Both the position numbers and the translations under genes were made by a program. This document shows positions 1-64,000 of a stretch of DNA of 64,000 nt, one piece after another. Each line of letters starts with the position of its first letter. The first letter of the stretch is position 1. The stretch spans positions 2,676-66,675 of the forward strand of contig CAIOAT010000028.1 of NCBI GenBank assembly GCA_903856085.1, given 5' to 3'. The notes beneath the pieces were generated by a model. That model was not told where the DNA came from. It worked only from the letters and a program-made list of their open reading frames with translations, and did not search any database. This DNA is from Candidatus Omnitrophota bacterium. Lineage in GTDB: Bacteria > Omnitrophota > Omnitrophia > Omnitrophales > Aquincolibacteriaceae.

Positions 1-13
1 TTTTCTCAGGAAC

Positions 14-937
14 ATGCTTCAGCGGATCTTGGCCATAGATTTTCATTTCAAAGTTCAAAGGGCCCCTGTTTTCATGATCGTTCCTTCAAGCCAGCGGGAT
101 CTATTAACCAAGGTAAACAGAATTCTCGTGAACGAAACCCCCGAAGAGGTCGGGGCCTTCTTTCTCTACGACAAAAAGCGGCCCGAAGATTCGGTAAATC
201 CCGGACGGTTCATATCTTTGCTTGGTTCCGACGGGATCGTTTGGATTCCCGGCACCAAACGGCAGATACATCTTTTTGCGGTGTTGAGAGCGGATGAGGA
301 GCGTCCTTTGAGCAATCCCATGGTGTTTCGTTTGAGAAAGGCTATTCGTGAGCGTTTCCCATCGAAGTTGATCAATGCTCCCAGGCCCCAGTGTCCCTTG
401 ATCTACCTTTTTCATCCCGAGGACATGGGTTCTTATGAAAATGTCTGTAAATGGATCGACGATTTAATGGAGCATTGTCTCTTTCGCATTTTCTTAAGAG
501 AAACTCATCCTTTCATCGAACCGTCAAAAACAAGCTTGATCTATGGCCCTGATATTTATCCGGCCGGCACTTATGAGAAAATGCGGCTGTATGCTCGCAA
601 GCGGAACGGGAGAAAAAGAGACAGGAAATACATCTTTTGGGATGATCGGGAAACTTCAATGCGACTGAAATCGCTGGAACTGTTTGCTTCCGGAATCCCG
701 GTGAGCCAGACAGGATTTGCGTTTTATAAAAATGCCGCCAGTCAGAGGTACCATCATGTCTGGTTCTATCCCGCGCGGCAAAGCCTCGGCGATCTTCCTT
801 ACAAGCCACCGCACAGCTCATTTCTGAACGCTCCGGACAATTCTAAGGTGAAGACCGTTTTAAAAGAGCCCGTTAAACCCAAAGACTCGCTTGCCGAGCT
901 GATGGATGATCTGAGACCGGGGAAGAAGAATCCGTGA
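14..937 (+). CDS. hypothetical protein, no recognisable domain
   Basis: 307-aa ORF with an AGGA motif just before the ATG at 14. I recognise no conserved motif. It lies next to the AbiE module. Confidence 0.4.
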   Translation: MLQRILAIDFHFKVQRAPVFMIVPSSQRDLLTKVNRILVNETPEEVGAFFLYDKKRPEDSVNPGRFISLLGSDGIVWIPGTKRQIHLFAVLRADEERPLSNPMVFRLRKAIRERFPSKLINAPRPQCPLIYLFHPEDMGSYENVCKWIDDLMEHCLFRIFLRETHPFIEPSKTSLIYGPDIYPAGTYEKMRLYARKRNGRKRDRKYIFWDDRETSMRLKSLELFASGIPVSQTGFAFYKNAASQRYHHVWFYPARQSLGDLPYKPPHSSFLNAPDNSKVKTVLKEPVKPKDSLAELMDDLRPGKKNP

Positions 938-1103
938 GGAACCGGCAAGCCCACAATAGATCGGCAAAGATCGATTGACAAAGGATATGTTGAATTTGCG
1001 TGACCGCGTTCTAAGGGCCACGGCTGGCGTTTTGCAGCACGATCCTCGTTTATTCAGGGACTGAAGTCGAAAGAACCGGCTCAGCCGTACCTGTTTGAAT
1101 GCG

Positions 1104-1166
1104 AATCGGACAGTAAATCGGACAACAGTAAATCGGATAGTAATCGGATAGTAAATCGGATAGTAG
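1104..1166. repeat. tandem direct repeats, about 5 copies of an 11-14 bp unit (A)ATCGGA(C/T)A(ACA)GTA
   Basis: Read directly: gaatcggacagta / aatcggacaacagta / aatcggatagta / atcggatagta / aatcggatagtag. Confidence 0.7.
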
Positions 1167-1173
1167 AATATCT

Positions 1174-1200
1174 ATAACCGGCTCTCATTAAACCGGTTAT
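1174..1200. repeat. inverted repeat ATAACCGG-N11-CCGGTTAT
   Basis: Perfect 8-bp arms seen directly, immediately 3' of the tandem repeats. Confidence 0.6.
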
Positions 1201-1317
1201 GGCTTATTGCTAAGAATGGGTTCTCTTTTCAAAATCCGGCTTGTGCCGTTTTAATTTTGATTTTATCGGTTAACGGTACTGCGCCTAAAGCAGATCGAAA
1301 TTGCAAAATCCACCATT

Positions 1318-2157
1318 TCAATCTTGAGGCAGTGCTTGTCTGAGCTCCCGTTTTACGGATCGATAAACTTGGTCAAATTCCGGGAGTATCGCGACTTGAG
1401 TTGAAAGGCGCTCGCTCCAAAGTTTTTTGAGGCGCGCTTCTTTTCGAGAAAATTCTTCTCCCACAGTGTCCGAACTTCTGTTGCGGAATGTCAATTTTTC
1501 ACCGATGGCGCCGACGATTTCTGTGATGTCGACATAGTGGTTTGAGGTTAGGTGCCATAAGTCGTAAAGATCGCGCGGTTCATTCCGCGCCCGGTCCGAG
1601 AGAGCAACAACCTTTTCAGAGGCTATTTCTTCGAGAGAGTACACCAGCACCTTGGAATCCTTTGGGATATCCTCATACTGTGCGTATTCTGCGAGTACCG
1701 GTTTCTCTTGCGGCGGAAATACGATCCGTTCACGGATCGTGATGTCTACTTTGACTTCTTTGGGAGCTATGGCCGGCAAAGGGCCTTCGTAGCCCAGGAA
1801 AAAGGTATGACTGTTTTGATGGGCGTGCCGGTCAAGACGGCTGAAATTGAATTTAATACCCGATTGCTGTTCGATTTTATAGAACACTTCGCCGAGACCT
1901 TCCTGGACCCTCTCGAATGGGACCTCTTTTAGAAAAGTGAAATCAAGATCTTCGGAAAAACGGTAATCAGCGATATGACATTTCTTGATCGCGGTACCGC
2001 CTTTAAATAGCAGGATCTCCCGCAGACTGCTTTGCGATAAGCCCACGAGAAACCAGGAAAGGCAATAATCGCGTTCGAGCACAGCTTCCGGGATTCGGCG
2101 TCCGCCTTTGCGGGCGAGTTCATTGGAGAGTAATGAGAGATTGCGTTGGGGGATCAC
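1318..2157 (-). CDS. abiEii: nucleotidyltransferase toxin, AbiEii/AbiGii (DUF1814) family, type IV TA system
   Basis: The N-terminal LLFKGGTAIKK...YRFSEDLDF matches the GG and [DE]h[DE]h NTase motifs of AbiEii. Length is 279 aa. It sits 3 nt downstream of the AbiEi-like gene on the same strand. Confidence 0.75.
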   Translation of the reverse strand: MIPQRNLSLLSNELARKGGRRIPEAVLERDYCLSWFLVGLSQSSLREILLFKGGTAIKKCHIADYRFSEDLDFTFLKEVPFERVQEGLGEVFYKIEQQSGIKFNFSRLDRHAHQNSHTFFLGYEGPLPAIAPKEVKVDITIRERIVFPPQEKPVLAEYAQYEDIPKDSKVLVYSLEEIASEKVVALSDRARNEPRDLYDLWHLTSNHYVDITEIVGAIGEKLTFRNRSSDTVGEEFSRKEARLKKLWSERLSTQVAILPEFDQVYRSVKRELRQALPQD

Positions 2158-2160
2158 GGG

Positions 2161-3027
2161 TTAGGTCCTCACGACGGCTAAAAGCTCTTCCGGGGATACA
2201 TTGAGCTGCAATCTCCAGCGGCTCAGGAATTTTCCTTCGGTAGGCAAGCGTGGATCTAAACGCATATAAGTCTCCGTAAGCGAGTGACGAAGCGCGGCTA
2301 TGTTTTGAGCGGTTCCGATCTTGTAAAGTTCCATTAAATATCCTAATCTGCGGATCACGGCCCCGATCCCTGTTTTTTTCGCGTATTCTATTAAACGGTC
2401 GGGGTTCATGTCTTGGCGCCTCATCCAAAGACCTTTTGCGACCTCGGTCAAACCTCCGCAATATTCAGGCTGCCTTAGGCCGTCAATCACCGTTTTCTCA
2501 AGGTTACTCACTTTTACCTGCATCTCTTTGGTAGCCCAATGATCAGTGACGCCAAAAAAGTATTTCTTGGGCGTGTGAATGAACTGGAACTCAGCGCCGA
2601 GCACATGAACAGGGCGCCGGGGCTTGAGTACCGAAGCGTAAACAAGTAACTGGGGCTGTGTCAGCATTTGATGGATTTGCATCGCGCTGCCATGAGAAAA
2701 ATAATATCCCTTGCCGCCGGCAATCTCACGTGCGGCGATCAGGGGTTCTCCCAAATACTCGCGTTCTTTGCCCAACTCAAAGGGGACCAGGATAAAGATT
2801 CCAGGTTTCAGTCTTGATGCAACCCCCCTGTTGACGAGCTTTCTGACGAAGTTTGTGGCGGAAGGTTTTCCAACGGCCAGGATCTTTTGCACATCTTTTA
2901 ACCTGAAGATCGGATGCTTCCCTTCGTAGAGAGCCGCGATCAGGGAAGCCGCCTTGGAGCCTAGCGTTTTTTGAATGTTATGTTTTAACGTCATAATGTG
3001 TCTCCGTGGGACATATTCTGCATTCAA
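2161..3027 (-). CDS. abiEi: AbiEi-like antitoxin / transcriptional regulator (COG5340-like)
   Basis: 288 aa with a TTG start at 3027, or an ATG 33 nt inside. Size and position immediately upstream of the AbiEii toxin support the call. This assignment rests on context and general resemblance. Confidence 0.6.
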   Translation of the reverse strand: MNAEYVPRRHIMTLKHNIQKTLGSKAASLIAALYEGKHPIFRLKDVQKILAVGKPSATNFVRKLVNRGVASRLKPGIFILVPFELGKEREYLGEPLIAAREIAGGKGYYFSHGSAMQIHQMLTQPQLLVYASVLKPRRPVHVLGAEFQFIHTPKKYFFGVTDHWATKEMQVKVSNLEKTVIDGLRQPEYCGGLTEVAKGLWMRRQDMNPDRLIEYAKKTGIGAVIRRLGYLMELYKIGTAQNIAALRHSLTETYMRLDPRLPTEGKFLSRWRLQLNVSPEELLAVVRT

Positions 3028-3042
3028 AGTATAATAATGTCA

Positions 3043-3072
3043 AGCCCCGCTATAGCGCAATAGGGCTTTTTC
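3043..3072 (+). promoter_or_regulatory. nested palindrome AGCCC-CGCTATAGCG-caata-GGGCT followed by T5; candidate abiEi operator or plus-strand terminator
   Basis: Seen in sequence about 20 bp upstream of the abiEi start. Confidence 0.3.
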
Positions 3073-3445
3073 GGTCGGAGTCCCCAGGTGAAGCTCGCTT
3101 TTTGGCCTTCCTATTATAAGAGCTCTTGTCTCTACACCTTTCCACTACACCGCCAGCGCGGTTTCTTGAAATTTAAAATCGTTCTCGCTTTCCGTGCTTT
3201 TTTTGGTAAAATTCATCCCTCCATGGGACCAGGATAAGGCGCCCGGACGGCCCTTGGTCTGTATTTGATGGGATTGTAGATGCGTCTTGTAACGGTTGAT
3301 TCATCTATGACTTTTTTGATTTTCCATTCTCCCTTGGCCACTCGGTAAAGTAGAATCGGGATTTCAATAGGGAAAGTAGGTCGTCTGTGAGTGGCGTTCG
3401 GGCAGTTGTTCCTCTGAGCAACTACTATGCCGTGGAAGTCTCAAG

Positions 3446-4411
3446 ATGACTCTGTCGCGTTGCAGCCGTGAGAAAAGACGAGAAAGAAAATCGAATGTCA
3501 TGAAAAACGGATTACGGGATAAAACCAAGGAAATGATCGCGGCGTACGGGTTCCTCATGCCGAACCTCATCGGGTTCCTTTTGTTTACATCGATTCCGGT
3601 GCTGGCGTCACTTTGGTTGAGTTTTGTGAAGTGGGACCTTTTGTCTGATGGCCCGCAATTTGCGGGGCTGAAAAACTTTATCGAGTTGGCGAAAGATCCT
3701 TTCTTCGGGAAGTATTGTTGGAACACACTTGTTTTGATGGCGGCCATTCCGATCAGCATGGCGGGGTCGCTCCTCTTGGCAATCGCTCTCAACCAAAAGC
3801 TTCGTGGGACGGTCATTTTTAGGACGCTTTATTTTCTCCCGACGATCTGCTCGGGTGTTGCGATCTTTATGCTCTGGAGGTTGATCTATAATCCGAATTT
3901 CGGGCTCTTGAATTCGATGACGACTCAATTCGGGGATATGCTGGGGCTTCGGTTGATTGGGCCGAATTGGTTGACGGATGAAGCCTGGGCGAAGCCGGCT
4001 TTTATCATCATGAGCGTGTGGCAATCGATCGGTGGCTACAACATGATCCTTTATCTCGCAGCTCTGCAGGGAGTGCCGCGGGATCTTTATGATGCGGCCG
4101 AAGTGGATGGCGCCAACAGTTGGCAGAAGTTTTGGAATGTTACCTGGCCGCAGATTTCGCCGACAACTTTCTTCATCGCGACGATGAGCCTGATCGGCGG
4201 GTTTCAGGCGGGCTTTGATCAGGCGTACATCATGACGGGCGGCGGGCCCAACGGATCCACCACCACGATCATTTATTATATTTTCAATAACGCATTCGAA
4301 TGGTACCGCATGGGATACGCGGCGGCTATTTCATGGGTTCTGTTCTTGATCATCTTTGCGGTTACGGTTGTGAAGTGGCGTTTCTTCGGCAAGATTGTTC
4401 ACTATACTTAA
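3446..4411 (+). CDS. ABC transporter permease, carbohydrate type (MalF/UgpA family)
   Basis: Multi-TM protein with an EAA-loop-like YDAAEVDGANSWQKFWNVTWPQISP. The probable true start is the ATG at 3497 (MKNGLRDK...). Confidence 0.8.
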   Translation: MTLSRCSREKRRERKSNVMKNGLRDKTKEMIAAYGFLMPNLIGFLLFTSIPVLASLWLSFVKWDLLSDGPQFAGLKNFIELAKDPFFGKYCWNTLVLMAAIPISMAGSLLLAIALNQKLRGTVIFRTLYFLPTICSGVAIFMLWRLIYNPNFGLLNSMTTQFGDMLGLRLIGPNWLTDEAWAKPAFIIMSVWQSIGGYNMILYLAALQGVPRDLYDAAEVDGANSWQKFWNVTWPQISPTTFFIATMSLIGGFQAGFDQAYIMTGGGPNGSTTTIIYYIFNNAFEWYRMGYAAAISWVLFLIIFAVTVVKWRFFGKIVHYT

Positions 4412-4420
4412 GCGAGAGCT

Positions 4421-5377
4421 ATGGGCAATCACATTGATTCATTGATTCAAGAGGAAATGAGGCAGGAGATGGCTGCGTCTGTCTCCCGTTCAAAAAGGAA
4501 AAAAACGGTAAAGGTGGTGACCGAGCTCAAGGAAAAGTCGCCCCTGAAGCGGAGCTTGCAGCGGGCGGTGCTTTTCGCGGCTTTGTTCGTGGGCGCGGTG
4601 AGCATGACCGCGCCGTTTCTGTGGATGGTCTCGACCTCGCTTGCTGAAGCCGGACAGGTTTTTGCGGAGGGTCGTTCGTGGTGGCAGGAATGGCTTCCCA
4701 TGAGTTTTGTCTGGCAGAATTATGTGAAAGTCTGGGCCGTGGTTCCGTTCGCGCAGTTCTATCTGAATTCCATTTTCGTGAGTCTTTGCATCACATTCGG
4801 GCAGGTTGCCACAAGCGCGATGGCCGCGTACGCGTTTGCGCGTCTGAATTTTCCAGGTCGCGACAGGATTTTCTTTGGTTATCTTGCGACGATGATGATC
4901 CCGGGTGCGGTGACCATGATCCCGGTGTTTATTCTGCTGCGGCATTTTGGATGGATCGATACGTATAAGGCCCTGATTCTTCCGGGTATTTTTACAGCTT
5001 ACGGGACGTTCATGTTGCGGCAGTTTTTTTTGACATTGCCTAAGGATCTTGAAGATGCCGCGAAGATCGATGGGTGTTCGTATGTCCGGATCTTCTGGCA
5101 CATCATTCTGCCGCTTTCAAAGCCTGCGCTCGCGACTTTGACAACTTTTACGTTCATGGGATCGTGGATGAATCTGATGTGGCCTTTGATCGTGGTGAAT
5201 ACCCATACGAAATATACGCTGCCGGTTGGGTTGGCTTATTTTCAGGGAGTGCACGGCACGGACTGGACGCTCCTTATGGCGGCATCGATGATGATGATCC
5301 TGCCGATCTTGATCGTCTTTTTATTCAATCAGCGATTTTTCGTCGAAGGCATTAAGTTGACCGGGATCAAGGGCTAA
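4421..5377 (+). CDS. ABC transporter permease, carbohydrate type (MalG/UgpE family)
   Basis: Multi-TM protein with EAA loop EDAAKIDGCSYVRIFWHIILPLSKP. It lies 10 nt after the previous permease. Confidence 0.8.
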   Translation: MGNHIDSLIQEEMRQEMAASVSRSKRKKTVKVVTELKEKSPLKRSLQRAVLFAALFVGAVSMTAPFLWMVSTSLAEAGQVFAEGRSWWQEWLPMSFVWQNYVKVWAVVPFAQFYLNSIFVSLCITFGQVATSAMAAYAFARLNFPGRDRIFFGYLATMMIPGAVTMIPVFILLRHFGWIDTYKALILPGIFTAYGTFMLRQFFLTLPKDLEDAAKIDGCSYVRIFWHIILPLSKPALATLTTFTFMGSWMNLMWPLIVVNTHTKYTLPVGLAYFQGVHGTDWTLLMAASMMMILPILIVFLFNQRFFVEGIKLTGIKG

Positions 5378-5381
5378 CTTT

Positions 5382-6632
5382 ATGGAAGCTATTGTTCTCG
5401 CAGCCGGAAAAGGAACGCGGATGTGTTCTGAACTGCCGAAGGTCCTCCATCCAGTGTTTGGGAAACCGGTGCTCGGGTATGTGCTGGATTCATTGGCCGG
5501 AGCCGGAGTCAAGAATCCTTATGTGGTGGTGGGCTATAAGGCCGAAGCCGTGCGCTCTTTTTCGAAATCATACGGTGCAGTCCCGGTGCTTCAGCGCGAA
5601 CAAAAAGGGACCGGTCATGCGGTGATGATGGCCCAGGCGGCGCTCAAGAACGCGCAAGGTCCCGTGCTGATCTGGCCGGGCGATATGCCTCTCGTGAAGC
5701 CGGAGACGCTCAGGGAATTTTGTGCGGCGCATAAAAAGTCACGGGCGCATGTCAGCGTGTTATCCTGTGACCAGGAGGATCCGTCCGGATATGGAAGGAT
5801 CGTGCGCGAAGAGAATCATTTTGCGGCGATCCGGGAAGAACTGGATGCCACGCCGGAGGAACGCGCGATCCGGGAAGTGAATACCGGCATTTATCTTTTT
5901 GATAAAAAAGTTTTATTTGAGGCTCTGTCGAGGATCGGGCGGGATAATCAAAAGGGCGAATATTATTTGACGGACACCATTGAGATCCTCCGGCGCGGGG
6001 GTTATTGCGTGGAGGCATTTCTTTTGGCGAGCGCGGAAGAAGGGCAAGGGATTAATTCCCAGAAAGATCTGGCCACCGTGACGAAAAAAATAAACGAGCG
6101 GGAGATCGCGAGACATCAGGATAAGGGCGTGACATTCATGGCGCCGGAGCAGACTTTTGTGGCTCCGGGTGTGAAGATCGGCAAAGGGACCACGATCTAT
6201 CCGTGGTGTTTTATTAAAAGCGGTGTGGAGATCGGTGCGAATTGTGAGATCGGACCGTTTGCGAAGCTTCGCCGCGGAACTGTGATCGGCGACGGCTCGG
6301 TGATCGGTAGTTTTGTGGAAGTGAACCGGAGCCGTCTTGGGAAAAATGTTTCGGCGAAGCATTTGACTTATTTGGGGGACGCGGTGATCGGCGACGGCGC
6401 GAATATCGGGGCCGGGACCATTACGGCGAATTTTGACGGAAAGAAAAAGCAGCAAACCATGATTGGAAAGAACGTAAGGGTTGGTTCCAACACGGTCTTC
6501 GTGGCACCCGTTCGTATTCCGGACGGGGCGAGGACTGGAGCGGGGGCGGTGGTGATCCCGAAAATAAAAATTAAAAAAGGTGATGTGGTTGTCGGTGTTC
6601 CGGCCCGGCCCATCCCAAAGAAGAAAAGGTAG
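5382..6632 (+). CDS. glmU: bifunctional UDP-GlcNAc pyrophosphorylase / GlcN-1-P N-acetyltransferase (GlmU-like)
   Basis: N-terminal LAAGKGTRM nucleotidyltransferase motif and LIWPGDMPL. The C-terminal half is hexapeptide left-handed beta-helix repeats. Conserved glmU-prs-ctc-pth gene order. Confidence 0.75.
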   Translation: MEAIVLAAGKGTRMCSELPKVLHPVFGKPVLGYVLDSLAGAGVKNPYVVVGYKAEAVRSFSKSYGAVPVLQREQKGTGHAVMMAQAALKNAQGPVLIWPGDMPLVKPETLREFCAAHKKSRAHVSVLSCDQEDPSGYGRIVREENHFAAIREELDATPEERAIREVNTGIYLFDKKVLFEALSRIGRDNQKGEYYLTDTIEILRRGGYCVEAFLLASAEEGQGINSQKDLATVTKKINEREIARHQDKGVTFMAPEQTFVAPGVKIGKGTTIYPWCFIKSGVEIGANCEIGPFAKLRRGTVIGDGSVIGSFVEVNRSRLGKNVSAKHLTYLGDAVIGDGANIGAGTITANFDGKKKQQTMIGKNVRVGSNTVFVAPVRIPDGARTGAGAVVIPKIKIKKGDVVVGVPARPIPKKKR

Positions 6633-6641
6633 GGTGTTCTT

Positions 6642-7619
6642 ATGACGAAGATCCAGAAGAAACAGAATGGAGATATGGTTCTTTTAGCGGGGAGCTCTCA
6701 TCCGGAGCTCGCTAAGGAGATCGCAAAGCATCTCGGTATTCCGCTCGGCGATGTGATGCTCGGCCGTTTTCCAGAAGGAGAAATTCAGCTTCAGATCCGT
6801 GATAATATCCGGGGTAAGGATGTGTTTATTGTTCAGCCGACCTGCACGCCGCCCAACGAGAGCCTGATGGAACTTTTGATCCTGATCGATGCCGCGCGCC
6901 GCGCTTCGGCCAAGCGGATCACGGCGGTGCTGCCGTTCTTTGGTTATGCCCGTCAGGACCGCAAAGATAAACCGCGTGTTCCAATCACTGCAAAGCTGGT
7001 GGCGAACTTGATCGTGAGCGCTGGCGCGAGCCGTGTGCTTACAATGGATCTTCACGCGGGGCAGATTCAAGGATTTTTTGATATTCCGGTCGATCATCTC
7101 TATTCGATCAATGTTCTTGGAAGTTATTTCAAGAGGAAGAAGGTCAAGGATCTTGTGGTCGTTTCGCCTGATGTGGGTGGAATCAAGATGGCTCGGGGAT
7201 ATGCCAAGCTTTTTGATTGTGATTTCGCGATCGTGGACAAGCGCCGTGAGAGCGCGTCCCAGACTCATGTGATGCACATCATCGGTTCCGTGGCTGGGAA
7301 GAATGTTATCATTATCGACGACATGATCTCGACGGGCGGTTCGCTTGTGGAAGCCGCCAAGGCACTGAAGAACGCGGGAGCATTGGACATCTATGCTAAC
7401 ATTGTGCATCCTGTCTTGGCCGGAAGTGCTGTGGAGAGGATCCAAAAGTCTGTTATCAAGGAACTTATCGTGACGAACAGTATTCCTCTCGGTAAGGAAA
7501 AACGGATCAAAAAGATCACGCAGCTTTCGATCGCTTCATTGCTCGCGGATGCGATCTACCGGATCCATTATAATGAATCAATCAGCACACTTTTTTCAAG
7601 CGCAGGTGTTGAAGCATAA
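6642..7619 (+). CDS. prs: ribose-phosphate pyrophosphokinase
   Basis: AVLPFFGYARQDRK and the PRPP-binding IIDDMISTGGS motif. Confidence 0.9.
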   Translation: MTKIQKKQNGDMVLLAGSSHPELAKEIAKHLGIPLGDVMLGRFPEGEIQLQIRDNIRGKDVFIVQPTCTPPNESLMELLILIDAARRASAKRITAVLPFFGYARQDRKDKPRVPITAKLVANLIVSAGASRVLTMDLHAGQIQGFFDIPVDHLYSINVLGSYFKRKKVKDLVVVSPDVGGIKMARGYAKLFDCDFAIVDKRRESASQTHVMHIIGSVAGKNVIIIDDMISTGGSLVEAAKALKNAGALDIYANIVHPVLAGSAVERIQKSVIKELIVTNSIPLGKEKRIKKITQLSIASLLADAIYRIHYNESISTLFSSAGVEA

Positions 7620-7678
7620 ACCGAACAAGAGGGAAGTCACTTCCGTCTTAATCACAGGACATCAAGGAGGAATTTTCA

Positions 7679-8422
7679 ATGCAAACTTTTGAACTGCAAG
7701 CTAAAGCACGTATTCCGCACGGGACTCGCAAGGCACGCGGGGTCCGTCGCAACGAAATGTTCCCAGCCGTGGTTTACGGGCATGGGATGAAACCGCTCGC
7801 CATCGAAGTGCCGGACAGGGCATTTCTCAAGGCGATCCACACCAAGGCCGGCGCAAACGTCCTGATCACACTCCAAATCGAAGGGGTGCAGCTGAAGGAA
7901 TCGACGTGTCGCGTTAAGGCTATCCAGAACAATCCCATTACGGATAAGATCGATCATATCGATTTCATGGTCATCTCGCTGACCGAAAAGATCACGGTCA
8001 AGGTTCCGGTGGTCCTTCTTCATATTGAAGAAGCGCCTGGCATCAAGGAAGGCGGATCGCTCGATCTGGTGCATCGCGAAATCGAAGTAGAATGCTTACC
8101 CACGCAGATCCCGGAAAAGATCGAGATCGAAACGAAGGCCATGAAAATCAACGATGCGGTTCATGTGAAGGACCTGACGCTTCCTCAGGGGATCGTATGC
8201 TTGCTTTCCCCGGAAGACGTGGTTCTTGCGATTCATCCTCCTCGTGAGGAGGAAGTGAAGCCCGCTGAAGAGGGCGTTGCTGAGCCCGAGGTTATGGAAA
8301 AGGGCAAGAAAGATAAGGAAGGCGAAGAAGGTGCTCCCGCGAAGGCCGCGCCTGCCGGAGCCAAACCCGCCGCGCCTGTTGCAGGAAAACCTGCCGCAGC
8401 CCCAGGGAAAGACGGAAAGTAA
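7679..8422 (+). CDS. rplY: 50S ribosomal protein L25 / general stress protein Ctc, with Ala/Pro/Lys-rich C-terminal tail
   Basis: MQTFELQAKAR...PAVVYGHG N-terminus. About 50-aa low-complexity tail (EEGAPAKAAPAGAKPAAPVAGKPAAAPGKDGK). Strong SD AAGGAGG upstream. Confidence 0.85.
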   Translation: MQTFELQAKARIPHGTRKARGVRRNEMFPAVVYGHGMKPLAIEVPDRAFLKAIHTKAGANVLITLQIEGVQLKESTCRVKAIQNNPITDKIDHIDFMVISLTEKITVKVPVVLLHIEEAPGIKEGGSLDLVHREIEVECLPTQIPEKIEIETKAMKINDAVHVKDLTLPQGIVCLLSPEDVVLAIHPPREEEVKPAEEGVAEPEVMEKGKKDKEGEEGAPAKAAPAGAKPAAPVAGKPAAAPGKDGK

Positions 8423-8477
8423 GGACGGACCTCCCGGGATCCGCGGAAGCGTCCCCGGGAGGATTTTGAGGGCTCTG

Positions 8478-9080
8478 ATGAAACTCATCGTTGGGCTTGG
8501 AAATCCCGGAGACGGATACGCCCGTACGCGGCATAACATCGGTCGCCGGCTTATCGAGTTCATCGTTAGAACAGAGAAAGTAAAACTTGCTTCCAAGAAG
8601 TCCTTGCAGTCGGCCCTAGCTTCGGTTTCGTGGAGTGGAGAACCGCTACAGCTGGCGCATCCGCTGACTTACATGAACCTTTCAGGCGAAGCAATAGCAG
8701 CCCTGGTGAAGTATTGGAAAGTCGCGGCAGACAAAGATCTTCTGGTGGTGGTCGATGATGTCGCGTTGCCGTTCGGAAAATTCCGTTTGCGAGGTGAAGG
8801 AAGTTCGGGCGGGCATAATGGGCTTGCCTCGATAGAAGAACATCTCGGAAGCCGTGAATATCCGAGGCTTCGGATCGGGATCGGTTCCTGCGAAAACAAA
8901 ACGATCGCAGCATCCGCGGGGCCGGATGAGTCGCTTCGGGATTATGTGCTTGCCCCGTTCAATGTCGCAGAAGAGAAACAGATGAAAAAGCTTCTCGAAA
9001 AGGGGATGGAAGCGTGCCACTCATGGGTTGCGGAGCCTTTGGCGAGGGCGATGAGCCGAGTTAATGCTGTGGCCTTGTAA
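8478..9080 (+). CDS. pth: peptidyl-tRNA hydrolase
   Basis: MKLIVGLGNPGDGYARTRHNIGRR N-terminus. The ORF track's longer 8277 start overlaps ctc and I reject it in favour of the ATG at 8478. Confidence 0.9.
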   Translation: MKLIVGLGNPGDGYARTRHNIGRRLIEFIVRTEKVKLASKKSLQSALASVSWSGEPLQLAHPLTYMNLSGEAIAALVKYWKVAADKDLLVVVDDVALPFGKFRLRGEGSSGGHNGLASIEEHLGSREYPRLRIGIGSCENKTIAASAGPDESLRDYVLAPFNVAEEKQMKKLLEKGMEACHSWVAEPLARAMSRVNAVAL

Positions 9081-9129
9081 AGAGTTTCGCTCGTTGGAAC
9101 TTTTCTTGTTCAAGTCTTTATTTCTGTCT

Positions 9130-9176
9130 CCGGGGGGATGATTGGGGCTATTCCAATCGCCGGATATTTTTTTTAT
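9130..9176 (+). terminator. rho-independent terminator after pth
   Basis: CCGG-ggggat-GATTGG-ggctatt-CCAATC-g-CCGG hairpin followed by T8 (9167-9174). Confidence 0.5.
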
Positions 9177-9338
9177 TAAATGAGAATCAGGGTTGCCCAA
9201 GCACGGCATTTATGTTACATTGTCTCTTCTTTTAGCCTTTTCGAAGGCCTAAAAACTTCATAACTGCTTCTGTAGCTTCTGTTTATGAAACTTACGGAAA
9301 GAGTTATCATCTTCATCTAGACGCTGAGGGAGTGTGTA

Positions 9339-9677
9339 ATGAAAAAATATGAAGGGTTGTTTATATTTCCGCCGGAGATCACAGGAGAGAGTTACAAGGA
9401 CCCTGCCGCGGAGGTTGTAAAATGGATCGAAAAGTTCCAGGGGAAAGTGATCCAGAAGACCGATCTTGGGAAAAAAGCTCTTGGTCACATGATCCGAAAA
9501 TACAAAGACGGTAGAACGTTTGTTTTTGAATTTGAAATGGATCCGTCCCGTGCGCAGGAGTTTCGCAAGGAGTTGGAACTGCAAGAAAATCTTTTGAGAT
9601 ACATGGTGAGCATTCTCGCGAAGAAGCCTGCGTTACCGCCTCTTCCGGTCGCTCCCGTTGCGACGCCCAAAGTATAA
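9339..9677 (+). CDS. rpsF: 30S ribosomal protein S6
   Basis: MKKYEGLFIF...GKKALGHMIRK, typical S6. Conserved rpsF-ssb-rpsR-rplI order. Confidence 0.9.
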   Translation: MKKYEGLFIFPPEITGESYKDPAAEVVKWIEKFQGKVIQKTDLGKKALGHMIRKYKDGRTFVFEFEMDPSRAQEFRKELELQENLLRYMVSILAKKPALPPLPVAPVATPKV

Positions 9678-9709
9678 TCAACCCAACGCGCAAAAAAATC
9701 GGGTGACCT

Positions 9710-10195
9710 ATGGCCGTAAGTTTAAATAAAGTAATGTTGATCGGGAATCTCACCCGGGATCCGGAACTTCGCTATATTCCTTCGGGCCAGGCCGTGACGA
9801 CTTTTACGATCGCGGTTAACCGCACGTACAATTCCAAAGCGGGAGAAAAGAAGGAAGAAGTTTGTTTTATACGGATCGTGGTTTGGGCGCGTCTCGCGGA
9901 GATCTGTAATGAATACCTGAAAAAGGGCCGGCCTGTTTTTGTGGAGGGAAGGATCCAGACCCGAAGCTGGGATGGCCCGGATGGTAACAAGCGGTATTCT
10001 ACGGAAGTGGTCGCCGATAATGTCCAGTTCCTTGGCTCGAAACCCGGAAGCGGGAAGGGCGATGGGGCAGATGTGCCGGCCATGGACGTGGATGACAGTA
10101 TTTTTGAAGCCCCGGAAGGCGGCATGTCTTCCAAAAAGGATTCCGTCTCCCTTTCAAAGGACGAACTTAAACCCGACGAAGAAATTCCCTTCTAA
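9710..10195 (+). CDS. ssb: single-stranded DNA-binding protein
   Basis: MLIGNLTRDPELRY OB-fold N-terminus. Gly-rich linker. Acidic C-terminal tip DEEIPF. Confidence 0.9.
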   Translation: MAVSLNKVMLIGNLTRDPELRYIPSGQAVTTFTIAVNRTYNSKAGEKKEEVCFIRIVVWARLAEICNEYLKKGRPVFVEGRIQTRSWDGPDGNKRYSTEVVADNVQFLGSKPGSGKGDGADVPAMDVDDSIFEAPEGGMSSKKDSVSLSKDELKPDEEIPF

Positions 10196-10215
10196 ATTAG
10201 CTAGGTGTAAAAAAT

Positions 10216-10536
10216 ATGAAACCGAGATCCTCTTCAAGATTTGGAAAAGACGAAAAGAAAAAGCCCTTTGATAAGAATGCCCGTGGCCCCAAAAAAGGCG
10301 AAAAAGGTTACGGCTCACCGAGCAGGGCTCCTTCCCGGCCACAGCGCAAACGCATGCGGCGTGTACTCCCGGCCATGGACTACAAGGATGTGGATGCTTT
10401 GGGAAAATATATCACCGAGAAAGGCAAGATTTTGCCGCGGCGCATCACACGTTTGAGTTCGAAGGACCAACGGACGCTTACACGCCTCATCAAGAAGTCG
10501 CGTCATTCGGGACTTTTGGCATTCCAGGCGAACTGA
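10216..10536 (+). CDS. rpsR: 30S ribosomal protein S18, with about 35-aa basic N-terminal extension
   Basis: [47 protein letters not shown] conserved core. AGGTG SD 9 nt before the ATG at 10216. Confidence 0.8.
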
Positions 10537-10581
10537 TCGCCGGAGCCATTTTTTAAAAAAAGAAAAAAGGGGAATTGATCC

Positions 10582-11038
10582 ATGGAGTTATTGCTTTTGA
10601 AAAATGTGGCAGATGTTGGAAAAAAAGGCGATGTCGTGCGTGTTCGTGATGGATTTGCAAGGAATTTTCTGATGCCTCAGGATCTCGCGATCCCGGCGAC
10701 GCGTGCTAACAAGCAGTTCTTTGCGGAAAAACGTGCGCGCAGTGCTGCACGCAAGGTTAAAGAAAAAGAAGCCGCCGAAAAACGCGCTAAAGAGATGAAG
10801 GATCTTACGATCACCCCTTGAGGTTCGCGCAGGCGAAGGCGACAAGCTTTATGGTTCTGTGACAGCCGAAGATCTTCGCGTGGAACTTGAAAAGCAGGGG
10901 CATAGCTTTGAGAAAAAGCAGGTCCGGATCAAGGATGCTTTGAAGACCTTGGGCACGCACCAGGTCGATCTTGAAATTTACCCGCAAGTCAAGACGCGTC
11001 TGACGGTCGAGCTCGTTCGCAGCCCTGATTCACATTAA
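10582..11038 (+). CDS. rplI: 50S ribosomal protein L9, interrupted by an apparent 1-nt insertion in a CCCC run at 10814-10817
   Basis: The N-terminal domain (MELLLLKNVADVGKKGDVVRVRDGFARNFLMPQ...) reads in frame 1 to a TGA at 10819-10821. The C-terminal domain (EVRAGEGDKLYGSVTAEDL...ELVRSPDSH) continues in the +1 frame from 10820 to the stop at 11036-11038. Confidence 0.8.
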
Positions 11039-11100
11039 TTCCTAAAGTCGAAGGTCATCAGGACCGCCCCAGTCAGCCGTTTTGGAAATATAAACAAGGC

Positions 11101-12501
11101 TTGGGCGACCGGCTTAAACCTCTTCAGAGGTCCTTTGTGGTTGAATTGAAGACAACGGTTAATCTTTACGAAAAACTTCCGCCGCAGAATCGCGAAGCTG
11201 AAATGAGCGTTCTGGGTGCGATGTTTTTTGACGAGATCGCGCTCGCGAAAGCCATCGAAGTCCTGACCCCCGATTTTTTCTACGACCAGCGTCATCAAAA
11301 TATTTTCAGCGTGATGACAACCCTGTTTTCCCGCAATCACCCCGTCGATCTCATCACAGTCTCGGAGGAACTCAAGAAACGCAAACAGCTTGAGGACCTT
11401 GGTGGTATCAGCTACCTGACCCAGTTGACTACGATCGTTCCGACGGCGGCGAACATTGAACATTATGCCCGAATCGTCAAGGACAAGGCGCTCCTTCGCA
11501 AGCTCATTCAATCTGGGACACAGATTGTGCAGAACAGTCTTGAGGCTGAGGGGAATGCCCGCGAGATGATTGACAGCGCCGAGAAAATGATTTTCGATAT
11601 CGGACAGTCACAGATCGAAAATAAGACCGTCCAGATCAGGGACATTATCCATGAGAGCATGGAAACGATCGATCAGTTGTTTCAACGCAAGGAACACATT
11701 ACGGGTATCGCGACGGGCTTTCATGAATTTGACATGAAGACCGCGGGGCTCCAACCTTCGGATCTGGTCATCGTGGCAGGTCGCCCCTCGATGGGGAAAT
11801 CCGCTTTTGCTACCGCGATCTGCGAACATGCCGGTATTAATCTGAAGAAACCAGTCGTTATTTTCTCGCTTGAAATGAGTAAAGAGCAGCTTGTTCAGAG
11901 AATGCTCTGTTCCCACGCGCGTGTCGACGCACAAAAGGTCCGCACGGGGTATCTCTCCCATCAAGATTGGCCGAAACTGACAAATGCTGCCGGTAAACTT
12001 TCCGAAGCTCCGATCTTTATCGACGACACACCGGGACAGACCGTGCTCGAAATCCGCGCCAAGGCCCGCCGTCTCAAGATGAAGCACGATATTTCCTTGA
12101 TCGTAATCGATTATTTGCAGCTCATGCAAGGGTCGAAGTCCTCCGAAAACCGTCAGCAGGAGATCTCCGAAATTTCCAGGTCTCTCAAGGCGCTCGCGCG
12201 CGAGATCCGAGTTCCTGTTATCGCCGTGAGCCAGCTTTCCCGTGCGGTGGAGTCGAGGACCGGCAATCGTCCGCAGCTTTCCGATCTTCGCGAGTCCGGC
12301 GCAATCGAACAGGATGCCGATGTGGTTGTATTTCTTTTTCGAGAAGAGTATTATCAGCCTTCTGAAGAGAACAAAAATAAGGCTGAGGCGATCATCGCCA
12401 AACAGCGCAATGGGCCCACGGGCATTATCCCGCTCGTGTTTCTCAAAGAATGGACGCGTTTCGATAATCCTGAATTTTTCAGATCAGAGGAATCCGCATG
12501 A
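11101..12501 (+). CDS. dnaB: replicative DNA helicase DnaB
   Basis: NREAEMSVLGAMF N-terminal motif, Walker A GRPSMGKSAFA, and the helicase C-terminal region. The start codon is probably non-ATG within the first 30 codons. Confidence 0.9.
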   Translation: MGDRLKPLQRSFVVELKTTVNLYEKLPPQNREAEMSVLGAMFFDEIALAKAIEVLTPDFFYDQRHQNIFSVMTTLFSRNHPVDLITVSEELKKRKQLEDLGGISYLTQLTTIVPTAANIEHYARIVKDKALLRKLIQSGTQIVQNSLEAEGNAREMIDSAEKMIFDIGQSQIENKTVQIRDIIHESMETIDQLFQRKEHITGIATGFHEFDMKTAGLQPSDLVIVAGRPSMGKSAFATAICEHAGINLKKPVVIFSLEMSKEQLVQRMLCSHARVDAQKVRTGYLSHQDWPKLTNAAGKLSEAPIFIDDTPGQTVLEIRAKARRLKMKHDISLIVIDYLQLMQGSKSSENRQQEISEISRSLKALAREIRVPVIAVSQLSRAVESRTGNRPQLSDLRESGAIEQDADVVVFLFREEYYQPSEENKNKAEAIIAKQRNGPTGIIPLVFLKEWTRFDNPEFFRSEESA

Positions 12502-15029
12502 AACGATTGCTGCTACTGCTTTTAGGGTTATCTTTTGGCGTGTTGTGTGTTTTCCCGGCCTTTGCCGAGGACGCGACTAAGAAGACGGCTACGGAAGCTG
12601 GGGCAGTCTCGCCAGCGGCTCCCGTACCTTCTAAGAATCTTAATGCGGAACAACCTTCCGCAAAGGTTCCAGTTCCGGCGATTCCGGCGGCTTCTACGAA
12701 TCATGCTGCTGAAGGAACCTCCTCAAAAGTTTCTGCGCAGGCGGGTTCCGTTTCAAGCCCTGCAGCCCAATCGTCGTCTTATGCGCCTGTCTCAGCAGAT
12801 CCTCAGCCCACGCCGGAGGTCAAAAAAACAATCGTAGCGATGGATGTTCGCGGGAACCGCATCGTGAGCACGAACACTATTTTGAGCAAGATCCAGACCA
12901 AGCAGGGGTTGACCCTTAAACAGCAGACTGTTAATGAAGATATCAAACGTCTTTATGCGACCGGATTTTTTGAGGATGTGAGGTTGGAGGTGGAAGAGCT
13001 TCCCGAAGGGTATAAACTCATCGTAGAAGTGGATGAGAAGCCGATCGTCAAGCAAATCACGTTTGAGGGAGCCACTTCGTTTAAGGAAGACAAACTTCGC
13101 AAGACGCTGGGTGTGATCGAGGGACAGATCCTGGACCGTAAGGCCGTCAAAAAGGGCGAGGAAGAGATACGCAAGCTTTACGCGGACAAGGGGTTCCGCT
13201 TCGTGGATCTTCAGGCGACCGTGAATGTGGATTCGAAGACCAAAGAGGCCGTAATCACGGTCAAGGTATTCGAGGGGAAAAAATTTAAGATCAGCAAGAT
13301 TTCTTTCGAGGGAGTAAAGGCCTTCAAACCCAAGCAACTTTCCAAACTGATGAAAACAAAAGAGAGAAAATGGTTTTTGTTTGGAACCTTCAAAGAAGGT
13401 GATTTTGAGAAAGACCTAGAAAAGATCAGCTTCTTCTATCAGAAGGAAGGTTATTTGGACGTGAAGGTGGTGCCGGAGTTTGCCTATAATAAGGATCAGA
13501 ACACGATTCAGATCCTGATCAAGATTGATGAAGGGCAACATTACCTGACTGGTGAGATTAAGTTTAAAGGGAACACCCTTTTCCCCGAATCCGAACTGTG
13601 GCAGCAACTTGAAATGCTTCCCGGCCTGACCTATTCCCAGTTTTATGTCGCACAGGATATGGAAAAGATCCGCCAATTCTATGCGAATGAGGGCTATATG
13701 GAAGCTCGCGTGGTACCCGACGTAAAACTGAACCGCGACAGCAGCAAAGTCGATATCACGTACGAAATTCAAGAGGGGGACCTTTATTTTGTGGAGAAGG
13801 TCCAGATCCGCGGAAACACCAAGACTCGTGATAAGGTTATCCGTCGCGAACTCCGCATCCGGCCAGGCGAGCGCTTTGATGGGAAGAAGATCGAGAAATC
13901 CAAGGAGCGCCTCGAGAATCTGAATTACTTTGAGGAGGTTACCTACGATACCGAACCCACGGACGCCGGCGCGAATCGCAAGGACCTCATTTTCAGGGTC
14001 AAAGAAAAACGGACCGGGGAGCTTTCCTTCGGCGGCGGTGTCAGTTCCATTGATACATTCATGGGGTTTGCCGAGATCTCCCAGAGGAATTTCGATATCC
14101 TTAATTGGCCGCGTTTTACCGGCGGTGGGCAGTCGCTCTCGATCCGTGGTCAGGTCGGGACCATTAACCAGGAGTACGACGCCAGTTTTGTTGAGCCGTA
14201 TCTTTTTAATAAGCCAATCTCTTGGGGCACAAATATTTTTGCCACATCGCAAGACGATAAAAATACTGAATTTGGACAGCGGAGAATGGGCGCCTCGACG
14301 ACTTTATCGCGTCTTTTCAAAGATGTTCTCAGGGCGGGGGGCGGGTACACGTTGGAGCGTGTGGAACTTAAGAATGTCGCAAGCGGTGCGCCTGTTTCCG
14401 TTACGGAGTTTGAAGGGCCCGACTGGCTTTCTAGGCTCCGTGCGTTTACGACCTTTGATAATCGTGACAACGTATTCAATCCTACCAAGGGGCGTGTGAT
14501 TAATCTTGCCGGTGAATTGATCGGAAGCTTTCTTGGCGGCGATCAGGAATATTATATTTTACGGTCCGGGTATACGGAATATCTCACGTTCCATAAAAAG
14601 CATCAGATCGAATTTCAGGCACGGTTGGCCTCATCGCAGTCGTTTGGGAAATCATCGACGACCCCGGCTTATGACAGGTTCTTTGCCGGCGGCCTTGGCA
14701 CGGTGCGTGGTTTTAATTATCGCCGTGTGGGTCCTCAGGAGAACGGGGAGGCCGTGGGTGGTCAGACCATGGCCATTGTGAATCTCGATTATACTTTTCC
14801 GCTTCCTTATCTTGACGCGTTCCGTGGGGTGCTTTTTATGGACGCGGGCAGTGTTAGTCCCGATTCTTACAATATCGATTTCGGAAAATTTGCCGTAAGC
14901 GTGGGTCCTGGAATCAAGGTCAAGACACCCATCGGGCCTTTGGCTTTTTATTATGGTCTTCCCATTGCGAATCGGGACACCAAGGACAGAAATGGACGTT
15001 TCGAGTTTAGTTTGAGCCGTAGTTTTTAA
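12498..15029 (+). CDS. bamA: outer membrane protein assembly factor BamA (Omp85), with long Ala/Pro/Ser-rich N-terminal linker
   Basis: Signal peptide, about 90-aa low-complexity region, repeated POTRA-like modules, and a C-terminal beta-barrel ending ...RFEFSLSRSF. 4-nt overlap with dnaB. Confidence 0.85.
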   Translation: MKRLLLLLLGLSFGVLCVFPAFAEDATKKTATEAGAVSPAAPVPSKNLNAEQPSAKVPVPAIPAASTNHAAEGTSSKVSAQAGSVSSPAAQSSSYAPVSADPQPTPEVKKTIVAMDVRGNRIVSTNTILSKIQTKQGLTLKQQTVNEDIKRLYATGFFEDVRLEVEELPEGYKLIVEVDEKPIVKQITFEGATSFKEDKLRKTLGVIEGQILDRKAVKKGEEEIRKLYADKGFRFVDLQATVNVDSKTKEAVITVKVFEGKKFKISKISFEGVKAFKPKQLSKLMKTKERKWFLFGTFKEGDFEKDLEKISFFYQKEGYLDVKVVPEFAYNKDQNTIQILIKIDEGQHYLTGEIKFKGNTLFPESELWQQLEMLPGLTYSQFYVAQDMEKIRQFYANEGYMEARVVPDVKLNRDSSKVDITYEIQEGDLYFVEKVQIRGNTKTRDKVIRRELRIRPGERFDGKKIEKSKERLENLNYFEEVTYDTEPTDAGANRKDLIFRVKEKRTGELSFGGGVSSIDTFMGFAEISQRNFDILNWPRFTGGGQSLSIRGQVGTINQEYDASFVEPYLFNKPISWGTNIFATSQDDKNTEFGQRRMGASTTLSRLFKDVLRAGGGYTLERVELKNVASGAPVSVTEFEGPDWLSRLRAFTTFDNRDNVFNPTKGRVINLAGELIGSFLGGDQEYYILRSGYTEYLTFHKKHQIEFQARLASSQSFGKSSTTPAYDRFFAGGLGTVRGFNYRRVGPQENGEAVGGQTMAIVNLDYTFPLPYLDAFRGVLFMDAGSVSPDSYNIDFGKFAVSVGPGIKVKTPIGPLAFYYGLPIANRDTKDRNGRFEFSLSRSF

Positions 15030-15071
15030 AGCATTCTAACCGCAGTATCATTCCAAAAAAGGAGAAACACC

Positions 15072-15584
15072 ATGAACCGTAAACTGATCGCTGGTTTTCT
15101 TGCAGTGCTGATGATGTTGGGACTGAGTCTTCCTGCTTTTGCCGCAGAGATGAAGGTGGCGTATGTCGATGTGGGAGAGGTTTTTGACAATTACCAAAAA
15201 ACCAAGGACCAGGATTTGGTGCTTAAGACCGCAGGGGAAGCTAAGGAAAAAGAACGAAATGATATGACGGCCAAGATCCGTTCGATGGAAGATGAATTAG
15301 CTCTTCTTGCAGCGGATGCCCGTGCCGCCAAACAGGAACAGCTGATCGAAAAGAAGCGCCAGCTCGAGGATTTTGATCGCAATGTCCGTCAGCAGCTTGC
15401 GGAGCAACGCGATAAGGTGGTGCGTGAGATCTTCCAGGAGATCGATGTCATCGTCCAGGACTTTTCGACCAAAGGTGGCTATGACATGATCTTCAATAAA
15501 CGCGTGCTTCTTGCCCAGAAAAAGTCTTTTGACATCACGGCGCAGGTCTCCGCGGAACTCGCGAAGAAATACAAAAAGGCCTAA
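15072..15584 (+). CDS. skp: periplasmic chaperone Skp/OmpH
   Basis: Signal peptide, 170-aa coiled-coil-rich protein, conserved position after bamA, AAGGAG SD. Confidence 0.75.
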   Translation: MNRKLIAGFLAVLMMLGLSLPAFAAEMKVAYVDVGEVFDNYQKTKDQDLVLKTAGEAKEKERNDMTAKIRSMEDELALLAADARAAKQEQLIEKKRQLEDFDRNVRQQLAEQRDKVVREIFQEIDVIVQDFSTKGGYDMIFNKRVLLAQKKSFDITAQVSAELAKKYKKA

Positions 15585-15595
15585 GCCGGAGAACG

Positions 15596-16876
15596 ATGAA
15601 ACAAAGGACTCTCAAAAACCAAGCTGTTTTCGAAGGATCGGGACTCCATACCGGCCGTAAGGTGACGGTGTGCGTGCGTCCTGCCGCGGAGAATGTCGGC
15701 ATTCTTTTTTGCCGTGTCGATCTGGACCCGGACCTCAAGGTCAGTGCTTCGATCGAGAATGTCTGTTCCGATGAGATGCGCCAGACGGCGATCTCAGTGG
15801 GGAAGGGACGCGTTCGTACGATTGAACACCTCATGGCTGCTTTTCACGGGCTCGGGATCGATAACGCTCTGGTGGAGATCGACGGGGAAGAAGTTCCCGG
15901 GATGGACGGTAGTTCTTTGGAATTTACCAAGGCGCTGATCGCGGCTGGTCTTGAGGAGCAGAGTGCGGAGCGAAAGTTCCTGACGGTCAAGGTTCCCGTT
16001 TATATCGACCAGGGCGATCAGTCGATCGTCATCTTGCCCGCCGATTCATTTTCGATCTCCTACATGCTCAACTATCGGGACGCAGATCTTCTGGACCAGT
16101 ACCTGTCGCTTCCGATCATGCCGGAAATCTTTGAGCGGGAGCTGGCGCCGGCTCGCACCTTTTGTCTTAAAAAGGAGGCGGAGCTTTTGCTTTCCCAGGG
16201 ATTTGGAAAGGGTGCGAATCCTTCCAACACGCTCATTTTCGAAAAGAATAAACCGCTCCAGAATGCTTTGCGGTTTGAAAACGAAGCCTGTCGGCACAAG
16301 ATGATGGATATTCTGGGCGATCTGTTTTTGTGCGGAAAATTCATCCGCGGTCACGTGATCGCTTCCCGGAGCGGCCACGCCCTTAACGTTGAACTCGTGA
16401 GGAAATTAATGATGAATGCTCCCTCTGAACCAAAGCCACTCTCCAAAACACTGAATGTGGAAGAGATCCAGAAGATCATCCCGCATCGCTATCCCTTTCT
16501 TTTCGTAGATCGGATCGAGAATTTTGAGCCGGGGACCCGCGCGACGGGTTTCAAACAAGTAACGATGAATGATTATTTTTTTCAGGGGCATTTTCCGGGG
16601 CATCCGGTGATGCCGGGTGTTCTCATCGTGGAAGCGATGGCGCAAGTCGGCGGTGTGATTATGTTGGGTGAGCCCGAGAACCGGGGCAAGATTGCTTACT
16701 TCATGAGCGTGGACGCGGTCAAGTGGCGCAGTCCGGTTCTGCCAGGGGATACACTCCGGATGGAAGTCGAGGTTCTGAAGAAACGTGCCAAGTTCGGACA
16801 ATGCGCCGGCAAGGCTTATGTGGGGGATAAATTAGTATGCGAAGCGGATGTGAAATTCGCCGTGGTGGATGCGTGA
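15596..16876 (+). CDS. lpxC/fabZ: bifunctional LpxC (UDP-3-O-acyl-GlcNAc deacetylase) / FabZ (3-hydroxyacyl-ACP dehydratase) fusion
   Basis: The N-terminal about 290 aa is an LpxC fold (FEGSGLHTGRKVTV, HLMAAFHGLGIDN). The C-terminal about 140 aa is FabZ (IPHRYPFLFVDRI, GHFPGHPVMPGVLIVEAMAQ). Confidence 0.85.
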   Translation: MKQRTLKNQAVFEGSGLHTGRKVTVCVRPAAENVGILFCRVDLDPDLKVSASIENVCSDEMRQTAISVGKGRVRTIEHLMAAFHGLGIDNALVEIDGEEVPGMDGSSLEFTKALIAAGLEEQSAERKFLTVKVPVYIDQGDQSIVILPADSFSISYMLNYRDADLLDQYLSLPIMPEIFERELAPARTFCLKKEAELLLSQGFGKGANPSNTLIFEKNKPLQNALRFENEACRHKMMDILGDLFLCGKFIRGHVIASRSGHALNVELVRKLMMNAPSEPKPLSKTLNVEEIQKIIPHRYPFLFVDRIENFEPGTRATGFKQVTMNDYFFQGHFPGHPVMPGVLIVEAMAQVGGVIMLGEPENRGKIAYFMSVDAVKWRSPVLPGDTLRMEVEVLKKRAKFGQCAGKAYVGDKLVCEADVKFAVVDA

Positions 16877-17643
16877 AGATCCATCCGACGGCGATCGTCC
16901 ATCCGGACGCCGTCCTTGGCGAAGGAGTTGAAATCGGGCCGTGGGCCATCGTCGAAGGGACTGTCACGATTGGAGCGCGCACGAAAGTTGGTCCTCGCGT
17001 AACGATCGAAGGGCATACCACGATCGGAGAAGATAATGTGATCTTCACGGGCGCAGTGGTCGGTAGCCTTACCCAGGATAAAAAAGCCGATGGCGGTGTG
17101 AGTTACCTGAGGATCGGCGATCGCAACACGATCCGCGAATATGCGACTCTCAATCCCGGCACCTTGAACGGTACCGAGACTGTGATCGGGAACGACAATC
17201 TCCTGATGGCTTACGCGCATGTCGCGCATGACTGTATTATTCATAATGGCGCGACGCTTGCCAATAACGCGACGCTTGCGGGCCACGTGATCGTAGAAGA
17301 TAGAGCGATCCTCGGCGGTCTTTCCGCAGTCCATCAATTCGTTCGGATCGGGAAATTATCGATCACGGGGGGGTGTTCCAAGGTTGTGCAAGATATCCCG
17401 CCTTTTATGATGGTCGACGGCCATCCGGCGCATGCTTTTGGGATCAATACCGTGGGTTTGGATCGCGCGGAATTCTCCCAGGAAGAAAAATCGGCCATTA
17501 AGAAAGCCTTCAAAATCATCTTCAGGTCAGGTCTCATCTTAAAGAACGTCATCAAGCAGATTCAGCAAGATATCCCCTCCGGTCCCTCCATTCAGACGAT
17601 CATTGATTTCCTGGAAAAGTCCGAACGGGGCATTTGCGGATAG
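16873..17643 (+). CDS. lpxA: acyl-ACP--UDP-GlcNAc O-acyltransferase LpxA
   Basis: IHPTAIVHPDAVLGEGVEIGPWAIV hexapeptide repeats plus the LpxA C-terminal helical domain. The GTG start overlaps the lpxC/fabZ stop (GTGA). Confidence 0.85.
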   Translation: MKIHPTAIVHPDAVLGEGVEIGPWAIVEGTVTIGARTKVGPRVTIEGHTTIGEDNVIFTGAVVGSLTQDKKADGGVSYLRIGDRNTIREYATLNPGTLNGTETVIGNDNLLMAYAHVAHDCIIHNGATLANNATLAGHVIVEDRAILGGLSAVHQFVRIGKLSITGGCSKVVQDIPPFMMVDGHPAHAFGINTVGLDRAEFSQEEKSAIKKAFKIIFRSGLILKNVIKQIQQDIPSGPSIQTIIDFLEKSERGICG

Positions 17644-17742
17644 ATCCGTCAGAAATTGATATTTCGGATATCCCCGAGGTGCTGATGACGACAAAAATGG
17701 ATAAATTCTGTATTTTTTCTTGATATTCTAACGGGGTGAACG

Positions 17743-18558
17743 ATGAAGACTATGGGGATCATTGCGGGGAATGGACGTTTTCCCATCCTGGTCGCAGAGG
17801 AAGCTAAGCGGGCGGGATACCGGATCGTAACCTGCGCTATTGAGCAGGAGGCTGAGCCTTGCTTAGAGAAACTCTCGGATGCTTTTTCGTGGGTCAAAGT
17901 CGGGGAGCTTAAAAAGCTTTCTAAATTTCTGAAGAGTGAAGGCGTTCACGAGGCTATCATGGCTGGCAAGATTGAAAAGGTGCGTTTCTTTAAAGAGAAC
18001 GTACGCCTCGATCTTGATATGATGGCGGTTCTTGTGAAATTGAGAGACCACAAGGATGACTCTCTTCTCGGCGGCATTGCGGATTATCTGTTTAAAAAAG
18101 GCATCGTTCTCCAGGATTCCACCTGCTTTCTCAAGAGTATGATGCCGGGACCGGGACTGCTTGGAAAAAAGAAGCCGTCCAATTCCGTGATGGACGACAT
18201 CGATTTTGGTTTTGGAATAGCACAGAAGATCGCCGGCGCGGACATCGGGCAGACGGTGGTCGTGAAGAATAAATCCGTGCTAGCGGTCGAGGCCATTGAA
18301 GGCACAGACGAAGCCATACGCCGAGGCGGGGCATTGGGTCGCGGGAAGATCGTTGCGGTAAAAGTAGCGAAACCCAACCAGGATATGCGTTTCGATGTGC
18401 CGGCCGTAGGACTCAAGACGCTGGAGGTCCTGATCGAAACGCATGCCGAGGCTTTTGCGTTTGAGGCCCATAAAACACTTTTTATCGGCAAAGATATTTT
18501 TATGGAAAAAGCTAATCGCGCGGGGATTGTTCTTTACGGAGTGAGCGACAGGCCTTGA
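17743..18558 (+). CDS. lpxI: UDP-2,3-diacylglucosamine hydrolase LpxI (DUF1009) family
   Basis: [12 protein letters not shown]-terminus and the RFDVPAVG motif near the C-terminus. Position after lpxA. 271 aa. Confidence 0.7.
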
Positions 18559-20150
18559 AAGATGAAACTATGAATAGTGATAAAAAAAGATTCTCCGGCG
18601 GGCTGCAACGCGAGACTCAGGAGCTCGGGGTGCTCTATGAGATTACCCGACATATGAGTGCGCCGGTCCCACTTGAAGACCGGATGAGAAAAGTGTTAGA
18701 TGTTCTTCATGAAAAAATGGGCATGCACCGTGGGACTTTGACCCTCGTTGATGCAGACAGTGAAAGCCTCACGATCGAGATCGCCCACGGTCTTGATGAC
18801 CAGGCAAAGAAGAAAGGCCGATATAAAATCGGCGAGGGGATCACGGGCAAGGTCGTGGAGGCGGGAGAGCCTATTGCGGTCCCTAACATCGGAGAAGAGC
18901 CTCTTTTTCTCAATCGCACCGGTGCGCGGAAGGATTTCCGCCGTAACCGTATCGCGTTCATCTGCGTTCCCATCAAGATCGATCAGGAGACCATCGGCGC
19001 TTTGAGCGTAGATCGGCTTTTCGAAGGGAATGTTTCGCTGGATGAGGACCTGAGACTCTTGACCATCATCAGCTTCATCATTGCGCAAGCCGTCGCGAAC
19101 TATCGGCTCCGCGAAAAAGAAAAAGTGAAGCTTCAGTTCGAGAATGTTGAGTTGAAGCGCGAGCTTGCCAAAAAATTCCATCCGACTAATGTGATCGGTA
19201 AAAGCAAACGCATGGAAGAAGTTTATGAGGCCATTGAAATGGTAAGTCAGACGCGCTCGACCGTGCTCCTGCGGGGCGAAACGGGAACCGGGAAAGAGCT
19301 TGTGGCACATGCGATCCATTACGGGAGTTTTCGCTCGAAGGGACCGTTTGTGAAAGTGTCCTGCGCTGCGTTGCCGGAGACGCTTCTTGAGAGCGAGCTT
19401 TTTGGGTATGAAAAGGGTGCCTTTACGGGAGCCTTGGCTAAAAAGTTAGGGCGTTTTGAGATGGCAGACGGCGGAACGTTGTTTCTCGATGAGATCGGTG
19501 ATATCTCAGCGTCGATGCAAGTCAAGCTTTTGCGGGCGCTCCAGGAGAGAGAATTCGAACGCGTGGGCGGAACCCAAACAGTTCGTGTGGACGTCCGTGT
19601 GATTGCTGCGACGAACCGTGATCTTGAAAAGGCGATGCAGGAAAAAAAGTTCCGGGAAGACCTCTACTACCGGCTTAACGTGGTGCCGATACTCCTTCCA
19701 CCCTTGAGGGAAAGGAGGGAAGATATCCCCCTCTTGGTTGCGCATTTTTTGAAACAAACGAGTCTCGAGAGCAATAAAAAAGCTCGTTATGTTTCCGATG
19801 AGGCCATGGCTTATCTGATGAACTACTATTGGCCCGGGAATATCCGGGAACTGCAGAATGCTATCGAGCGAGCCGTCATTCTTTGTAAAACGGATACCCT
19901 TGAGGCGGACCTTTTTCCAATTCCCGGAGAAAAAGGACACCCCGCGGCGATTCATTTTAAACCTGTGCGGGTTGCCGATGCACCCCCTGGAGAAAACAGC
20001 TCATTGGCTTCGGCGGTCGAAATTCTTGAAAAGAGTCTGATTCAGGAGGCTCTTCGTTCTCAGGGGGGGAACCAGCGCAAGGCGGCTAAGGTTCTTGGCG
20101 TGACGGAGCGCATTCTGGGGTATAAAATCAAGAACTACGGGCTGAAGTAA
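18555..20150 (+). CDS. sigma-54-dependent transcriptional activator with N-terminal GAF domain (NifA-like) and C-terminal Fis-type HTH
   Basis: GAF region ([24 protein letters not shown]). AAA+ Walker [15 protein letters not shown] motif, [16 protein letters not shown]-terminal [28 protein letters not shown]. Confidence 0.85.
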
Positions 20151-20250
20151 GCGATTCGACAAAAATGTAGGCAGTTGCTCTTAGGAAACAATTTTGTAGC
20201 TTTACCTTAGGGCCTAAAGGAAGTTTCCCTCAGGTAAAGAGTTTTTGACT

Positions 20251-20266
20251 TGGCACAAAATTTGCA
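20251..20266 (+). promoter_or_regulatory. sigma-54 promoter (-24 TGGCAC / -12 TTGCA) for glnN
   Basis: Exact TGGCAC-N5-TTGCA about 85 nt upstream of the ATG at 20351. Confidence 0.6.
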
Positions 20267-20350
20267 TCTAAGGTGTTGTAGGCCCTATCCTCGCCTTAAT
20301 AAGAAGGGCTAGATTTTAAGAATTTTCAATCCAAAAAAAAGGGAGGTTTT

Positions 20351-22492
20351 ATGTGCGGCGATAACGCTTGTCAGTGCGGTTGTAAAAAAGTGGATGTGAC
20401 GAAGATCTTTGGAAGCAATGTTTTTAATGACAGGACCATGAGAGAACGCCTCCCGAAGGAAACCTACAAGGCCCTCAAGAAAACGATCCAGCAAGGGCTT
20501 CCGCTTTCTCCCGAGGTGGCCAACGTTGTTGCAAACGCGATGAAGGATTGGGCTATCGAAAAAGGCGCGACGCATTATACCCACTGGTTTCAGCCACTCA
20601 CGGGACGGACTGCGGAAAAACATGACTCTTTTATTTCTCCGACTGACGATGGCAGCGTGATCATGGAGTTCTCCGGGAAACAATTGGCCCAGGGCGAACC
20701 GGATGCGTCGTCATTTCCGAGCGGTGGTCTTCGTTCTACCTTTGAAGCGCGGGGTTATACGGCGTGGGATTGCACCTCTCCCGCATTCCTCAAGGAGGAT
20801 GCTTCGGGGAATGTAACGCTCGCTATTCCGACGGCGTTCTGCTCTTATACAAGTGAAGCGCTTGACAAGAAAACGCCACTTCTCCGTTCCATGGAAGCGG
20901 TTTCTCGACAGGCTGTTCGCGTGCTAAAAGCGCTTGGCAACAAGACTGCAAAACGTGTGACTGCGACGGTGGGTCCTGAGCAGGAATACTTCCTGATCGA
21001 TAAGACCTGCTATGAAAAGCGCCTCGACTTGATCGTTTCCGGGAGAACGCTTTTTGGTGCTGCGTCGCCCAAGGGGCAGGAGCTTGAGGATCAGTACTTC
21101 GGCGCAATCAAAGACCGGATTGCCGACTTTATGAGGGATCTGGATATCGAGCTCTGGAAGATGGGGGTCTCTTCCAAGACTAAACACAACGAAGTGGCAC
21201 CTGCGCAGTATGAAATGGCACCGATCTTCTCCACGACCAACATTGCGGCGGACCACAACCAGCTTGTGATGGAGACCATGCAGAAAGTGGCGCTCCGCCA
21301 TGATCTCGTGTGCCTTCTTCATGAGAAACCGTTCGCGGGTGTGAATGGTTCTGGCAAGCATAATAACTGGTCACTTTCGACCGATGACGGGCAGAATCTT
21401 CTGGAACCGGGGAAGACCCCTTCCGAGAACGAGCAGTTCCTGATCTTTGTGAGCGCCCTTCTCATGGCCGTGGATCGTCATGCAGACAAACTTCGGGCAA
21501 GTTGCGGCAATCCTGGCAACGATCTTCGCCTTGGCGCAAATGAAGCACCTCCGGCCATCATCTCCGTATTTATGGGCGATGAGTTTACCGAGATCTTGGA
21601 AGGTATCGCTAAAGGTAAAAAAGTCGAATCCCGAGGCCAGAGCTTTCTTCATATCGGGGTCGATGCTTTACCGCCTCTTCCCAAGGACAATACCGATCGT
21701 AACCGTACCTCGCCTTTCGCGTTTACGGGCAACAAATTCGAGTTCCGCATGGTCGGCTCTTCAGCCTCCATTTCCGGTCCGAATATTGTAATCAATACTA
21801 TTGTTGCGGAAGCGCTTGACGAGATCGCAACGCGTCTTGAGAAAGCCGGTAAAAATGGCCTTAACAAGGAAGCGGGTGCGATCGTTCGTGACGCCGTGAA
21901 AAAACATGGGCGCATTATTTTTAACGGGAACAATTACTCGGACGAGTGGGTTGCGGAAGCCAAGAAACGCGGTCTGCCGAACATCAAGACCGGTATCGAT
22001 GCTCTGGCCACCATGGCAACGCCTCAAGCGGAAAAGCTCTTTGATAAGTATCAGGTCTTGAGTCCCAAAGAGCTCCATTCTCGCTACGAAATCTATCTGG
22101 AGACTTATGTGAAGCATGTGAATATCGAGGCACAGGCGTCCGTCCAGATGGTCAAGCGGCTCTTCATTCCTGCGGGCATGAAGTTCGCGGCCGAGCTTGC
22201 AGGAGCTATTGGCGTTCTGAAAGCCGCTTCGGCGCCGGCTACGGTTCAAAAAGAATTACTCTCCACTGTGAGCGGTCTTTTGTCGGGGGCGTCGGAAAAA
22301 CTCGCGGTACTTGAAACGGCGATTGAAAAGGCGCATCACTTGGCCGATGTGGTCAAACGTGCCGAAGCGTTTCGTGACAAAGTGGTCGTGGCGATGAACG
22401 CTCTTCGCAAGGATATCGATGCTCTTGAGGGTGTGACTGCCACGGAGTACTGGCCTGTGCCCACCTACGCAGAAATGCTTTTTAAGCTTTAG
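20351..22492 (+). CDS. glnN: glutamine synthetase type III (GlnN)
   Basis: 713 aa. N-terminal [22 protein letters not shown]...[26 protein letters not shown] is characteristic of GSIII. AGGGAGG SD. Confidence 0.9.
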
Positions 22493-22516
22493 AATACCGT
22501 AGTCTTGAAATAGGGT

Positions 22517-22568
22517 AAGGCGGCTCTGATTATTTGATAGTTTAATTAAAGGTAATCAGAGTCGCCTT
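22517..22568 (+). other. 16-bp-stem hairpin (AAGGCGGCTCTGATTA ... TAATCAGAGTCGCCTT) directly after glnN
   Basis: Seen in sequence. No T-run follows. Confidence 0.5.
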
Positions 22569-22601
22569 GCCAACCCTCAGATTTATGATAAGGGCAAGGC
22601 A

Positions 22602-22641
22602 GGCGGGCTTCCTCAACCCCTGAGGAGCTCGCCTTTTTTTT
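22602..22641 (+). terminator. rho-independent terminator of glnN
   Basis: GGCGGGCTTCCTCA-acccc-TGAGGAGCTCGCC stem followed by T8. Confidence 0.65.
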
Positions 22642-22711
22642 GGATTATCATCGTAAGGCTTTTCTTCCTCTCTAGTCCTTTTTTCAAATAATTCGTTGAG
22701 TTTTTCTAAGT

Positions 22712-22726
22712 TGGCACGCCTTTTGC
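22712..22726 (+). promoter_or_regulatory. sigma-54 promoter for amt-glnK pair 1
   Basis: Exact TGGCAC-N5-TTGCT about 105 nt upstream of the ATG at 22831. Confidence 0.6.
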
Positions 22727-22830
22727 TTACTCTATAAGTGTGCGTGAATACAACGGGTTTTTTATTGCATCGAAAATACAAAAATGTGCAACAAATCTGT
22801 AAGTTTCGACTTTTAAAGGAGGATGAAACG

Positions 22831-24159
22831 ATGCGAAAATTAAGAGTGTGGTTCTTGGGGGCGACAGGGTTTCTGGCGCTTATGGGAGTTTCGAAACTGG
22901 CGCTGGCCGCGGGGACAGTCGCTCCGGTCATTAATACCGGGGACACGGCCTGGGTATTGATTTCCGCTGGGCTTGTATTCTTAATGACACCGGGCCTGGC
23001 GTTCTTCTACGGGGGGTTGGTCCGGAAAAAGAACATGCTTTCTGTCCTTATGCAATGTTTTATGCTCATGTGCATCATCACGCTTCAGTGGGTGATGTTT
23101 GGCTACAGCCTTTCGTTCGGGCCGGATATAAAGGGGATTATCGGAAACTTGAGCTGGGCAGGACTTCACGGAGTCGGGATAACACCTTTCGCGGATTATT
23201 CAGCGACTGTTCCGCATCAGGCTTTTATGATCTATCAAGCGATGTTCGCCATCATCACCCCAGGCTTGATCCTGGGTGCTTTCGCGGAAAGGATGAAATT
23301 TTCCGCGTTTGTGGTCTTCTCGCTTCTTTGGGCCACATTCGTTTATGATCCAGTTTGCCACTGGGTATGGGGGGTGGGTGGTTTCCTGAGAAACTCAGGA
23401 GCTTTAGATTTTGCAGGCGGTACGGTGGTTCATATTAATGCGGGTGTTGCGGCTTTAGTCTGTGCGATCGTGCTGGGCAAAAGAAAAGGGTACCCTAGCC
23501 ATATGTCGCCTCCGCACAATCTCCCGTTCGCGGTGCTTGGCGCGGGACTTTTGTGGTTCGGTTGGTTCGGATTTAACGGGGGAAGTGCTTTGGGCGCTAA
23601 TGGCTTGGCCACCAGCGCGCTTGTGGTGACGCATGTCGCCGCTGCCGCTGCAGGCCTGACCTGGTCCCTGTTGGAATGGAAGATCAGCTCCAAGCCTACC
23701 ATGCTCGGAATGATCACGGGTGCTGTCGCCGGCCTTGTCGCCATTACGCCTGCAGCAGGATTCGTGGGTCCCATGGACGCCATTTGGATCGGTGTTGGAG
23801 TTTCAGTGATCTGCTATTTCTTTGTGGCTGTGGTCAAAGCCAAGTTTGGCTATGACGATTCACTGGACGCTTTTGGCGTGCACGGTGTTGGCGGAATCTG
23901 GGGGGCTTTGGCCACGGGTCTTTGGGCCACGAAAGCTGTCAATCCTGCCGGGAATAACGGGCTCTTCTACGGGAACCCCGGACTTTTTCTGATCCAGCTA
24001 AAAGCTGTGGTCATTACCATTGTCTATTCATTCATCGTTTCATTCGTTCTTCTGAAGATCGTGGATTTGGTGATAGGTCTACGCGTTTCAGAGGATGAAG
24101 AACGTATCGGGCTTGATCTCACGCAGCATCGTGAGTCTGGCTACACCATGCTGGATTAA
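22831..24159 (+). CDS. amt: ammonium transporter Amt/AmtB (copy 1)
   Basis: Signal peptide, then DTAWVLISAGLVFLMTPGLAFFYGG, Amt twin-His region, and C-terminal GLDLTQHRESGYTMLD. AAAGGAGG SD. The track's 22738 start is rejected. Confidence 0.9.
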   Translation: MRKLRVWFLGATGFLALMGVSKLALAAGTVAPVINTGDTAWVLISAGLVFLMTPGLAFFYGGLVRKKNMLSVLMQCFMLMCIITLQWVMFGYSLSFGPDIKGIIGNLSWAGLHGVGITPFADYSATVPHQAFMIYQAMFAIITPGLILGAFAERMKFSAFVVFSLLWATFVYDPVCHWVWGVGGFLRNSGALDFAGGTVVHINAGVAALVCAIVLGKRKGYPSHMSPPHNLPFAVLGAGLLWFGWFGFNGGSALGANGLATSALVVTHVAAAAAGLTWSLLEWKISSKPTMLGMITGAVAGLVAITPAAGFVGPMDAIWIGVGVSVICYFFVAVVKAKFGYDDSLDAFGVHGVGGIWGALATGLWATKAVNPAGNNGLFYGNPGLFLIQLKAVVITIVYSFIVSFVLLKIVDLVIGLRVSEDEERIGLDLTQHRESGYTMLD

Positions 24160-24169
24160 GGAGGAAACC

Positions 24170-24511
24170 ATGCGCTACATCATCGCGATCATTCAACCGG
24201 ATCGGCTAGACGAGGTGCTCCAGATCCTTGAAGAAAAAGAGATCCATCTTGTTACCGTGACCAATGTCCTGGGGCGCGGTCGTCAAAAAGGGATCTCGGA
24301 GGTTTATAGAGGGCACAAGGAAGGTGGCCGGCTCTTGAAAAAAGTCAAACTGGAGATTGCCGTCAATGATGAATATGTGCAGGTTACGATCGACGCGATT
24401 ACCCAGGGTGCTCGGACCAATCACATCGGGGATGGCAAGATCTTCGTCCTCGATCTTAAAGAGTGCTTTCGCATTCGCACGGGTGAGATCGGTAAGATAG
24501 CGATCGGGTGA
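24170..24511 (+). CDS. glnK: nitrogen regulatory protein P-II (GlnK-type, amt-linked), copy 1
   Basis: 113 aa MRYIIAIIQP... with B-loop GRGRQKG, T-loop ...VYRG..., and C-terminal GDGKIFV...IRIRTGE. AAGGAGG SD overlaps the amt stop. Confidence 0.9.
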   Translation: MRYIIAIIQPDRLDEVLQILEEKEIHLVTVTNVLGRGRQKGISEVYRGHKEGGRLLKKVKLEIAVNDEYVQVTIDAITQGARTNHIGDGKIFVLDLKECFRIRTGEIGKIAIG

Positions 24512-24601
24512 TTTTTATACGCATGTGAAAATTGGTTTTAAGAGAGAATTACTTATAAAACAGCATGCTCTGTGCTTCCCAGTTCCTGATTTGCGCAAAC
24601 T

Positions 24602-24617
24602 TGGCACATCTCTTGCA
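24602..24617 (+). promoter_or_regulatory. sigma-54 promoter for amt-glnK pair 2
   Basis: Exact TGGCAC-N5-TTGCA about 130 nt upstream of the ATG at 24749. Confidence 0.6.
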
Positions 24618-24748
24618 GTCTAGTCTATGGCAGCGCGGTTTCTTTTCTGAGCGCAGAATAGAAGGGAATTTTTTTGTCCAAAAGCCTACAAAAATGTATG
24701 ACGAATTCGTCGAAAAGAGGATCTGTCGACAAAAAAGGGGGAGTTCTG

Positions 24749-26077
24749 ATGCGGAAAAAAAGTAAGTATTTTTGGGGGAGTGCAATTTTTTTTATGCTTC
24801 TTGGTGCATCCCAAACAGCCTGGGCTGCAAGTCCCGCAGTTCCGGCGATTAGCGGCGGGGATACCGCATGGGTTCTTATCTCGGCGGCCCTGGTATTCTT
24901 GATGACACCCGGTCTGGCTTTTTTCTATGGTGGGCTTGTTCGCAGGAAGAACATGCTTTCCATCCTGATGCAGTGCTTCATGCTGATATGTATGGTGACG
25001 CTTCAATGGGTCCTTCTCGGCTATAGTTTAGCGTTCGGGCCTGATGTGAAGGGTCTGATCGGTAACTTGAGCTGGGCGGGTCTTCAGGGTGTGAGTCTGG
25101 ATCCATTCGCGGCTTATTCGTCCACGATTCCACACCAGCTTTTTATGATCTATCAAGCGATGTTCGCGATCATTACGCCAGGCCTGATCCTGGGCGCTTT
25201 CGCGGAGCGCATGAAATTTTCTGCGTTCTGTGTTTTTTCAATCCTTTGGGCGACCTTGGTTTATGATCCGGTGGCTCACTGGATGTGGGGTGTCGGCGGT
25301 TTCTTAAGAAATATGGGGGCTCTCGATTTTGCCGGAGGGGTTGTGGTTCACATCAACGCGGGCATTGCCGCTCTTGTCTGCGCCTTGGTCCTTGGAAAAA
25401 GAAAAGGTTATCCTCAGCATATGTCGCCTCCTCACAATCTACCGTTCGCTGTTTTAGGCGCCGGACTTCTTTGGTTTGGTTGGTTCGGATTCAATGGCGG
25501 CAGCGCGCTAGGCGCTAATCGGATCGCTGTCAGCGCTGTGGTTGTTTCTCATATCGCAGGGGCAGCTGCCGGACTGACTTGGGCGCTGCTGGAATGGAAG
25601 TTCAACTCCAAGCCCACCATGCTCGGTATGATCACCGGCGCCGTTGCGGGGCTTGCTACGATCACTCCCGCTGCGGGTTTTGTGGGGCCGATCGCTGCGA
25701 TCTGGATAGGGATTATAGCCTCGGTAGTCTGCTATTTTTGTGTGGCGGTGGTCAAAGCAAAGTCTGGTTATGATGATTCGCTGGATGCTTTCGGCGTGCA
25801 TGGGGTCGGCGGGATCCTGGGGACTTTGGCTACGGGTTTTTGGGCGTCAAAAGTCGTCAATCCTGCCGGCAATAACGGGCTCTTTTACGGGAACCCGGGA
25901 CTCTTTCTGATCCAGTTGAAAGCCGTGGTCATTACCATTGTCTATTCATTTATCGTCTCTTGGGTCCTTCTGAAGATCGTGGATGCCTTCATGGGTCTAC
26001 GCGTTTCTGAGGACGAAGAACGTATCGGGCTTGATCTCACGCAGCATCGTGAGTCTGGCTACACCATGTTGGATTAA
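24749..26077 (+). CDS. amt: ammonium transporter Amt/AmtB (copy 2, about 80% identical to copy 1)
   Basis: Same motifs as copy 1 with a divergent signal peptide. AAGGGGGAG SD. Confidence 0.9.
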   Translation: MRKKSKYFWGSAIFFMLLGASQTAWAASPAVPAISGGDTAWVLISAALVFLMTPGLAFFYGGLVRRKNMLSILMQCFMLICMVTLQWVLLGYSLAFGPDVKGLIGNLSWAGLQGVSLDPFAAYSSTIPHQLFMIYQAMFAIITPGLILGAFAERMKFSAFCVFSILWATLVYDPVAHWMWGVGGFLRNMGALDFAGGVVVHINAGIAALVCALVLGKRKGYPQHMSPPHNLPFAVLGAGLLWFGWFGFNGGSALGANRIAVSAVVVSHIAGAAAGLTWALLEWKFNSKPTMLGMITGAVAGLATITPAAGFVGPIAAIWIGIIASVVCYFCVAVVKAKSGYDDSLDAFGVHGVGGILGTLATGFWASKVVNPAGNNGLFYGNPGLFLIQLKAVVITIVYSFIVSWVLLKIVDAFMGLRVSEDEERIGLDLTQHRESGYTMLD

Positions 26078-26086
26078 GGGGGAACC

Positions 26087-26428
26087 ATGCGATACATCAT
26101 TGCCATTATTCAACCAGATCGTTTGGACGAAGTGCTGCGGATCCTTGAGGAAAAGGAAATTCATCTTGTCACTGTGACCAATGTTCTGGGTCGCGGTCGT
26201 CAAAAAGGGATCTCAGAGGTCTACAGGGGGCATAAGGAAGGCGGCCGGCTTTTGAAAAAAATTAAACTCGAGATCGCCGTTAATGAGGAATTTGTGCAAG
26301 CCACGGTCGATGCGATCATCCAGGGCGCGCGGACCAATCACATCGGGGACGGAAAGATCTTCGTCCTTGATCTCAAAGAGTGCCTTCGTATTCGTACGGG
26401 TGAGACCGGAAAAATAGCGATCGGATAA
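26087..26428 (+). CDS. glnK: nitrogen regulatory protein P-II (GlnK-type), copy 2
   Basis: 113 aa, more than 90% identical to copy 1. Confidence 0.9.
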   Translation: MRYIIAIIQPDRLDEVLRILEEKEIHLVTVTNVLGRGRQKGISEVYRGHKEGGRLLKKIKLEIAVNEEFVQATVDAIIQGARTNHIGDGKIFVLDLKECLRIRTGETGKIAIG

Positions 26429-26460
26429 GATTATGTTGAAAAGATTCTTCCGGCCTCAAA

Positions 26461-26476
26461 ATCACCTCCCCAGGTG
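26461..26476 (+). other. hairpin TCACCT-cccc-AGGTGA after glnK copy 2
   Basis: Perfect 6-bp inverted repeat. No clear T-run. Confidence 0.35.
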
Positions 26477-26620
26477 ATTGGGAAGTTCCCCTTCCGGCCC
26501 TGATTTCATTTCATTGAAAATGAATAAAGTCAGGGCTGTCCAATTAACTCGTTTGCTTGCGGGAAGGTTGGGATGGGGCGGGGGTTTCTTTTGGGCCGTT
26601 CTCTTTTCCGGAATGAATGT

Positions 26621-28342
26621 TTATCCGGTGATGAGGAGATGACGTTTGGAATCAAGCCTACGGGCGAGGCTTTGGAACACATCTTGGCGCATGAGCCTCA
26701 TCAGGCCGCTGCGTTTCGTAGCTCCAATAAGAACCGTTTCAACGTTCAGTTCGTTCGCGGCCATCGCGATCAATTTTCCTGCATCCTCTCCAGCCTGCCA
26801 GACAGGAACTGCGGTAATCCCTTGTTTTTCCATTTCATTCTGGGCGTGTGCCAAGAGTTCAATGGATTCCTTCGAAGGTTCGACCTCTTCCGGGAGTTCC
26901 GTGAAATCGGGCATGGGTTCCACGTAGCTCAGATAGATGGAATTTTCTCCTCTGGCTTTTACCCGGAGAGCCGCTTCATCCAGTAAAACCGGGTTAAATG
27001 TGCGAAGTGCGACCAGGGACGAACTATGGTAAAGCGAAGCGAGTGCTTTGGCCTCGGAAACCGTGAGAACATTAATGTTCGGAATGAAAGCAGAAACCGG
27101 GGCTCCGGCGAAGTGTTTGCCCATGAATCTCAGCGTGAATCCGACGACTAGTACGGACGTGGCAAAGATCAACGCACTCCTTTTTTCATAGGCGATGGTG
27201 ATCTCCACGAAAAAGAGGATAACGGTTGCGAAAAAGAGAAGTGCTCGCTCCCAGGTTTTGAGCAAGATCTTGTAATTCGTTGCGCAGGACCCAAGATTGA
27301 TCGTAATGGCACCCACGACACCGATGGCGTAAAGGGCCGCCAGTCTTACCAAATTATGTTCGATCACTAGTACGAGGGCGGGAACAGCCGCAGCGACGAT
27401 GAGTGCGAGCCATGGCATCCCGAATTTATTGAGCTTTGCAAAAAGGGGCGGCAGTTCGCCGTCTTTGGCCATGAGGAACTGGATATTCACAAGGTCGGTG
27501 ATCGCTGTGTTTACAGCCGAAAGCAGCAGAAAACCGAAAATGATGGAAATAACTTGTCCATACCAGGGTGCAATGTAGTGATTCGCAAGGGCGCGCAGCA
27601 TATCCTCAGTGTGGTTTCCGAGATTTGGGATTGCGTTCATGGCAATGCCCAAAATGAAGGTGAGGACTGACACCTCGATCAATACGGGCCAAATGGCACG
27701 CTTGGAAGTCTTTGCGACCGGTTCCACCATAATGCCGGTCATATTGGCAATGGCCTCAACACCCGAGAGTGCCAGCACGATCCCCACAAAGCTTGCCCAG
27801 TTCTTGAAGAGTCCGCCTGTGGGCAGCGTAAATTGAGCGTGAGAAAGCGAGGGGATCGTGAAGAAGACAAGGGCGAGGACAGACGCCACGGCTGCGATCC
27901 CGATCAGGGAAGCAATATCGCCGCCCTTGGTCGGTCCCATCCAGTTGATAGCGCCGATTGATACGATCGCGCCGATAGCCCAAAGTTCCGGATGGGGCAG
28001 GTTCAAATAATGAAAAGCATCCAACGCGCTGAGCGATGCCGTCACGACATAATCCGCAATTAAGAGGAATGCCCCTAGCATGGCCAGATTCTGGGAACGG
28101 TGTTTGACCGAAGAGTACACACCGCCGCCGTCAGGGTAGATGCGGCAGATGACCATGTAGCAAATGCCGATCAGGGCGGTCAGGCCGGACATTAGCCCGA
28201 GGAAAAGCCAGGAAGCATGTCCGACCAAGGCAAATGCGATACCGAGGACATAGGCCTTGCTTGTGCCCCAGTCGCCATAAAGCATGGCGGCGGCTTGATA
28301 CCATTTGAGTTCACGGGGTCTTTCAACCTTTTTAGCGAACAT
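26621..28342 (-). CDS. APC-superfamily permease fused to a C-terminal universal stress protein (UspA-like) domain
   Basis: About 420-aa 12-TM-like region with APC-like SGVEAIANMTG...KRAI. The C-terminal about 140 aa is USP-like (LNVETVLIGATKRSGLMRLMRQDVFQSLARRLDSKRHLLITG). Confidence 0.7.
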   Translation of the reverse strand: MFAKKVERPRELKWYQAAAMLYGDWGTSKAYVLGIAFALVGHASWLFLGLMSGLTALIGICYMVICRIYPDGGGVYSSVKHRSQNLAMLGAFLLIADYVVTASLSALDAFHYLNLPHPELWAIGAIVSIGAINWMGPTKGGDIASLIGIAAVASVLALVFFTIPSLSHAQFTLPTGGLFKNWASFVGIVLALSGVEAIANMTGIMVEPVAKTSKRAIWPVLIEVSVLTFILGIAMNAIPNLGNHTEDMLRALANHYIAPWYGQVISIIFGFLLLSAVNTAITDLVNIQFLMAKDGELPPLFAKLNKFGMPWLALIVAAAVPALVLVIEHNLVRLAALYAIGVVGAITINLGSCATNYKILLKTWERALLFFATVILFFVEITIAYEKRSALIFATSVLVVGFTLRFMGKHFAGAPVSAFIPNINVLTVSEAKALASLYHSSSLVALRTFNPVLLDEAALRVKARGENSIYLSYVEPMPDFTELPEEVEPSKESIELLAHAQNEMEKQGITAVPVWQAGEDAGKLIAMAANELNVETVLIGATKRSGLMRLMRQDVFQSLARRLDSKRHLLITG

Positions 28343-28484
28343 GGAATCAGCCCCGCGCTTTCAGGGGGAGAGAAAAAAGGGGGATAGTTAGAGAACGGGA
28401 CAAGAAAATAGCCTTCATGAAAAACTCCTCTCTTTCGCCTACGGGGTTAGCTGACGGGCTAAGGTCGAGGATCTTACCTCTTAG

Positions 28485-28500
28485 GGCCTGATTTCAGGCC
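28485..28500. promoter_or_regulatory. perfect 16-bp palindrome GGCCTGATTTCAGGCC in the divergent intergenic region
   Basis: Seen in sequence. The related 10-mer CCTGATTTCA recurs at about 26499 beyond the 3' end of the same APC-USP gene. Confidence 0.4.
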
Positions 28501-28566
28501 GCTAATTAGCCCCTTATGGTTATTGGGTCCCCCGTTCCGCGATCCGCTGCGGACTCGGCATATAAG

Positions 28567-28589
28567 CGAGCGACTATACGCTCTTTTTT
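28567..28589 (+). terminator. intrinsic-terminator-like hairpin GAGCG-actata-CGCTC plus T7 inside the 557-bp intergenic region
   Basis: Seen in sequence. Plus orientation, about 310 nt upstream of the fusion gene. Confidence 0.4.
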
Positions 28590-28830
28590 TGAAAAATCAA
28601 CAGTCCTTACAACAACCTTTGTGGAGGTTTTCTCGGAGCATGGGATGTGTTTAAACTACTCCTTATTCCACGGATGCAATTTTGGTGCCAACACTTTGCT
28701 CCTGTGCGTTCGAGAGCAGTATTCAATAAAGATGCGGTGATATTACAAAAATGAAGATTGGAGACAAAAATGTCAGAATCTTGAAAAGCCCGCAGGATTT
28801 TTAAGGGGTGGATCAATAGGGGAAGCAAGT

Positions 28831-28845
28831 TGGCATGGTAATTGC
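28831..28845 (+). promoter_or_regulatory. sigma-54-type promoter (TGGCAT-N5-TTGCC) for the APC-PII fusion operon
   Basis: GG and GC at the canonical 12-nt spacing, about 55 nt upstream of the ATG at 28900. Confidence 0.5.
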
Positions 28846-28899
28846 CATATTCTGATGAGACCATCTCAAGAATTGAACTGAGACCAAAGGAGAATATCA

Positions 28900-30789
28900 A
28901 TGGCAAAACAAACGATTACATCAAGAGATATCAAGCCAACGCTTGGACTTTTTGGTGCCACTATGAATGCTATGGCGCTGATCGCGCCAGGGGCGTTTTT
29001 GTGGATCACCTATCAGCTGCAAGCCGCGGCGACTGCGCCTAACGGCATGTCCGTGGCCAGCGACATTTGGCCGGGCATTGTGCTCGCATTGATCGTGGCT
29101 TTTCTTACGGCGCTTGCCTACGCCCAGCTTGCAAAGCTTTACCCAGAGGCCGGGTTCGCGAGTTGTTGCTACTTTGCAGAAAAAGCATTCTTGGACAAGG
29201 CCGGGGCCAGACATAAAACTCATAATACCCCGACCTCTTTGGCGCGCTTTGCCAAACTCCTCACGGGTTGGTCTGCGCACCTGTTCTACTGGGTTTATCC
29301 GGGAATCATGGTCGCTTTCATGGCGACGCTTATCGGATACATCTACACACAGTTTACAGGGCACACTCTCTCCGCGGATACTTTGACACTGATTGGGATT
29401 GCTTTCGCGGGGATCACTGGCTATATCGCTTTCCGCGGGGTGAGCGGTTCTACTAAGGCGTCGATCTGGATCAACATCATTCAATTGACGGCCCTGGTCA
29501 TCTTCAGTGCACTGGCCATTTACTATCGCATGACAAATCCTCAGCATGCGACTCAATGGGCGTTTACGAGTGGCTTTGATATTTTCAAGATCCACTCTCT
29601 CCAAGGGGTGCTGGTGCAATCGACCATAGCCATTTTGATCCTGGTCGGTTTCGAAAGTTGCACGGCCCTGTCTGCAGAAACGAAAGATCCAGGGAAGACG
29701 ATTCCAAAAGCCATTATTCTTTCCCTGCTCATTCAAGGACTTGCGGCGTATCTTTTGCAATATTTTGCGGCGGGTCTCATGGTCAACGAGCATTTGACCG
29801 CGATCACAGGCACTCCAGCGGTCACAGTAACCGGCATGGCTGCGGCGGCTGCATCGAGCGCTCCTATCGGAGACCTTGCGAAGCTGCTCGGGGATAACGT
29901 CCTCCCCGGGATTGGATTTGGATTGATGATCACCATGGCTCTCACGGTAGCCATTGCGATCGTCGGGACGACCCTGAGCTGTATGAATACGGCGGTACGC
30001 GTGACCTGCGGGATGGCGGAAGATAGGGAACTACCGGAGATGTTGGGTTTCATGCATGCCGGGTTCAGCACGCCTCATATCGCTCTGTGGGTATTGGTCG
30101 TGGTTTCCTCGATTATTGCGGGGATAGGCGTGAGATCGGTTGTGGGTTTGACCGGTATTACCCTTGCTTCGAACTTGGGAACATTCATCTTGTACGGGTT
30201 GACCTGCATTTGGACCATTCTTGCGTTCAAGGATCGTAAAGATTTTAGTGCCATCAAGCACGGATGGATCCCGGCGCTCGGGTTGATCGCTAACATTGTC
30301 ATGGTGATCGGCATCCTCTATCTGTATGTCATAGGGAATGCGGACGCGAAGGCGGAGGCCCGGATCTGTTTCATTATTGCCGGCGCATGGGGCGTGATCA
30401 GCGTGTTTTATGTTCTCTTGACCAGCGTTCAAAAAACCTATCGCGTCAAAGTAGTGACGTGTGTTATTCGTCCGGAACAGCTTGGAGACGTGGCCGCGGC
30501 GCTCAGAAAAGAATCCCTCGTGGTCGGCATGACCGTAACCGACGTCCGCGGCTTCGGACGTCAACATGGCGAGACCGAGGCGGATCTGCCGGTCCATGAA
30601 GATACGATCCGGTTCCAACCGAAAGTGAAAATTGAGGTGCTTGTCAGGGACTGGGACGTCAATAAGACTATGCAAGTGATCACGGGCGCCGTACGGACGG
30701 GGAATATCGGTGACGGAAAGATCATCGTGTTTGATGCTTCGAGCGCCATGCGTATCCGTACGGGGGAAAAAGGCGTGTACGCGCTTTAA
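28900..30789 (+). CDS. APC-superfamily permease fused to a C-terminal GlnB/PII signal-transduction domain
   Basis: Residues 1 to about 510 are a multi-TM APC-like permease (GFESCTALSAETKDPGKTIPKAI). The last about 115 aa are a PII domain (YRVKVVTCVIRPEQL...MTVTDVRGFGRQHGE...PKVKIEVLV...GNIGDGKIIVFD...MRIRTGE). AAGGAG SD. Confidence 0.75.
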   Translation: MAKQTITSRDIKPTLGLFGATMNAMALIAPGAFLWITYQLQAAATAPNGMSVASDIWPGIVLALIVAFLTALAYAQLAKLYPEAGFASCCYFAEKAFLDKAGARHKTHNTPTSLARFAKLLTGWSAHLFYWVYPGIMVAFMATLIGYIYTQFTGHTLSADTLTLIGIAFAGITGYIAFRGVSGSTKASIWINIIQLTALVIFSALAIYYRMTNPQHATQWAFTSGFDIFKIHSLQGVLVQSTIAILILVGFESCTALSAETKDPGKTIPKAIILSLLIQGLAAYLLQYFAAGLMVNEHLTAITGTPAVTVTGMAAAAASSAPIGDLAKLLGDNVLPGIGFGLMITMALTVAIAIVGTTLSCMNTAVRVTCGMAEDRELPEMLGFMHAGFSTPHIALWVLVVVSSIIAGIGVRSVVGLTGITLASNLGTFILYGLTCIWTILAFKDRKDFSAIKHGWIPALGLIANIVMVIGILYLYVIGNADAKAEARICFIIAGAWGVISVFYVLLTSVQKTYRVKVVTCVIRPEQLGDVAAALRKESLVVGMTVTDVRGFGRQHGETEADLPVHEDTIRFQPKVKIEVLVRDWDVNKTMQVITGAVRTGNIGDGKIIVFDASSAMRIRTGEKGVYAL

Positions 30790-30834
30790 GTTAAGAATAG
30801 ACTCTGCCATTCACAGAAAGCGAGGGATGAAGTC

Positions 30835-31173
30835 ATGAAAAAGTTAGAGATCATCGTAAAGCCAGGAAAAAGTTCCGTGGTGCGCGAAGCGATCGAAGCT
30901 GCGGGTTACTCAGGGATCACGGCTTCGCAAGCGGAGGGACACGGAACCCAAAAGGGGTTGTCCAAGCCACAGAGCGCAGGGAACTATCGCTTGGAATTGG
31001 TTCCTAAGGTTCGTCTGGAAGTGGTTGTTCCGGATGCTGCGGTGGAACCCGTCATTGAAGCTGTGATAAAGGCGGCAAAAACGGGCGAGCCCGGGGACGG
31101 CAAGATTTTTGTTTCGGATGTTAAGGAAGTGATCCGAATCCGTACTGGTGAACGTGGTGAGAAGGCAGTTTGA
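30835..31173 (+). CDS. divergent standalone PII-like protein (non-canonical B/T-loop GHGTQKG)
   Basis: 112 aa MKKLEIIVKP...GITASQAEGHGTQKGLSKPQSAGNYRLELVPKVRLEVVVPD...GEPGDGKIFVSDVKEVIRIRTGE aligns along the full length of GlnB. GAGGGA SD. Confidence 0.7.
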   Translation: MKKLEIIVKPGKSSVVREAIEAAGYSGITASQAEGHGTQKGLSKPQSAGNYRLELVPKVRLEVVVPDAAVEPVIEAVIKAAKTGEPGDGKIFVSDVKEVIRIRTGERGEKAV

Positions 31174-31186
31174 TGAACGATTAGGT

Positions 31187-31432
31187 ATGAATGGGGTAAA
31201 TGAAATGCAGATCGAAGGCTCAGATCAAATAGGTAGCTTTAAGGTGGATCACGGAGGTCTTTCCAGAAAGGGGAAACTTCCGGAAGCGGTCCACGAATTG
31301 GAGAAGCAGATGATCGAAGAGGCCATGGCGCGTTCCGGGGGGAATCAGCGTCTGGCCTCCGAGATCCTCGGGATCACCGAACGCATGCTGGGTTACCGGC
31401 TAAAGAATTACGGTCTGAAGCCTTTCGTTTGA
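31187..31432 (+). CDS. small Fis-type HTH protein, resembling the detached C-terminal DNA-binding domain of a sigma-54 activator
   Basis: ...ELEKQMIEEAMARSGGNQRLASEILGITERMLGYRLKNYGLKPFV parallels the C-terminus of the 18555-20150 regulator. The start is uncertain: ATG 31187 or 31205, and the track uses GTG 31148. Confidence 0.5.
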   Translation: MNGVNEMQIEGSDQIGSFKVDHGGLSRKGKLPEAVHELEKQMIEEAMARSGGNQRLASEILGITERMLGYRLKNYGLKPFV

Positions 31433-31463
31433 AGATTAGTTAAAAATAAAAAAGGAGGAAGCA

Positions 31464-32804
31464 ATGGGAAAAATACAAAGAGGTTTGTTAGGTTTTTGGT
31501 TGATCGGGATGTGTCTTGCCCCAGGCGCTGTATTTGCCGAGACGACGAGTGAAGTCACAGCTCTGAAGGCGCAGATCGATGCGCTGAGCCGAAAGCTGGA
31601 AGCCATGGACAGTAAGATGATGACCATGGAAAAGCCGGCGCCCGGCGCGCAGACGGCCTATATTCCTCCGGCTCCCGCAGAGCAAGGGGGCGTTCTGCAT
31701 ACCGCCATGAAGGACATTCATATGGGTGGTTACGTGGAAACCCAATATCAGAATAAGATCGGACAACCGCAGCAGAACGGGAATGTGGGGCGTTCGCTCT
31801 CTGATAAGGCTGCCGATACCTTCTCTGTAAATGCGGCCAAGCTCTGGTTCGAGAAAGTGGCGAATCCTGAGGGCGGAGCCGGTTTTCGCATCGATATGAT
31901 GATGGGAAGCGACGTCCGTTACTACTTCAATAATTTCCAAAAAGATAATCTTGGGAATTCGAACAATGGCAGCAGCGGGGCAACGGCTTTTGCTTTCGAA
32001 CAGGCCTATGTTCAGTATATCGCGCCCTTGAGCTTCTGGTCCGGGAGCAAGATCCTGCCGCATAGCATCGATATCAAAGCTGGTAGGATGGTCACTTTAG
32101 CGGGCAACGAAGTGATCGAGGGATATCAGAACTGGAATATCAGCCGCTCGGTCTCTTTTGGTTATGCGATCCCTTTCACGCATACTGGGGTCAGGGCGAC
32201 CTATGCCTTGTTTAACGATTACCTGACCGTTTATCAGGGGATCAACAACGGTTGGGATAATGATATCGAGAACAATTCGTACAAGACCTTTGAGAATGCG
32301 TTCAGCTTCAGCCCACTCAAGGACGTCAAGTGGACTACGGCGACTTATTTTGGGCCTGAGAACAACGGCGCGAGTGGCGGAAAGCGTTTTCTGGCTACGA
32401 ACGTTCTGAGTTGGAATGCAACCAAGAAGCTTTCGTTTGCGGGTGAATTTGATATCGGCAATCAGCCTCGTGTTGATATCGCGCAGGATGGTGTGTTCCA
32501 TACCGCTCAATGGTTCGATTATGCCGCGTATGCCAGGTATCAATTCACTGAAAAGTTAGCCGCAGCTTATCGCATCGAAATGTTTGATGACAGCAATCGT
32601 TACCGGAACTGGACCAATGTCGGAACTGCTGGCGCTACCACGGATCTTGCCAATACTCTGACGCTGGAATACAAGCTCCATGAAAATATGATCGCCCGGG
32701 CAGAGTACCGGATCGATTATGCTCATGCCGGCGACGGAACGGTGTTTGGCGGAAATCATCAACAGAATACACTAGGCGGTTCGCTATCCTATGTGTTCGG
32801 CTAA
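31464..32804 (+). CDS. outer-membrane beta-barrel porin-like protein with N-terminal coiled coil
   Basis: Signal peptide (LAPGAVFA/ET), about 40-aa heptad-like segment, then about 380 aa with alternating aromatic/hydrophobic residues ending ...LSYVFG. AAGGAGG SD. The family assignment is by pattern only. Confidence 0.55.
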   Translation: MGKIQRGLLGFWLIGMCLAPGAVFAETTSEVTALKAQIDALSRKLEAMDSKMMTMEKPAPGAQTAYIPPAPAEQGGVLHTAMKDIHMGGYVETQYQNKIGQPQQNGNVGRSLSDKAADTFSVNAAKLWFEKVANPEGGAGFRIDMMMGSDVRYYFNNFQKDNLGNSNNGSSGATAFAFEQAYVQYIAPLSFWSGSKILPHSIDIKAGRMVTLAGNEVIEGYQNWNISRSVSFGYAIPFTHTGVRATYALFNDYLTVYQGINNGWDNDIENNSYKTFENAFSFSPLKDVKWTTATYFGPENNGASGGKRFLATNVLSWNATKKLSFAGEFDIGNQPRVDIAQDGVFHTAQWFDYAAYARYQFTEKLAAAYRIEMFDDSNRYRNWTNVGTAGATTDLANTLTLEYKLHENMIARAEYRIDYAHAGDGTVFGGNHQQNTLGGSLSYVFG

Positions 32805-32815
32805 GTAAAACGTGT

Positions 32816-32862
32816 CTGGGGGGAGGCAGCCCGCGAGTGCTGTCCTCCCCCAGTTTTATTTC
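32816..32862 (+). terminator. rho-independent terminator after the porin gene
   Basis: CTGGGGGGAGG-cagcccgcgagtgctgt-CCTCCCCCAG then TTTTATTT. Confidence 0.65.
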
Positions 32863-32998
32863 TCCCGGCCCTAAAATTGCCTCCCCTGGTAATGATGTCC
32901 GTACCCACCCGTTTGTTCTGTGATGGGAGGGACGCGGGGCTGGGACTTTTTTGAAGATTTAGATATTTAGTTCTCTTGAATTTATTGATCATCCGCCG

Positions 32999-33027
32999 CT
33001 GGACAGTTCTCTCAACCTGAAGTATTC
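32999..33027 (+). promoter_or_regulatory. candidate sigma-70 promoter for carAB (TGGACA-N17-TATTCT), with an ARG-box-like TTGAATTTATTGATCA just upstream
   Basis: Seen in sequence about 140 nt upstream of carA. Confidence 0.3.
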
Positions 33028-33167
33028 TATGCCCCGAAATGAAGGCATTCTGATCAGTCTTGATTCCCGGTAATTGGTAATCAGGACAGCCCCATTCAAC
33101 CCATGAAATTGACGGGAGGATTGGAGCAGTACGGAAGTCCACGGATTCACTTACCCCAGGTAAAACC

Positions 33168-34286
33168 ATGAAAAAAGCGATACTAGCGCTCGAGGATGGT
33201 GTGTGGTTTGAAGGCGAAGGTTTCGGCGCTGATGGCGAAACTTTTGGGGAAGTCGTTTTTAATACGGGCCTGAGTGGCTATCAGGAAATCCTCACCGATC
33301 CCTCCTATAAAGGTCAGATGGTCTGCATGACCTATCCGCATATCGGCAATTATGGCATCAACGCGGCAGATAGTGAATCCGCGAGGCCCTGGGTCGAAGG
33401 GTTTATCATCAAAGAACTCAGTCCCATCGTCAGCAATTACCGCTCCGAGATGACACTGGATCAATACTTGAAGAAGTACAATATCCTCGGTATTCAGGGA
33501 ATCGACACACGCAAGCTTGTGAAGCACCTAAGGACGGTGGGCGCGAAGAAAGCAGTTATTTCCACCCTGGAACTCGATCCGAAAAAACTTAGCCAAAAGG
33601 CCAAGAAATCCCCAAGTATCGAAGGCGTCGACCTTGTGAAAGAGGTCATGTGCCAAAAACCTTTTGTGTTTGACGAAGTCATGCCCGCGGAATTCGCCTG
33701 GGGCGATCAAAAGAAAAAGAAATACAAAGTCGTGGCCGTGGACAGCGGAACTAAATGGAATATCCTGAGAAAACTCAACCAGCACGGTTTTTATGTTCAG
33801 GTCGTTCCCGCGACTGCGACTGCCGAAGAAATTTTAGCCTATCAGCCGGATGGGGTCTTTCTCTCGAATGGTCCCGGCGATCCCTCGGCTGTGAAGTATT
33901 TGGTTGAAACGGTTCGTAAACTTATAGGGAAATGCCCTATGTTCGGGATCTGTCTCGGGCATCAGATGATCGGGCAGGCCCTCGGTGGGAAGACCTCAAA
34001 GCTCAAGTTCGGGCATCACGGTAATAACCAGCCAGTCATGGACCTTAAAACGCGCAAAATCGAAATCACCTCCCAAAATCATAATTTTGTGGTGAATATT
34101 GATACGCTCCCAAAAGGGGAGGTCGAGATCACCCATATCAATTTGAATGATAAGACGATGGAAGGATTGCAACACAAGAAACATCCGCTTTTCAGCGTGC
34201 AATATCACCCCGAGAATGCTCCGGGGCCGCACGATAGCGACTATCTCTTCGCCCGTTTTTATGACCTTATAGAGAAGAATCAATAA
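33168..34286 (+). CDS. carA: carbamoyl-phosphate synthase small (glutaminase) subunit
   Basis: Typical CarA N-terminus ([41 protein letters not shown]) and GATase region (GICLGHQ). Confidence 0.9.
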
Positions 34287-34287
34287 C

Positions 34288-37200
34288 ATGCCAAAAAGAA
34301 CCGACATTAAAAAGATTCTCATCATAGGATCCGGTCCCATCATCATCGGTCAGGCTTGCGAATTCGATTATTCGGGCGCGCAAGCCGTGAAGGCGTTGAA
34401 GGAAGAAGGCTACAAGGTGGCCCTCATCAATTCGAATCCCGCGACGATCATGACAGACCCTGATCTCGCGGACGCGACTTACATTGAACCGCTGACCGTG
34501 GAATTTCTTGAGAAGGTTATAGCCAAAGAAAAGCCCGATGCGGTTCTGCCGACCATGGGCGGGCAGACGGGGTTGAACCTCGCGGTCGAGGCCTATGAGG
34601 CGGGAGTGTTCAAACGCCACAATGTCGAGATGATCGGCGCGAAGTACGAGGCGATTAAGAAGGCTGAGAATCGCGAGGAATTCAAGCGCGCTATGCAAAA
34701 GATCGGTCTAGATCTTCCGAAAAGTGATTTTGCCTACACGGTGGAGGAAGCTGAGAAGGTCGCTGAAAAGATCGGTTATCCGGTGATCGTGCGTGCGAGT
34801 TTCACGCTGGGCGGATCTGGGAGCGGTGTTTGTCATAATATCGAAGAACTGCGGACCACGGCACGCACGGGGCTTGATTACAGCCGGGTCCATGAGATCT
34901 TGATCGAAGAATCGATCGTCGGATGGAAAGAGTACGAGCTGGAAGTGATGCGGGATATCCACGATAACTTCGTGGTCATTTGTTCGATCGAGAACTTGGA
35001 TCCGATGGGCGTTCATACGGGAGATTCCATCACCGTGGCGCCGGCACAGACCTTGACGGACCGGGAATATCAACGGATGCGCGATGCCGCGCGCAAAGTC
35101 ATGTCGGAGATCGGCATTGAGACCGGTGGTTCGAACGTGCAATTCGCGGTTGATCCCAAAACGGGTCGCATGGTCATCATCGAAATGAATCCTCGTGTTT
35201 CCAGGTCTTCGGCACTCGCCTCCAAAGCCACAGGATTTCCAATCGCAAAATTCGCGGCCAAACTCGCGGTCGGGCTCACGCTGGATGAGATTCCCAACGA
35301 CATCACTAAATACACACCAGCCTCCTTCGAGCCTTCGATCGACTATTGTGTGGTCAAGATCCCGCGATTTGCTTTCGAAAAATTCGAGGGCGTAGATGAC
35401 CGTCTGTCGACGCAAATGAAATCTGTGGGCGAAGTCATGTCTATTGGCCGCACCTTCAAGGAAGCATTCCAAAAAGGATTGCGGTCGCTTGAGACGAAGC
35501 GTTTCGGGTTTGGGGGGGATGGCAAGGATAAGATCTTCGACCTCACGCTCAAAACGCGCGATGCCTATATTCAGTTCATAAAAACCGTCCCGAATGACAA
35601 AGAACTTCGTGAAAAGATATTTGCTTATGTGAAGATCCCGAGGGAAGACAGGATCTTTTATCTGAAGTATGCCTTTCTGGCTGGGTACACCACCGACGAG
35701 ATCTACAAAAAAACAGGGGTCGATCCGTGGTTTCTGGCTCAACTGAAACAAATTATTGATCTGGAGCGGGAGTTGCTTGCCGCGCAGGGAAAGCCGAAGC
35801 AACAGGAAATGCTTATGCGTCAGTCCAAGCAGTATGGATTCTCCGACCGGCAGCTGGCATTCTACTGGGGGCTTCAGGAAAAAGACGTACGCAAAAAACG
35901 TAAGGCCTTGGGTATCAGGCCGGTCTATAAGTTGGTGGATACCTGCGCCGCGGAATTCAAAGCCTATACGCCGTACTTTTATTCGACCTATGAAGATGAG
36001 GATGAATCGAACCCCAGTCGGAAAAAGAAAATCATGATCCTCGGGGGTGGGCCGAATCGCATCGGGCAGGGGATTGAATTTGATTACTGTTGCGTTCACG
36101 CCGTGTTGGCGCTCAAGAAAATGGGCTATGAAACGATCATGGTCAACTCCAATCCCGAGACCGTGAGTACGGATTATGATACTTCCGACAAACTATTTTT
36201 TGAGCCGCTCACGCTAGAAGATGTTCTCAATATCTATGAGAATGAAAAGCCGCTGGGTGTGATCCTGCAGCTTGGTGGACAAACGCCCTTGAATCTTGCG
36301 AAATCCCTTCTGGCGAACGGCGTGAAGATTCTCGGGACTTCCGTTGATGCGATTGATCGTGCCGAAGATCGCGACCGGTTCAAGAAGCTTCTTAAGAAGA
36401 TCGGTTTGCGCCAACCTGCTAATGGGATCGCGACGAGTCTCGACGAGGCCCATCAGATCGCCAAAGAGATCGGGTATCCTGTTGTCATACGTCCGTCCTA
36501 TGTGCTTGGCGGGCGCGCGATGGAGATTGTGTATGACCAGACCTCTCTTAAAAAATACATGAAATACGCGGTCGAGGCGAGTGACGACCAGCCCGTGCTG
36601 ATCGATAAGTTCCTTGAGGACGCGACCGAAATCGATGTGGATCTTATTTCTGATGGCAAAAATGCGGTCGTGGGCTCCGTGATGGAGCATATCGAAGAGG
36701 CGGGGATTCATTCCGGAGATAGTGCCTCCGTGATTCCGCCGTTCTCCATTTCACGCGAGATCGTGGAAGAGATCGTCCAGAAGACCAAGCAGATCGCCAA
36801 GGAGCTCGGAGTGGTCGGGCTGATGAATGTTCAGTATGCTATTCAGAAAGACCAGGTTTTTTGCCTGGAGGTGAACCCGCGCGCATCGCGGACGGTGCCC
36901 TTCGTAAGTAAAACAATCGGTGTGCCGCTTGCGAAACTTGCTGCACAGCTCATGGTAGGGAAATCGCTCAAGGATTTGAAATTCACCGAAGAGATCGTGC
37001 CGAAACATGTGGCGGTGAAGGAGTCTGTTTTTCCGTTCGTGAAGTTCCCGGGGGTTGACATCATCCTTTCTCCGGAAATGAAATCCACCGGAGAAGTGAT
37101 GGGTATCGACAAGGATTTTGGAAAGGCCTTCTATAAATCCCAGGACGCAGCCATGTCCCACATTCCGCGCAAGGGCACTGTGTTCATTAGTGTGAAAGAG

Positions 37201-37578
37201 ACTGATAAGCCCAAGATCGCCGAGATCGCTCGGGAGTTCCATAAGCTGGGCTTGAAGATCGTTTCGACCAAGGGGACGGCCAAGGTTTTGAAAGAAGCGG
37301 GAGTTCCTGCCGAGGAGGTTCTCAAAATGGTGGAAGGAAGCCCCAACCTCTCGCATTGGATCAAGGAAAAGAAGATGGACCTTATTATTAACACGCCAAG
37401 CGGAAAAGGTCCTATGTTGGATGAAGGCAAGATAAGGTCGCTTGCAGTCTCCTTTAATATTCCCTGCATCACCACGCTGAGCGCCGCCCGTGCGGCCGTG
37501 CGAGGGCTCCAGGCCGTAAAGGATAATGATCTGGATGTCCGGTCGATTCAAGACTATCACGGTGTTAAGAGTAAATAA
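34288..37578 (+). CDS. carB: carbamoyl-phosphate synthase large subunit
   Basis: 1096 aa with two ATP-grasp halves, an oligomerisation domain and a C-terminal MGS-like domain. N-terminal [22 protein letters not shown]. Confidence 0.95.
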
Positions 37579-37699
37579 AAAACTCGCTTCTCAAAAGTCA
37601 TAGCTATTTAGGCTAGTGCAAAAAATTCAATAACCCACCGCACAGATTTTTCCTCAATACCGTTTATTTGTAAATTCAAAATCCATGTGTTAGCTTATC

Positions 37700-37800
37700 A
37701 GTAAGGGCAAAACCTGAGAAATCAGGTGACGTTCGCCGTATTTTGCGGCGGATCCGCAGGCTGTTTCTGCGGGCAAAACCACAATCCCGACCGTTCGAAA
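37700..37800 (+). promoter_or_regulatory. structured 5' leader upstream of the rlpA-like gene; GEMM-like candidate
   Basis: GGGCAAAACC occurs twice (37705, 37771). Hairpins CCTGA-GAAA-TCAGG (GNRA loop), GCGG-cggat-CCGC and CCGCAG-gctgttt-CTGCGG. Confidence 0.3.
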
Positions 37801-37853
37801 GTAACGAAAATCTTCGAGCGAGGGAGGTTGGGTTGCCGGGAAGGGGTTTTCTC

Positions 37854-38318
37854 GTGAAACGTAGTTTCAATAGATTTTTTGTCGTTTTGATGCTGACCGC
37901 CGTGCCGTTCGTGTACGCACAGCCGGTGTCTTTTTCCCAAGATTTCGTGGTATCTCCCGAATCTGTGTTTCCGACTGTTTCAGTATCGATGGGACGACTC
38001 CCGGCCACGGTTTCTGATCCTGTGTTTTTCGGTACGGCATCCTGGTACAGCCGGTCCGATCGTGGTATCAAAAAGAGAACAGCGAGTGGAGTGATCTTCG
38101 ATCATTCGAAGAAAACCTGCGCATCTTGGGGGTTCTCCTTTGGGACTCGGCTCCGCGTGACCAATCTGCAGAACGGTCGTTCCGTCATTTGTGTGGTCAA
38201 TGACCGTGGGCCTGCCAAGAAGCTAAAACGCTTGGTGGATCTGACCCAAACCGCTTTTCGCGAGATCGCGGATCCCAAACACGGTCTCATTCGGGTCAGT
38301 GTGACGCCTCTTCGCTAG
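37854..38318 (+). CDS. RlpA-like double-psi beta-barrel (septal ring lytic transglycosylase RlpA family) protein
   Basis: GTG start with AAGGGG SD, signal peptide, GTASWYS...TASGVIF...ICVVNDRGP DPBB motifs. Confidence 0.7.
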   Translation: MKRSFNRFFVVLMLTAVPFVYAQPVSFSQDFVVSPESVFPTVSVSMGRLPATVSDPVFFGTASWYSRSDRGIKKRTASGVIFDHSKKTCASWGFSFGTRLRVTNLQNGRSVICVVNDRGPAKKLKRLVDLTQTAFREIADPKHGLIRVSVTPLR

Positions 38319-38474
38319 ACTATAAAAAAGGGCGTATGAATTTGACTAGTCTTCGCTAAAGTTCGATGTTAGATTATCCCCGCCGGTCAAACTTTAAATT
38401 TCGTTATTGGGATGGTGTTTGGGATTGTGACTTCCCTAATTTCTGCTTCACAAAAATTGATAGGTGTTGGGACT

Positions 38475-38840
38475 GTGAAAAGATCCTCTAAAACATGGGT
38501 CGCACTTCTTGCTCTTCTTGTATTCTCCTTTCCGTTGATGGCGGCTGAGGTCGAAGTCCAGGGCGAAGGGACGCCGCAGCGAAAACTTCAACGTGGATTC
38601 CTCAATATCGCGCTTTCTCCCGTCGAGATCTCTAACGAGCTTTCCAAAGAAGTCCGCAACGACACGTTTCCTCCGAGCTGGGTCGCAGGATTAGGACGCG
38701 GTTCGATCTACGCTGTGGGGCGTGCTCTGGTGGGGATTTATGAAATAGTGACCTTCCCAATCCCATATCCGGCACATTACCAACCGGTCCTCCAGCCCGA
38801 ATTCGAGTGGCAACATCTGCCTTCCTCCGACAAAAAGTAG
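38475..38840 (+). CDS. small secreted hypothetical protein (possibly exosortase-associated TIGR04073-like)
   Basis: GTG start with AGGTG SD. Signal peptide WVALLALLVFSFPLMAAE. Motif LQRGFLNIALSPVEI...GRALVGIYEIVTFPIPYP. The family name is recalled with low confidence. Confidence 0.4.
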   Translation: MKRSSKTWVALLALLVFSFPLMAAEVEVQGEGTPQRKLQRGFLNIALSPVEISNELSKEVRNDTFPPSWVAGLGRGSIYAVGRALVGIYEIVTFPIPYPAHYQPVLQPEFEWQHLPSSDKK

Positions 38841-38920
38841 ACTAGGGACAGATTTATTCCTGAATCCAAAAAGTTTTTGAGATTAGATCAGGGGAGAGTT
38901 TGTCAGCAAAGGCCGAAAGT

Positions 38921-40051
38921 TTAGCCGAGCAGATTGACAACTTCCTTCGCCGCTCGCGCGCTCGCGCCCTTTTCTCCGAGTTTCTCCCGGACCTGGCGGA
39001 ATTCCTCTTTCATCTTCTGTTGCAGCTCAGAGCTCTGGAGAAATACTTTTGCTTCGTGGGCGAGCGTTTCAGGATGGGCATCCTGTTGGATGAACTCTGG
39101 GACCACTCGATCCTCCGCAAGGAGGTTCACGAGGCCTAGGTAGGGGACTTTGATGAGGTGCCTGCCAAGGAAGTAGGTGGACCAGCTTGCCTTGTAGAGG
39201 AGAAAGAACGGCGTACCGATAAGTGCGGTTTCAAGCGTGGCGGTTCCGGAGGCTACATAGGCGAAATCCATAGCTTTCACGAGCTCATAGAAGGAAGTCG
39301 CGGGGCATTCAATCTTGAAAGATATCTGCTGAAGTAGTTCGTCATAGACTTCGGGGCGTACATTTGGTGATTTTGAGATGAAAAAGCGAGCTTCGGGAAA
39401 GTCCTTGCGGAGATGGGAAGCCGCTTGGAGCATGACCGGCAGGATGCGTTTGACCTCTTTTTCCCGTGAGCCCGAAAAAAGGCCGATCGCTTTTTGGCCC
39501 GGAACGATCCCGATTTTGGCCCTGAGTGTTCCGGCCTCCGGAAGTTCAGGGATCGCGTCTAACAGAGGATGCCCCACAAACTTTACGGCCACGCCTTCCT
39601 TTTCATAGAATTCTTTTTCAAAGGGCAGGATCACGAGCATTTCCCGAATGTGCTTTTTGACAATATGGATCCGGCGTTTTCCCCATGCCCAAAGCTGCGG
39701 GGAGATGTAATAAAGGACGGGAGTCGCGGCGGAGATCTTTTTAGCGAGCCGGAGATTGAACGCCGGGGAATCGATCAGGATCACGGCGTCCGGTTTTTCA
39801 TGGCGGATATGTTCGAGCGTTTCGTTAAAGATTTTAAGATACTTAAAATAATTCCTGAGAACGTCGCCCAAGCCAAGCGCAGAGATCTTCGTCATGTCAT
39901 GGAAGATCTGCATGCCCGTCTTTTGCATTCTGGCGCCGCCCACACCGCAGAAAACCGCATTCGGAACGAGCTTTTGGATCTCGGAAATAAGATGAGCGCC
40001 GTGAAGGTCGCCTGAGGCTTCGCAGGCGACGAGAAAGATCTTCTTGGTCAT
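38921..40051 (-). CDS. lpxB: lipid-A-disaccharide synthase
   Basis: MTKKIFLVACEASGDLHGAHLI... N-terminus and the ISPQLWAW motif. 376 aa. Confidence 0.85.
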   Translation of the reverse strand: MTKKIFLVACEASGDLHGAHLISEIQKLVPNAVFCGVGGARMQKTGMQIFHDMTKISALGLGDVLRNYFKYLKIFNETLEHIRHEKPDAVILIDSPAFNLRLAKKISAATPVLYYISPQLWAWGKRRIHIVKKHIREMLVILPFEKEFYEKEGVAVKFVGHPLLDAIPELPEAGTLRAKIGIVPGQKAIGLFSGSREKEVKRILPVMLQAASHLRKDFPEARFFISKSPNVRPEVYDELLQQISFKIECPATSFYELVKAMDFAYVASGTATLETALIGTPFFLLYKASWSTYFLGRHLIKVPYLGLVNLLAEDRVVPEFIQQDAHPETLAHEAKVFLQSSELQQKMKEEFRQVREKLGEKGASARAAKEVVNLLG

Positions 40052-41016
40052 GGTTTTGAATGAACCGTGGGCTTGGGTTGCTCTGCCTGGACTCTGCGTG
40101 CGATTTCCAGAGCCAGTTTCAGCGCGTCGCGGGCTGCGGTGTCAGGATGGCCAAGACTCTTGCCGGATCGGATATTTGCGAGAAAAAACTTCAATTCCTC
40201 TTTGAGGGGTTCGGCTTTTTCGATGTCCACGATCTCTGGAACGATTTCCGCGCCATTTTTACGGAAGATCTTGCAGCTTTGCGCGGCGAAATCAAGCGAG
40301 ATGTAGGCGTCCTCCTGGAAGATGCGGATCTTGCGCTGTTTTTCGAATGTGAGACGCGAGGCTGTGATGTCCGCGACTGCGCCATTCTTGAACTTCATGC
40401 GGACATTTGCGATATCCTCAAAAGGGGTGAGTACGTTCACGCCGATGGCGTCAAAGCTTGCCACTTCGGATTTTACAAGCCCGAGTACGATATCCAGATC
40501 ATGGATCATAAGATCGAGTACCACGCCGCAGTCATTGATTCGGCCAGTGAAGGGACCGAGGCGATGGATCTCAAGAAAACGGATATTCTTGGCGATCTCT
40601 TCAATGCGTTTGAATCCGGGATTATGGCGTTCAATGTGTCCAACCTGGAGCGCGCAATTTTTTTTCCGGGCGAGATCAAGAAGTTCGTCCGCTTCTTCGA
40701 GCTTCAACGTGATGGGTTTTTCGATCAGGGTATGGATACCGGCTTTAAGGAAATCCTTGGCGACTGTATAGTGAGTTGATGTCGGGGTAGCGATGCTCAC
40801 GGCGTCAACCTTGCCGATCAGTTCGCGCGGATCCTGAAAATAGGCAGTGCCGAGCTCCGTGGCTTTTTCAGCCTTGGCGGGGTCACTGTCTGAGATACCG
40901 ACCAATTCAGACTCGGGGAGGTCACGATAGATTCGGGCATGTTCCTTGCCTAAGTGTCCCACGCCGACCACGCCGACTTTGAGGGGTGCTGTCATCCTAA
41001 ATCCTTCACATCTCAT
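40048..41016 (-). CDS. Gfo/Idh/MocA-family NAD(P)-dependent oxidoreductase, co-transcribed with lpxB
   Basis: Rossmann N-terminus LKVGVVGVGHLGKEHARIY and the IEKP motif. 4-nt overlap with lpxB. The likely start is the ATG at 40995. Confidence 0.8.
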   Translation of the reverse strand: MRCEGFRMTAPLKVGVVGVGHLGKEHARIYRDLPESELVGISDSDPAKAEKATELGTAYFQDPRELIGKVDAVSIATPTSTHYTVAKDFLKAGIHTLIEKPITLKLEEADELLDLARKKNCALQVGHIERHNPGFKRIEEIAKNIRFLEIHRLGPFTGRINDCGVVLDLMIHDLDIVLGLVKSEVASFDAIGVNVLTPFEDIANVRMKFKNGAVADITASRLTFEKQRKIRIFQEDAYISLDFAAQSCKIFRKNGAEIVPEIVDIEKAEPLKEELKFFLANIRSGKSLGHPDTAARDALKLALEIARRVQAEQPKPTVHSKP

Positions 41017-41115
41017 GGGTTATCTAGAAGAAAACAAGTGGAAGAAGCTTAAATCATAACCTTGAGCAGTGTCAACGAATATGTTACAGTGTCGCTTCAA
41101 ATCGCGCGGCGCTTC

Positions 41116-41157
41116 GCGTACGGAGTACGGCATCAGGGTACTCCTCACACCGTACGC
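41116..41157. promoter_or_regulatory. compound inverted repeat GCGTACGGAGTAC-ggcatcagg-GTACTCC-tcaca-CCGTACGC in the divergent oxidoreductase/msbA region
   Basis: Seen in sequence. Confidence 0.4.
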
Positions 41158-41196
41158 TGTGCGTCTTACAACAGACTCCTTACTGAGGACTTTTTC

Positions 41197-42960
41197 ATGG
41201 ATATCTATAAAAGATTATTGAACTATGTGAAGCCGTACCGTTGGCGTCTCGCCATCGCTTTTCTGTGCATGCTCGCTTTTTCGATAGCGAATTCGCTTGT
41301 CTCGGTCGCTATCTATGTTGTTACGAAAGGGTTTGTTCAGAAGAATCAGGTCGTCGTCGACAACGTCCCTTATCTTTCAAAATATTTCCCCAAGATATCC
41401 TCGGTAGCGCTGCCCATTATTTGGATTCCGATCATTCTGGTTTGCGTGTTCATCTTGCGCGGTTTTTTTGATTATGTCTCGAATTATCAAATGTCCAATG
41501 TGGGGATTCTCGCAGTCCGTAAGGTCCGGGACGATCTTTACCGGCATCTGGTCTATCTTTCCCATGACTTTTATGCGAAGGGACGTACCGGGGATTTTTT
41601 GAGTCGTATTACGAACGATGTGGGTCAGATCCAGGGCGCGATCACGGACGTGATCACCGATCTTGTCAAACAGCCACTCGTCATTCTTTTCAATATCCCT
41701 TTTATTTTTATGTGGGGTGGGAAATATGCACTTATCGCGATCATCATCTTTCCGCTGGTGGCGATCCCTATCGTGCTTTTGGGCAAGCAACTTCGGAAAC
41801 TGACGAAAAAAATGCAGGAGCGCACCGGGGATATCACCTCCTTCATCGGAGAGACTCTGGCTGGGGCTCATATCGTAAAGTCCTTTACGAGCGAAGAAAG
41901 AGAGATTCACCGTTTTGAGGAGATCAATGAAAGTGTTTTCGAGTTCTTCAGAAGGACCATCAAGGTCACGATCATCCAGCGCCCTTTGATCGAAGTGATC
42001 GGCGCGGTCGGCGCTGGGTTTGCGGTGTTGTTTGGGATCAAATATCTGCCGCCGGAACGGTTCGCGGCCTTTTTCATCTCTTTGTACATTTGCTATGAAC
42101 CTCTCAAAAAAATAAGCAAGGTGAATAGTACCATTCAGCAGTCCATTGCCTCGGGGCAGCGTATTTTTGAGGTGTTGGACTCCAAGCCCACGATCCATGA
42201 CAAGCCCGGCGCCCTCGTCTTTTCGGAGGTGGTCCGCGAGATCAGCTATGAGCATGTGGGTTTTTATTATGAATTCGATAAATGGGTTCTCAAGGATATC
42301 GACGTCAAGGCTAGACAAAATGAGGTGATCGCATTTGTGGGCGCGAGTGGTTCCGGGAAGACCACCCTCATAAGTTTGCTCCTTCGTTTTTATGATCCGG
42401 TCGAAGGCTTGATCAAGATCAACGGCAAGGACATTCGGGATCTGACACTTCACTCCTTAAGGAACTTGATCGGGATCGTGTCGCAAGAGACCGTGCTGTT
42501 TAATTGCACGATCCGGGAGAATATTGCTTATGGACGTCCTGACGCGAGTTTAGAAGATGTGAAACGAGCCGCGGAGATTGCGTATGCCAACCACTTTATC
42601 GAAGCCCTTCCTCAAGGGTACGATACTCCGCTGGGGGACAGAGGCCTCAAGCTTTCGGGCGGCGAGCGCCAACGTATTGCGATTGCAAGGGCTCTTTTGA
42701 AGGATCCGCCGATCTTAATCCTTGATGAGGCGACTTCACATCTTGATACCCAAAGCGAGAAAGAAGTTCAGGGCGCTTTGGAGAACCTCATGAAAGCCCG
42801 CACCGTGCTCGTGATCGCCCACCGTCTCTCTACCATCCAGAAAGCGGACCGCATTCTTGTGATGGATAAGGGGCAGATCGTCCAGCAGGGAACGAATGAG
42901 TTTCTTTTGCGATTGGGCGGAATGTATAAGAAGCTTTACGACCTGCAGTTCAACCTCTGA
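41197..42960 (+). CDS. msbA: ABC exporter, fused TMD-NBD, MsbA-like (lipid A flippase family)
   Basis: 6-TM domain, then Walker A GASGSGKTT, signature LSGGERQRIAIARAL and Walker B ILILDEATS. GAGGA SD 7 nt before the ATG at 41197. Confidence 0.8.
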   Translation: MDIYKRLLNYVKPYRWRLAIAFLCMLAFSIANSLVSVAIYVVTKGFVQKNQVVVDNVPYLSKYFPKISSVALPIIWIPIILVCVFILRGFFDYVSNYQMSNVGILAVRKVRDDLYRHLVYLSHDFYAKGRTGDFLSRITNDVGQIQGAITDVITDLVKQPLVILFNIPFIFMWGGKYALIAIIIFPLVAIPIVLLGKQLRKLTKKMQERTGDITSFIGETLAGAHIVKSFTSEEREIHRFEEINESVFEFFRRTIKVTIIQRPLIEVIGAVGAGFAVLFGIKYLPPERFAAFFISLYICYEPLKKISKVNSTIQQSIASGQRIFEVLDSKPTIHDKPGALVFSEVVREISYEHVGFYYEFDKWVLKDIDVKARQNEVIAFVGASGSGKTTLISLLLRFYDPVEGLIKINGKDIRDLTLHSLRNLIGIVSQETVLFNCTIRENIAYGRPDASLEDVKRAAEIAYANHFIEALPQGYDTPLGDRGLKLSGGERQRIAIARALLKDPPILILDEATSHLDTQSEKEVQGALENLMKARTVLVIAHRLSTIQKADRILVMDKGQIVQQGTNEFLLRLGGMYKKLYDLQFNL

Positions 42961-43146
42961 TCAGGTCTCTCGACCTGGCCGATTTTTTGTGATCAAAGGG
43001 GCGATGTCCTCTCAGCTATTTATAGCGATCCTGATCTTTTCTATTAATGATCAACATTCTCTGCGTGATGCACTCCTTGTCTATTTGCCATTTTCAAGAT
43101 GGGGTGTTAGGCTTTTTCCAGCGTATTCCTAAAATTAGGAAGGGGA

Positions 43147-46100
43147 ATGAAAATAGCTCCTATGAAATGCATCTTCTCGCCAAAGAAAATCGTCTTTAAA
43201 ACGACGGCGCTTTTGACAGCCGTTTTTTTTATCTTTAGCGGAATTATTGTTCCCTCCGCTTTTGCGTTGTTGAACGAACTCACACTTAATGAAGCGCAGA
43301 AGCCTGTGTCGACGCTCACACTCGAGCAGGCGAATGCTCAGACTCCTGCCGTGCAGAGAGTGGTCCCATCAGGTGTTGCTCTGCAGAATTCAGATCCGCT
43401 CTTTCTTCCCGAAAATCCTCCCCTTAACGATGAACCCCAAGCCGCGGCGCAGACTTTTAACGTTCACAAGGGCGAATCCATTCAGGCCTCCATTGACCAG
43501 GCTCAGACAGGGGATACTGTCTATATCAATGCGGGAACTTATTATGAACACATTAGCTTGAAAGCCGGGGTCGTTTTGAAGGGCGAGGACAAAAAGACCA
43601 CGGTTATTGACGGAGGTTATGATTCCGGTTCTCCTGTGATCCGGGCGCTTGGGGATAACGTGATCGAGAATCTCACCATTACCGGCGCAAAAGACACTCA
43701 AGGTCAGATTTCAGGCGCGATTAGGATCGAGGGCGATCACGTGACCGTCCGTGACAACAAGATCTTGTTCAATCTGAGCGCAGGGGTTTATGTTCAGGCG
43801 GATGTTCTCTATGTTTCGATCGAAGGAAATATTTTCCACGGGAATTCGATCGCCATCAAAGAACCCAAAAATAGAAATACGATCTCATACAATACGATTG
43901 TGGGCTATGAAACAGCTCCCGTTCCACGGATCTCTTCTATTCACTATCTTTCGAGCCAAGGTTTTCAATTGGGGATCGCGTATTCCGAAGGTATCTACTC
44001 TTACCGCATTCAATACTCGGATGATGGAGGTCAAACCTGGAAGTTCGCACAGACAGAGGTCTCGCCCGGAGTTTTTGGGGATCAAATTGTTTTGGCAAAT
44101 CGAGCCGGGATAACCTACTGGACCGATAATGGTTCAACAACAAGCCCGGGGCCGATGGAGGTTGCTATGCGATGGTACCGGACGGTGGTGGCGGAATCAT
44201 TTGTATCGCAGATCGGGATCCAGATCCTTAATGATCATTCACCGGTCATTCACGATAACATCATTGCCCATCAGACGGTGCAGTCGATATGGGAGCAAAC
44301 CGCGACGCCTTTTTCCGGAAATGCCGAGCTTTCAGACAATATTCTCTTTCATAATAATGAAATCGGCGACGCGTCGGGCCCGCATCTTCCTCCGCAAATC
44401 AGCCCGGTAACAGGGATAGGATGGACGGGCGGGAACGTGCTTGCCGATCCGCAATTCGCCGGTCCTTCTCAAGGGGATTACACCGTTCCTGAGACGTCGC
44501 CTGCATTTTACCGGGGCGCTTTTGTTCCCGGGGTCCTGCGATTTGCGCTTGACCGGGCCGATGGGGTGCACATGCAGACCGGTGCAACCTATACGTTCGA
44601 GAAGATCCTCTCCGGTGGACAACTGACCGGCTGGCGCTTTGTCTACAACGAAGGTTCCATCGAGACATTCGATGTCGATGGAACGAAACACTTGGACTCC
44701 ACGCCGCCTGTAATCGCAATTCTTTCTCCAGGAACCCCCACCCATCAGGTTGCTTATCAGCTTGTTTATACCGTTGACGGCGTCCAGCAAACCGAACTCC
44801 GGACCTTGGTGGAGGGTGCGAACGCTTTGACCGTCTTCGCCTCTGATATTTTCGGGAATTGGACATCGCAGAATGCCAGCGTCACTCTGGATACCGTGGC
44901 TCCTTCGGGAAGCGTTTTGATCAATAATGGGGATGCCTCGACCGGTTCCACCGCCGTGAATCTGACTCTGACCGGTTCGGACCTGACGTCCGGTGTGGAT
45001 ACGATGCGGTTTTCGGTGGATGGCGGCACGACTTGGACTGCGTGGGAAGCGTTTGCCACGACAAAGACCGTAACGCTCAGCGGGAGTTTTGGAACGAAGG
45101 AGGTCCGGTACCAATTGCGCGACAAGGCGGCGAATGTGGCGACGTTTTCGGATACGATCGTTTATGGGGGGGCACCGCCGACGATACCGGTCATGACGTC
45201 CACGGTTCCCGCTTTTACGAACCAGACAACACTGACCCTGTCCGGAACAAAAGGAGCGCAGACTTCAATCCTGATCAACGGGGTTATCGTGGTGCCATTG
45301 GATAATAGCACGACGTGGACGGCCACCGTCAACCTCGGGACCGAAGGGAATAACGCTTTCACGGTCACCAGCAAGAACGGTGCCGGTGACACAAGCGGCC
45401 CCCTTGTGCTGAACGTGACACGTGACATGGCCGCTCCGACCGGAAGCCTCACGGTCAATAGCGGTGCTGCGGCGACATCTTTGCCCAATGTGACGCTTGC
45501 GCTGACGGCGGGCGACGCCACTTCCGGTGTCGATAAAGTCCGCTTTTCCGCAGATGGCGGTAACAACTGGACCGCATGGGAAGTATCGCTCGGCTCGAAA
45601 TCGCTTGCATTGCCTGCGGGCGATGGTACTAAGCAGATCTGGTATCAGGTTAGTGACCGGGCTGGAAATGCTGCAACTTTTTTCAGTTCGATTCTTCTTG
45701 ATACCACGGCGCCTTCCGGTTCGGTGGTGATCAATAATGGGGATGCAAAAACGAATTCGCGCAGCGTGACACTTACGCTCACGGGTTCGGACGCCGGGGC
45801 AGGGCTCGATCAGATGAGATTTTCCGTCGACAACGGGACCACATGGAGCGCCTGGCAGGCAGTAGCGTCCAGCGCGTCCGTGACGCTTGCGGATGTGGAC
45901 GGAACGCAAACGGTGAAATATGAGCTTCGCGACAAGGTGGGGATTTCCGCCGTATTTTCCGACGCGATCATTTTGGAGCGAACGCCTTTGGCAGGGACTG
46001 TTCAGATCAATAATAGCGCGGCTTACACGAATTCCAATGTCGTTTTGGTCCGAATGAATGTAACGGACGGAGTGTCGCAGGTTTCCGAAATGCGTTACTC

Positions 46101-48573
46101 AACGAACGGGACGACGTGGACGGTGTGGCAGGAATACGCCTCTTTTTTTGGCTGCGAATTACCTTCCGGTGACGGGACGAAGACTTTCTATATCCAGGTA
46201 CGTGATCTCCTAGGGAATGTGCTTTCTGTCAGCGATACCATTATTCTGGAAACGGTTGCCCCGACGGGCTCGATCATGATCAATAACGGGGACACAAAAA
46301 CGGATTCACCGAATGTCACGCTCCAGCTTACGGCGGCGGACGCGACTTCCGGCGTCGATACCATGCGTTTTTCCAAGGACGGGGGGACGAATTGGACGGA
46401 GTGGGAGGCTTTTGCTTCGACCAAGACCCTGACGCTTACCGGTGGGACCGGAACGAGGGAAGTCCAGTATCAGGTGAGAGACAAGGCGGGGAATATCGCG
46501 GCCTATGCCGATACGATCTCGTACGATCTGGGGGTTCCCGCAGGAGCTTCGGTTGTTTCTGTCGTCGGCGGAGACAGGCGTCTTTTTGTTCAGAACCGGA
46601 AAGCGGACGGAACGCTCGAGCCGACGGTAGCCTTTGTCGCCAAGGGCGTGAACTGGTCGCCCACTTCGGCGGATTCGAATCCTGATGCGGATCCTCTGAT
46701 TTTCCGGAAAGAATTCCAGAAATGGTATGAGACGGACATTCCACTTATGGCGCAAATGGGCATCAATGTGGTCCGTGTCTATCATGACTTCGGGACCGAT
46801 GCGAATGCGATCAAGGTTCTGGATATGCTTTATCACTACGGGATCAAGGTCATCATGACGGTGGATTCTCCGCTGAGCACCTCCTGCGCGGACTTGAGTA
46901 ATATTTCAGCGGTGGTCAATGCCTACAAGAATCATCCCGCGATCCTGATGTGGGCGGTAGGCAATGAATGGGACATCAACAACTATTACGGAAAATTCAC
47001 CTCGCTACAGGCGTCCGCCGCTTTCACGCAGCAGGCGGCGCAGTTGATCAAGTCGCTTGATGCGAACCATCCCGTCACGACCCTTGTAGCGGATTCGGAC
47101 AATGCGAGAATCGCGGCAGCTTCGCTTGTACTGGCCATCGATGTTTGGGGCATCAATATTTATCGCGAGCAGAGTTTTGGAGAAGCGATATCCCAATGGA
47201 AGGCGGCCTCGAATAAGCCTTTCTATATCGGCGAATTTGGCGCGGACTCCTATGACCACCGGATCAATGCGGAAAATCAGGCCATGCAGGCGCAGATGGA
47301 CGGCCAGCTTTGGGATGAAGCCTATTTTGACCTTTCCGCGGAACGTACGGAGGGAGCGCTGATCGGGGCGCTTGCCTTCGAGTGGAGTGACGAATGGTGG
47401 AAAGGAGGCTCTCCAGGGTCTCACACGGTCAGCCCTGAGTCGAGCGTGGGTCAGCCGGACGGACACAACGATGAAAAATGGTTCGGGATCGTGGATGTTA
47501 ACCGGAACCTCAAGCAGGCCTATGCGGCGATCCAAGGCCGATTTCAGAATATTCCCGGCGCTGTTCAAACGAATGCTACGCCGCTCATCACCGTGATTTC
47601 GCAACAGGATACCTGGAATGGTTCTGCCCGGATCAAGCTAGAAGATAAGACTCTCTCCTATCGAATGGGCGGAATTACCGTGGCGGTTATTGATGGGAAT
47701 ACGGGGATCCGCCTGAGTGATGTGAGGACCTTCAACACGAGTGGGGATATCGCGAACATGACCGCCATGATCGATTACATCAATAGCCTCCCGTATGGAG
47801 CGGTCCTTGCGATATCAATCGGAGGCGAGGGAGGGTTTACGAATCCGAATGGGGTTCCATGGAATAATCCGGCTGTGGAGCAGGCTTATCAGTTGTTCGA
47901 GTCGCTCGGCAGTCAGAAAATTCGCAGCGTGAAGTTGTGGTATGGGTGGGCGATGATTACCGTGAAGGGGCAAGGAGTTGCTTTGGCCGAAGATTTTTCG
48001 GTGTCGGCGGGCCAATATAGCCTTACCCCCGTGACAGTGAGCGCTCGGATTACTCCGCCGCTGCCCTTGAACCCGGACGCAGGGCGCCGTTCAACGGTTT
48101 TAACGGCTGCGTCTCAAACGTTATCACCTGCTGTTGCTGTCGCAGAGCAGGTGGCTGTGCCACAGCCGCTGGTCCAGCAAACGGTTTCTGTCAGCGAAGT
48201 GGCGCCTCAGACTGTTTTAGTTCCAACTTCTTCGGTGCCGGAACCTATCGCAAGACAATCATTTAAGCGTAGACGATTTTATTTTCGGTCCGTTCCGGTC
48301 TCCAGCAAGCCGAAGGAAGTTGAGAAGAACAACGGTTTCGTGATGCCTCCGACCCAGAGCTTGTTGCCAAGCGACAGCAAAGGATCTAAGGTTAAGGTCC
48401 GTAAGAAGATCACTTCGGCAAAGGTGTTGCCTTTTCACACCGAAAATACGAAGCGGGATATGACCATGGATCTAAAACAAAAATCTCTAGCTTTAACGAA
48501 TGTCTGCGGAGATGCATTTTCCGGCACGGCATTTTGCATGCTCGGGGCTGAGCGTATTCTAGGACAGGATTAA
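43147..48573 (+). CDS. giant secreted multidomain protein: right-handed beta-helix, at least 5 tandem about 95-aa Ig-like repeats, clan GH-A glycoside hydrolase (TIM barrel), GG-lectin/ILEI-like domain, low-complexity C-terminus
   Basis: Signal peptide. Beta-helix repeats (GDTVYINAGTYYEHI..IENLTITGAK). Repeats with consensus APSGSV.INNGD..T.S..VTL.LTG.D..SGVD.MRFS.DGG..W..WE. AVGNEW and IGEFG catalytic-type motifs. ISIGGEGG. Confidence 0.7.
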   Translation: MKIAPMKCIFSPKKIVFKTTALLTAVFFIFSGIIVPSAFALLNELTLNEAQKPVSTLTLEQANAQTPAVQRVVPSGVALQNSDPLFLPENPPLNDEPQAAAQTFNVHKGESIQASIDQAQTGDTVYINAGTYYEHISLKAGVVLKGEDKKTTVIDGGYDSGSPVIRALGDNVIENLTITGAKDTQGQISGAIRIEGDHVTVRDNKILFNLSAGVYVQADVLYVSIEGNIFHGNSIAIKEPKNRNTISYNTIVGYETAPVPRISSIHYLSSQGFQLGIAYSEGIYSYRIQYSDDGGQTWKFAQTEVSPGVFGDQIVLANRAGITYWTDNGSTTSPGPMEVAMRWYRTVVAESFVSQIGIQILNDHSPVIHDNIIAHQTVQSIWEQTATPFSGNAELSDNILFHNNEIGDASGPHLPPQISPVTGIGWTGGNVLADPQFAGPSQGDYTVPETSPAFYRGAFVPGVLRFALDRADGVHMQTGATYTFEKILSGGQLTGWRFVYNEGSIETFDVDGTKHLDSTPPVIAILSPGTPTHQVAYQLVYTVDGVQQTELRTLVEGANALTVFASDIFGNWTSQNASVTLDTVAPSGSVLINNGDASTGSTAVNLTLTGSDLTSGVDTMRFSVDGGTTWTAWEAFATTKTVTLSGSFGTKEVRYQLRDKAANVATFSDTIVYGGAPPTIPVMTSTVPAFTNQTTLTLSGTKGAQTSILINGVIVVPLDNSTTWTATVNLGTEGNNAFTVTSKNGAGDTSGPLVLNVTRDMAAPTGSLTVNSGAAATSLPNVTLALTAGDATSGVDKVRFSADGGNNWTAWEVSLGSKSLALPAGDGTKQIWYQVSDRAGNAATFFSSILLDTTAPSGSVVINNGDAKTNSRSVTLTLTGSDAGAGLDQMRFSVDNGTTWSAWQAVASSASVTLADVDGTQTVKYELRDKVGISAVFSDAIILERTPLAGTVQINNSAAYTNSNVVLVRMNVTDGVSQVSEMRYSTNGTTWTVWQEYASFFGCELPSGDGTKTFYIQVRDLLGNVLSVSDTIILETVAPTGSIMINNGDTKTDSPNVTLQLTAADATSGVDTMRFSKDGGTNWTEWEAFASTKTLTLTGGTGTREVQYQVRDKAGNIAAYADTISYDLGVPAGASVVSVVGGDRRLFVQNRKADGTLEPTVAFVAKGVNWSPTSADSNPDADPLIFRKEFQKWYETDIPLMAQMGINVVRVYHDFGTDANAIKVLDMLYHYGIKVIMTVDSPLSTSCADLSNISAVVNAYKNHPAILMWAVGNEWDINNYYGKFTSLQASAAFTQQAAQLIKSLDANHPVTTLVADSDNARIAAASLVLAIDVWGINIYREQSFGEAISQWKAASNKPFYIGEFGADSYDHRINAENQAMQAQMDGQLWDEAYFDLSAERTEGALIGALAFEWSDEWWKGGSPGSHTVSPESSVGQPDGHNDEKWFGIVDVNRNLKQAYAAIQGRFQNIPGAVQTNATPLITVISQQDTWNGSARIKLEDKTLSYRMGGITVAVIDGNTGIRLSDVRTFNTSGDIANMTAMIDYINSLPYGAVLAISIGGEGGFTNPNGVPWNNPAVEQAYQLFESLGSQKIRSVKLWYGWAMITVKGQGVALAEDFSVSAGQYSLTPVTVSARITPPLPLNPDAGRRSTVLTAASQTLSPAVAVAEQVAVPQPLVQQTVSVSEVAPQTVLVPTSSVPEPIARQSFKRRRFYFRSVPVSSKPKEVEKNNGFVMPPTQSLLPSDSKGSKVKVRKKITSAKVLPFHTENTKRDMTMDLKQKSLALTNVCGDAFSGTAFCMLGAERILGQD

Positions 48574-48625
48574 CTCGCGCTACAGTTCGAACGGGGAGAA
48601 GTGCCGTTTCGTAGAGACACAAAAA

Positions 48626-48654
48626 AGCCAAGCTTACATAGCTTGGCTTTTTTA
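48626..48654. terminator. bidirectional rho-independent terminator between convergent genes
   Basis: A6-AGCCAAGCT-tacat-AGCTTGGCT-T5. Confidence 0.7.
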
Positions 48655-48675
48655 TTTCAATCTGAAGTCGTCTGA

Positions 48676-49101
48676 CTAGAACTTGAAAAGCTTGATCTTG
48701 GCGGCGTCGCCCGAGCCTTTCTCGGGTTGGGCGATTTCATAGCTGTCATCTTTCGCGTAACCGAGCGACGCGACCTTCTTGACGCCTTTGATGGTGTTAT
48801 CAACGACCTTTTCTCCCGCCTGCTGGGTTCCGTCCAGAGTTCCGACAATCGGTTTCTCCCGCATGGTGGATCCGCCCGTGTCGCTTAAAGTATCTCGGAC
48901 GTTATCATACGTAACTTCTTTGATGCCAGTCGCAAAATTCTTCGCAGGGTTATGCTTCTCGGGGGCTTGAGCCTCTTGCGCCATTTGTTTTTGGACCTTT
49001 TCCTGCTCGCGGGCGGCTTCATCGTACTGGCCGGATCGCGCCATGCCAAAATTGGCTGCGGCAACTACAAGGACGAGAGTGACAAGAATTTTCTTTTCCA
49101 T
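48676..49101 (-). CDS. small secreted hypothetical protein
   Basis: Signal peptide MEKKILVTLVLVVAAANFGMA. 141 aa, Lys/Glu-rich. Confidence 0.45.
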   Translation of the reverse strand: MEKKILVTLVLVVAAANFGMARSGQYDEAAREQEKVQKQMAQEAQAPEKHNPAKNFATGIKEVTYDNVRDTLSDTGGSTMREKPIVGTLDGTQQAGEKVVDNTIKGVKKVASLGYAKDDSYEIAQPEKGSGDAAKIKLFKF

Positions 49102-49257
49102 TTGGGAACCCTCACTTGGATGATTTTAGGAGAATAGTGGAGGTAGTATACACAATTCGTTTTTAAAGTAAACCTGCATCCGTGGGGCGGAGGGCGTACG
49201 GTGCCACGTGTTCGTTTTTAGCCGCACACCATACTCCATATGCACCCGAAGGCTGTT

Positions 49258-49294
49258 TGATTTTTTATCACGGGCACGATATACTACCGTGCCT
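49258..49294 (+). promoter_or_regulatory. sigma-70 promoter TTGATT-N17-TATACT for the hom operon, with palindrome GGCACG-N9-CGTGCC spanning the -10 box
   Basis: Seen in sequence about 50 nt upstream of the hom ATG at 49345. Confidence 0.45.
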
Positions 49295-49344
49295 TTGTTA
49301 AGGTTTTGTCATTACTATACTTAGAACAATTGATCGGGAGAAAT

Positions 49345-50640
49345 ATGAAAAAGATCAAGATCGGGCTTCTCGGGTTAGGACAAATCGGCACCGGACTTTA
49401 CGAGATCCTTACGGAGAAGAAGGCTTTGTTGGCTCGACAGCTCGGTGTGTCCTTTGAATTCGCGAAGATCGCCGAAAAATATCCTGAGCGAAATAAAAAA
49501 GTTCATCCGCCGAAAAGTATCCTGACCAAGGATGCTTTCAGTGTGGTGCGGGATCCGTCCGTTGATGTAGTCGTGGAACTTATCGGCGGCACGACGATCG
49601 CGCGTCAATTGATCAAGGAAGCTCTCAAGAACGGCAAGCATGTGGTGACCGCGAACAAAGCGCTCCTTGCCGAATATGGCGATGAGATTTTCGAGCTCGC
49701 GCATCGGATGAAACGATGGCTTTGTTTTGAGGCGAGTGTCGGTGGTGGCATACCGTGTATCAAAGCGCTTCGTGAAGGTCTTGTAGCCAACCGCATCGAT
49801 TCCGTACACGCCATTATCAACGGCACCACGAATTATATTCTGACCCAAATGACCGCCAAAGGTATGAGTTTTGCGGATGCGTTGGCCGGCGCTCAAAAGC
49901 TGGGTTTTGCAGAGGCGAATCCTTTTCTTGACGTGAGCGGGCACGATGCCGCGCACAAGCTGGCGATTCTCGCGCGGTTTGCTTTCGGCGGGAAAGTGAA
50001 GTTCAAGGATATTTACTGTGAAGGAATCACCGAGATCTCAAGCGATGACATTGCTTTTGCCAAAGAGTTCGGGTATACGATCAAACTGCTCGCTATCGCC
50101 AAAAAATCAGGGAGCGGCATGGAGGCACGCGTTCAGCCGACGCTTTTGCCGAACGCGCATATTCTCGCAAGCGTGAACGGTTCGTTCAACGCGATCCTGA
50201 TGCGTGGCGACGAAGTGGGCGACGTGCTCTTTTATGGTCGCGGGGCCGGACCGCATCCGACGGCGAGTGCGGTGATCGCGGATCTGGTGGATATTGCGAA
50301 GTCCGGGACTGCGGGACCCGCAGAAGACCGTTTCATGGTGCGTGCTCTCGGGAAACAGATCCCGGTAAAAAGCATTTTTTCGATCCTGTCGCGGTATTAC
50401 TTACGGTTCTATGTGGTCGACAGACCCAGCGTGCTGGCAAATATCTCGAAAATTCTCGGAAAATATAAGATCAGCATTTCGGATGTGATGCAGCGCGAAC
50501 GCAGTGCCGGCCGCGCGGTGCCGCTTATCCTTTTAACGCATGATACTCATGAAAAAAACCTGAGGGCCGCGGTTCGCGAAATCGACGGTATGTCCTGTAT
50601 CAAGGGCAAGACCCAGGTCATACGGATCGAAGAGGCTTGA
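49345..50640 (+). CDS. hom: homoserine dehydrogenase
   Basis: [18 protein letters not shown]-binding N-terminus and a C-terminal ACT domain. GGGAG SD. Confidence 0.9.
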
Positions 50641-51716
50641 GCGCTATGGGAAAATACGCGGTCAAAAAGATCGGCATTATCGAGCGATACCAGGAATACC
50701 TTCCGGTCACGGATGAAACGCCGATCATTTCTCTCAATGAAGGAAATACGCCGCTCATTCTCGCGGAGGCTTTGCCTAAAGAGCTCGGTCTGAAGAATAT
50801 CCGGATCTATTACAAGTTCGAAGGGCTGAACCCGACGGGTTCGTTTAAAGATCGCGGCATGACTCTGGCGATTTCCAAAGCTGTCGAAGCGGGGTCCAAG
50901 GCCGTGATGTGTGCTTCGACGGGCAATACGTCCGCTTCTGCCGCGGCCTATGCGGCTCGTTGCGGTCTGAAATGTTATGTGCTGATCCCGGAAGGGAAGA
51001 TCGCCAAGGGAAAACTTTTGCAGGCGTATCGCTATGGTGCAAAGGTGATCATGATCGAAGGGAATTTTGATAAGGCGCTGGAGTTGGTTCAAGAGATCAC
51101 GGAGGACGGAAAGATCACGCTCGTGAATTCCATCAATCCGTTTCGTATCGAAGGGCAGAAGACCGCGGCGTTTGAGATCGTCGATGACCTGGGTGATGCG
51201 CCGGAATATCACGCGATCCCGGTCGGGAATGCGGGCAATATCACGGCTTACTGGAAAGGCTACAAGGAATATAAAAAAGTCGGAAAATCTGAAACGTTGC
51301 CGAAGATGCTTGGTTTTCAAGCAGAGGGTTCAGCGCCGATCGTTCTGGGCCATCCGGTGGAAAAACCGGAGACACTTGCTACAGCGATCCGCATCGGGAA
51401 TCCCGCGAGTTGGCAAGGTGCCGTCGCCGCACGGGACGAATCGGGTGGTTTAATCGCTAGCGTGACGGATGAGGAGATCACAAAGGCTTACCGTTTTATC
51501 GCGGAACGCGAAGGCGTATTTGCGGAGCCGGCCAGCGTTGCGCCGGTGGCGGGTGTCATCAATCTCGCAAAAAAGAATTTTTTCAAAGAGGGATCACGCA
51601 TCGTGATCACGCTTACGGGTGCGGGATTGAAGGATCCCGATTTCGCGCTCAGTTTTGAAGATCCGTTCTGTAAAGTTAAATCCAATCTCGATGCCGTCAA
51701 GGAGGTCATTCAATGA
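50637..51716 (+). CDS. thrC: threonine synthase
   Basis: PLP lysine motif GSFKDRG and GNTPLI. 359 aa. 4-nt overlap with hom. Confidence 0.9.
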
Positions 51717-52918
51717 AGTCTATCGTTGTGGTTCTTGCGGGAGCTGCGGATCATCCGACCGAAGAGCTCGGCGGGAAAACTCCTTTGGAAGTGGCCAAGG
51801 TGCCCAACTTGAATTTTTTCGCGAAGAGCGGAAAAGTCGGGACTGCGAAGCTTGTTTCAGATCGTTTGCCGCTTTCCGTGGATGTCAGCCTGTTCAATCT
51901 TTTGGGCTATGACGCGGCGAAACTTTACACGGGGCGCGGGCCGCTTGAGGCTGCCGACAAAGAATTGACGCTCGACGAAAAAGAAGTCGCTTTCTGCATG
52001 AATTTTATCACCGAGGCCGCGGGTATGCTGGCCGATCCGACCGCCGGGGCTTTGACCACCAAAGAGGCGAAGGCCCTTGTGAATTTTCTCAACAAAAAGG
52101 TTGCCAGCGATTTTGTGCGGTTTTTCTCGGGTTCTGGGTATCGGCACATTGCGGTGATCAAGGATGCCAATGGATTTGAGGCGTTGTCCGCGACGACCCA
52201 GGCACCGGAGAGCGTGATCGGCGAAAAGATCGAAGATGTTCTGCCGAAAGGCCCGGGCGAAGAATTGATGCGAAAATTGATGTATGACGCCAGACTTCTT
52301 TTACAGGACCATGAGATCAATCAGGTGCGTGTGGACCTCGGCGAGAATCCCGCCAATATGATCTGGCTTTGGGGACAGGGAAAAAAGCCGGTACTCAAAT
52401 CTTTTCGCGAATGTTTTGATGTCTCGGGGGGCGCAATGGTGGCTGCGCGAGAATATGCCAAAGGCATGGGACGCGTGGCTGGTCTCACGGTCATGGAGGT
52501 CAAGGAGGAGGGGGATGAGCCCTCGGCTTTTTATGACAAGATCTCCAAGGTAGCGATCGAGGCTCTGGAAGAAAAAGATTTTGTTTGTCTTCACCTCCAC
52601 ACGCCTGATGAGGCGGCGCGGACTGGAGAGGTGAAGAATAAGGTCTCGGCGATCGAGGGGATCGATTTTTTTGTTCTGTCCAAGATCCGTAAATATCTTG
52701 AGCGCTCCAAAGATTCGCGTCTGCTCGTCACTCCGGGGCATGCAACGCTTTGGAAAATGAAAGAGATTGTTCGCGACAGCGTCCCGTTCGCCGTGACCGG
52801 CAAGAATATTATGGCCGATGAGATCGAGCGGTTCTCCGAAATTGCGGCCAAGACGTCGGAAGTGAAATTCAATAAAACTACGGAACTGATGCCTTTTTTT
52901 ATGACCAAGGCGTCATAA
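51713..52918 (+). CDS. cofactor-independent phosphoglycerate mutase family protein, archaeal-type (apgM-like); candidate non-orthologous homoserine kinase
   Basis: [16 protein letters not shown]-terminus and metalloenzyme-domain features. Embedded between thrC and lysC with overlapping stop/start. Confidence 0.7.
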
Positions 52919-52948
52919 TTCTCTATCCCTCAAGGTAAGGATAATCCC

Positions 52949-54166
52949 ATGGCACTTATTGTTCAAAAGTATGGTGGTTCTTCTGTGGCGAATGCGGAAA
53001 AGCTTCTGCGTGTCGCGCAGCGTGTGATCAAGACGAAGCAGGCGGGGAATAAAGTCGTGGTGGTCGTCTCCGCGATGGGCGATATGACCGATGACCTCAT
53101 CACGCTCGCCGATCAGATCAATAAGGATCCCCAGGAACGCGAAATGGATATGCTCCTCTCAACGGGGGAACAGGTTTCAATCGCGCTCCTAGCGATGGCC
53201 GTTCATAAACTCGGTCATGAGGCGGTTTCTTTTACCGGTTCGCAGGTAGGGATCATCACCGATGAATTCCACAGCAAGGCCCGAATTCAGAACATCAGCG
53301 CGGATCGTATCAAGAAAGCCCTGGCGGAAGGAAAGATCGTGATTGTGGCCGGATTCCAGGGACAGACTCCTTCAGGGGAGATCACAACGCTCGGCCGCGG
53401 TGGTTCCGACCTGACGGCCGTAGCGCTTGCGGTAGCACTCAAGGCAAAACATTGCGAGATCTTTACGGATGTGGACGGGATCTACACGGCGGATCCGCGC
53501 GTTATTTCGGATGCGCAAAAAATGGATCGGGTTACTTACGATGAGATTCTGGAACTCGCATCCCTCGGCGCCAAGGTCATGCACTCTCGTTCGATCGAAG
53601 TCGGAAAAAAATTCAATATGCCCATTTGGGTTTGTAATTCTCAGAATGATCACAAAGGAACTCTTATCACGAAGGAGAATAAGGCCATGGAAGAAGTCGT
53701 TGTAAGCGGGGTTGCTCTTGCTGAAGATGAAGCGAAGATCACATTGTTCCGCGTCTCAGATCGTCCGGGTGTGGCGGCCAAGGTGTTTCAAACTCTGGCG
53801 GATGCGAACGTGAATGTGGACATGATCATCCAGAACAAAACGCAGACGAATTCCACGGATATTTCCTTCACGGTCTTCAAGAACGAGCTTGTGAAGGCCA
53901 TGAAAGTCGTGAAAGCCGCCATGAAAAAGGTCGGCGCTACCAATGTTACTTGCGACGAGAATGTCGCGAAGGTGAGCGTGGTCGGGATCGGCATGCGCTC
54001 CCATTCCGGCATCGCGTCCAAGATGTTCTCGACTCTGGCTAAGAACAAGATCAATATCGATATGATCTCCACTTCGGAGATCAAGATCTCTGTCGTAGTC
54101 GCTGGCGATAAAGGCAAACTCGCCGCCCGCGTAATCCATCAGGCGTTCGGTTTGGGAAAGAAATAA
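52949..54166 (+). CDS. lysC: aspartate kinase (two C-terminal ACT domains)
   Basis: IVQKYGGSSVANAEKL...VVVVSAMGDMTD N-terminus. Two ACT-like repeats at the C-terminus. Confidence 0.9.
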   Translation: MALIVQKYGGSSVANAEKLLRVAQRVIKTKQAGNKVVVVVSAMGDMTDDLITLADQINKDPQEREMDMLLSTGEQVSIALLAMAVHKLGHEAVSFTGSQVGIITDEFHSKARIQNISADRIKKALAEGKIVIVAGFQGQTPSGEITTLGRGGSDLTAVALAVALKAKHCEIFTDVDGIYTADPRVISDAQKMDRVTYDEILELASLGAKVMHSRSIEVGKKFNMPIWVCNSQNDHKGTLITKENKAMEEVVVSGVALAEDEAKITLFRVSDRPGVAAKVFQTLADANVNVDMIIQNKTQTNSTDISFTVFKNELVKAMKVVKAAMKKVGATNVTCDENVAKVSVVGIGMRSHSGIASKMFSTLAKNKINIDMISTSEIKISVVVAGDKGKLAARVIHQAFGLGKK

Positions 54167-54192
54167 CTGAATTTCACCACGTCGGTCGAAAG

Positions 54193-54729
54193 GTGCTTAA
54201 AATGAAAAAAATGTTCATGGTTGGCGCAATTCTGCTGATGGCGGGGACTGCCTTAGCGCAATCGAATGACGCAGATCCTGTTCCGCAAGGGCAACTGCCC
54301 TCGGTCACTAGCGAAGCGCCGGCCCAGCCCCCTATGAACCCGATTGCGAAAGCCGTGGCCGAAGCCAGACGTCGTCGGCAGGAGGCTCCCCAGGCGGCGC
54401 AAGGAGCGGAGTTGCCTTCTAAGCAAGTCCGGCCTGCTAAAACCGACTCGGCTCCGGCGGCCGGTAAATCTTCCGCAGTTCCGGAAGAGGCCAATCGCAA
54501 CCAACTGATCAGAAACCTTCCTTATCAGCCGGAAAAGATTGTGCCTCCTCAAGCGCCCTCTTCCGAACCGATTTCCTCCGAGGTCGCGTATTCTTCGAGA
54601 TTAGTTGTCTGTGTCGTGAACGGTTTTGAACGAAACAATATGTCGTCGTCTGATTGCAAGGCCGAGGGTGGCCATGTGGTCAGGACCGCCGAAGTTCTCA
54701 GGGACAATACCGGCGGCAAGAATAAGTAA
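54193..54729 (+). CDS. secreted low-complexity (Ala/Pro/Gln-rich) hypothetical protein
   Basis: Signal peptide MKKMFMVGAILLMAGTALAQS. The start is ATG 54193 or 54202. Confidence 0.45.
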   Translation: MLKMKKMFMVGAILLMAGTALAQSNDADPVPQGQLPSVTSEAPAQPPMNPIAKAVAEARRRRQEAPQAAQGAELPSKQVRPAKTDSAPAAGKSSAVPEEANRNQLIRNLPYQPEKIVPPQAPSSEPISSEVAYSSRLVVCVVNGFERNNMSSSDCKAEGGHVVRTAEVLRDNTGGKNK

Positions 54730-54773
54730 CACTCACCCGCGTAACTCCGGGGCGTGTTGGGTTAGGAGAATCT

Positions 54774-56345
54774 ATGGGGAATAGAAACAAAAAAATCCTT
54801 TTTTATGATACGACTCTAAGGGATGGCTCACAGGCTGAGGGGATCAGTCTGTCTTCGCATGACAAAGTGTTGATCGCGAAACGGTTGGATCAGTTTGGGA
54901 TCCATTATATTGAAGGTGGATGGCCAGGCTCAAACCCGAAGGACATGGAATTCTTTCACATGATCAAGAAAGCCGGGATCAAGTGTTCTAAAATCGCCGC
55001 ATTCGGCTCCACGCGTCGCGCTCACATGAAAGTTAAAGACGATGCGCAAGTCAAAGCCTTGCTTGATGCGGGGACCAAGGTCGTCACGATCTTCGGGAAG
55101 TCATGGGACATGCACGTGACCGAAGTGTTCAAAACCTCGCTAAAAGAAAACCTCCTCATGATCTACGAGACAGTTGCATATCTGAAGGATCGGAAGATAG
55201 AGGTGATCTATGACGCGGAACATTTCTTTGACGGGTTCAAGGCGAATCCGGAATACGCTCTAAAAACGCTCCAGCAGGCCGCCAAGGCCGGCGCGAATAA
55301 TATTACGCTCTGCGATACGAATGGGGGCACGTTGCCGCACGAGATACGCCACGCGATTCTCAAAGTGAAGCGCTCCGTGAAAACACCGCTTGGAATTCAT
55401 TGTCACAATGACTCCGAACTCGCGGTCGCGAATTCCATCCAGGCGGTCGGGGAAGGCTGTGTGCTGGTGCAGGGAACGATCAATGGCTATGGAGAGCGCT
55501 GCGGGAACGCGAATCTTGCCAGCATTATTCCGGACCTGCAGTTCAAAATGAAGGTCCCGTGTTTTCCCATGAAAAAATTGAAGGAACTAGCGGTGCTTTC
55601 GCATTATGTGGCGGAGGTTTGCAATATGCCGCTTGTGAACAACCAGCCTTTCACGGGCCGATCTGCGTTTGCGCATAAAGGTGGCGTGCATATCAACGCC
55701 ATGGTGAAGAACGCGAATACGTACGAACATGTAAAACCGGAAACGGTCGGCAATCATCGCCGTTATCTTGTTTCTGAGCTTGGCGGGAAGACGAATATCA
55801 TGATCAAGGCCCAGGAGCTTGAGATGAAATTCCAGAAAGATTCGCCCGAGGCCAAGAAGATCCTGGCCGAGATCCAGCGCCTGGAATACGAGGGGTATCA
55901 GTTCGAGGCCGCGGAAGCGAGTTTTGAGCTTCTGGTTCAGAGAGTTCTCGGGAAGTTCAAGCCGTTTTTCACAGTCAATGATATTTCGGTCCGTACGGAA
56001 AACATCGGGAGTAGCCAGCCACGTTCGATCGCGAATGTGAACGTGATCGCCAATGGCGTCGAACATGTGGAATCCGCGGAAGGGGATGGCCCGGTGAACG
56101 CGCTTGATTCCGCGCTTCGCAAGGCGCTCGGGCGCTCATTTCCGTCGATTGCTGAGATCCGTTTGACGGATTATAAAGTCCGCGTGGTCAATTCCGAAGC
56201 CGGGACTGCTGCCAAAGTGCGTGTCTTCATCGAATTTCAGGACAAGCACAAGACTTGGACCACGGTCGGCGTGCACGAGAACATCATCGAGGCCAGTTGG
56301 AAAGCCCTCGTTGAAGCCATCGAATATAAACTTCACAAAGGATAG
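54774..56345 (+). CDS. cimA: (R)-citramalate synthase, LeuA-like (CimA, Geobacter/TIGR00977 type)
   Basis: YDTTLRDGSQAEG and HYIEGGWPGSNPKD motifs match the Geobacter CimA subfamily. C-terminal LeuA dimerisation-like domain. Confidence 0.75.
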   Translation: MGNRNKKILFYDTTLRDGSQAEGISLSSHDKVLIAKRLDQFGIHYIEGGWPGSNPKDMEFFHMIKKAGIKCSKIAAFGSTRRAHMKVKDDAQVKALLDAGTKVVTIFGKSWDMHVTEVFKTSLKENLLMIYETVAYLKDRKIEVIYDAEHFFDGFKANPEYALKTLQQAAKAGANNITLCDTNGGTLPHEIRHAILKVKRSVKTPLGIHCHNDSELAVANSIQAVGEGCVLVQGTINGYGERCGNANLASIIPDLQFKMKVPCFPMKKLKELAVLSHYVAEVCNMPLVNNQPFTGRSAFAHKGGVHINAMVKNANTYEHVKPETVGNHRRYLVSELGGKTNIMIKAQELEMKFQKDSPEAKKILAEIQRLEYEGYQFEAAEASFELLVQRVLGKFKPFFTVNDISVRTENIGSSQPRSIANVNVIANGVEHVESAEGDGPVNALDSALRKALGRSFPSIAEIRLTDYKVRVVNSEAGTAAKVRVFIEFQDKHKTWTTVGVHENIIEASWKALVEAIEYKLHKG

Positions 56346-56357
56346 TACGCCGCACGA

Positions 56358-59162
56358 ATGACACTAGACACCCGCTACAACGCGAAAGATATCGAGGCCC
56401 GCTGGTATAAGGAGTGGGAATCGAAAGGCTATTTCCGCCCGCAAAGTGATCACGGCAAGCAGCCTGCCGGGAAACCCTACGTCATCGTCATTCCTCCGCC
56501 GAACGTCACCGGAATCCTGCACATGGGCCACGCGCTCAACAGTTCCATCCAGGACATTCTCATCCGTTGGAATCGCATGAAGGGCGCGGACACGCTTTGG
56601 GTGCCAGGCGTAGATCACGCAGGGATCGCGACGCAGAATGTCGTCGAGAAAAAACTCGCCAAGGAAAAGAAAACGCGATGGGACCTCGGCCGAGAGGCTT
56701 TCCTCAAAGAAGTCTGGAAATGGAAGAACGAAAACGGTTCGACCATCACGCGCCAGCTCCGGCGGTTGGGATCTTCTTGCGACTGGACACGCGAACGGTT
56801 CACTATGGACGAGGGTCTTTCCAAAGCCGTGAGGGAGGCTTTTGTTACGCTTTATGAGCGAGGTCTCATCTACCGAGGAAATTACATCATCAATTGGTGC
56901 CCACGCTGCCAGACCGCGCTTTCCGACGAAGAAGCCGCCCACAAGGATATGCAAGGCGGGCTTTATCACATCAAATATCCCTGCCTGCCGGAAGGCAGGC
57001 AATCTATCGATGTCAAAGGTCCGTATGAAAAAATGGGTGAAGATCATATCGTTGTTGCGACGACCCGGCCCGAGACCATGCTTGGGGATACTGCGGTTGC
57101 AGTCCATCCGAACGATTCGCGATATAAACATCTGATCGGAAAAAAAGTCATTCTTCCTTTGTTGAACCGTGAAATTCTGGTGATTGCCGATGACTTTGTG
57201 GATCCCGAGTTTGGAACCGGTATTGTGAAGGTTACTCCCGCGCATGATCCGAATGATTTCGCCATGGGACACCGGCACAAGCTCGAGCAGATCAATGTCA
57301 TGACACCGGACGGCAAGATCAATGAAAACGGCGGCGTCTACAAAGGCATGGATCGCTTTGAGGCGCGAAAAAAGATCCTTAAAGACCTGGAAGAGCAGGG
57401 GCTTTTTGTGCGTCGCGATTCGCATCTGCATGCGGTCGGGCATTGCTATCGTTGCGATACTGTGGTTGAGCCTTATCTTTCGAAACAATGGTTTGTGAAG
57501 ATGCAGCCTCTGGCCGAGAAGGCGCTAAAGGCGCACGAGCAGGGGGACACGGCTTTCTATCCGGACCGCTGGACCAAGGTTTATCTGAACTGGCTGCGTG
57601 GCATTCGCGATTGGTGTATCTCGCGCCAGATCTGGTGGGGGCATCAGATTCCGGCTTGGCATTGTATGAAATGTAGTGCTGATTACGGTGAACCCCACGG
57701 GGCTGCTGCGCCGAGGAACACGGCGAACGAAGTGCAAGATGCCGTACACCGTACCCCGTATGCCGGGATCATCGTTGCAAGGGAAACTCCGAAAGAATGT
57801 CCCAAGTGTAAGGGCAAGGATCTGGTGCAAGACCCTGACGTTCTTGATACCTGGTTCTCCAGCTGGCTGTGGCCATTCTCGACGCTGGGGTGGCCGACTA
57901 AAACGGAAGACCTAAAAAAGTTCTATCCGACGTCAGATCTTGTAACCGCTCCTGAGATCATTTTCTTTTGGGTGGCGCGCATGATCATGGCTGGCCTGGA
58001 ATTTATGGGCGAGGTTCCGTTCACAAAAATCAATATTCACGGCACGGTCCGTGCGGCGAGTGGGCTTAAGATGTCGAAATCTCTCGGCAACTCGATCGAC
58101 CCGCTCGAAGTGATCGAAGAAATGGGGGCCGATGCGCTTCGCTACAGTCTCGTGATGCTTTCCGCGCAGGATGTTTATCTTTCGCGCGAGAAATTCGAGG
58201 TGGGCCGTAATTTCGCGAACAAGGTTTGGAATGCCTGCCGGTTCGTATTGATCCAGATCGAAGGCCTGGAGACCGCTTCCACCGATGTCCGGCAATTCGA
58301 GAAAATGGAACTTTCGCTCCCAAGCCGTTGGATCCTTTCGCGATTTGAGGAAAAGACCGCTGAAATCGAGCGTCACCTTGCTCAATTTGGTCTCGCGCAG
58401 GCCGCGACCGAGCTTTATCATCTCGTGTGGGATGATTTTTGTGATTGGTATATCGAGCTTGCTAAGCCCATGATTCTATCTGAAGATAGGGCTCTCAGAC
58501 TTCAAACCCAAAAAGTCCTTTTCTTTGTCTGCGAACGGATGCTTCGCCTTCTTCATCCTTTTATGCCGTTTATTACCGAAGAGATCTGGCAGACATTCAA
58601 ACAAAAGTCTGCGGATGCTAAGGCTTGGCCGGAAACCATAATGTTTGCGGGTTGGCCCCATGAAGAGAAAAAGAAATTCCGCGATGCTGAAGCGCAGAAA
58701 GCCATTGGGCTTTTGCAAGATGCTGTGGGCGGCATTCGTGATCTCCGGGTCCGTTTCCAGATCGCGCCGACCGATAAACTTACCGCCGTTATTGTATGCA
58801 AAGAGCAGGAGACATTGGTGACTGTGCGTACGTTCGAGCGCGAGGTGAAGGTGCTGGGCCGGCTCGCGGAACTTCAATGTGTGCGTGAATTTCAAAAAAA
58901 GGGTGCGATGGCGGCTAACTCCTTCGCGGCATTTGATGTTTTTATCTCACTCGAGGGGATCCTGGACCCGGAAGAAGAGAAAAAACGGCTCGAGAAAAAG
59001 ATCCAAGAGACCGAACAATGGATTGAGACCATCCGTAAAAAAGTTGCGAACCCTTCTTTCGCCGAAAAAGCGCCTAAAGATATCCTTGAAAAAGAGAAAG
59101 AGAAACTCGCCGATGCCAAAAAGCTTCTCGTATCCTATCAGACCCAGCTCACCAGTTTCTGA
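56358..59162 (+). CDS. valS: valine--tRNA ligase
   Basis: HMGHAL (HIGH) motif, KMSKS, editing domain and C-terminal coiled coil. 934 aa. Confidence 0.95.
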   Translation: MTLDTRYNAKDIEARWYKEWESKGYFRPQSDHGKQPAGKPYVIVIPPPNVTGILHMGHALNSSIQDILIRWNRMKGADTLWVPGVDHAGIATQNVVEKKLAKEKKTRWDLGREAFLKEVWKWKNENGSTITRQLRRLGSSCDWTRERFTMDEGLSKAVREAFVTLYERGLIYRGNYIINWCPRCQTALSDEEAAHKDMQGGLYHIKYPCLPEGRQSIDVKGPYEKMGEDHIVVATTRPETMLGDTAVAVHPNDSRYKHLIGKKVILPLLNREILVIADDFVDPEFGTGIVKVTPAHDPNDFAMGHRHKLEQINVMTPDGKINENGGVYKGMDRFEARKKILKDLEEQGLFVRRDSHLHAVGHCYRCDTVVEPYLSKQWFVKMQPLAEKALKAHEQGDTAFYPDRWTKVYLNWLRGIRDWCISRQIWWGHQIPAWHCMKCSADYGEPHGAAAPRNTANEVQDAVHRTPYAGIIVARETPKECPKCKGKDLVQDPDVLDTWFSSWLWPFSTLGWPTKTEDLKKFYPTSDLVTAPEIIFFWVARMIMAGLEFMGEVPFTKINIHGTVRAASGLKMSKSLGNSIDPLEVIEEMGADALRYSLVMLSAQDVYLSREKFEVGRNFANKVWNACRFVLIQIEGLETASTDVRQFEKMELSLPSRWILSRFEEKTAEIERHLAQFGLAQAATELYHLVWDDFCDWYIELAKPMILSEDRALRLQTQKVLFFVCERMLRLLHPFMPFITEEIWQTFKQKSADAKAWPETIMFAGWPHEEKKKFRDAEAQKAIGLLQDAVGGIRDLRVRFQIAPTDKLTAVIVCKEQETLVTVRTFEREVKVLGRLAELQCVREFQKKGAMAANSFAAFDVFISLEGILDPEEEKKRLEKKIQETEQWIETIRKKVANPSFAEKAPKDILEKEKEKLADAKKLLVSYQTQLTSF

Positions 59163-59190
59163 GAGCGGTTTTCCGGGGCATCCTTTGCCC

Positions 59191-60003
59191 GTGTCTCGTC
59201 GGACCTTGGGCTTTCTTAAAGAAGCTCTTCACGAGGATATCGGTCGTGGGGATGTTACCTCCAACCTTCTCATCCCGGCTCACGCTCAAGGTGAAGCTCG
59301 TGTGATCGCCAAGGCCCATGGTATTTTCTGCGGAGAACGGCTCGTGAGAGAAATTTTTAAACTCGTAGATCCGAAAGTGAAGCTTGAGTTTTGCGTGCAT
59401 AACGGCGGTAAATTGCGTCCTGGAAAGATCGTTTTTAAAATGCGCGGAAATATCCGGTCGATTCTCAAAGCTGAGCGGACTCTTGTGAATTTCATCGGCC
59501 ATCTTTCCGGGATTGCGACCAAGACGCGCCAATTCGTGGGTCGTGTAAAAAAATATCCCGCGCTTATTCTAGATACGCGCAAGACCACGCCGCTTTGGCG
59601 CGAGCTGGAAAAGGTGGCTGTGCAGGTGGGGGGCGGCAGGAACCATCGTCAGGGGCTCGACGAATTCATTTTTATTAAAGAGAATCATCGGATCCATGGA
59701 GACTTAAAAAAGCTCCGGTCTCATTCCGGCGAATTCGAGATCGAGGTTCGCAGTCTCGGCGAACTTTGGGAAGCGATTGGTCTGCGTCCCAAGGTCATAC
59801 TGCTGGACAACTTTACCCCCAAGGAAGCCAAGCGCGCGGTGGAGATCGTTCGCAAGGAAGCCCCGGGGACCCTCCTTGAAGCCTCGGGCGGTATCACGTT
59901 CGAGAATGTTCGAAAGTTCGCTGCTGCGGGTGTTGACACCATCTCTGTCGGATCTCTCACCCATTCCGTCAAAGCTGTCGATTTCTCCCTTCTGATTGAT
60001 TGA
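59191..60003 (+). CDS. nadC: nicotinate-nucleotide diphosphorylase (quinolinate phosphoribosyltransferase)
   Basis: LKEALHEDIGRGDVTSN N-terminal motif. 270 aa from the in-frame GTG at 59191. The track ORF from 58879 overlaps valS and is rejected. Confidence 0.85.
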   Translation: MSRRTLGFLKEALHEDIGRGDVTSNLLIPAHAQGEARVIAKAHGIFCGERLVREIFKLVDPKVKLEFCVHNGGKLRPGKIVFKMRGNIRSILKAERTLVNFIGHLSGIATKTRQFVGRVKKYPALILDTRKTTPLWRELEKVAVQVGGGRNHRQGLDEFIFIKENHRIHGDLKKLRSHSGEFEIEVRSLGELWEAIGLRPKVILLDNFTPKEAKRAVEIVRKEAPGTLLEASGGITFENVRKFAAAGVDTISVGSLTHSVKAVDFSLLID

Positions 60004-60092
60004 TATGAGCTTTTTCCGTCTTGTTTCGGCGTCATGGCCGAAAGGAGATTCGCCCGTAATCACCTTCACTCTAGTGTCGGGGAAATGAGGCG

Positions 60093-62123
60093 ATGACTGA
60101 GTTCAAACTTGTTTCGTCGATGCGCCCCAAGGGCGATCAGCCCTATGCCATCCAGAAGTTGGTGGAAGGATTTTCGGCTGGGAAAAAAGAACAAGTCCTC
60201 AAAGGTGTGACAGGCTCGGGGAAGACTTTCACCATGGCGCATGTGATCGCCCAGCTTGGCAAGCCCACGCTTTTGATCTCGCACAATAAAACCCTCGCGG
60301 CGCAGCTTTATTCCGAGCTCAAGGAATTCTTTCCCGCGAACGCTGTCGAATATTTTGTGTCCTATTACGATTATTACCAGCCTGAGGCGTATATCCCGCA
60401 TACGGATACCTACATTGAAAAAGATGCCTCGATCAATGAGGACCTTGACCGCTTGCGCCTTTCTGCCACCAGCTCCATCCTTTCACGCAAGGACTGTATT
60501 GTCGTCTCAAGTGTTTCCTGTATCTACGGCCTCGGAGCGCCGGAGGATTGGCAGGGACTTCTTGTCACGATCATCAAGGGTGAGCTCGCGGACCGGGACA
60601 AATTCCTGTCAAGTCTGATTAGTCTCCAGTATGAAAGGGTTGACACCGAACTCCGGCGAGGAACCTTTCGGGTGCGCGGCGGCAGGATCGATCTTCTTCC
60701 GTCGTACGGACAAAATCCCTATCGCATCGATTTCGGGCCCGAAACGATCGAGGGGATCACGCTTCTTGATCCGGTGAAGCTGACAGCCCTCCGCGAGATC
60801 GAAAAACTCGCGATCTATCCCGCCAAGCATTTTGTGACCCCGGGTGATCGTCTCGAAGCTGCGATCGTTTCGATCGAGCAGGAAATGAAAGAACATGTCA
60901 AGCTGCTCATGTCCGAAGGGAAGGACCTGGAAGCCAAACGCCTGGAATCGCGTACCCAATATGACTTGGAGATGCTTAAAGAAGTCGGCTATTGCTCCGG
61001 TGTTGAGAATTATTCACGCCATCTTTCTGGCCGTGCAGCGGGCTCTACGCCTTACACCCTCATCGATTACTTTCCCAAGGATTTTCTCGTCATTATCGAC
61101 GAGTCGCATCAAAGCGTGCCGCAGATCCGGGGTATGTTCAATGGTGACGCTTCACGTAAGAAAGTTCTGGTGGATCACGGGTTCCGCTTGCCCTCCGCTC
61201 TCGATAACCGTCCGCTCAGGTTCCCGGAATTTGAAGCTAAATTAAATCAATGTCTCTATGTCTCGGCAACGCCGGGGCCTTACGAGATGGGTCGTGTGCA
61301 GGAAGTGACCGAGCAGATGATCCGACCGACAGGGCTGATCGATCCTGAGATCGAGGTCCGCAAGACCGAGGGGCAGATCGATGACTTAATTAAGGAAGTT
61401 CGGGAGCGGGCGGATAAATCGGAACGGACAATCGTGACCACGCTCACGAAGAAAATGGCCGAGGATCTGAGCCGGTATCTCAAAGAGCTTGGGATCAAGG
61501 TGAATTACATTCATTCCGAATTCGACGCGTTCGAGAGGGTCGAGATCCTTCGGGACTTTCGTCTTAAGAAATACGATTGCGTGATCGGTGTAAATCTTTT
61601 GCGCGAAGGACTGGACCTCCCAGAGGTATCCCTTGTGATTGTGCTCGATGCCGACAAGGAAGGGTTTCTCCGCAGCGATGTCTCGCTCATCCAGATCGCG
61701 GGCCGTGCCGCGCGCCACATCAACGGAAAAGTCATCATGTATGGGGATAAAGTGACAGATTCTATGAAACGGGCGATCGACGAGACTGCGCGCCGCCGAA
61801 AAATTCAGGAAGAATACAACCGCGTTAACAAGATCACGCCGGTCTCGATCAAAAAAGAGATCAAGGACGGGATCGAACAGTGGAAAAAGGCCGAGGAATT
61901 CGTCCATGATGTGGTCCATGAATCCGGAAAGGAATACGAGGCGAAGAACTATCTCGCATTCTTGAAGCAACGCATGGAAGCTTGCGCCCGGGCCCTGGAG
62001 TTCGACAAAGCCGCTCGTTATCGCGATGAGATCCGCCGTTTAGAAGGGGAAACCGGACTCAAAGGAAGTGTTCTTGCGGGAGTGAAGAGCCGCGGAAGCA
62101 AACGATCCAAGACCCGGCGCTAA
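60093..62123 (+). CDS. uvrB: excinuclease ABC subunit B
   Basis: GVTGSGKTF Walker A, helicase motifs, and the C-terminal UVR domain (EFDKAARYRDEIRRLE). Confidence 0.95.
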   Translation: MTEFKLVSSMRPKGDQPYAIQKLVEGFSAGKKEQVLKGVTGSGKTFTMAHVIAQLGKPTLLISHNKTLAAQLYSELKEFFPANAVEYFVSYYDYYQPEAYIPHTDTYIEKDASINEDLDRLRLSATSSILSRKDCIVVSSVSCIYGLGAPEDWQGLLVTIIKGELADRDKFLSSLISLQYERVDTELRRGTFRVRGGRIDLLPSYGQNPYRIDFGPETIEGITLLDPVKLTALREIEKLAIYPAKHFVTPGDRLEAAIVSIEQEMKEHVKLLMSEGKDLEAKRLESRTQYDLEMLKEVGYCSGVENYSRHLSGRAAGSTPYTLIDYFPKDFLVIIDESHQSVPQIRGMFNGDASRKKVLVDHGFRLPSALDNRPLRFPEFEAKLNQCLYVSATPGPYEMGRVQEVTEQMIRPTGLIDPEIEVRKTEGQIDDLIKEVRERADKSERTIVTTLTKKMAEDLSRYLKELGIKVNYIHSEFDAFERVEILRDFRLKKYDCVIGVNLLREGLDLPEVSLVIVLDADKEGFLRSDVSLIQIAGRAARHINGKVIMYGDKVTDSMKRAIDETARRRKIQEEYNRVNKITPVSIKKEIKDGIEQWKKAEEFVHDVVHESGKEYEAKNYLAFLKQRMEACARALEFDKAARYRDEIRRLEGETGLKGSVLAGVKSRGSKRSKTRR

Positions 62124-62156
62124 AAAAAGCGTAGAACCGGGCCTGCTTGGTTCCTA

Positions 62157-63971
62157 CTAACGGGATAATTTAAAGCTCAACAGGGATTCCTTCAGCTTTG
62201 AGAGGTTCATCAAAGGGAGGATATTGGAGTATCCGTCAGTCCAGAGGCGGTGCTGCTCCTTAATGAAGTAGACCAGCGGGTACCAACTGAGATCCACCAC
62301 CAGTTTCTGGAATTGTCCCTTGTCCCACGCAAAAACCACCCAGGCGGAGCCCGTCCCGTAAGGCTGCCCCGAAGTCGCCCGGAAACCCGCGTAGGCCTGG
62401 AAAACCTTGGCGGCGTAGGTGAGGACCGGTTCCAGCCGTATATATCGGTTCGAGATATGGAACAGGATGATCCCTCCTTGGTTCAAATGCTGGGCGTAGA
62501 GGTTGATCGCCTCGACGGTTAAAAGATGGAAGGGAATGGAGTCTCCGCCGAAGGCATCCACGATCAGAAGATCGTATTTCCGGTCGTGGGCTTTGGCCAG
62601 TGTCTGGCGTGCGTCTCCGAAAAAGAAGCGGATCTTCCCTCGGGCACCCTCAAGATACGAAAAGTATTTCTTCGCGATGGTGTACACATCCGGATCGAGT
62701 TCGTAATAATCCATCGTTTGATCGGGGTGAGTGTAGATCGCCAGCGTTCCGGCACCGAGCCCGATGACGGCGATATTCTTGAAATTGAACTTGTCCGAGG
62801 AGAGGACTTCGCCCACCGGCGACGTCCGGCTGAACATGCAGCTCGGTTCCAGCCGGAGTTGCTCCGAGGTGAACTGCATCCCGTGCATGGTCGTTCCGTG
62901 GATCAGGAGCCGCGCACCTTTAAAATCCTTCACTTCGTAAACACCGTAGTAGTTTCTGTGTTTATATACACACCCGTAGTGACCGGTAAGATCGGAAGCC
63001 CAGAAGAATACCAACAGGAGAGGAACGACTCCCATGGACCAGGTCCGTACACGGCTCCAAAAACTCGAACGGGTGCCACCGGCCTCTCGCGCGATCATCC
63101 AGACCGCGAGTACGACAAAAGTGAGTCCCACGAGGTATTCGATCACAGACCTTGAGACGAGTGGCATGACCCAACTTGTAAGTATCCCGCCAAGGAATCC
63201 TCCCAGAGAGATCATGAGATAGAACTTTGTCAGTTCTCCTTCGGCGGACGGGCGCCGCGCGGCCAGCCGGTTTTGACAGTAGAGGCATATCAAAAAAAGT
63301 GTCCCGCATAAAAGAGCTAGCTCAATGACTGCCGAAGAGCCTTTGTTCTGGATGACAAGGAAAAGAAGACTGCTTGCTGCAAGGATGATGGGAATATTTT
63401 TTCTGAGCCATTCGGGGCACCACGGGGAAGGTTTGAAGCTCAAGATAAAAGCCAGGATGTAAATGCCGAGAGGAATGACCCACAGAAGTGGCAAGGGAAC
63501 GATCGTAAACGTCATCACGCTCGTGACGGACATGAACATGATGACACCTGCCGCACTCAGAAGTAGCCAGATGAGTACATCCCTGAGGGGAGTAACTATT
63601 ACGGCGGTCGCTGTCGGTTTTTTCCGGGTTTCGGTTTGTGTTGTCAGCGGAACGAGAAAAAAAAGAAGGGTATTCAGAGCTGCAAGCACGGCGTAGCCAA
63701 TCCGCCACATCTGCAGTTGCAACGGCAGGTCGAACAGGACCTCGAAGAGAAACGGATAGGTCAGAAGCGCTCCGAGCGAACCGGCGTTCGAGGTGGCGTA
63801 GAGGGCGTATGGGTTCGAGCGTTCTTTCAGGGAAGAGGCCGACAGCCACACCTGCAGGGCCACGCTCATAGTAGAAAGGACAAAAAAGACCGGGCCGATC
63901 GTGACAACGAGGCGCAGGAAGACGTCGCCCGCAAGGAATAGCGAACCGCTTTCCGTTCCGATCTTCAACAT
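62157..63971 (-). CDS. polytopic membrane protein fused to a spermidine-synthase-like (aminopropyltransferase/methyltransferase fold) domain
   Basis: About 330 aa of TM helices, then VIGLGAGTLA...LLIVDAFGGDSIPFHLLT, typical of the spermidine synthase fold. The start is near the window edge. Confidence 0.65.
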   Translation of the reverse strand: MLKIGTESGSLFLAGDVFLRLVVTIGPVFFVLSTMSVALQVWLSASSLKERSNPYALYATSNAGSLGALLTYPFLFEVLFDLPLQLQMWRIGYAVLAALNTLLFFLVPLTTQTETRKKPTATAVIVTPLRDVLIWLLLSAAGVIMFMSVTSVMTFTIVPLPLLWVIPLGIYILAFILSFKPSPWCPEWLRKNIPIILAASSLLFLVIQNKGSSAVIELALLCGTLFLICLYCQNRLAARRPSAEGELTKFYLMISLGGFLGGILTSWVMPLVSRSVIEYLVGLTFVVLAVWMIAREAGGTRSSFWSRVRTWSMGVVPLLLVFFWASDLTGHYGCVYKHRNYYGVYEVKDFKGARLLIHGTTMHGMQFTSEQLRLEPSCMFSRTSPVGEVLSSDKFNFKNIAVIGLGAGTLAIYTHPDQTMDYYELDPDVYTIAKKYFSYLEGARGKIRFFFGDARQTLAKAHDRKYDLLIVDAFGGDSIPFHLLTVEAINLYAQHLNQGGIILFHISNRYIRLEPVLTYAAKVFQAYAGFRATSGQPYGTGSAWVVFAWDKGQFQKLVVDLSWYPLVYFIKEQHRLWTDGYSNILPLMNLSKLKESLLSFKLSR

Positions 63972-64000
63972 CCTTCCCGGAAAAACCAGGAGGGGGAGAA

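Follow-up and report, generated by a model that had tools for sequence, protein, structure and literature searches.

The sigma-54 promoters of glnA, amtB, and glnK are classically regulated by NtrB/NtrC, which in enterobacteria acts as one master activator on glutamine synthetase, amtB-glnK, and nitrogen-scavenging transporter genes from several enhancers some 100 bp away from the promoter, with the consensus TGCACC-N5-GGTGCA. The nitrogen gene cluster of an Omnitrophota bacterium described here, contained in a 64-kb stretch of DNA (the window), has sigma-54 promoters before the same kinds of genes, several candidate enhancer sites at similar distances and a putative single activator; however, this activator has a fused GAF domain as its sensor where NtrC has a receiver domain and a partner kinase, its candidate recognition sequence is another one, and the glutamine synthetase belongs to type III.

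The NifA protein of diazotrophic Proteobacteria has the same domain order as the activator (the A. vinelandii structure 9qq6 is the best full-length PDB match, E 7e-113), and a response to nitrogen and carbon status via the GAF domain may be common to both, for the activator by inference. The 2-oxoglutarate site of the NifA GAF domain is so far without structural resolution.

GAF-AAA+-HTH one-component sigma-54 activators are also present in non-diazotrophs, namely, Nlh1 and Nlh2 of Aquifex aeolicus (AQ_218 type), and Studholme et al. reportedly observed in 2000 that AQ_218 binds some 100 bp ahead of glnBA. Among solved stand-alone GAF domains, that of Nlh1 (PDB 4g3k) comes closest to the one in the activator (E 9e-26), and according to a review Nlh1 probably controls nitrogen assimilation and not fixation (PMC9866876). 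The Aquifex NifA-like homologues are, however, only about 40–45% identical to the activator, and no published regulon, binding motif, or comparative analysis was found for this family.

Gene Content and Synteny of the Locus

The enhancer-binding protein (EBP) gene (18570–20150, plus strand, with a possible alternative TTG start at 18555) encodes the Pfam domains GAF, Sigma54_activat, and HTH_8, and the product contains every bEBP hallmark including the GAFTGA loop, as well as the sequence GETGTGKE. It adjoins the stop codon of lpxI, which it overlaps in orthologues. On the same strand follow glnN for the type III glutamine synthetase (20351–22492; Pfam GSIII_N, Gln-synt_C, and Gln-synt_C-ter) and two pairs of ammonium transporter and PII genes: amt1 (22831–24159) with the 113-aa GlnK-1 (24170–24511) and amt2 (24749–26077) with GlnK-2 (26087–26428). 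The starts of amt1 and amt2 were revised to ATG 22831 (RBS aaaggagga) and ATG 24749, which together with ATG 24170 of GlnK-1 are likely to be the true ones.

On the minus strand lies an APC-superfamily transporter with a C-terminal Usp domain (26621–28342; Pfam AA_permease_2 and Usp), which has no PDB relative by sequence and possesses orthologues in two other loci (L164 and L171). Its leader carries a c-di-AMP riboswitch aptamer (28421–28570, minus strand; Rfam RF00379, 67.8 bits with a gathering score of 38), which also precedes the L164 orthologue (76.7 bits). The last plus-strand unit consists of an APC amino-acid-type permease with a fused C-terminal PII domain (28900–30789; residues 517–623; a 629-aa orthologue in L172), a third stand-alone PII protein (30835–31173), a 75-aa stand-alone HTH_8 protein (31205–31432), and, as the final gene, a BBP2 (OmpL-like) outer-membrane porin (31464–32804), placed after PII/HTH_8 also in L165, L167, L168, L172, and L173. 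For the GAF-AAA+-HTH activator, glnN, both amt-PII pairs, and the APC-PII permease the Pfam and NCBIfam (ammonium transporters included) assignments agree with the identities given in the original prediction; the APC-Usp and small HTH_8 genes were absent from its list.

Across Omnitrophota, the activator gene (64–93% identity) retains its synteny with nitrogen-assimilation genes, and the order of lpxI, activator, and nitrogen cargo is the same in all nine orthologous loci examined. The cargo itself varies and includes GSIII or GSI with GlnE, one to three amt-glnK pairs, and APC-Usp. No histidine kinase adjoins the activator gene, while most control EBP loci do have one, and neither ntrB/ntrC nor rpoN nor nif genes were found in the 64-kb window; for rpoN this is explained by the limited part of the genome in view (64 kb).

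Sigma-54 Promoters

The pattern TGGCAY-N5-TTGC has five exact matches on both strands of the window versus 0.24 expected, a number reached in 0 of 100 shuffles. All five are located within the nitrogen cluster; the exact scan of the window gave none outside it, and relaxation to one mismatch brought additional hits at chance level only. The four plus-strand promoters originally predicted at 20251, 22712, 24602, and 28831 are exact matches with GG/GC at canonical spacing, but the accompanying statement that there is no other match in the window has to be corrected, since a fifth one is present at 28676–28690 on the minus strand of the same cluster.

The promoter P1 (TGGCACAAAATTTGC, 20251–20265) precedes glnN and is conserved in L163–L168; P2 (TGGCACGCCTTTTGC, 22712–22726) precedes amt1-glnK1 and P3 (TGGCACATCTCTTGC, 24602–24616) precedes amt2-glnK2, both conserved in orthologous loci; and P4 (TGGCATGGTAATTGC, 28831–28845) precedes the APC-PII operon and has an orthologue in L172. 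The fifth promoter, P5 (TGGCACCAAAATTGC), is divergent from P4, faces the riboswitch and the APC-Usp gene, and has a minus-strand counterpart with a box in L164 (21489 and 21563, resp.). In general, orthologous loci with activators of 74–93% identity have the promoters in front of the same genes.

A Shared Palindromic Box

Every promoter has a common box at a distance of 50–105 bp, with the palindromic 14-bp consensus CTACAAATTTGTAG and the 10-bp core ACA-N4-TGT, which appears to be a previously undescribed DNA palindrome. The core alone is short for a dimer site of a Fis-type HTH, while 14 bp is a usual length. The pattern ACAWWWWTGT is matched six times in the window versus 0.76 expected; all matches but one are no farther than 105 bp from a promoter. 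Box positions vary by no more than 3 bp across genomes. The spacing of paired boxes is not constant (13, 19, and 29 bp).

The candidate glnN enhancer is an inverted pair (20159–20197) of ACAAAAATGT at 20159–20168 and ACAATTTTGT at 20188–20197, centred 89 and 60 bp upstream of the P1 -24 GG, and these positions (-87 to -89 and -57 to -60) recur in 7 of 7 Omnitrophota genomes. Between P5 and P4 the box ACAAAAATGT (28764–28773) and the near-box ACAAAAATGA (28745–28754) form a candidate enhancer common to both divergent promoters, an arrangement also present in L172.

At the amt-glnK operons the boxes are situated downstream of the promoter, in the transcribed leader. Tandem boxes ACAAAAATGTgcaACAAATCTGT of amt1 (22778–22800) are centred at +69 and +82 from the P2 -24 GG and end about 30 nt ahead of the start codon; this position is kept in L163, L164, and L165, with one box only, at +70, in L168. 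Those of amt2 (ACAAAAATGTatgACGAATTCGT, 24688–24710) are centred at +89 and +102 downstream of P3 and are preceded by a conserved AGAATAGAAGG-T7 element.

As an established property of sigma-54, its promoters cannot fire without an enhancer, and because no other conserved element able to play this role was found at P2 or P3, the leader boxes are the probable enhancers there. Precedents for activation from downstream are the ftr elements of Caulobacter FlbD and constructs in which NtrC sites were placed downstream of glnAp2; however, the downstream position in the present case is natural, kept to within 3 bp in four genomes, and limited to amt-glnK, whereas elsewhere the same protein would use upstream sites.

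A Stand-Alone HTH_8 Paralogue

The 75-aa HTH_8 protein, with the segment GITERMLGYRLKNYGLK, is 55–60% identical to the activator DNA-binding domain and has a nearly identical recognition helix, and after its own orthologues its best matches are the DNA-binding domains of activator orthologues, which marks it as a recent and specific, DNA-binding-domain-only paralogue of the activator as judged by sequence. Its family comprises 79 clusters of small proteins, where every source that names an organism is Omnitrophota. The gene holds an equal operon position in L165, L168, L172, and L173 and always lies within a promoter-plus-box operon in the loci examined.

The presence of this protein raises the question of whether the boxes are instead operators acting negatively, either for it or for an unlinked nitrogen repressor, so that the activator would use other sites or act from solution and the protein bound in the amt leaders would block elongation or open-complex formation. 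The interval between promoter and RBS, where both amt operons carry their boxes, is the classical position of a repressor operator, and a near-identical helix is encoded within the regulon. Nevertheless, this explanation is unlikely: it would leave P2 and P3 without any enhancer, the boxes of P1, P4, P5, and most distant loci are 60–130 bp upstream of the -24 element, which is enhancer geometry, and the small HTH_8 family was found only in Omnitrophota, whereas the box tracks the full-length activator into other phyla.

The Box and the Activator Family in Other Phyla

Near the genes of activator homologues the box density is 0.69/kb versus 0.032/kb elsewhere (22-fold, binomial p = 1e-20); in the surroundings of 111 EBPs from other families it is 0.011/kb. 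The box recurs in Acidobacteriota, Aquificota, and other lineages beside homologues of 38–58% identity, with an exact box nearby in 16 of 46 distant homologue loci and about two thirds being without one. The layout is a box about 60–130 bp upstream of a -24/-12 element ahead of amt or nirA operons, and it holds even in DNA of 63–70% GC. In an Aquificota locus (L016), for example, the boxes precede a -24/-12-like element by about 100 bp, and a cobA-nirA-MFS transporter operon follows. Leader-embedded boxes and the DNA-binding-domain-only paralogue were seen only in Omnitrophota among the loci examined, a difference from the Aquifex homologues.

Because it is enriched beside homologues of the activator in other phyla and not beside other activator families, the box is most likely the enhancer of this activator. 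The co-occurrence could also reflect a different box-binding factor that has the activator gene and its neighbours as targets. A two-component regulator of the NtrC type from another part of the genome, with the GAF activator serving glnN only or an unrelated target, would be in line with the usual role of NtrBC at such promoters and with the small part of the genome seen (64 kb), yet it is distinctly improbable, since the same box accompanies all five promoters and not just glnN and co-varies with the activator across phyla, and since in L170 and L171, where the activator has no glnN beside it, the place behind an equal promoter-plus-box arrangement is taken by amt-glnK or APC-Usp. Also, no NtrC-type site of the above consensus was evident on reading the control regions by eye.

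Relationship of the Activator to NifA

The activator passes the NCBIfam NifA equivalog TIGR01817 (score 545.8 versus the cutoff of 528.85), its orthologues are publicly annotated as NifA, and a nitrogenase-bearing Omnitrophota MAG has been reported for the first time (PMC9391474). A genuine nif-specific NifA with nitrogenase targets elsewhere in the genome and incidental assimilation neighbours is nevertheless very improbable: this nitrogenase belongs to a single MAG, whereas the activator occupies a fixed housekeeping locus in 9 of 9 orthologue loci, and a nitrogenase signature was found neither in the window nor in about 55 homologue loci (up to 10 kb on each side of the gene). The NifA-type UAS TGT-N10-ACA is lacking in 4 of 5 control regions, and the sole match overlaps a box; the recognition helix is not the same as in A. 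vinelandii NifA, and neither a NifL gene nearby nor a Cys-rich interdomain linker was found. Hence, the designation “NifA-type” holds for homology but not for nif neighbours or NifA-type sites, and the activator, like the Aquifex homologues, is best regarded as a regulator of nitrogen assimilation, with ammonium transporters, PII proteins, and glutamine synthetase as putative targets and ACA-N4-TGT within CTACAAATTTGTAG as the candidate site. Direct sensing of 2-oxoglutarate by the GAF domain was proposed earlier; PII-mediated control is an equally good alternative, because the cluster has three PII genes and one fused PII domain.

Proposed Regulation of the Cluster

The cluster is interpreted, with a probability of roughly 0.7, as a sigma-54 regulon of nitrogen acquisition and assimilation, whose gene at the 5′ end encodes the one-component GAF-AAA+-HTH activator controlling it via the boxes. 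The reading as one regulon under a single adjacent EBP without a two-component partner, the central point of the original prediction, is supported by the conserved promoters, synteny, shared box, and lack of an adjacent kinase.

The activator is probably made constitutively, because its gene adjoins or overlaps the housekeeping gene lpxI, and its control would be post-translational, through the GAF domain, with 2-oxoglutarate, glutamine, or a PII protein as candidate signals. Active dimers on CTACAAATTTGTAG-type boxes would assemble into an AAA+ ring, which would touch the sigma-54 holoenzyme via the GAFTGA loop and open the five -24/-12 promoters. At P1, P4, and P5 this would occur from boxes 60–90 bp upstream, while at P2 and P3, where the boxes lie in the transcribed leader, 70–100 bp past the -24 element, activation would loop back from downstream. 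P1 would serve glnN, P2 amt1-glnK1, P3 amt2-glnK2, P4 the APC-PII permease, PII, small HTH_8 protein, and BBP2 porin, and P5 the APC-Usp transporter with additional gating by the c-di-AMP riboswitch.

Fis, another small stand-alone HTH_8 protein, reportedly descends from the NtrC DNA-binding domain, as Morett and Bork are said to have concluded in 1998. The Omnitrophota paralogue likewise goes back to the C-terminal domain of a sigma-54 activator, but its gene, unlike that of Fis, forms part of the regulon assigned to this activator, and this points to feedback and not to a global function in the nucleoid; more speculatively, the paralogue would probably exert this feedback by binding the same boxes or by pairing with the activator DNA-binding domain.

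Organization of the Nitrogen Cluster and Its Sigma-54 Promoters

According to Pfam and NCBIfam, the cluster contains the activator gene, a type III glutamine synthetase gene (glnN), two amt-PII pairs (amt1-glnK1 and amt2-glnK2), a minus-strand APC-Usp gene, an APC permease-PII fusion, a third PII gene, and a BBP2 porin gene. Gene-caller output for identical contigs and the positions of ribosome-binding sites gave revised starts for amt1 (22831), PII-1 (24170), and amt2 (24749). The 64-kb window contains five matches to the sigma-54 pattern TGGCAY-N5-TTGC, at 20251, 22712, 24602, and 28831 (+) and at 28676–28690 (-), against a mean of 0.24 in dinucleotide shuffles, none of which reached five in 100 trials; with one mismatch allowed, the extra matches were at chance level only. 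This comparison confirmed as real the four plus-strand sites of the original prediction but not its statement that the window holds no other match, the fifth site lying within the same cluster. The promoters are designated here P1 (glnN), P2 (amt1-glnK1), P3 (amt2-glnK2), P4 (APC-PII operon), and P5 (APC-Usp, minus strand), and in the orthologues the -24/-12 elements upstream of glnN and of every amt operon are conserved.

In nine orthologous contigs, where the activator is 64–93% identical, the same frame is found, bamA-ompH-lpxC/fabZ-lpxA-lpxI-activator-[cargo]-lpxB-msbA, with a cargo that varies by lineage and always belongs to nitrogen assimilation: glnN alone, glnN with one to three amt-glnK pairs and a porin, amt-glnK with a type I glutamine synthetase and glnE, or APC-Usp with amt-glnK and glnA. 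The nitrogen cluster including carAB (18555–37578) lies between lpxI and lpxB, inside a conserved bamA-lipid A-msbA block (12498–42960), and this slot ranges from about 2 kb (glnN only, in L166 and L169 of the Omnitrophota loci L163–L173) to more than 19 kb, behaving as a variable cargo site. The remaining window is of housekeeping character (pth, rpsF-ssb-rpsR-rplI, dnaB, bamA, ompH, lpxC-fabZ, lpxA, lpxI, carAB, lpxB, msbA, hom, thrC, lysC, valS, and uvrB), and no rpoN, ntrBC, or nif genes were found in these 64 kb. An AbiEii/AbiEi type IV toxin-antitoxin pair occupies the left end (1318–3027, -), and an 1808-aa ORF (43147–48573, +) lies in the one region where GC content is raised (0.54–0.56 versus about 0.51).

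Class and Relatives of the Activator

The activator (18570–20150, +) has an AAA+ sigma-54 interaction domain (PF00158, 247.9 bits in Pfam) with both the Walker A motif GETGTGKE and the GAFTGA loop in its translation, and a C-terminal Fis-type HTH_8 domain (43.8 bits in Pfam); together with the nearby -24/-12 promoters these features characterize it as a bacterial enhancer-binding protein (EBP). It does not show the features of the NtrC-type two-component class: the N-terminal domain is a GAF domain in Pfam and not a receiver domain, and by motif scan neither the window nor the orthologous loci contain an H-box kinase, while most control EBP loci carry one. The earlier observation that no NtrB/NtrC pair is visible thus holds for the 64-kb window. 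An RpoN-box signature was likewise not found by motif scan, either in the orthologous loci or in the window, the latter representing about 64 kb of the genome.

Gene calls on identical contigs, together with ribosome-binding site positions, place the activator start probably at 18570, abutting or overlapping the lpxI stop codon, and this arrangement suggests that the gene is constitutively co-transcribed with the lipid A genes and controlled at the protein level. Orthologues, which were found through the protein database and by looking up contigs with the exact proteins, form a graded series of 63–93% identity, with one source filed under Verrucomicrobiae; the closest relatives were at about 51% identity among GTDB species representatives and at 58% among JGI metagenome contigs.

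NifA or NifA-Like Regulator

The GAF-AAA+-HTH architecture fits NifA, the TIGR01817 (NifA) model is passed marginally (545.8 bits versus a cutoff of 528.85), and the best full-length PDB match is Azotobacter vinelandii NifA (9qq6, E 7e-113). A nif-specific role is nevertheless disfavoured by several observations. The motif scan detected no NifH signature, either in the window or in the homologue loci with their flanks of up to 10 kb on each side, and nitrogenase in Omnitrophota was first reported from one MAG (PMC9391474). The classical NifA upstream activator sequence TGT-N10-ACA was rejected as the activator site, being absent from the P1, P2, and P4/P5 regions; the P3 region has one match, which just overlaps the palindrome described below. 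The recognition helix is also unlike that of NifA (TPRQIAYRIQTL). No NifL-like gene adjoins the activator, and no Cys-rich redox linker (C-X..-C motif) is found in its sequence.

The closest stand-alone GAF structure is that of Aquifex Nlh1 (4g3k, E 9e-26), reviewed as a NifA-like homologue of a non-diazotroph that probably controls nitrogen assimilation, a role described as speculative (PMC9866876). In the Omnitrophota, Acidobacteriota, and Aquificota loci, NifA-like GAF EBPs are likewise found in a non-nif context, next to nitrogen-assimilation operons with sigma-54 promoters, and the neighbours of the activator homologues are glnN, amt, glnK, glnA, glnE, and nirA. The activator is best classed as working like the NifA-like assimilation regulators of the Aquifex type and not like NifA proper, and on the strength of the Nlh1 match and the role assigned to Nlh1 it probably belongs with them.

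In public records the Omnitrophota proteins P0016, P0017, P0038, P0043, P0068, and others are named "nif-specific transcriptional activator NifA," and one is named VnfA. Given the nitrogen-assimilation targets in their genomic context, this naming is probably a systematic over-annotation arising from the marginal TIGR01817 pass, and its propagation could mislead metagenomic inference on diazotrophy. In a literature search no account of a regulator or motif of this kind was found for Omnitrophota, and the paper on the Desulfovibrio sigma-54 regulome describes none that matches.

A Palindromic Box near the Promoters

A palindrome with an ACA-N4-TGT core (hereafter, the box) is found near all five promoters. 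The window contains its exact form ACAAAAATGT four times, always within one of the four control regions, and the core ACAWWWWTGT occurs six times versus 0.76 expected, with 5/6 located within 105 bp of a promoter; the symmetrised consensus derived from 38 sites in nine Omnitrophota loci is CTACAAATTTGTAG. Measured from the box centre to the -24 GG, the boxes lie at -89 and -60 at P1 (in 7/7 genomes, within 3 bp), in tandem 13 bp apart at +69 and +82 at P2 and at +89 and +102 at P3, and at -64 from P4 and -80 from P5, where a box and a near-box between the divergent promoters are common to both. All five promoters thus have boxes, upstream at P1, P4, and P5 but downstream at P2 and P3.

The box also adjoins the gene of full-length homologues in other phyla (38–58% identity), even at 63–70% GC. 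In the Blastocatellia locus L002, CTACATTTTTGTA-N19-ACAACTTTGTAG lies 100–130 bp upstream of TGGCAT-N5-TTGC before amt, and in the Hydrogenothermaceae locus L016 a tandem TACAAAATTGTAATTACAAAAATGTAA precedes by about 100 bp the TGGCAC-N5-TTGT element in front of the cobA-nirA-MFS transporter genes. In total 26 boxes fall within 400 bp of homologue gene ends (37.5 kb) versus 19 in the other 592 kb, a 22-fold enrichment (binomial p = 1e-20), while beside the 111 control loci, whose EBPs belong to other families, the density is 0.011/kb. This enrichment beside the homologues and scarcity beside other EBPs is the main argument that the box would be the enhancer of the activator family, although regulation of the activator gene by a second factor would leave a similar pattern. 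As the putative enhancer of this family, the box is usable for regulon prediction in several phyla. The proposal that the adjacent activator runs the regulon is accordingly supported in its core by the conserved promoters, the synteny, and the link to the box, with the promoter count corrected from four to five.

Boxes in the amt Leaders

In both amt operons the boxes lie within the predicted transcribed leader, about 30–40 nt 5' of the start codon, whereas other amt operons of the phylum (those of L171 and L173, and the third one in both L165 and L168) have the box upstream instead; all sigma-54 promoters have boxes on one side or the other. The ATG inside ACAAAAATGT was considered as an amt start and rejected, being out of frame with both amt ORFs. 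An RNA element or attenuator was also rejected: there was no Rfam match in the amt leaders and no convincing hairpin with a U-run on reading, and the upstream location of the box at P1, P4, and P5 indicates action at the DNA level.

The only other conserved block in the amt leaders is AGAATAsAAGG-T6-8, at a fixed distance from the boxes. It is located at 22755–22775 and 24662–24682, 10–12 bp before the leader boxes, and four genomes share it. The block may act as an intrinsic bend or as a site for a bending protein; as an IHF site it was rejected by eye for lack of fit to the consensus WATCAANNNNTTR. Sigma-54 promoters need an activator to fire, and since no further element is conserved, the leader boxes are the sole candidate enhancers of P2 and P3.

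Box-like sites, ACAAAAATGT or ACAAAAATAT, are also observed about 50 bp 5' of the lpxI stop, just upstream of the activator, in six orthologues (L163 9885, L165 9852, L169 9949, L164 9786, L167 9950, and L168 9955, all on the minus strand). The sequence ACATTTTTGT in the lpxI 3' end keeps a fixed coding position in six orthologues, and the equivalent in the window is degenerate; the site could reflect autoregulation or simply a conserved codon string.

PII Proteins and the Small HTH_8 Protein

The cluster encodes three PII proteins and one PII fusion. The latter, an APC-family permease (28900–30789, +; 4666–6555 in L172), carries a complete PII domain in its C-terminal residues 517–623 with a separate PII gene next to it, and to our knowledge a transporter-PII fusion outside the Amt family is unusual. 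The two amt-linked PII proteins (24170–24511 and 26087–26428) are 92% identical to each other and seem to be devoid of the tyrosine found at T-loop position 51 (E. coli numbering), which the third PII (30835–31173) retains, as aligned with what we take to be the E. coli PII sequence. As regards sensing, the original prediction has the GAF domain of the activator possibly responding directly to 2-oxoglutarate (2-OG); in NifA this domain was invisible in the cryo-EM map, so that its 2-OG site is not mapped (PMC12998190). Some NifA and AnfA proteins reportedly need PII instead (e.g., PMC12093980), and with the PII genes of the cluster a PII-mediated signal may be an alternative.

A stand-alone HTH_8 protein of 75 aa is encoded by an unannotated ORF at 31205–31432 (+). 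It shares 45% identity with the C-terminal segment of the activator (60% over the best 48 residues), and the recognition helices of the two are nearly identical. Its strongest matches are its own orthologues, followed by the DNA-binding domains of activator orthologues (62–75 bits), other EBPs giving 51 bits or less. The family comprises 79 clusters, all of 41–94 aa and, wherever the source names an organism, all from Omnitrophota; the gene is always located between PII and the BBP2 porin, and its operon has a sigma-54 promoter with boxes. The protein is thus a paralogue of the DNA-binding domain of the activator, and it is tempting to speculate that, if induced by its parent, it exerts competitive or heterodimeric feedback. 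We know of no decoy-type feedback by a self-induced DNA-binding domain described for sigma-54 activators.

The c-di-AMP Riboswitch behind P5

Downstream of P5, in the APC-Usp leader and 79 nt upstream of the APC-Usp start, a c-di-AMP riboswitch (RF00379) was identified at 28421–28570 (-), with 67.8 bits versus a gathering threshold of 38 over model positions 1–134. In L164 a riboswitch also precedes the APC-Usp orthologue (19979–20126, -; 76.7 bits), and both are found downstream of a CitMHS gene with its own sigma-54 promoter and box. APC-Usp expression would thus depend on nitrogen status and low c-di-AMP together, and a sigma-54 promoter in series with this riboswitch would couple nitrogen status to c-di-AMP signalling (osmotic and potassium). 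A sigma-70-like match just before the riboswitch (28600–28573, -) is at chance level and could conceivably represent a second promoter.

At the equivalent position L163 and L172 carry a transposase together with Kdp potassium genes (kdpA, kdpD, and one for a response regulator), which hints at a tie of APC-Usp to K+ and osmolyte homeostasis. The riboswitch also raised the idea that APC-Usp is a KimA-type K+ importer, which was rejected, no PDB sequence relative being found at E <= 1e-3.

Overall Reading and Significance

The cluster is of the same kind as the familiar sigma-54 nitrogen regulon, but differs from it in having a one-component GAF activator instead of NtrBC, a new palindromic candidate enhancer common to several phyla, conserved downstream candidate enhancers at amt-glnK, and a DNA-binding-domain-only paralogue as well as a riboswitch in series with one promoter. 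A tentative overall reading, to which we give a probability of roughly one in four, is that a family of one-component GAF activators mislabelled as NifA governs nitrogen assimilation as its master regulator in Omnitrophota, many Acidobacteriota, and Aquificota, where it replaces NtrBC and recognises the previously undescribed palindrome, with downstream leader enhancers at the Omnitrophota amt-glnK operons and with a self-induced stand-alone DNA-binding domain that restrains the activator.

For this uncultured phylum the analysis provides a concrete and testable circuit of an activator, a DNA motif, five promoters, and a riboswitch, and the downstream leader enhancers and the DNA-binding-domain-only paralogue, if real, would widen the known wiring of sigma-54 activators.

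Follow-up and report, generated by a model that had tools for sequence, protein, structure and literature searches.

Does a reading frame that resembles only the DNA-binding tail of a much larger regulator represent a gene of its own and, if so, what would an isolated DNA-binding domain do in the cell? The question arises in a window of 64,000 nucleotides from a Candidatus Omnitrophota bacterium (contig CAIOAT010000028.1; the window is the whole stretch of DNA that we analysed), which encodes both the regulator and the small protein:

18555..20150, + strand: sigma-54 activator (NifA-like) with a GAF-AAA+-HTH_8 architecture, the only bEBP in the window
31205..31432, + strand: small stand-alone HTH_8 (Fis-type) gene, 75 aa from its most likely start

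A small conserved gene behind PII

The open reading frame (ORF) is present as described in the first-pass annotation, and the peptide quoted there is correct. In its longest form it runs from a GTG at 31148 to the stop codon ending at 31432 and encodes 94 aa; initiation at the in-frame ATGs 31187 or 31205 would give products of 81 and 75 aa, respectively. ATG 31205 is most likely the true start because the lengths and N-termini of the homologues align there, which also led us to reject the GTG form as the true gene. Homologues are mostly 73-75 aa long and begin with M-[EQ]-I-[QE]-G-S-D-Q, corresponding to this ATG. It is located 31 nt past the PII stop codon with a GGGG 8 nt upstream, and SD-like sequences are found ahead of the conserved start. 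The reported overlap with the PII gene (30835-31173) holds for the longest ORF only and disappears when translation starts at ATG 31205.

HTH_8 (PF02954) is the sole domain found in the product (residues 49-88, E=2.1e-12, 47 bits for a cut-off of 22), and the match spans profile positions 3-42 of 42. The small protein indeed has neither an AAA+ nor a GAF part, and it is not an AAA+ sigma-54 activator, with no GAFTGA or GESGTGK motif near the ORF in any frame. A search with Rfam found no RNA element in or around the ORF; the sole match in the window is a c-di-AMP riboswitch elsewhere.

The small gene is surrounded by the following features:

28900..30789, + strand: APC-family permease carrying a PII fusion at its C-terminus, which opens the operon (Pfam AA_permease_2; P-II, residues 517-623)
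30835..31173, + strand: PII (GlnB/GlnK-family) gene directly upstream of the small gene (Pfam P-II, E=1.7e-28)
31464..32804, + strand: OmpL-like beta-barrel porin (BBP2), last gene of the operon (Pfam BBP2, E=6e-64)
32816..32861, + strand: G+C-rich hairpin and T-run past the porin gene, likely the end of the operon (read from the sequence)

The porin gene follows the small gene after a gap of 31 nt containing an AGGAGG ribosome-binding site, and no terminator-like site was found on the + strand between 30790 and 31464. This neighbourhood is widely kept. A PII gene is found directly 5′ of the small gene in all 15 distinct contexts, including those of the most divergent members P0072, P0077 and P0078. 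Of the 13 contexts in which the downstream sequence can be read, 12 have an OmpL-like (BBP2) porin gene 3′ of the small gene. The permease::PII fusion gene is retained in the L006, L009, L017 and P0072 contexts. In L091, the small gene follows PII and the porin is absent, while in L007 and L016 a terminator and a promoter intervene between PII and the small gene, and the HTH-porin pair is served by a sigma-54 promoter and a palindrome of its own. Based on these contexts, the predicted operon order is transporter (either Amt or the APC permease::PII fusion), PII, small HTH protein and outer-membrane porin. The upstream PII can be of two types, GlnK-like after Amt and a divergent PII after the permease::PII fusion, which are only ~38% identical; the N-terminal tail of the small protein does not covary with the type.

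A search for homologous small ORFs in related genomes, as had been proposed, yielded 76 homologue clusters, all stand-alone, 56-94 aa long, carrying HTH_8 only and confined to Omnitrophota. Among the 185,579 species genomes scanned, the family is limited to about 10 species. The dN/dS of the core is 0.025-0.10 at a near-saturated dS of 0.4-1.9, and that of the N-tail is ~0.17. These ratios indicate that the small ORF is under strong purifying selection, and on this comparative evidence it is a functional, conserved gene of uncultured Omnitrophota with a product of 73-79 aa. Members of the family are currently annotated as 'hypothetical' or 'helix-turn-helix domain-containing protein'.

The ORF had also been suspected to be the remnant of a decayed regulator. 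A non-functional leftover, either a fragment of a pseudogenised regulator or a chance ORF, is a natural thought for a sequence that resembles just the last 48 aa of a far larger protein, and a similar-looking 59-aa ORF at L088 did turn out to be the tail of a full-length activator, cut off by a frameshift. We scanned six frames of the window and of the related loci for GAFTGA, Walker A and HTH_8 signatures. Within the window, GAFTGA and GESGTGK occur in the full-length activator only, and upstream of the small ORF no AAA+ remnant (GAFTGA, Walker A) is found in any frame, and we rejected the idea of a pseudogenised regulator. Stand-alone length, start and synteny are kept over the 76 clusters, and dN/dS is ~0.05-0.1 with near-saturated synonymous change. 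A leftover is thus effectively refuted by the conservation and selection analysis, and we consider its probability close to negligible.

A metagenome-wide profile search returned many matches of 55-130 aa. Many of these short HTH_8 library entries may be fragments, because nearly all near relatives in assembled genomes are the tails of proteins of >440 aa, and they were left out of the evidence.

Kinship with the activator tail and predicted fold

The small protein matches the last 48 residues of the activator with 29/48 identities (60%, BLASTP, E=1e-17), a resemblance that is far beyond chance and in agreement with the match noted in the first-pass annotation. By Pfam, the activator consists of GAF, Sigma54_activat, AAA_lid and HTH_8 domains. 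It scores 545.8 bits against the NifA equivalog TIGR01817 (cut-off 528.85). NifA controls nif genes through TGT-N10-ACA sites. The window and the related loci contain no nif genes, and the conserved site there is ACA-W4-TGT rather than the NifA-type TGT-N10-ACA.

Across the 185,579 species genomes, the top matches after the family itself are the C-termini of orthologues of this activator, with identities to the small protein of 59-67% in Omnitrophota and 44-58% in Planctomycetota. All of these tails are part of ORFs of >440 aa adjoining GSIII, amt or PII. The image of a severed tail is therefore right as an evolutionary description, since the nearest relatives outside the family are the tails of activator orthologues. 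Family members do not nest with the activator tail encoded in the same genome, to which they are 55-60% identical, compared to 62-67% for other Omnitrophota tails. In terms of sequence, the C-terminal domain of the NifA-like activator in this cluster has a DNA-binding-only paralogue in the small protein.

Small proteins and activator tails have the recognition-helix motif TERxLGY[RK] in common, invariant within both as TERMLGY[RK], at a resolution limited by the 48-aa length. The helix reads G-I-T-E-R-M-L-G-Y-R-L-K in the small protein and G-V/I-T-E-R-I/M-L-G-Y-K-I-K in the activator. A systematic difference is seen in helix C, which reads RLASEILG in the small protein and RKAAKxLG in the activator; because 1-2 basic residues are lost in the former, the affinity or specificity of the small protein may differ from that of the activator. 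A shared DNA specificity is plausible but not guaranteed.

In the AF2 model, residues 1-23 are disordered (pLDDT <50) and followed by three helices at 24-43, 48-55 and 59-69, all with pLDDT >90. The predicted fold is the three-helix Fis/NtrC-type DNA-binding domain consisting of helices B, C and D, without helix A. Among solved structures, it comes closest to the DNA-binding domains of the Aquifex sigma-54 activators Nlh2 (2m8g, E=3e-9) and NtrC1 (4l5e, TM 0.89, rmsd 0.7 Å over 43 residues), followed by Fis; the NtrC4 DNA-binding domain is also among the top PDB matches. The DNA-binding domains of Nlh2, NtrC1 and NifA, which lack helix A, have the same three-helix HTH_8 fold. The disordered segment ahead of helix B is reminiscent of the linker in NtrC1 and NifA, as described in PMC10590331. 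Unlike these domains, the small protein is free-standing: it is translated from a start codon of its own, carries a short conserved N-tail and is untethered to an AAA+ ring, so it would have no means of contacting sigma-54.

Sigma-54 promoters and a shared palindrome

A scan for sigma-54 promoters and the alignment of orthologous upstream regions delineated the following sites in the nitrogen cluster:

28831..28846, + strand: sigma-54 (-24/-12) promoter TGGCATGGTAATTGCC of the permease::PII - PII - HTH - porin operon (scan; 2 mismatches)
28675..28690, - strand: perfect sigma-54 promoter of the divergent permease-Usp gene (scan), sharing the palindromes at 28745-28773
28745..28773, no strand assigned: two ACA-W4-TG(T) palindromes, ACAAAAATGA and ACAAAAATGT, 19 bp apart
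20251..20266, + strand: sigma-54 promoter of the type III glutamine synthetase (GSIII) gene (scan; perfect TGGCAC-N5-TTGCA)
20159..20197, no strand assigned: palindrome pair ACAAAAATGT and ACAATTTTGT, 29 bp apart, invariant blocks in alignment A2
22712..22800, + strand: perfect amt1 sigma-54 promoter (22712-22727) with downstream palindromes at 22778-22787 and, degenerate, at 22791-22800
24602..24697, + strand: perfect amt2 sigma-54 promoter (24602-24617) with a downstream palindrome at 24688-24697

The operon promoter is an invariant block in alignment A3, and the orthologous operons in L006, L009 and L017 carry the perfect TGGCACGGGAATTGCT at this position. The palindromes at 28745-28773 are found 67-86 bp upstream of it, between the two divergent sigma-54 promoters, and those at 20159-20197 are 92 and 63 bp upstream of the GSIII promoter. 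In both alignments (A2 and A3), the palindrome is the only conserved upstream block besides the promoters. One palindrome-bearing sequence, TACAAAAATGTA, is found at 20155-20172 and 28760-28777.

Overall, a TACA-W4-TGTA palindrome is found at every sigma-54 promoter of the nitrogen cluster. The core ACAWWWWTGT is present 6 times in the window compared to 0.76 expected, a number reached in none of 100 shuffles, and 5 of the 6 copies are located at the cluster's sigma-54 promoters. Planctomycetota loci that have the activator without the small gene carry the same palindrome as pairs with a spacing of 29-30 bp, located 100-130 bp ahead of sigma-54 promoters and also upstream of the activator gene itself. 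Because the palindrome accompanies activator orthologues where the small gene is absent, it is most likely the enhancer site of the activator.

A NifA-type TGT-N10-ACA site formed between neighbouring palindromes was considered and rejected, since the spacing varies between N9 and N10 by locus while ACA-W4-TGT is constant. Palindrome-like matches within PII genes (for example 31103-31112) were discarded as well, being explained by the conserved GDGKIFV codons.

The arrangement with palindromes downstream of the promoter is found in other loci, in L003, L007, L010, L014 and L024 for the amt1 type and in L007, L010, L016 and L024 for the amt2 type. Promoter-downstream palindromes and the small gene co-occur in one closely related clade, so this co-occurrence is effectively a single observation.

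Possible roles of the small protein

A competitor for the activator's enhancer sites, one of the roles put forward in the first-pass annotation, would fit everything found here: the shared recognition helix, the conserved palindrome and the membership of the small gene in the regulon. We propose that the DNA-binding-only paralogue occupies the activator's sites and modulates the regulon, probably dampening it and possibly under the control of PII, and we give this explanation about an even chance. The small gene would be transcribed from the sigma-54 promoter of the nitrogen-scavenging operon, so that the protein would be made when the activator switches the regulon on. We infer from the almost identical recognition helices that it would bind, as a DNA-induced dimer, the same TACA-W4-TGTA palindromes as the activator. 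Having no ATPase, it could not activate, and competition with the activator or its displacement would most likely result in negative feedback or a ceiling on the regulon. The protein could also occupy the promoter-downstream palindromes in the amt1 and amt2 leaders. A stand-alone domain without helix A could, however, compete poorly if it is neither abundant nor assisted by a partner.

The known control of sigma-54 activators operates through their sensory or ATPase domains. The pairs NifL-NifA, PspA-PspF, HycA-FhlA and FleN-FleQ have the same outcome as proposed here, the dampening of a sigma-54 activator by a small or accessory protein encoded in or near the regulon. NifL, PspA, HycA and FleN bind the activator protein (AAA+ or sensory domain), whereas the small protein is proposed to occupy the enhancer DNA. 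Full-text literature searches returned no description of a DNA-binding-only paralogue occupying the enhancers of sigma-54 activators, and nothing relevant on nitrogen regulation in Omnitrophota or on HTH_8-only proteins. A conserved copy of the DNA-binding domain encoded by the regulon itself would extend control to the enhancer by serving as a natural dominant-negative or feedback element. A regulatory model of nitrogen assimilation for Omnitrophota and Planctomycetota would follow as well, with PII, sigma-54 promoters, TACA-W4-TGTA enhancers and a NifA-like activator as its components; to our knowledge, there is almost no experimental genetics in either phylum. With a protein of 75 aa and a site of 12 bp, the prediction is cheap to test in vitro. 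Even a minor local repressor would provide a useful annotation for a family that now has only generic labels.

PII may control the small protein, given its invariable position beside a PII gene. In cyanobacteria, PII binds PipX, which then co-activates NtcA, and in Bacillus GlnK binds TnrA. These systems likewise tie a regulator in a nitrogen regulon to PII, which possibly controls the DNA-binding activity here too. PipX (Tudor-like/KOW fold) and TnrA (MerR-type) have no sequence or fold relation to the small protein, and its interaction with PII, unlike theirs, is suggested by gene adjacency only. One form of this idea is an adaptor whose disordered N-tail binds the adjacent PII, which would sequester, release or oligomerise the small HTH protein according to 2-oxoglutarate/ATP/ADP status; this could be combined with competition or act alone, as an independent repressor or co-activator. 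The adjacency persists even where the porin is lost (L091) or where a terminator and a promoter lie in between (L007/L016), the N-tail is under purifying selection despite its predicted disorder, and a domain lacking helix A is expected to need help with dimerisation, according to PMC10590331. Nevertheless, the variable PII type and a tail that does not track it make a specific PII-partner pair less convincing, the more divergent members do not conserve the tail, and the two genes may be adjacent simply because the regulon's usual operon is an amt/transporter-glnK unit. We regard the adaptor as unlikely. Its combination with competition is a PII-gated blocker that competes for the enhancer sites or ties up the activator's DNA-binding domain in dead heterodimers, with PII bound to the N-tail setting its availability or oligomeric state. 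This specific version is quite unlikely; if true, it would represent a new control of sigma-54 activators at the enhancer DNA instead of the ATPase, and a new class of PII target.

The effect on the regulon could also be positive. IHF or Fis assist enhancer-promoter looping at other promoters, and Fis binds its core YA-W5-TR by compressing the minor groove. An architectural helper or co-activator would bend the A-tract-centred palindromes, or heterodimerise with activator domains, and aid the formation of a short loop (60-130 bp). The enhancer sites are unusually near the promoters (63-92 bp), the CA-W4-TG site with its AT-rich centre resembles the Fis core, the fold is Fis-like, and no other conserved block fit for an IHF site was seen in alignments A2 and A3. 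However, Planctomycetota manage with the same sites and the activator, so the small protein would not be needed for looping in general, and with a single conserved class of motif, helper and activator would have to share or compete for sites. We consider a helper improbable. The suggestion of a standalone Fis-like nucleoid protein, with global and largely non-specific DNA binding, did not hold up well and appears very unlikely. Like Fis and Fis-like proteins such as PA4853 (PDB 6m10), the protein is a small stand-alone HTH_8 protein of ~75 aa, Fis structures are among its fold matches, and the site predicted for it, CA-W4-TG around an A/T centre, belongs to the same broad type as the Fis core. 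But it falls far below the cut-offs of the NCBIfam Fis equivalogs (NF001659, 25.1 bits for a cut-off of 99; NF002517, 27.3 bits for a cut-off of 122). The AF2 model shows neither the N-terminal beta-hairpin arm nor the helix A that form the stable dimer core of Fis, and, in an alignment by eye, T, E, M, G and Y stand in place of the Fis DNA-contact residues N84, R85, T87, R89 and K90. While Fis has a global, growth-phase-regulated nucleoid role, the small gene is found in a narrow clade and, rather than being constitutive, lies inside a sigma-54 nitrogen operon.

Reading frame, conservation and origin of the small HTH gene

On the + strand, the longest frame of the small HTH gene opens with GTG 31148, ends with its stop at 31432 and encodes 94 aa; in-frame ATG codons lie at 31187 (81 aa) and 31205 (75 aa). 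The first-pass annotation had placed a Fis-type HTH ORF here, and the frame indeed encodes a Pfam HTH_8 domain (Fis-type HTH) at residues 49-88 (E=2.1e-12, 47 bits, gathering score 22). The overlap also reported with the preceding PII gene (30835-31173) holds for this longest frame and disappears with the start supported by homologues, which are mostly 73-75 aa long and begin M-[EQ]-I-[QE]-G-S-D-Q, equivalent to ATG 31205. This codon lies 31 nt 3′ of the PII stop, with GGGG 8 nt upstream.

HTH_8-only proteins are a known class, of which Fis is the best-known member. Full-text literature searches turned up no account of a sigma-54 activator with a regulon-encoded paralogue reduced to DNA binding, or of how nitrogen is regulated in Omnitrophota. 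The evidence for the small gene and for its cis-regulatory surroundings is solid; the function of its product we infer, in a form open to test.

Small homologues do exist in relatives: among 5.8 billion proteins searched, 76 clusters match (E 5e-45 to 2e-9), all of 56-94 aa, with HTH_8 as the sole annotated Pfam domain in all except the weakest match and other domains in none. Named members come from Candidatus Omnitrophota MAGs and are currently labelled only 'hypothetical' or 'helix-turn-helix domain-containing protein'. The family alignment has 22 invariant columns, every one within the C-terminal 50 residues. Among 11 orthologues (Nei-Gojobori), dN/dS is 0.025-0.10 in the 48-codon core (median 0.09 over 52 pairs; dS 0.4-1.9, two pairs saturated) and about 0.17 in the N-terminal 22 codons. 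Neither GAFTGA nor Walker A remnants turned up near the ORF in any of the six frames, and the only AAA+ signatures in the window are those of the sigma-54 activator (18555-20150), which consists of GAF, sigma-54-interaction AAA+, lid and HTH_8 domains. Given a conserved stand-alone family, low dN/dS and no AAA+ remnant, we therefore reject the earlier suggestion of a remnant of a decayed regulator; conservation and selection effectively refute a pseudogene or chance ORF, to which we leave a very small probability.

In L088, at 4632-6147 and 6997-8968, the orthologues of the activator and of the permease::PII fusion are each broken by frameshifts, probably a long-read assembly error or genuine pseudogenes, leaving a spurious 59-aa 'stand-alone' HTH ORF. 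It shows why counts of small HTH_8 proteins from metagenome libraries need caution.

The match to the activator's C-terminus noticed at first reading covers its last 48 residues (BLASTP, 29/48 identities, 60%, E=1e-17). In a scan of 185,579 species, one genome each, full-length family members occur in about 10 Omnitrophota species only, and after them rank the C-terminal ends of proteins orthologous to the window's activator, all in ORFs of about 500-590 aa adjoining type III glutamine synthetase (GSIII), amt and PII genes. Identity over the 48-aa core is 59-67% for Omnitrophota tails and 44-58% for Planctomycetota tails, and both the small family and these activator tails have the recognition helix T-E-R-M/I-L-G-Y-[RK] without exception. 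The description as a severed activator tail is therefore right as evolutionary history and, judging from these comparisons, the small HTH gene is a DNA-binding-domain-only paralogue of the activator lineage. The activator of its own genome is not its closest relative, so the duplication is not recent.

Gene order, promoters and palindromes

The window carries a nitrogen-assimilation cluster.

Genes of the nitrogen-assimilation cluster
18555-20150, +, activator
20351-22492, +, GSIII
22831-24159 and 24170-24511, +, amt-glnK pair 1
24749-26077, +, amt-glnK pair 2, with a 113-aa PII gene called downstream in a 100%-identical contig
26621-28342, −, APC permease with Usp domain
28900-30789, +, APC permease fused to PII domain (permease::PII)
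30835-31173, +, free PII
31205-31432, +, small HTH
31464-32804, +, BBP2/OmpL-like porin
33168 onwards, +, carA, carB

We compared 15 distinct contexts (the window, L003/4, L005/15, L006, L007/8/16, L009, L010, L012, L013, L014, L017, L018, L089/90, L091/92 and the P0072 contigs). In all 15 the small HTH gene directly follows a PII gene, and in 12 of the 13 with readable downstream sequence a BBP2 porin comes directly 3′ of it (L018 stops at the small gene; the short contig L013 has no gene annotated downstream). The exception is L091. Before PII stands either the permease::PII fusion or a divergent Amt, and the subtype of PII changes with this gene. In the fusion the PII domain is C-terminal (residues 517-623), and a separate, divergent PII gene follows; the fusion, a hard-wired pairing of transporter and PII, is kept in L006, L009, L017 and the P0072 contigs. 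The most divergent family member, P0078, has a PII-HTH spacer of 167 nt with a different palindrome, GGACAAAGAGTTTTGTCC, not ACA-W4-TGT (L091 628-647, L092 919-938), and no porin gene after it.

Sigma-54 promoters (perfect: TGGCAC-N5-TTGCW), palindromes and terminator
20251, perfect promoter of GSIII; palindromes 20159 and 20188, 92 and 63 bp upstream of TGGCAC
22712, perfect promoter of amt1; palindrome 22778 and degenerate copy 22791, 66-79 bp downstream of TGGCAC
24602, perfect promoter of amt2; palindrome 24688, 86 bp downstream of TGGCAC
28690, −, perfect promoter of the permease-Usp gene
28831, two-mismatch promoter TGGCATGGTAATTGCC of the permease::PII - PII - HTH - porin unit; palindrome 28764 and one-mismatch copy 28745, flanked by the divergent promoters and 67-86 bp upstream of promoter 28831
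32816-32861, strong hairpin and T-run 3′ of the porin gene, read from sequence

With a promoter at 28831, no terminator-like site from 30790 to 31464 and a hairpin after the porin gene, these four genes most likely form one sigma-54 transcript. Orthologues of promoter 28831 are perfect in L006, L009 and L017. L007/L016 differ in having a terminator after PII and a separate sigma-54 promoter for the HTH-porin pair.

The roughly 320-nt leader of the permease-Usp gene holds a c-di-AMP riboswitch (28421-28570, −; Rfam RF00379, 67.8 bits, E=1e-13), and this leader sequence is also conserved at 7850-7960 of L003. The permease, possibly a K+ importer like KimA/YdaO, may be controlled by both sigma-54 and c-di-AMP.

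The palindrome ACAWWWWTGT (fuller consensus TACAAAAATGTA) occurs six times in the window compared to 0.76 expected, a count reached by 0 of 100 shuffles, and five of the six copies are at sigma-54 promoters. In alignments of orthologous upstream regions, palindromes and -24/-12 elements are essentially the sole invariant blocks. All related Omnitrophota loci have it at equivalent places. It is also present at Planctomycetota loci with an activator orthologue and without the small gene, where two copies, 29-30 bp apart, precede sigma-54 promoters by 100-130 bp; a further pair upstream of the activator gene suggests autoregulation. Because the activator is the sole DNA-binding protein common to all these clusters, the palindrome most likely serves it as enhancer (UAS).

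While all Planctomycetota copies are upstream, those at amt1 and amt2 in Omnitrophota with the small gene lie in the 5′ leader, 52-87 bp downstream of TGGCAC, with no upstream copy at the same promoters (window 22778-22800, 24688-24697; L003 3917; L007 5983, 7881; L010 139, 2063; L014 2119; L018 1704; L024 8708, 8721, 10614). They might act as enhancers from downstream, or as operators.

With 545.8 bits the activator exceeds the cut-off of the NCBIfam NifA equivalog (528.85 bits), and automatic annotation would call it NifA. No nif genes are close to it, its Omnitrophota and Planctomycetota orthologues (L025, L030, L032, L034-L039) adjoin GSIII, amt and glnK, and at these loci TACA-W4-TGTA pairs replace the NifA site TGT-N10-ACA.

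Fold and possible roles of the small protein

An AlphaFold2 model built on the family alignment has residues 1-23 disordered (pLDDT below 50) and three helices (24-43, 48-55, 59-69; pLDDT above 90). Its best solved relatives are the DNA-binding domains of the Aquifex sigma-54 activators Nlh2 (2m8g, E=3e-9) and NtrC1 (4l5e; TM 0.89, rmsd 0.7 Å over 43 residues), followed by Fis and NtrC4. Helix A of Fis and NtrC has no counterpart in the model. In sigma-54 activators, a DNA-binding domain that lacks helix A (NtrC1, NifA) stays monomeric in solution and forms dimers only when bound to palindromic DNA, whereas one that has helix A (NtrC, NtrC4) is a stable dimer (PMC10590331).

In the simplest model, the small protein, having the activator's recognition helix and no ATPase, would be made from an activator-dependent operon, dimerise, as predicted, only on the palindrome, and compete with the activator for TACA-W4-TGTA sites, which would feed back negatively on nitrogen-scavenging genes or cap them. 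The small protein may also sit on the promoter-downstream sites of amt1 and amt2. A Fis-like dimer, with its closely spaced recognition helices, is expected to target close half-sites around an A/T centre, and by this analogy the palindrome would be a suitable target. Against competition stand the weak binding of helix-A-less domains when alone (PMC10590331), a helix C less basic than the activator's, and the co-occurrence of promoter-downstream sites and small gene within one related clade only. We give about even chances that the small protein binds the activator's sites and modulates its regulon, with antagonism the more likely sign.

The invariant PII adjacency and an N-tail under selection though disordered would fit a PII-controlled adaptor, which we nonetheless consider improbable as the upstream PII subtype varies. 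There is similarly an outside chance of an architectural helper for short-range looping, although Planctomycetota manage without the protein. The standalone Fis-like nucleoid protein proposed at first reading is very unlikely: the small protein falls below both NCBIfam Fis equivalog cut-offs, its taxonomic range is narrow, and its gene sits in a nitrogen operon.

Another HTH_8-only ORF, of 73 aa, is flanked by a glutamine synthetase gene and gltB in the unrelated uncultured bacterium MFD03726 (L067, 10185-10406), within an activator-amt-PII-GS cluster, and has a recognition helix of Fis/NtrC type, NRNTLRSKLKKYG. Nitrogen clusters may have acquired small genes of Fis type more than once.
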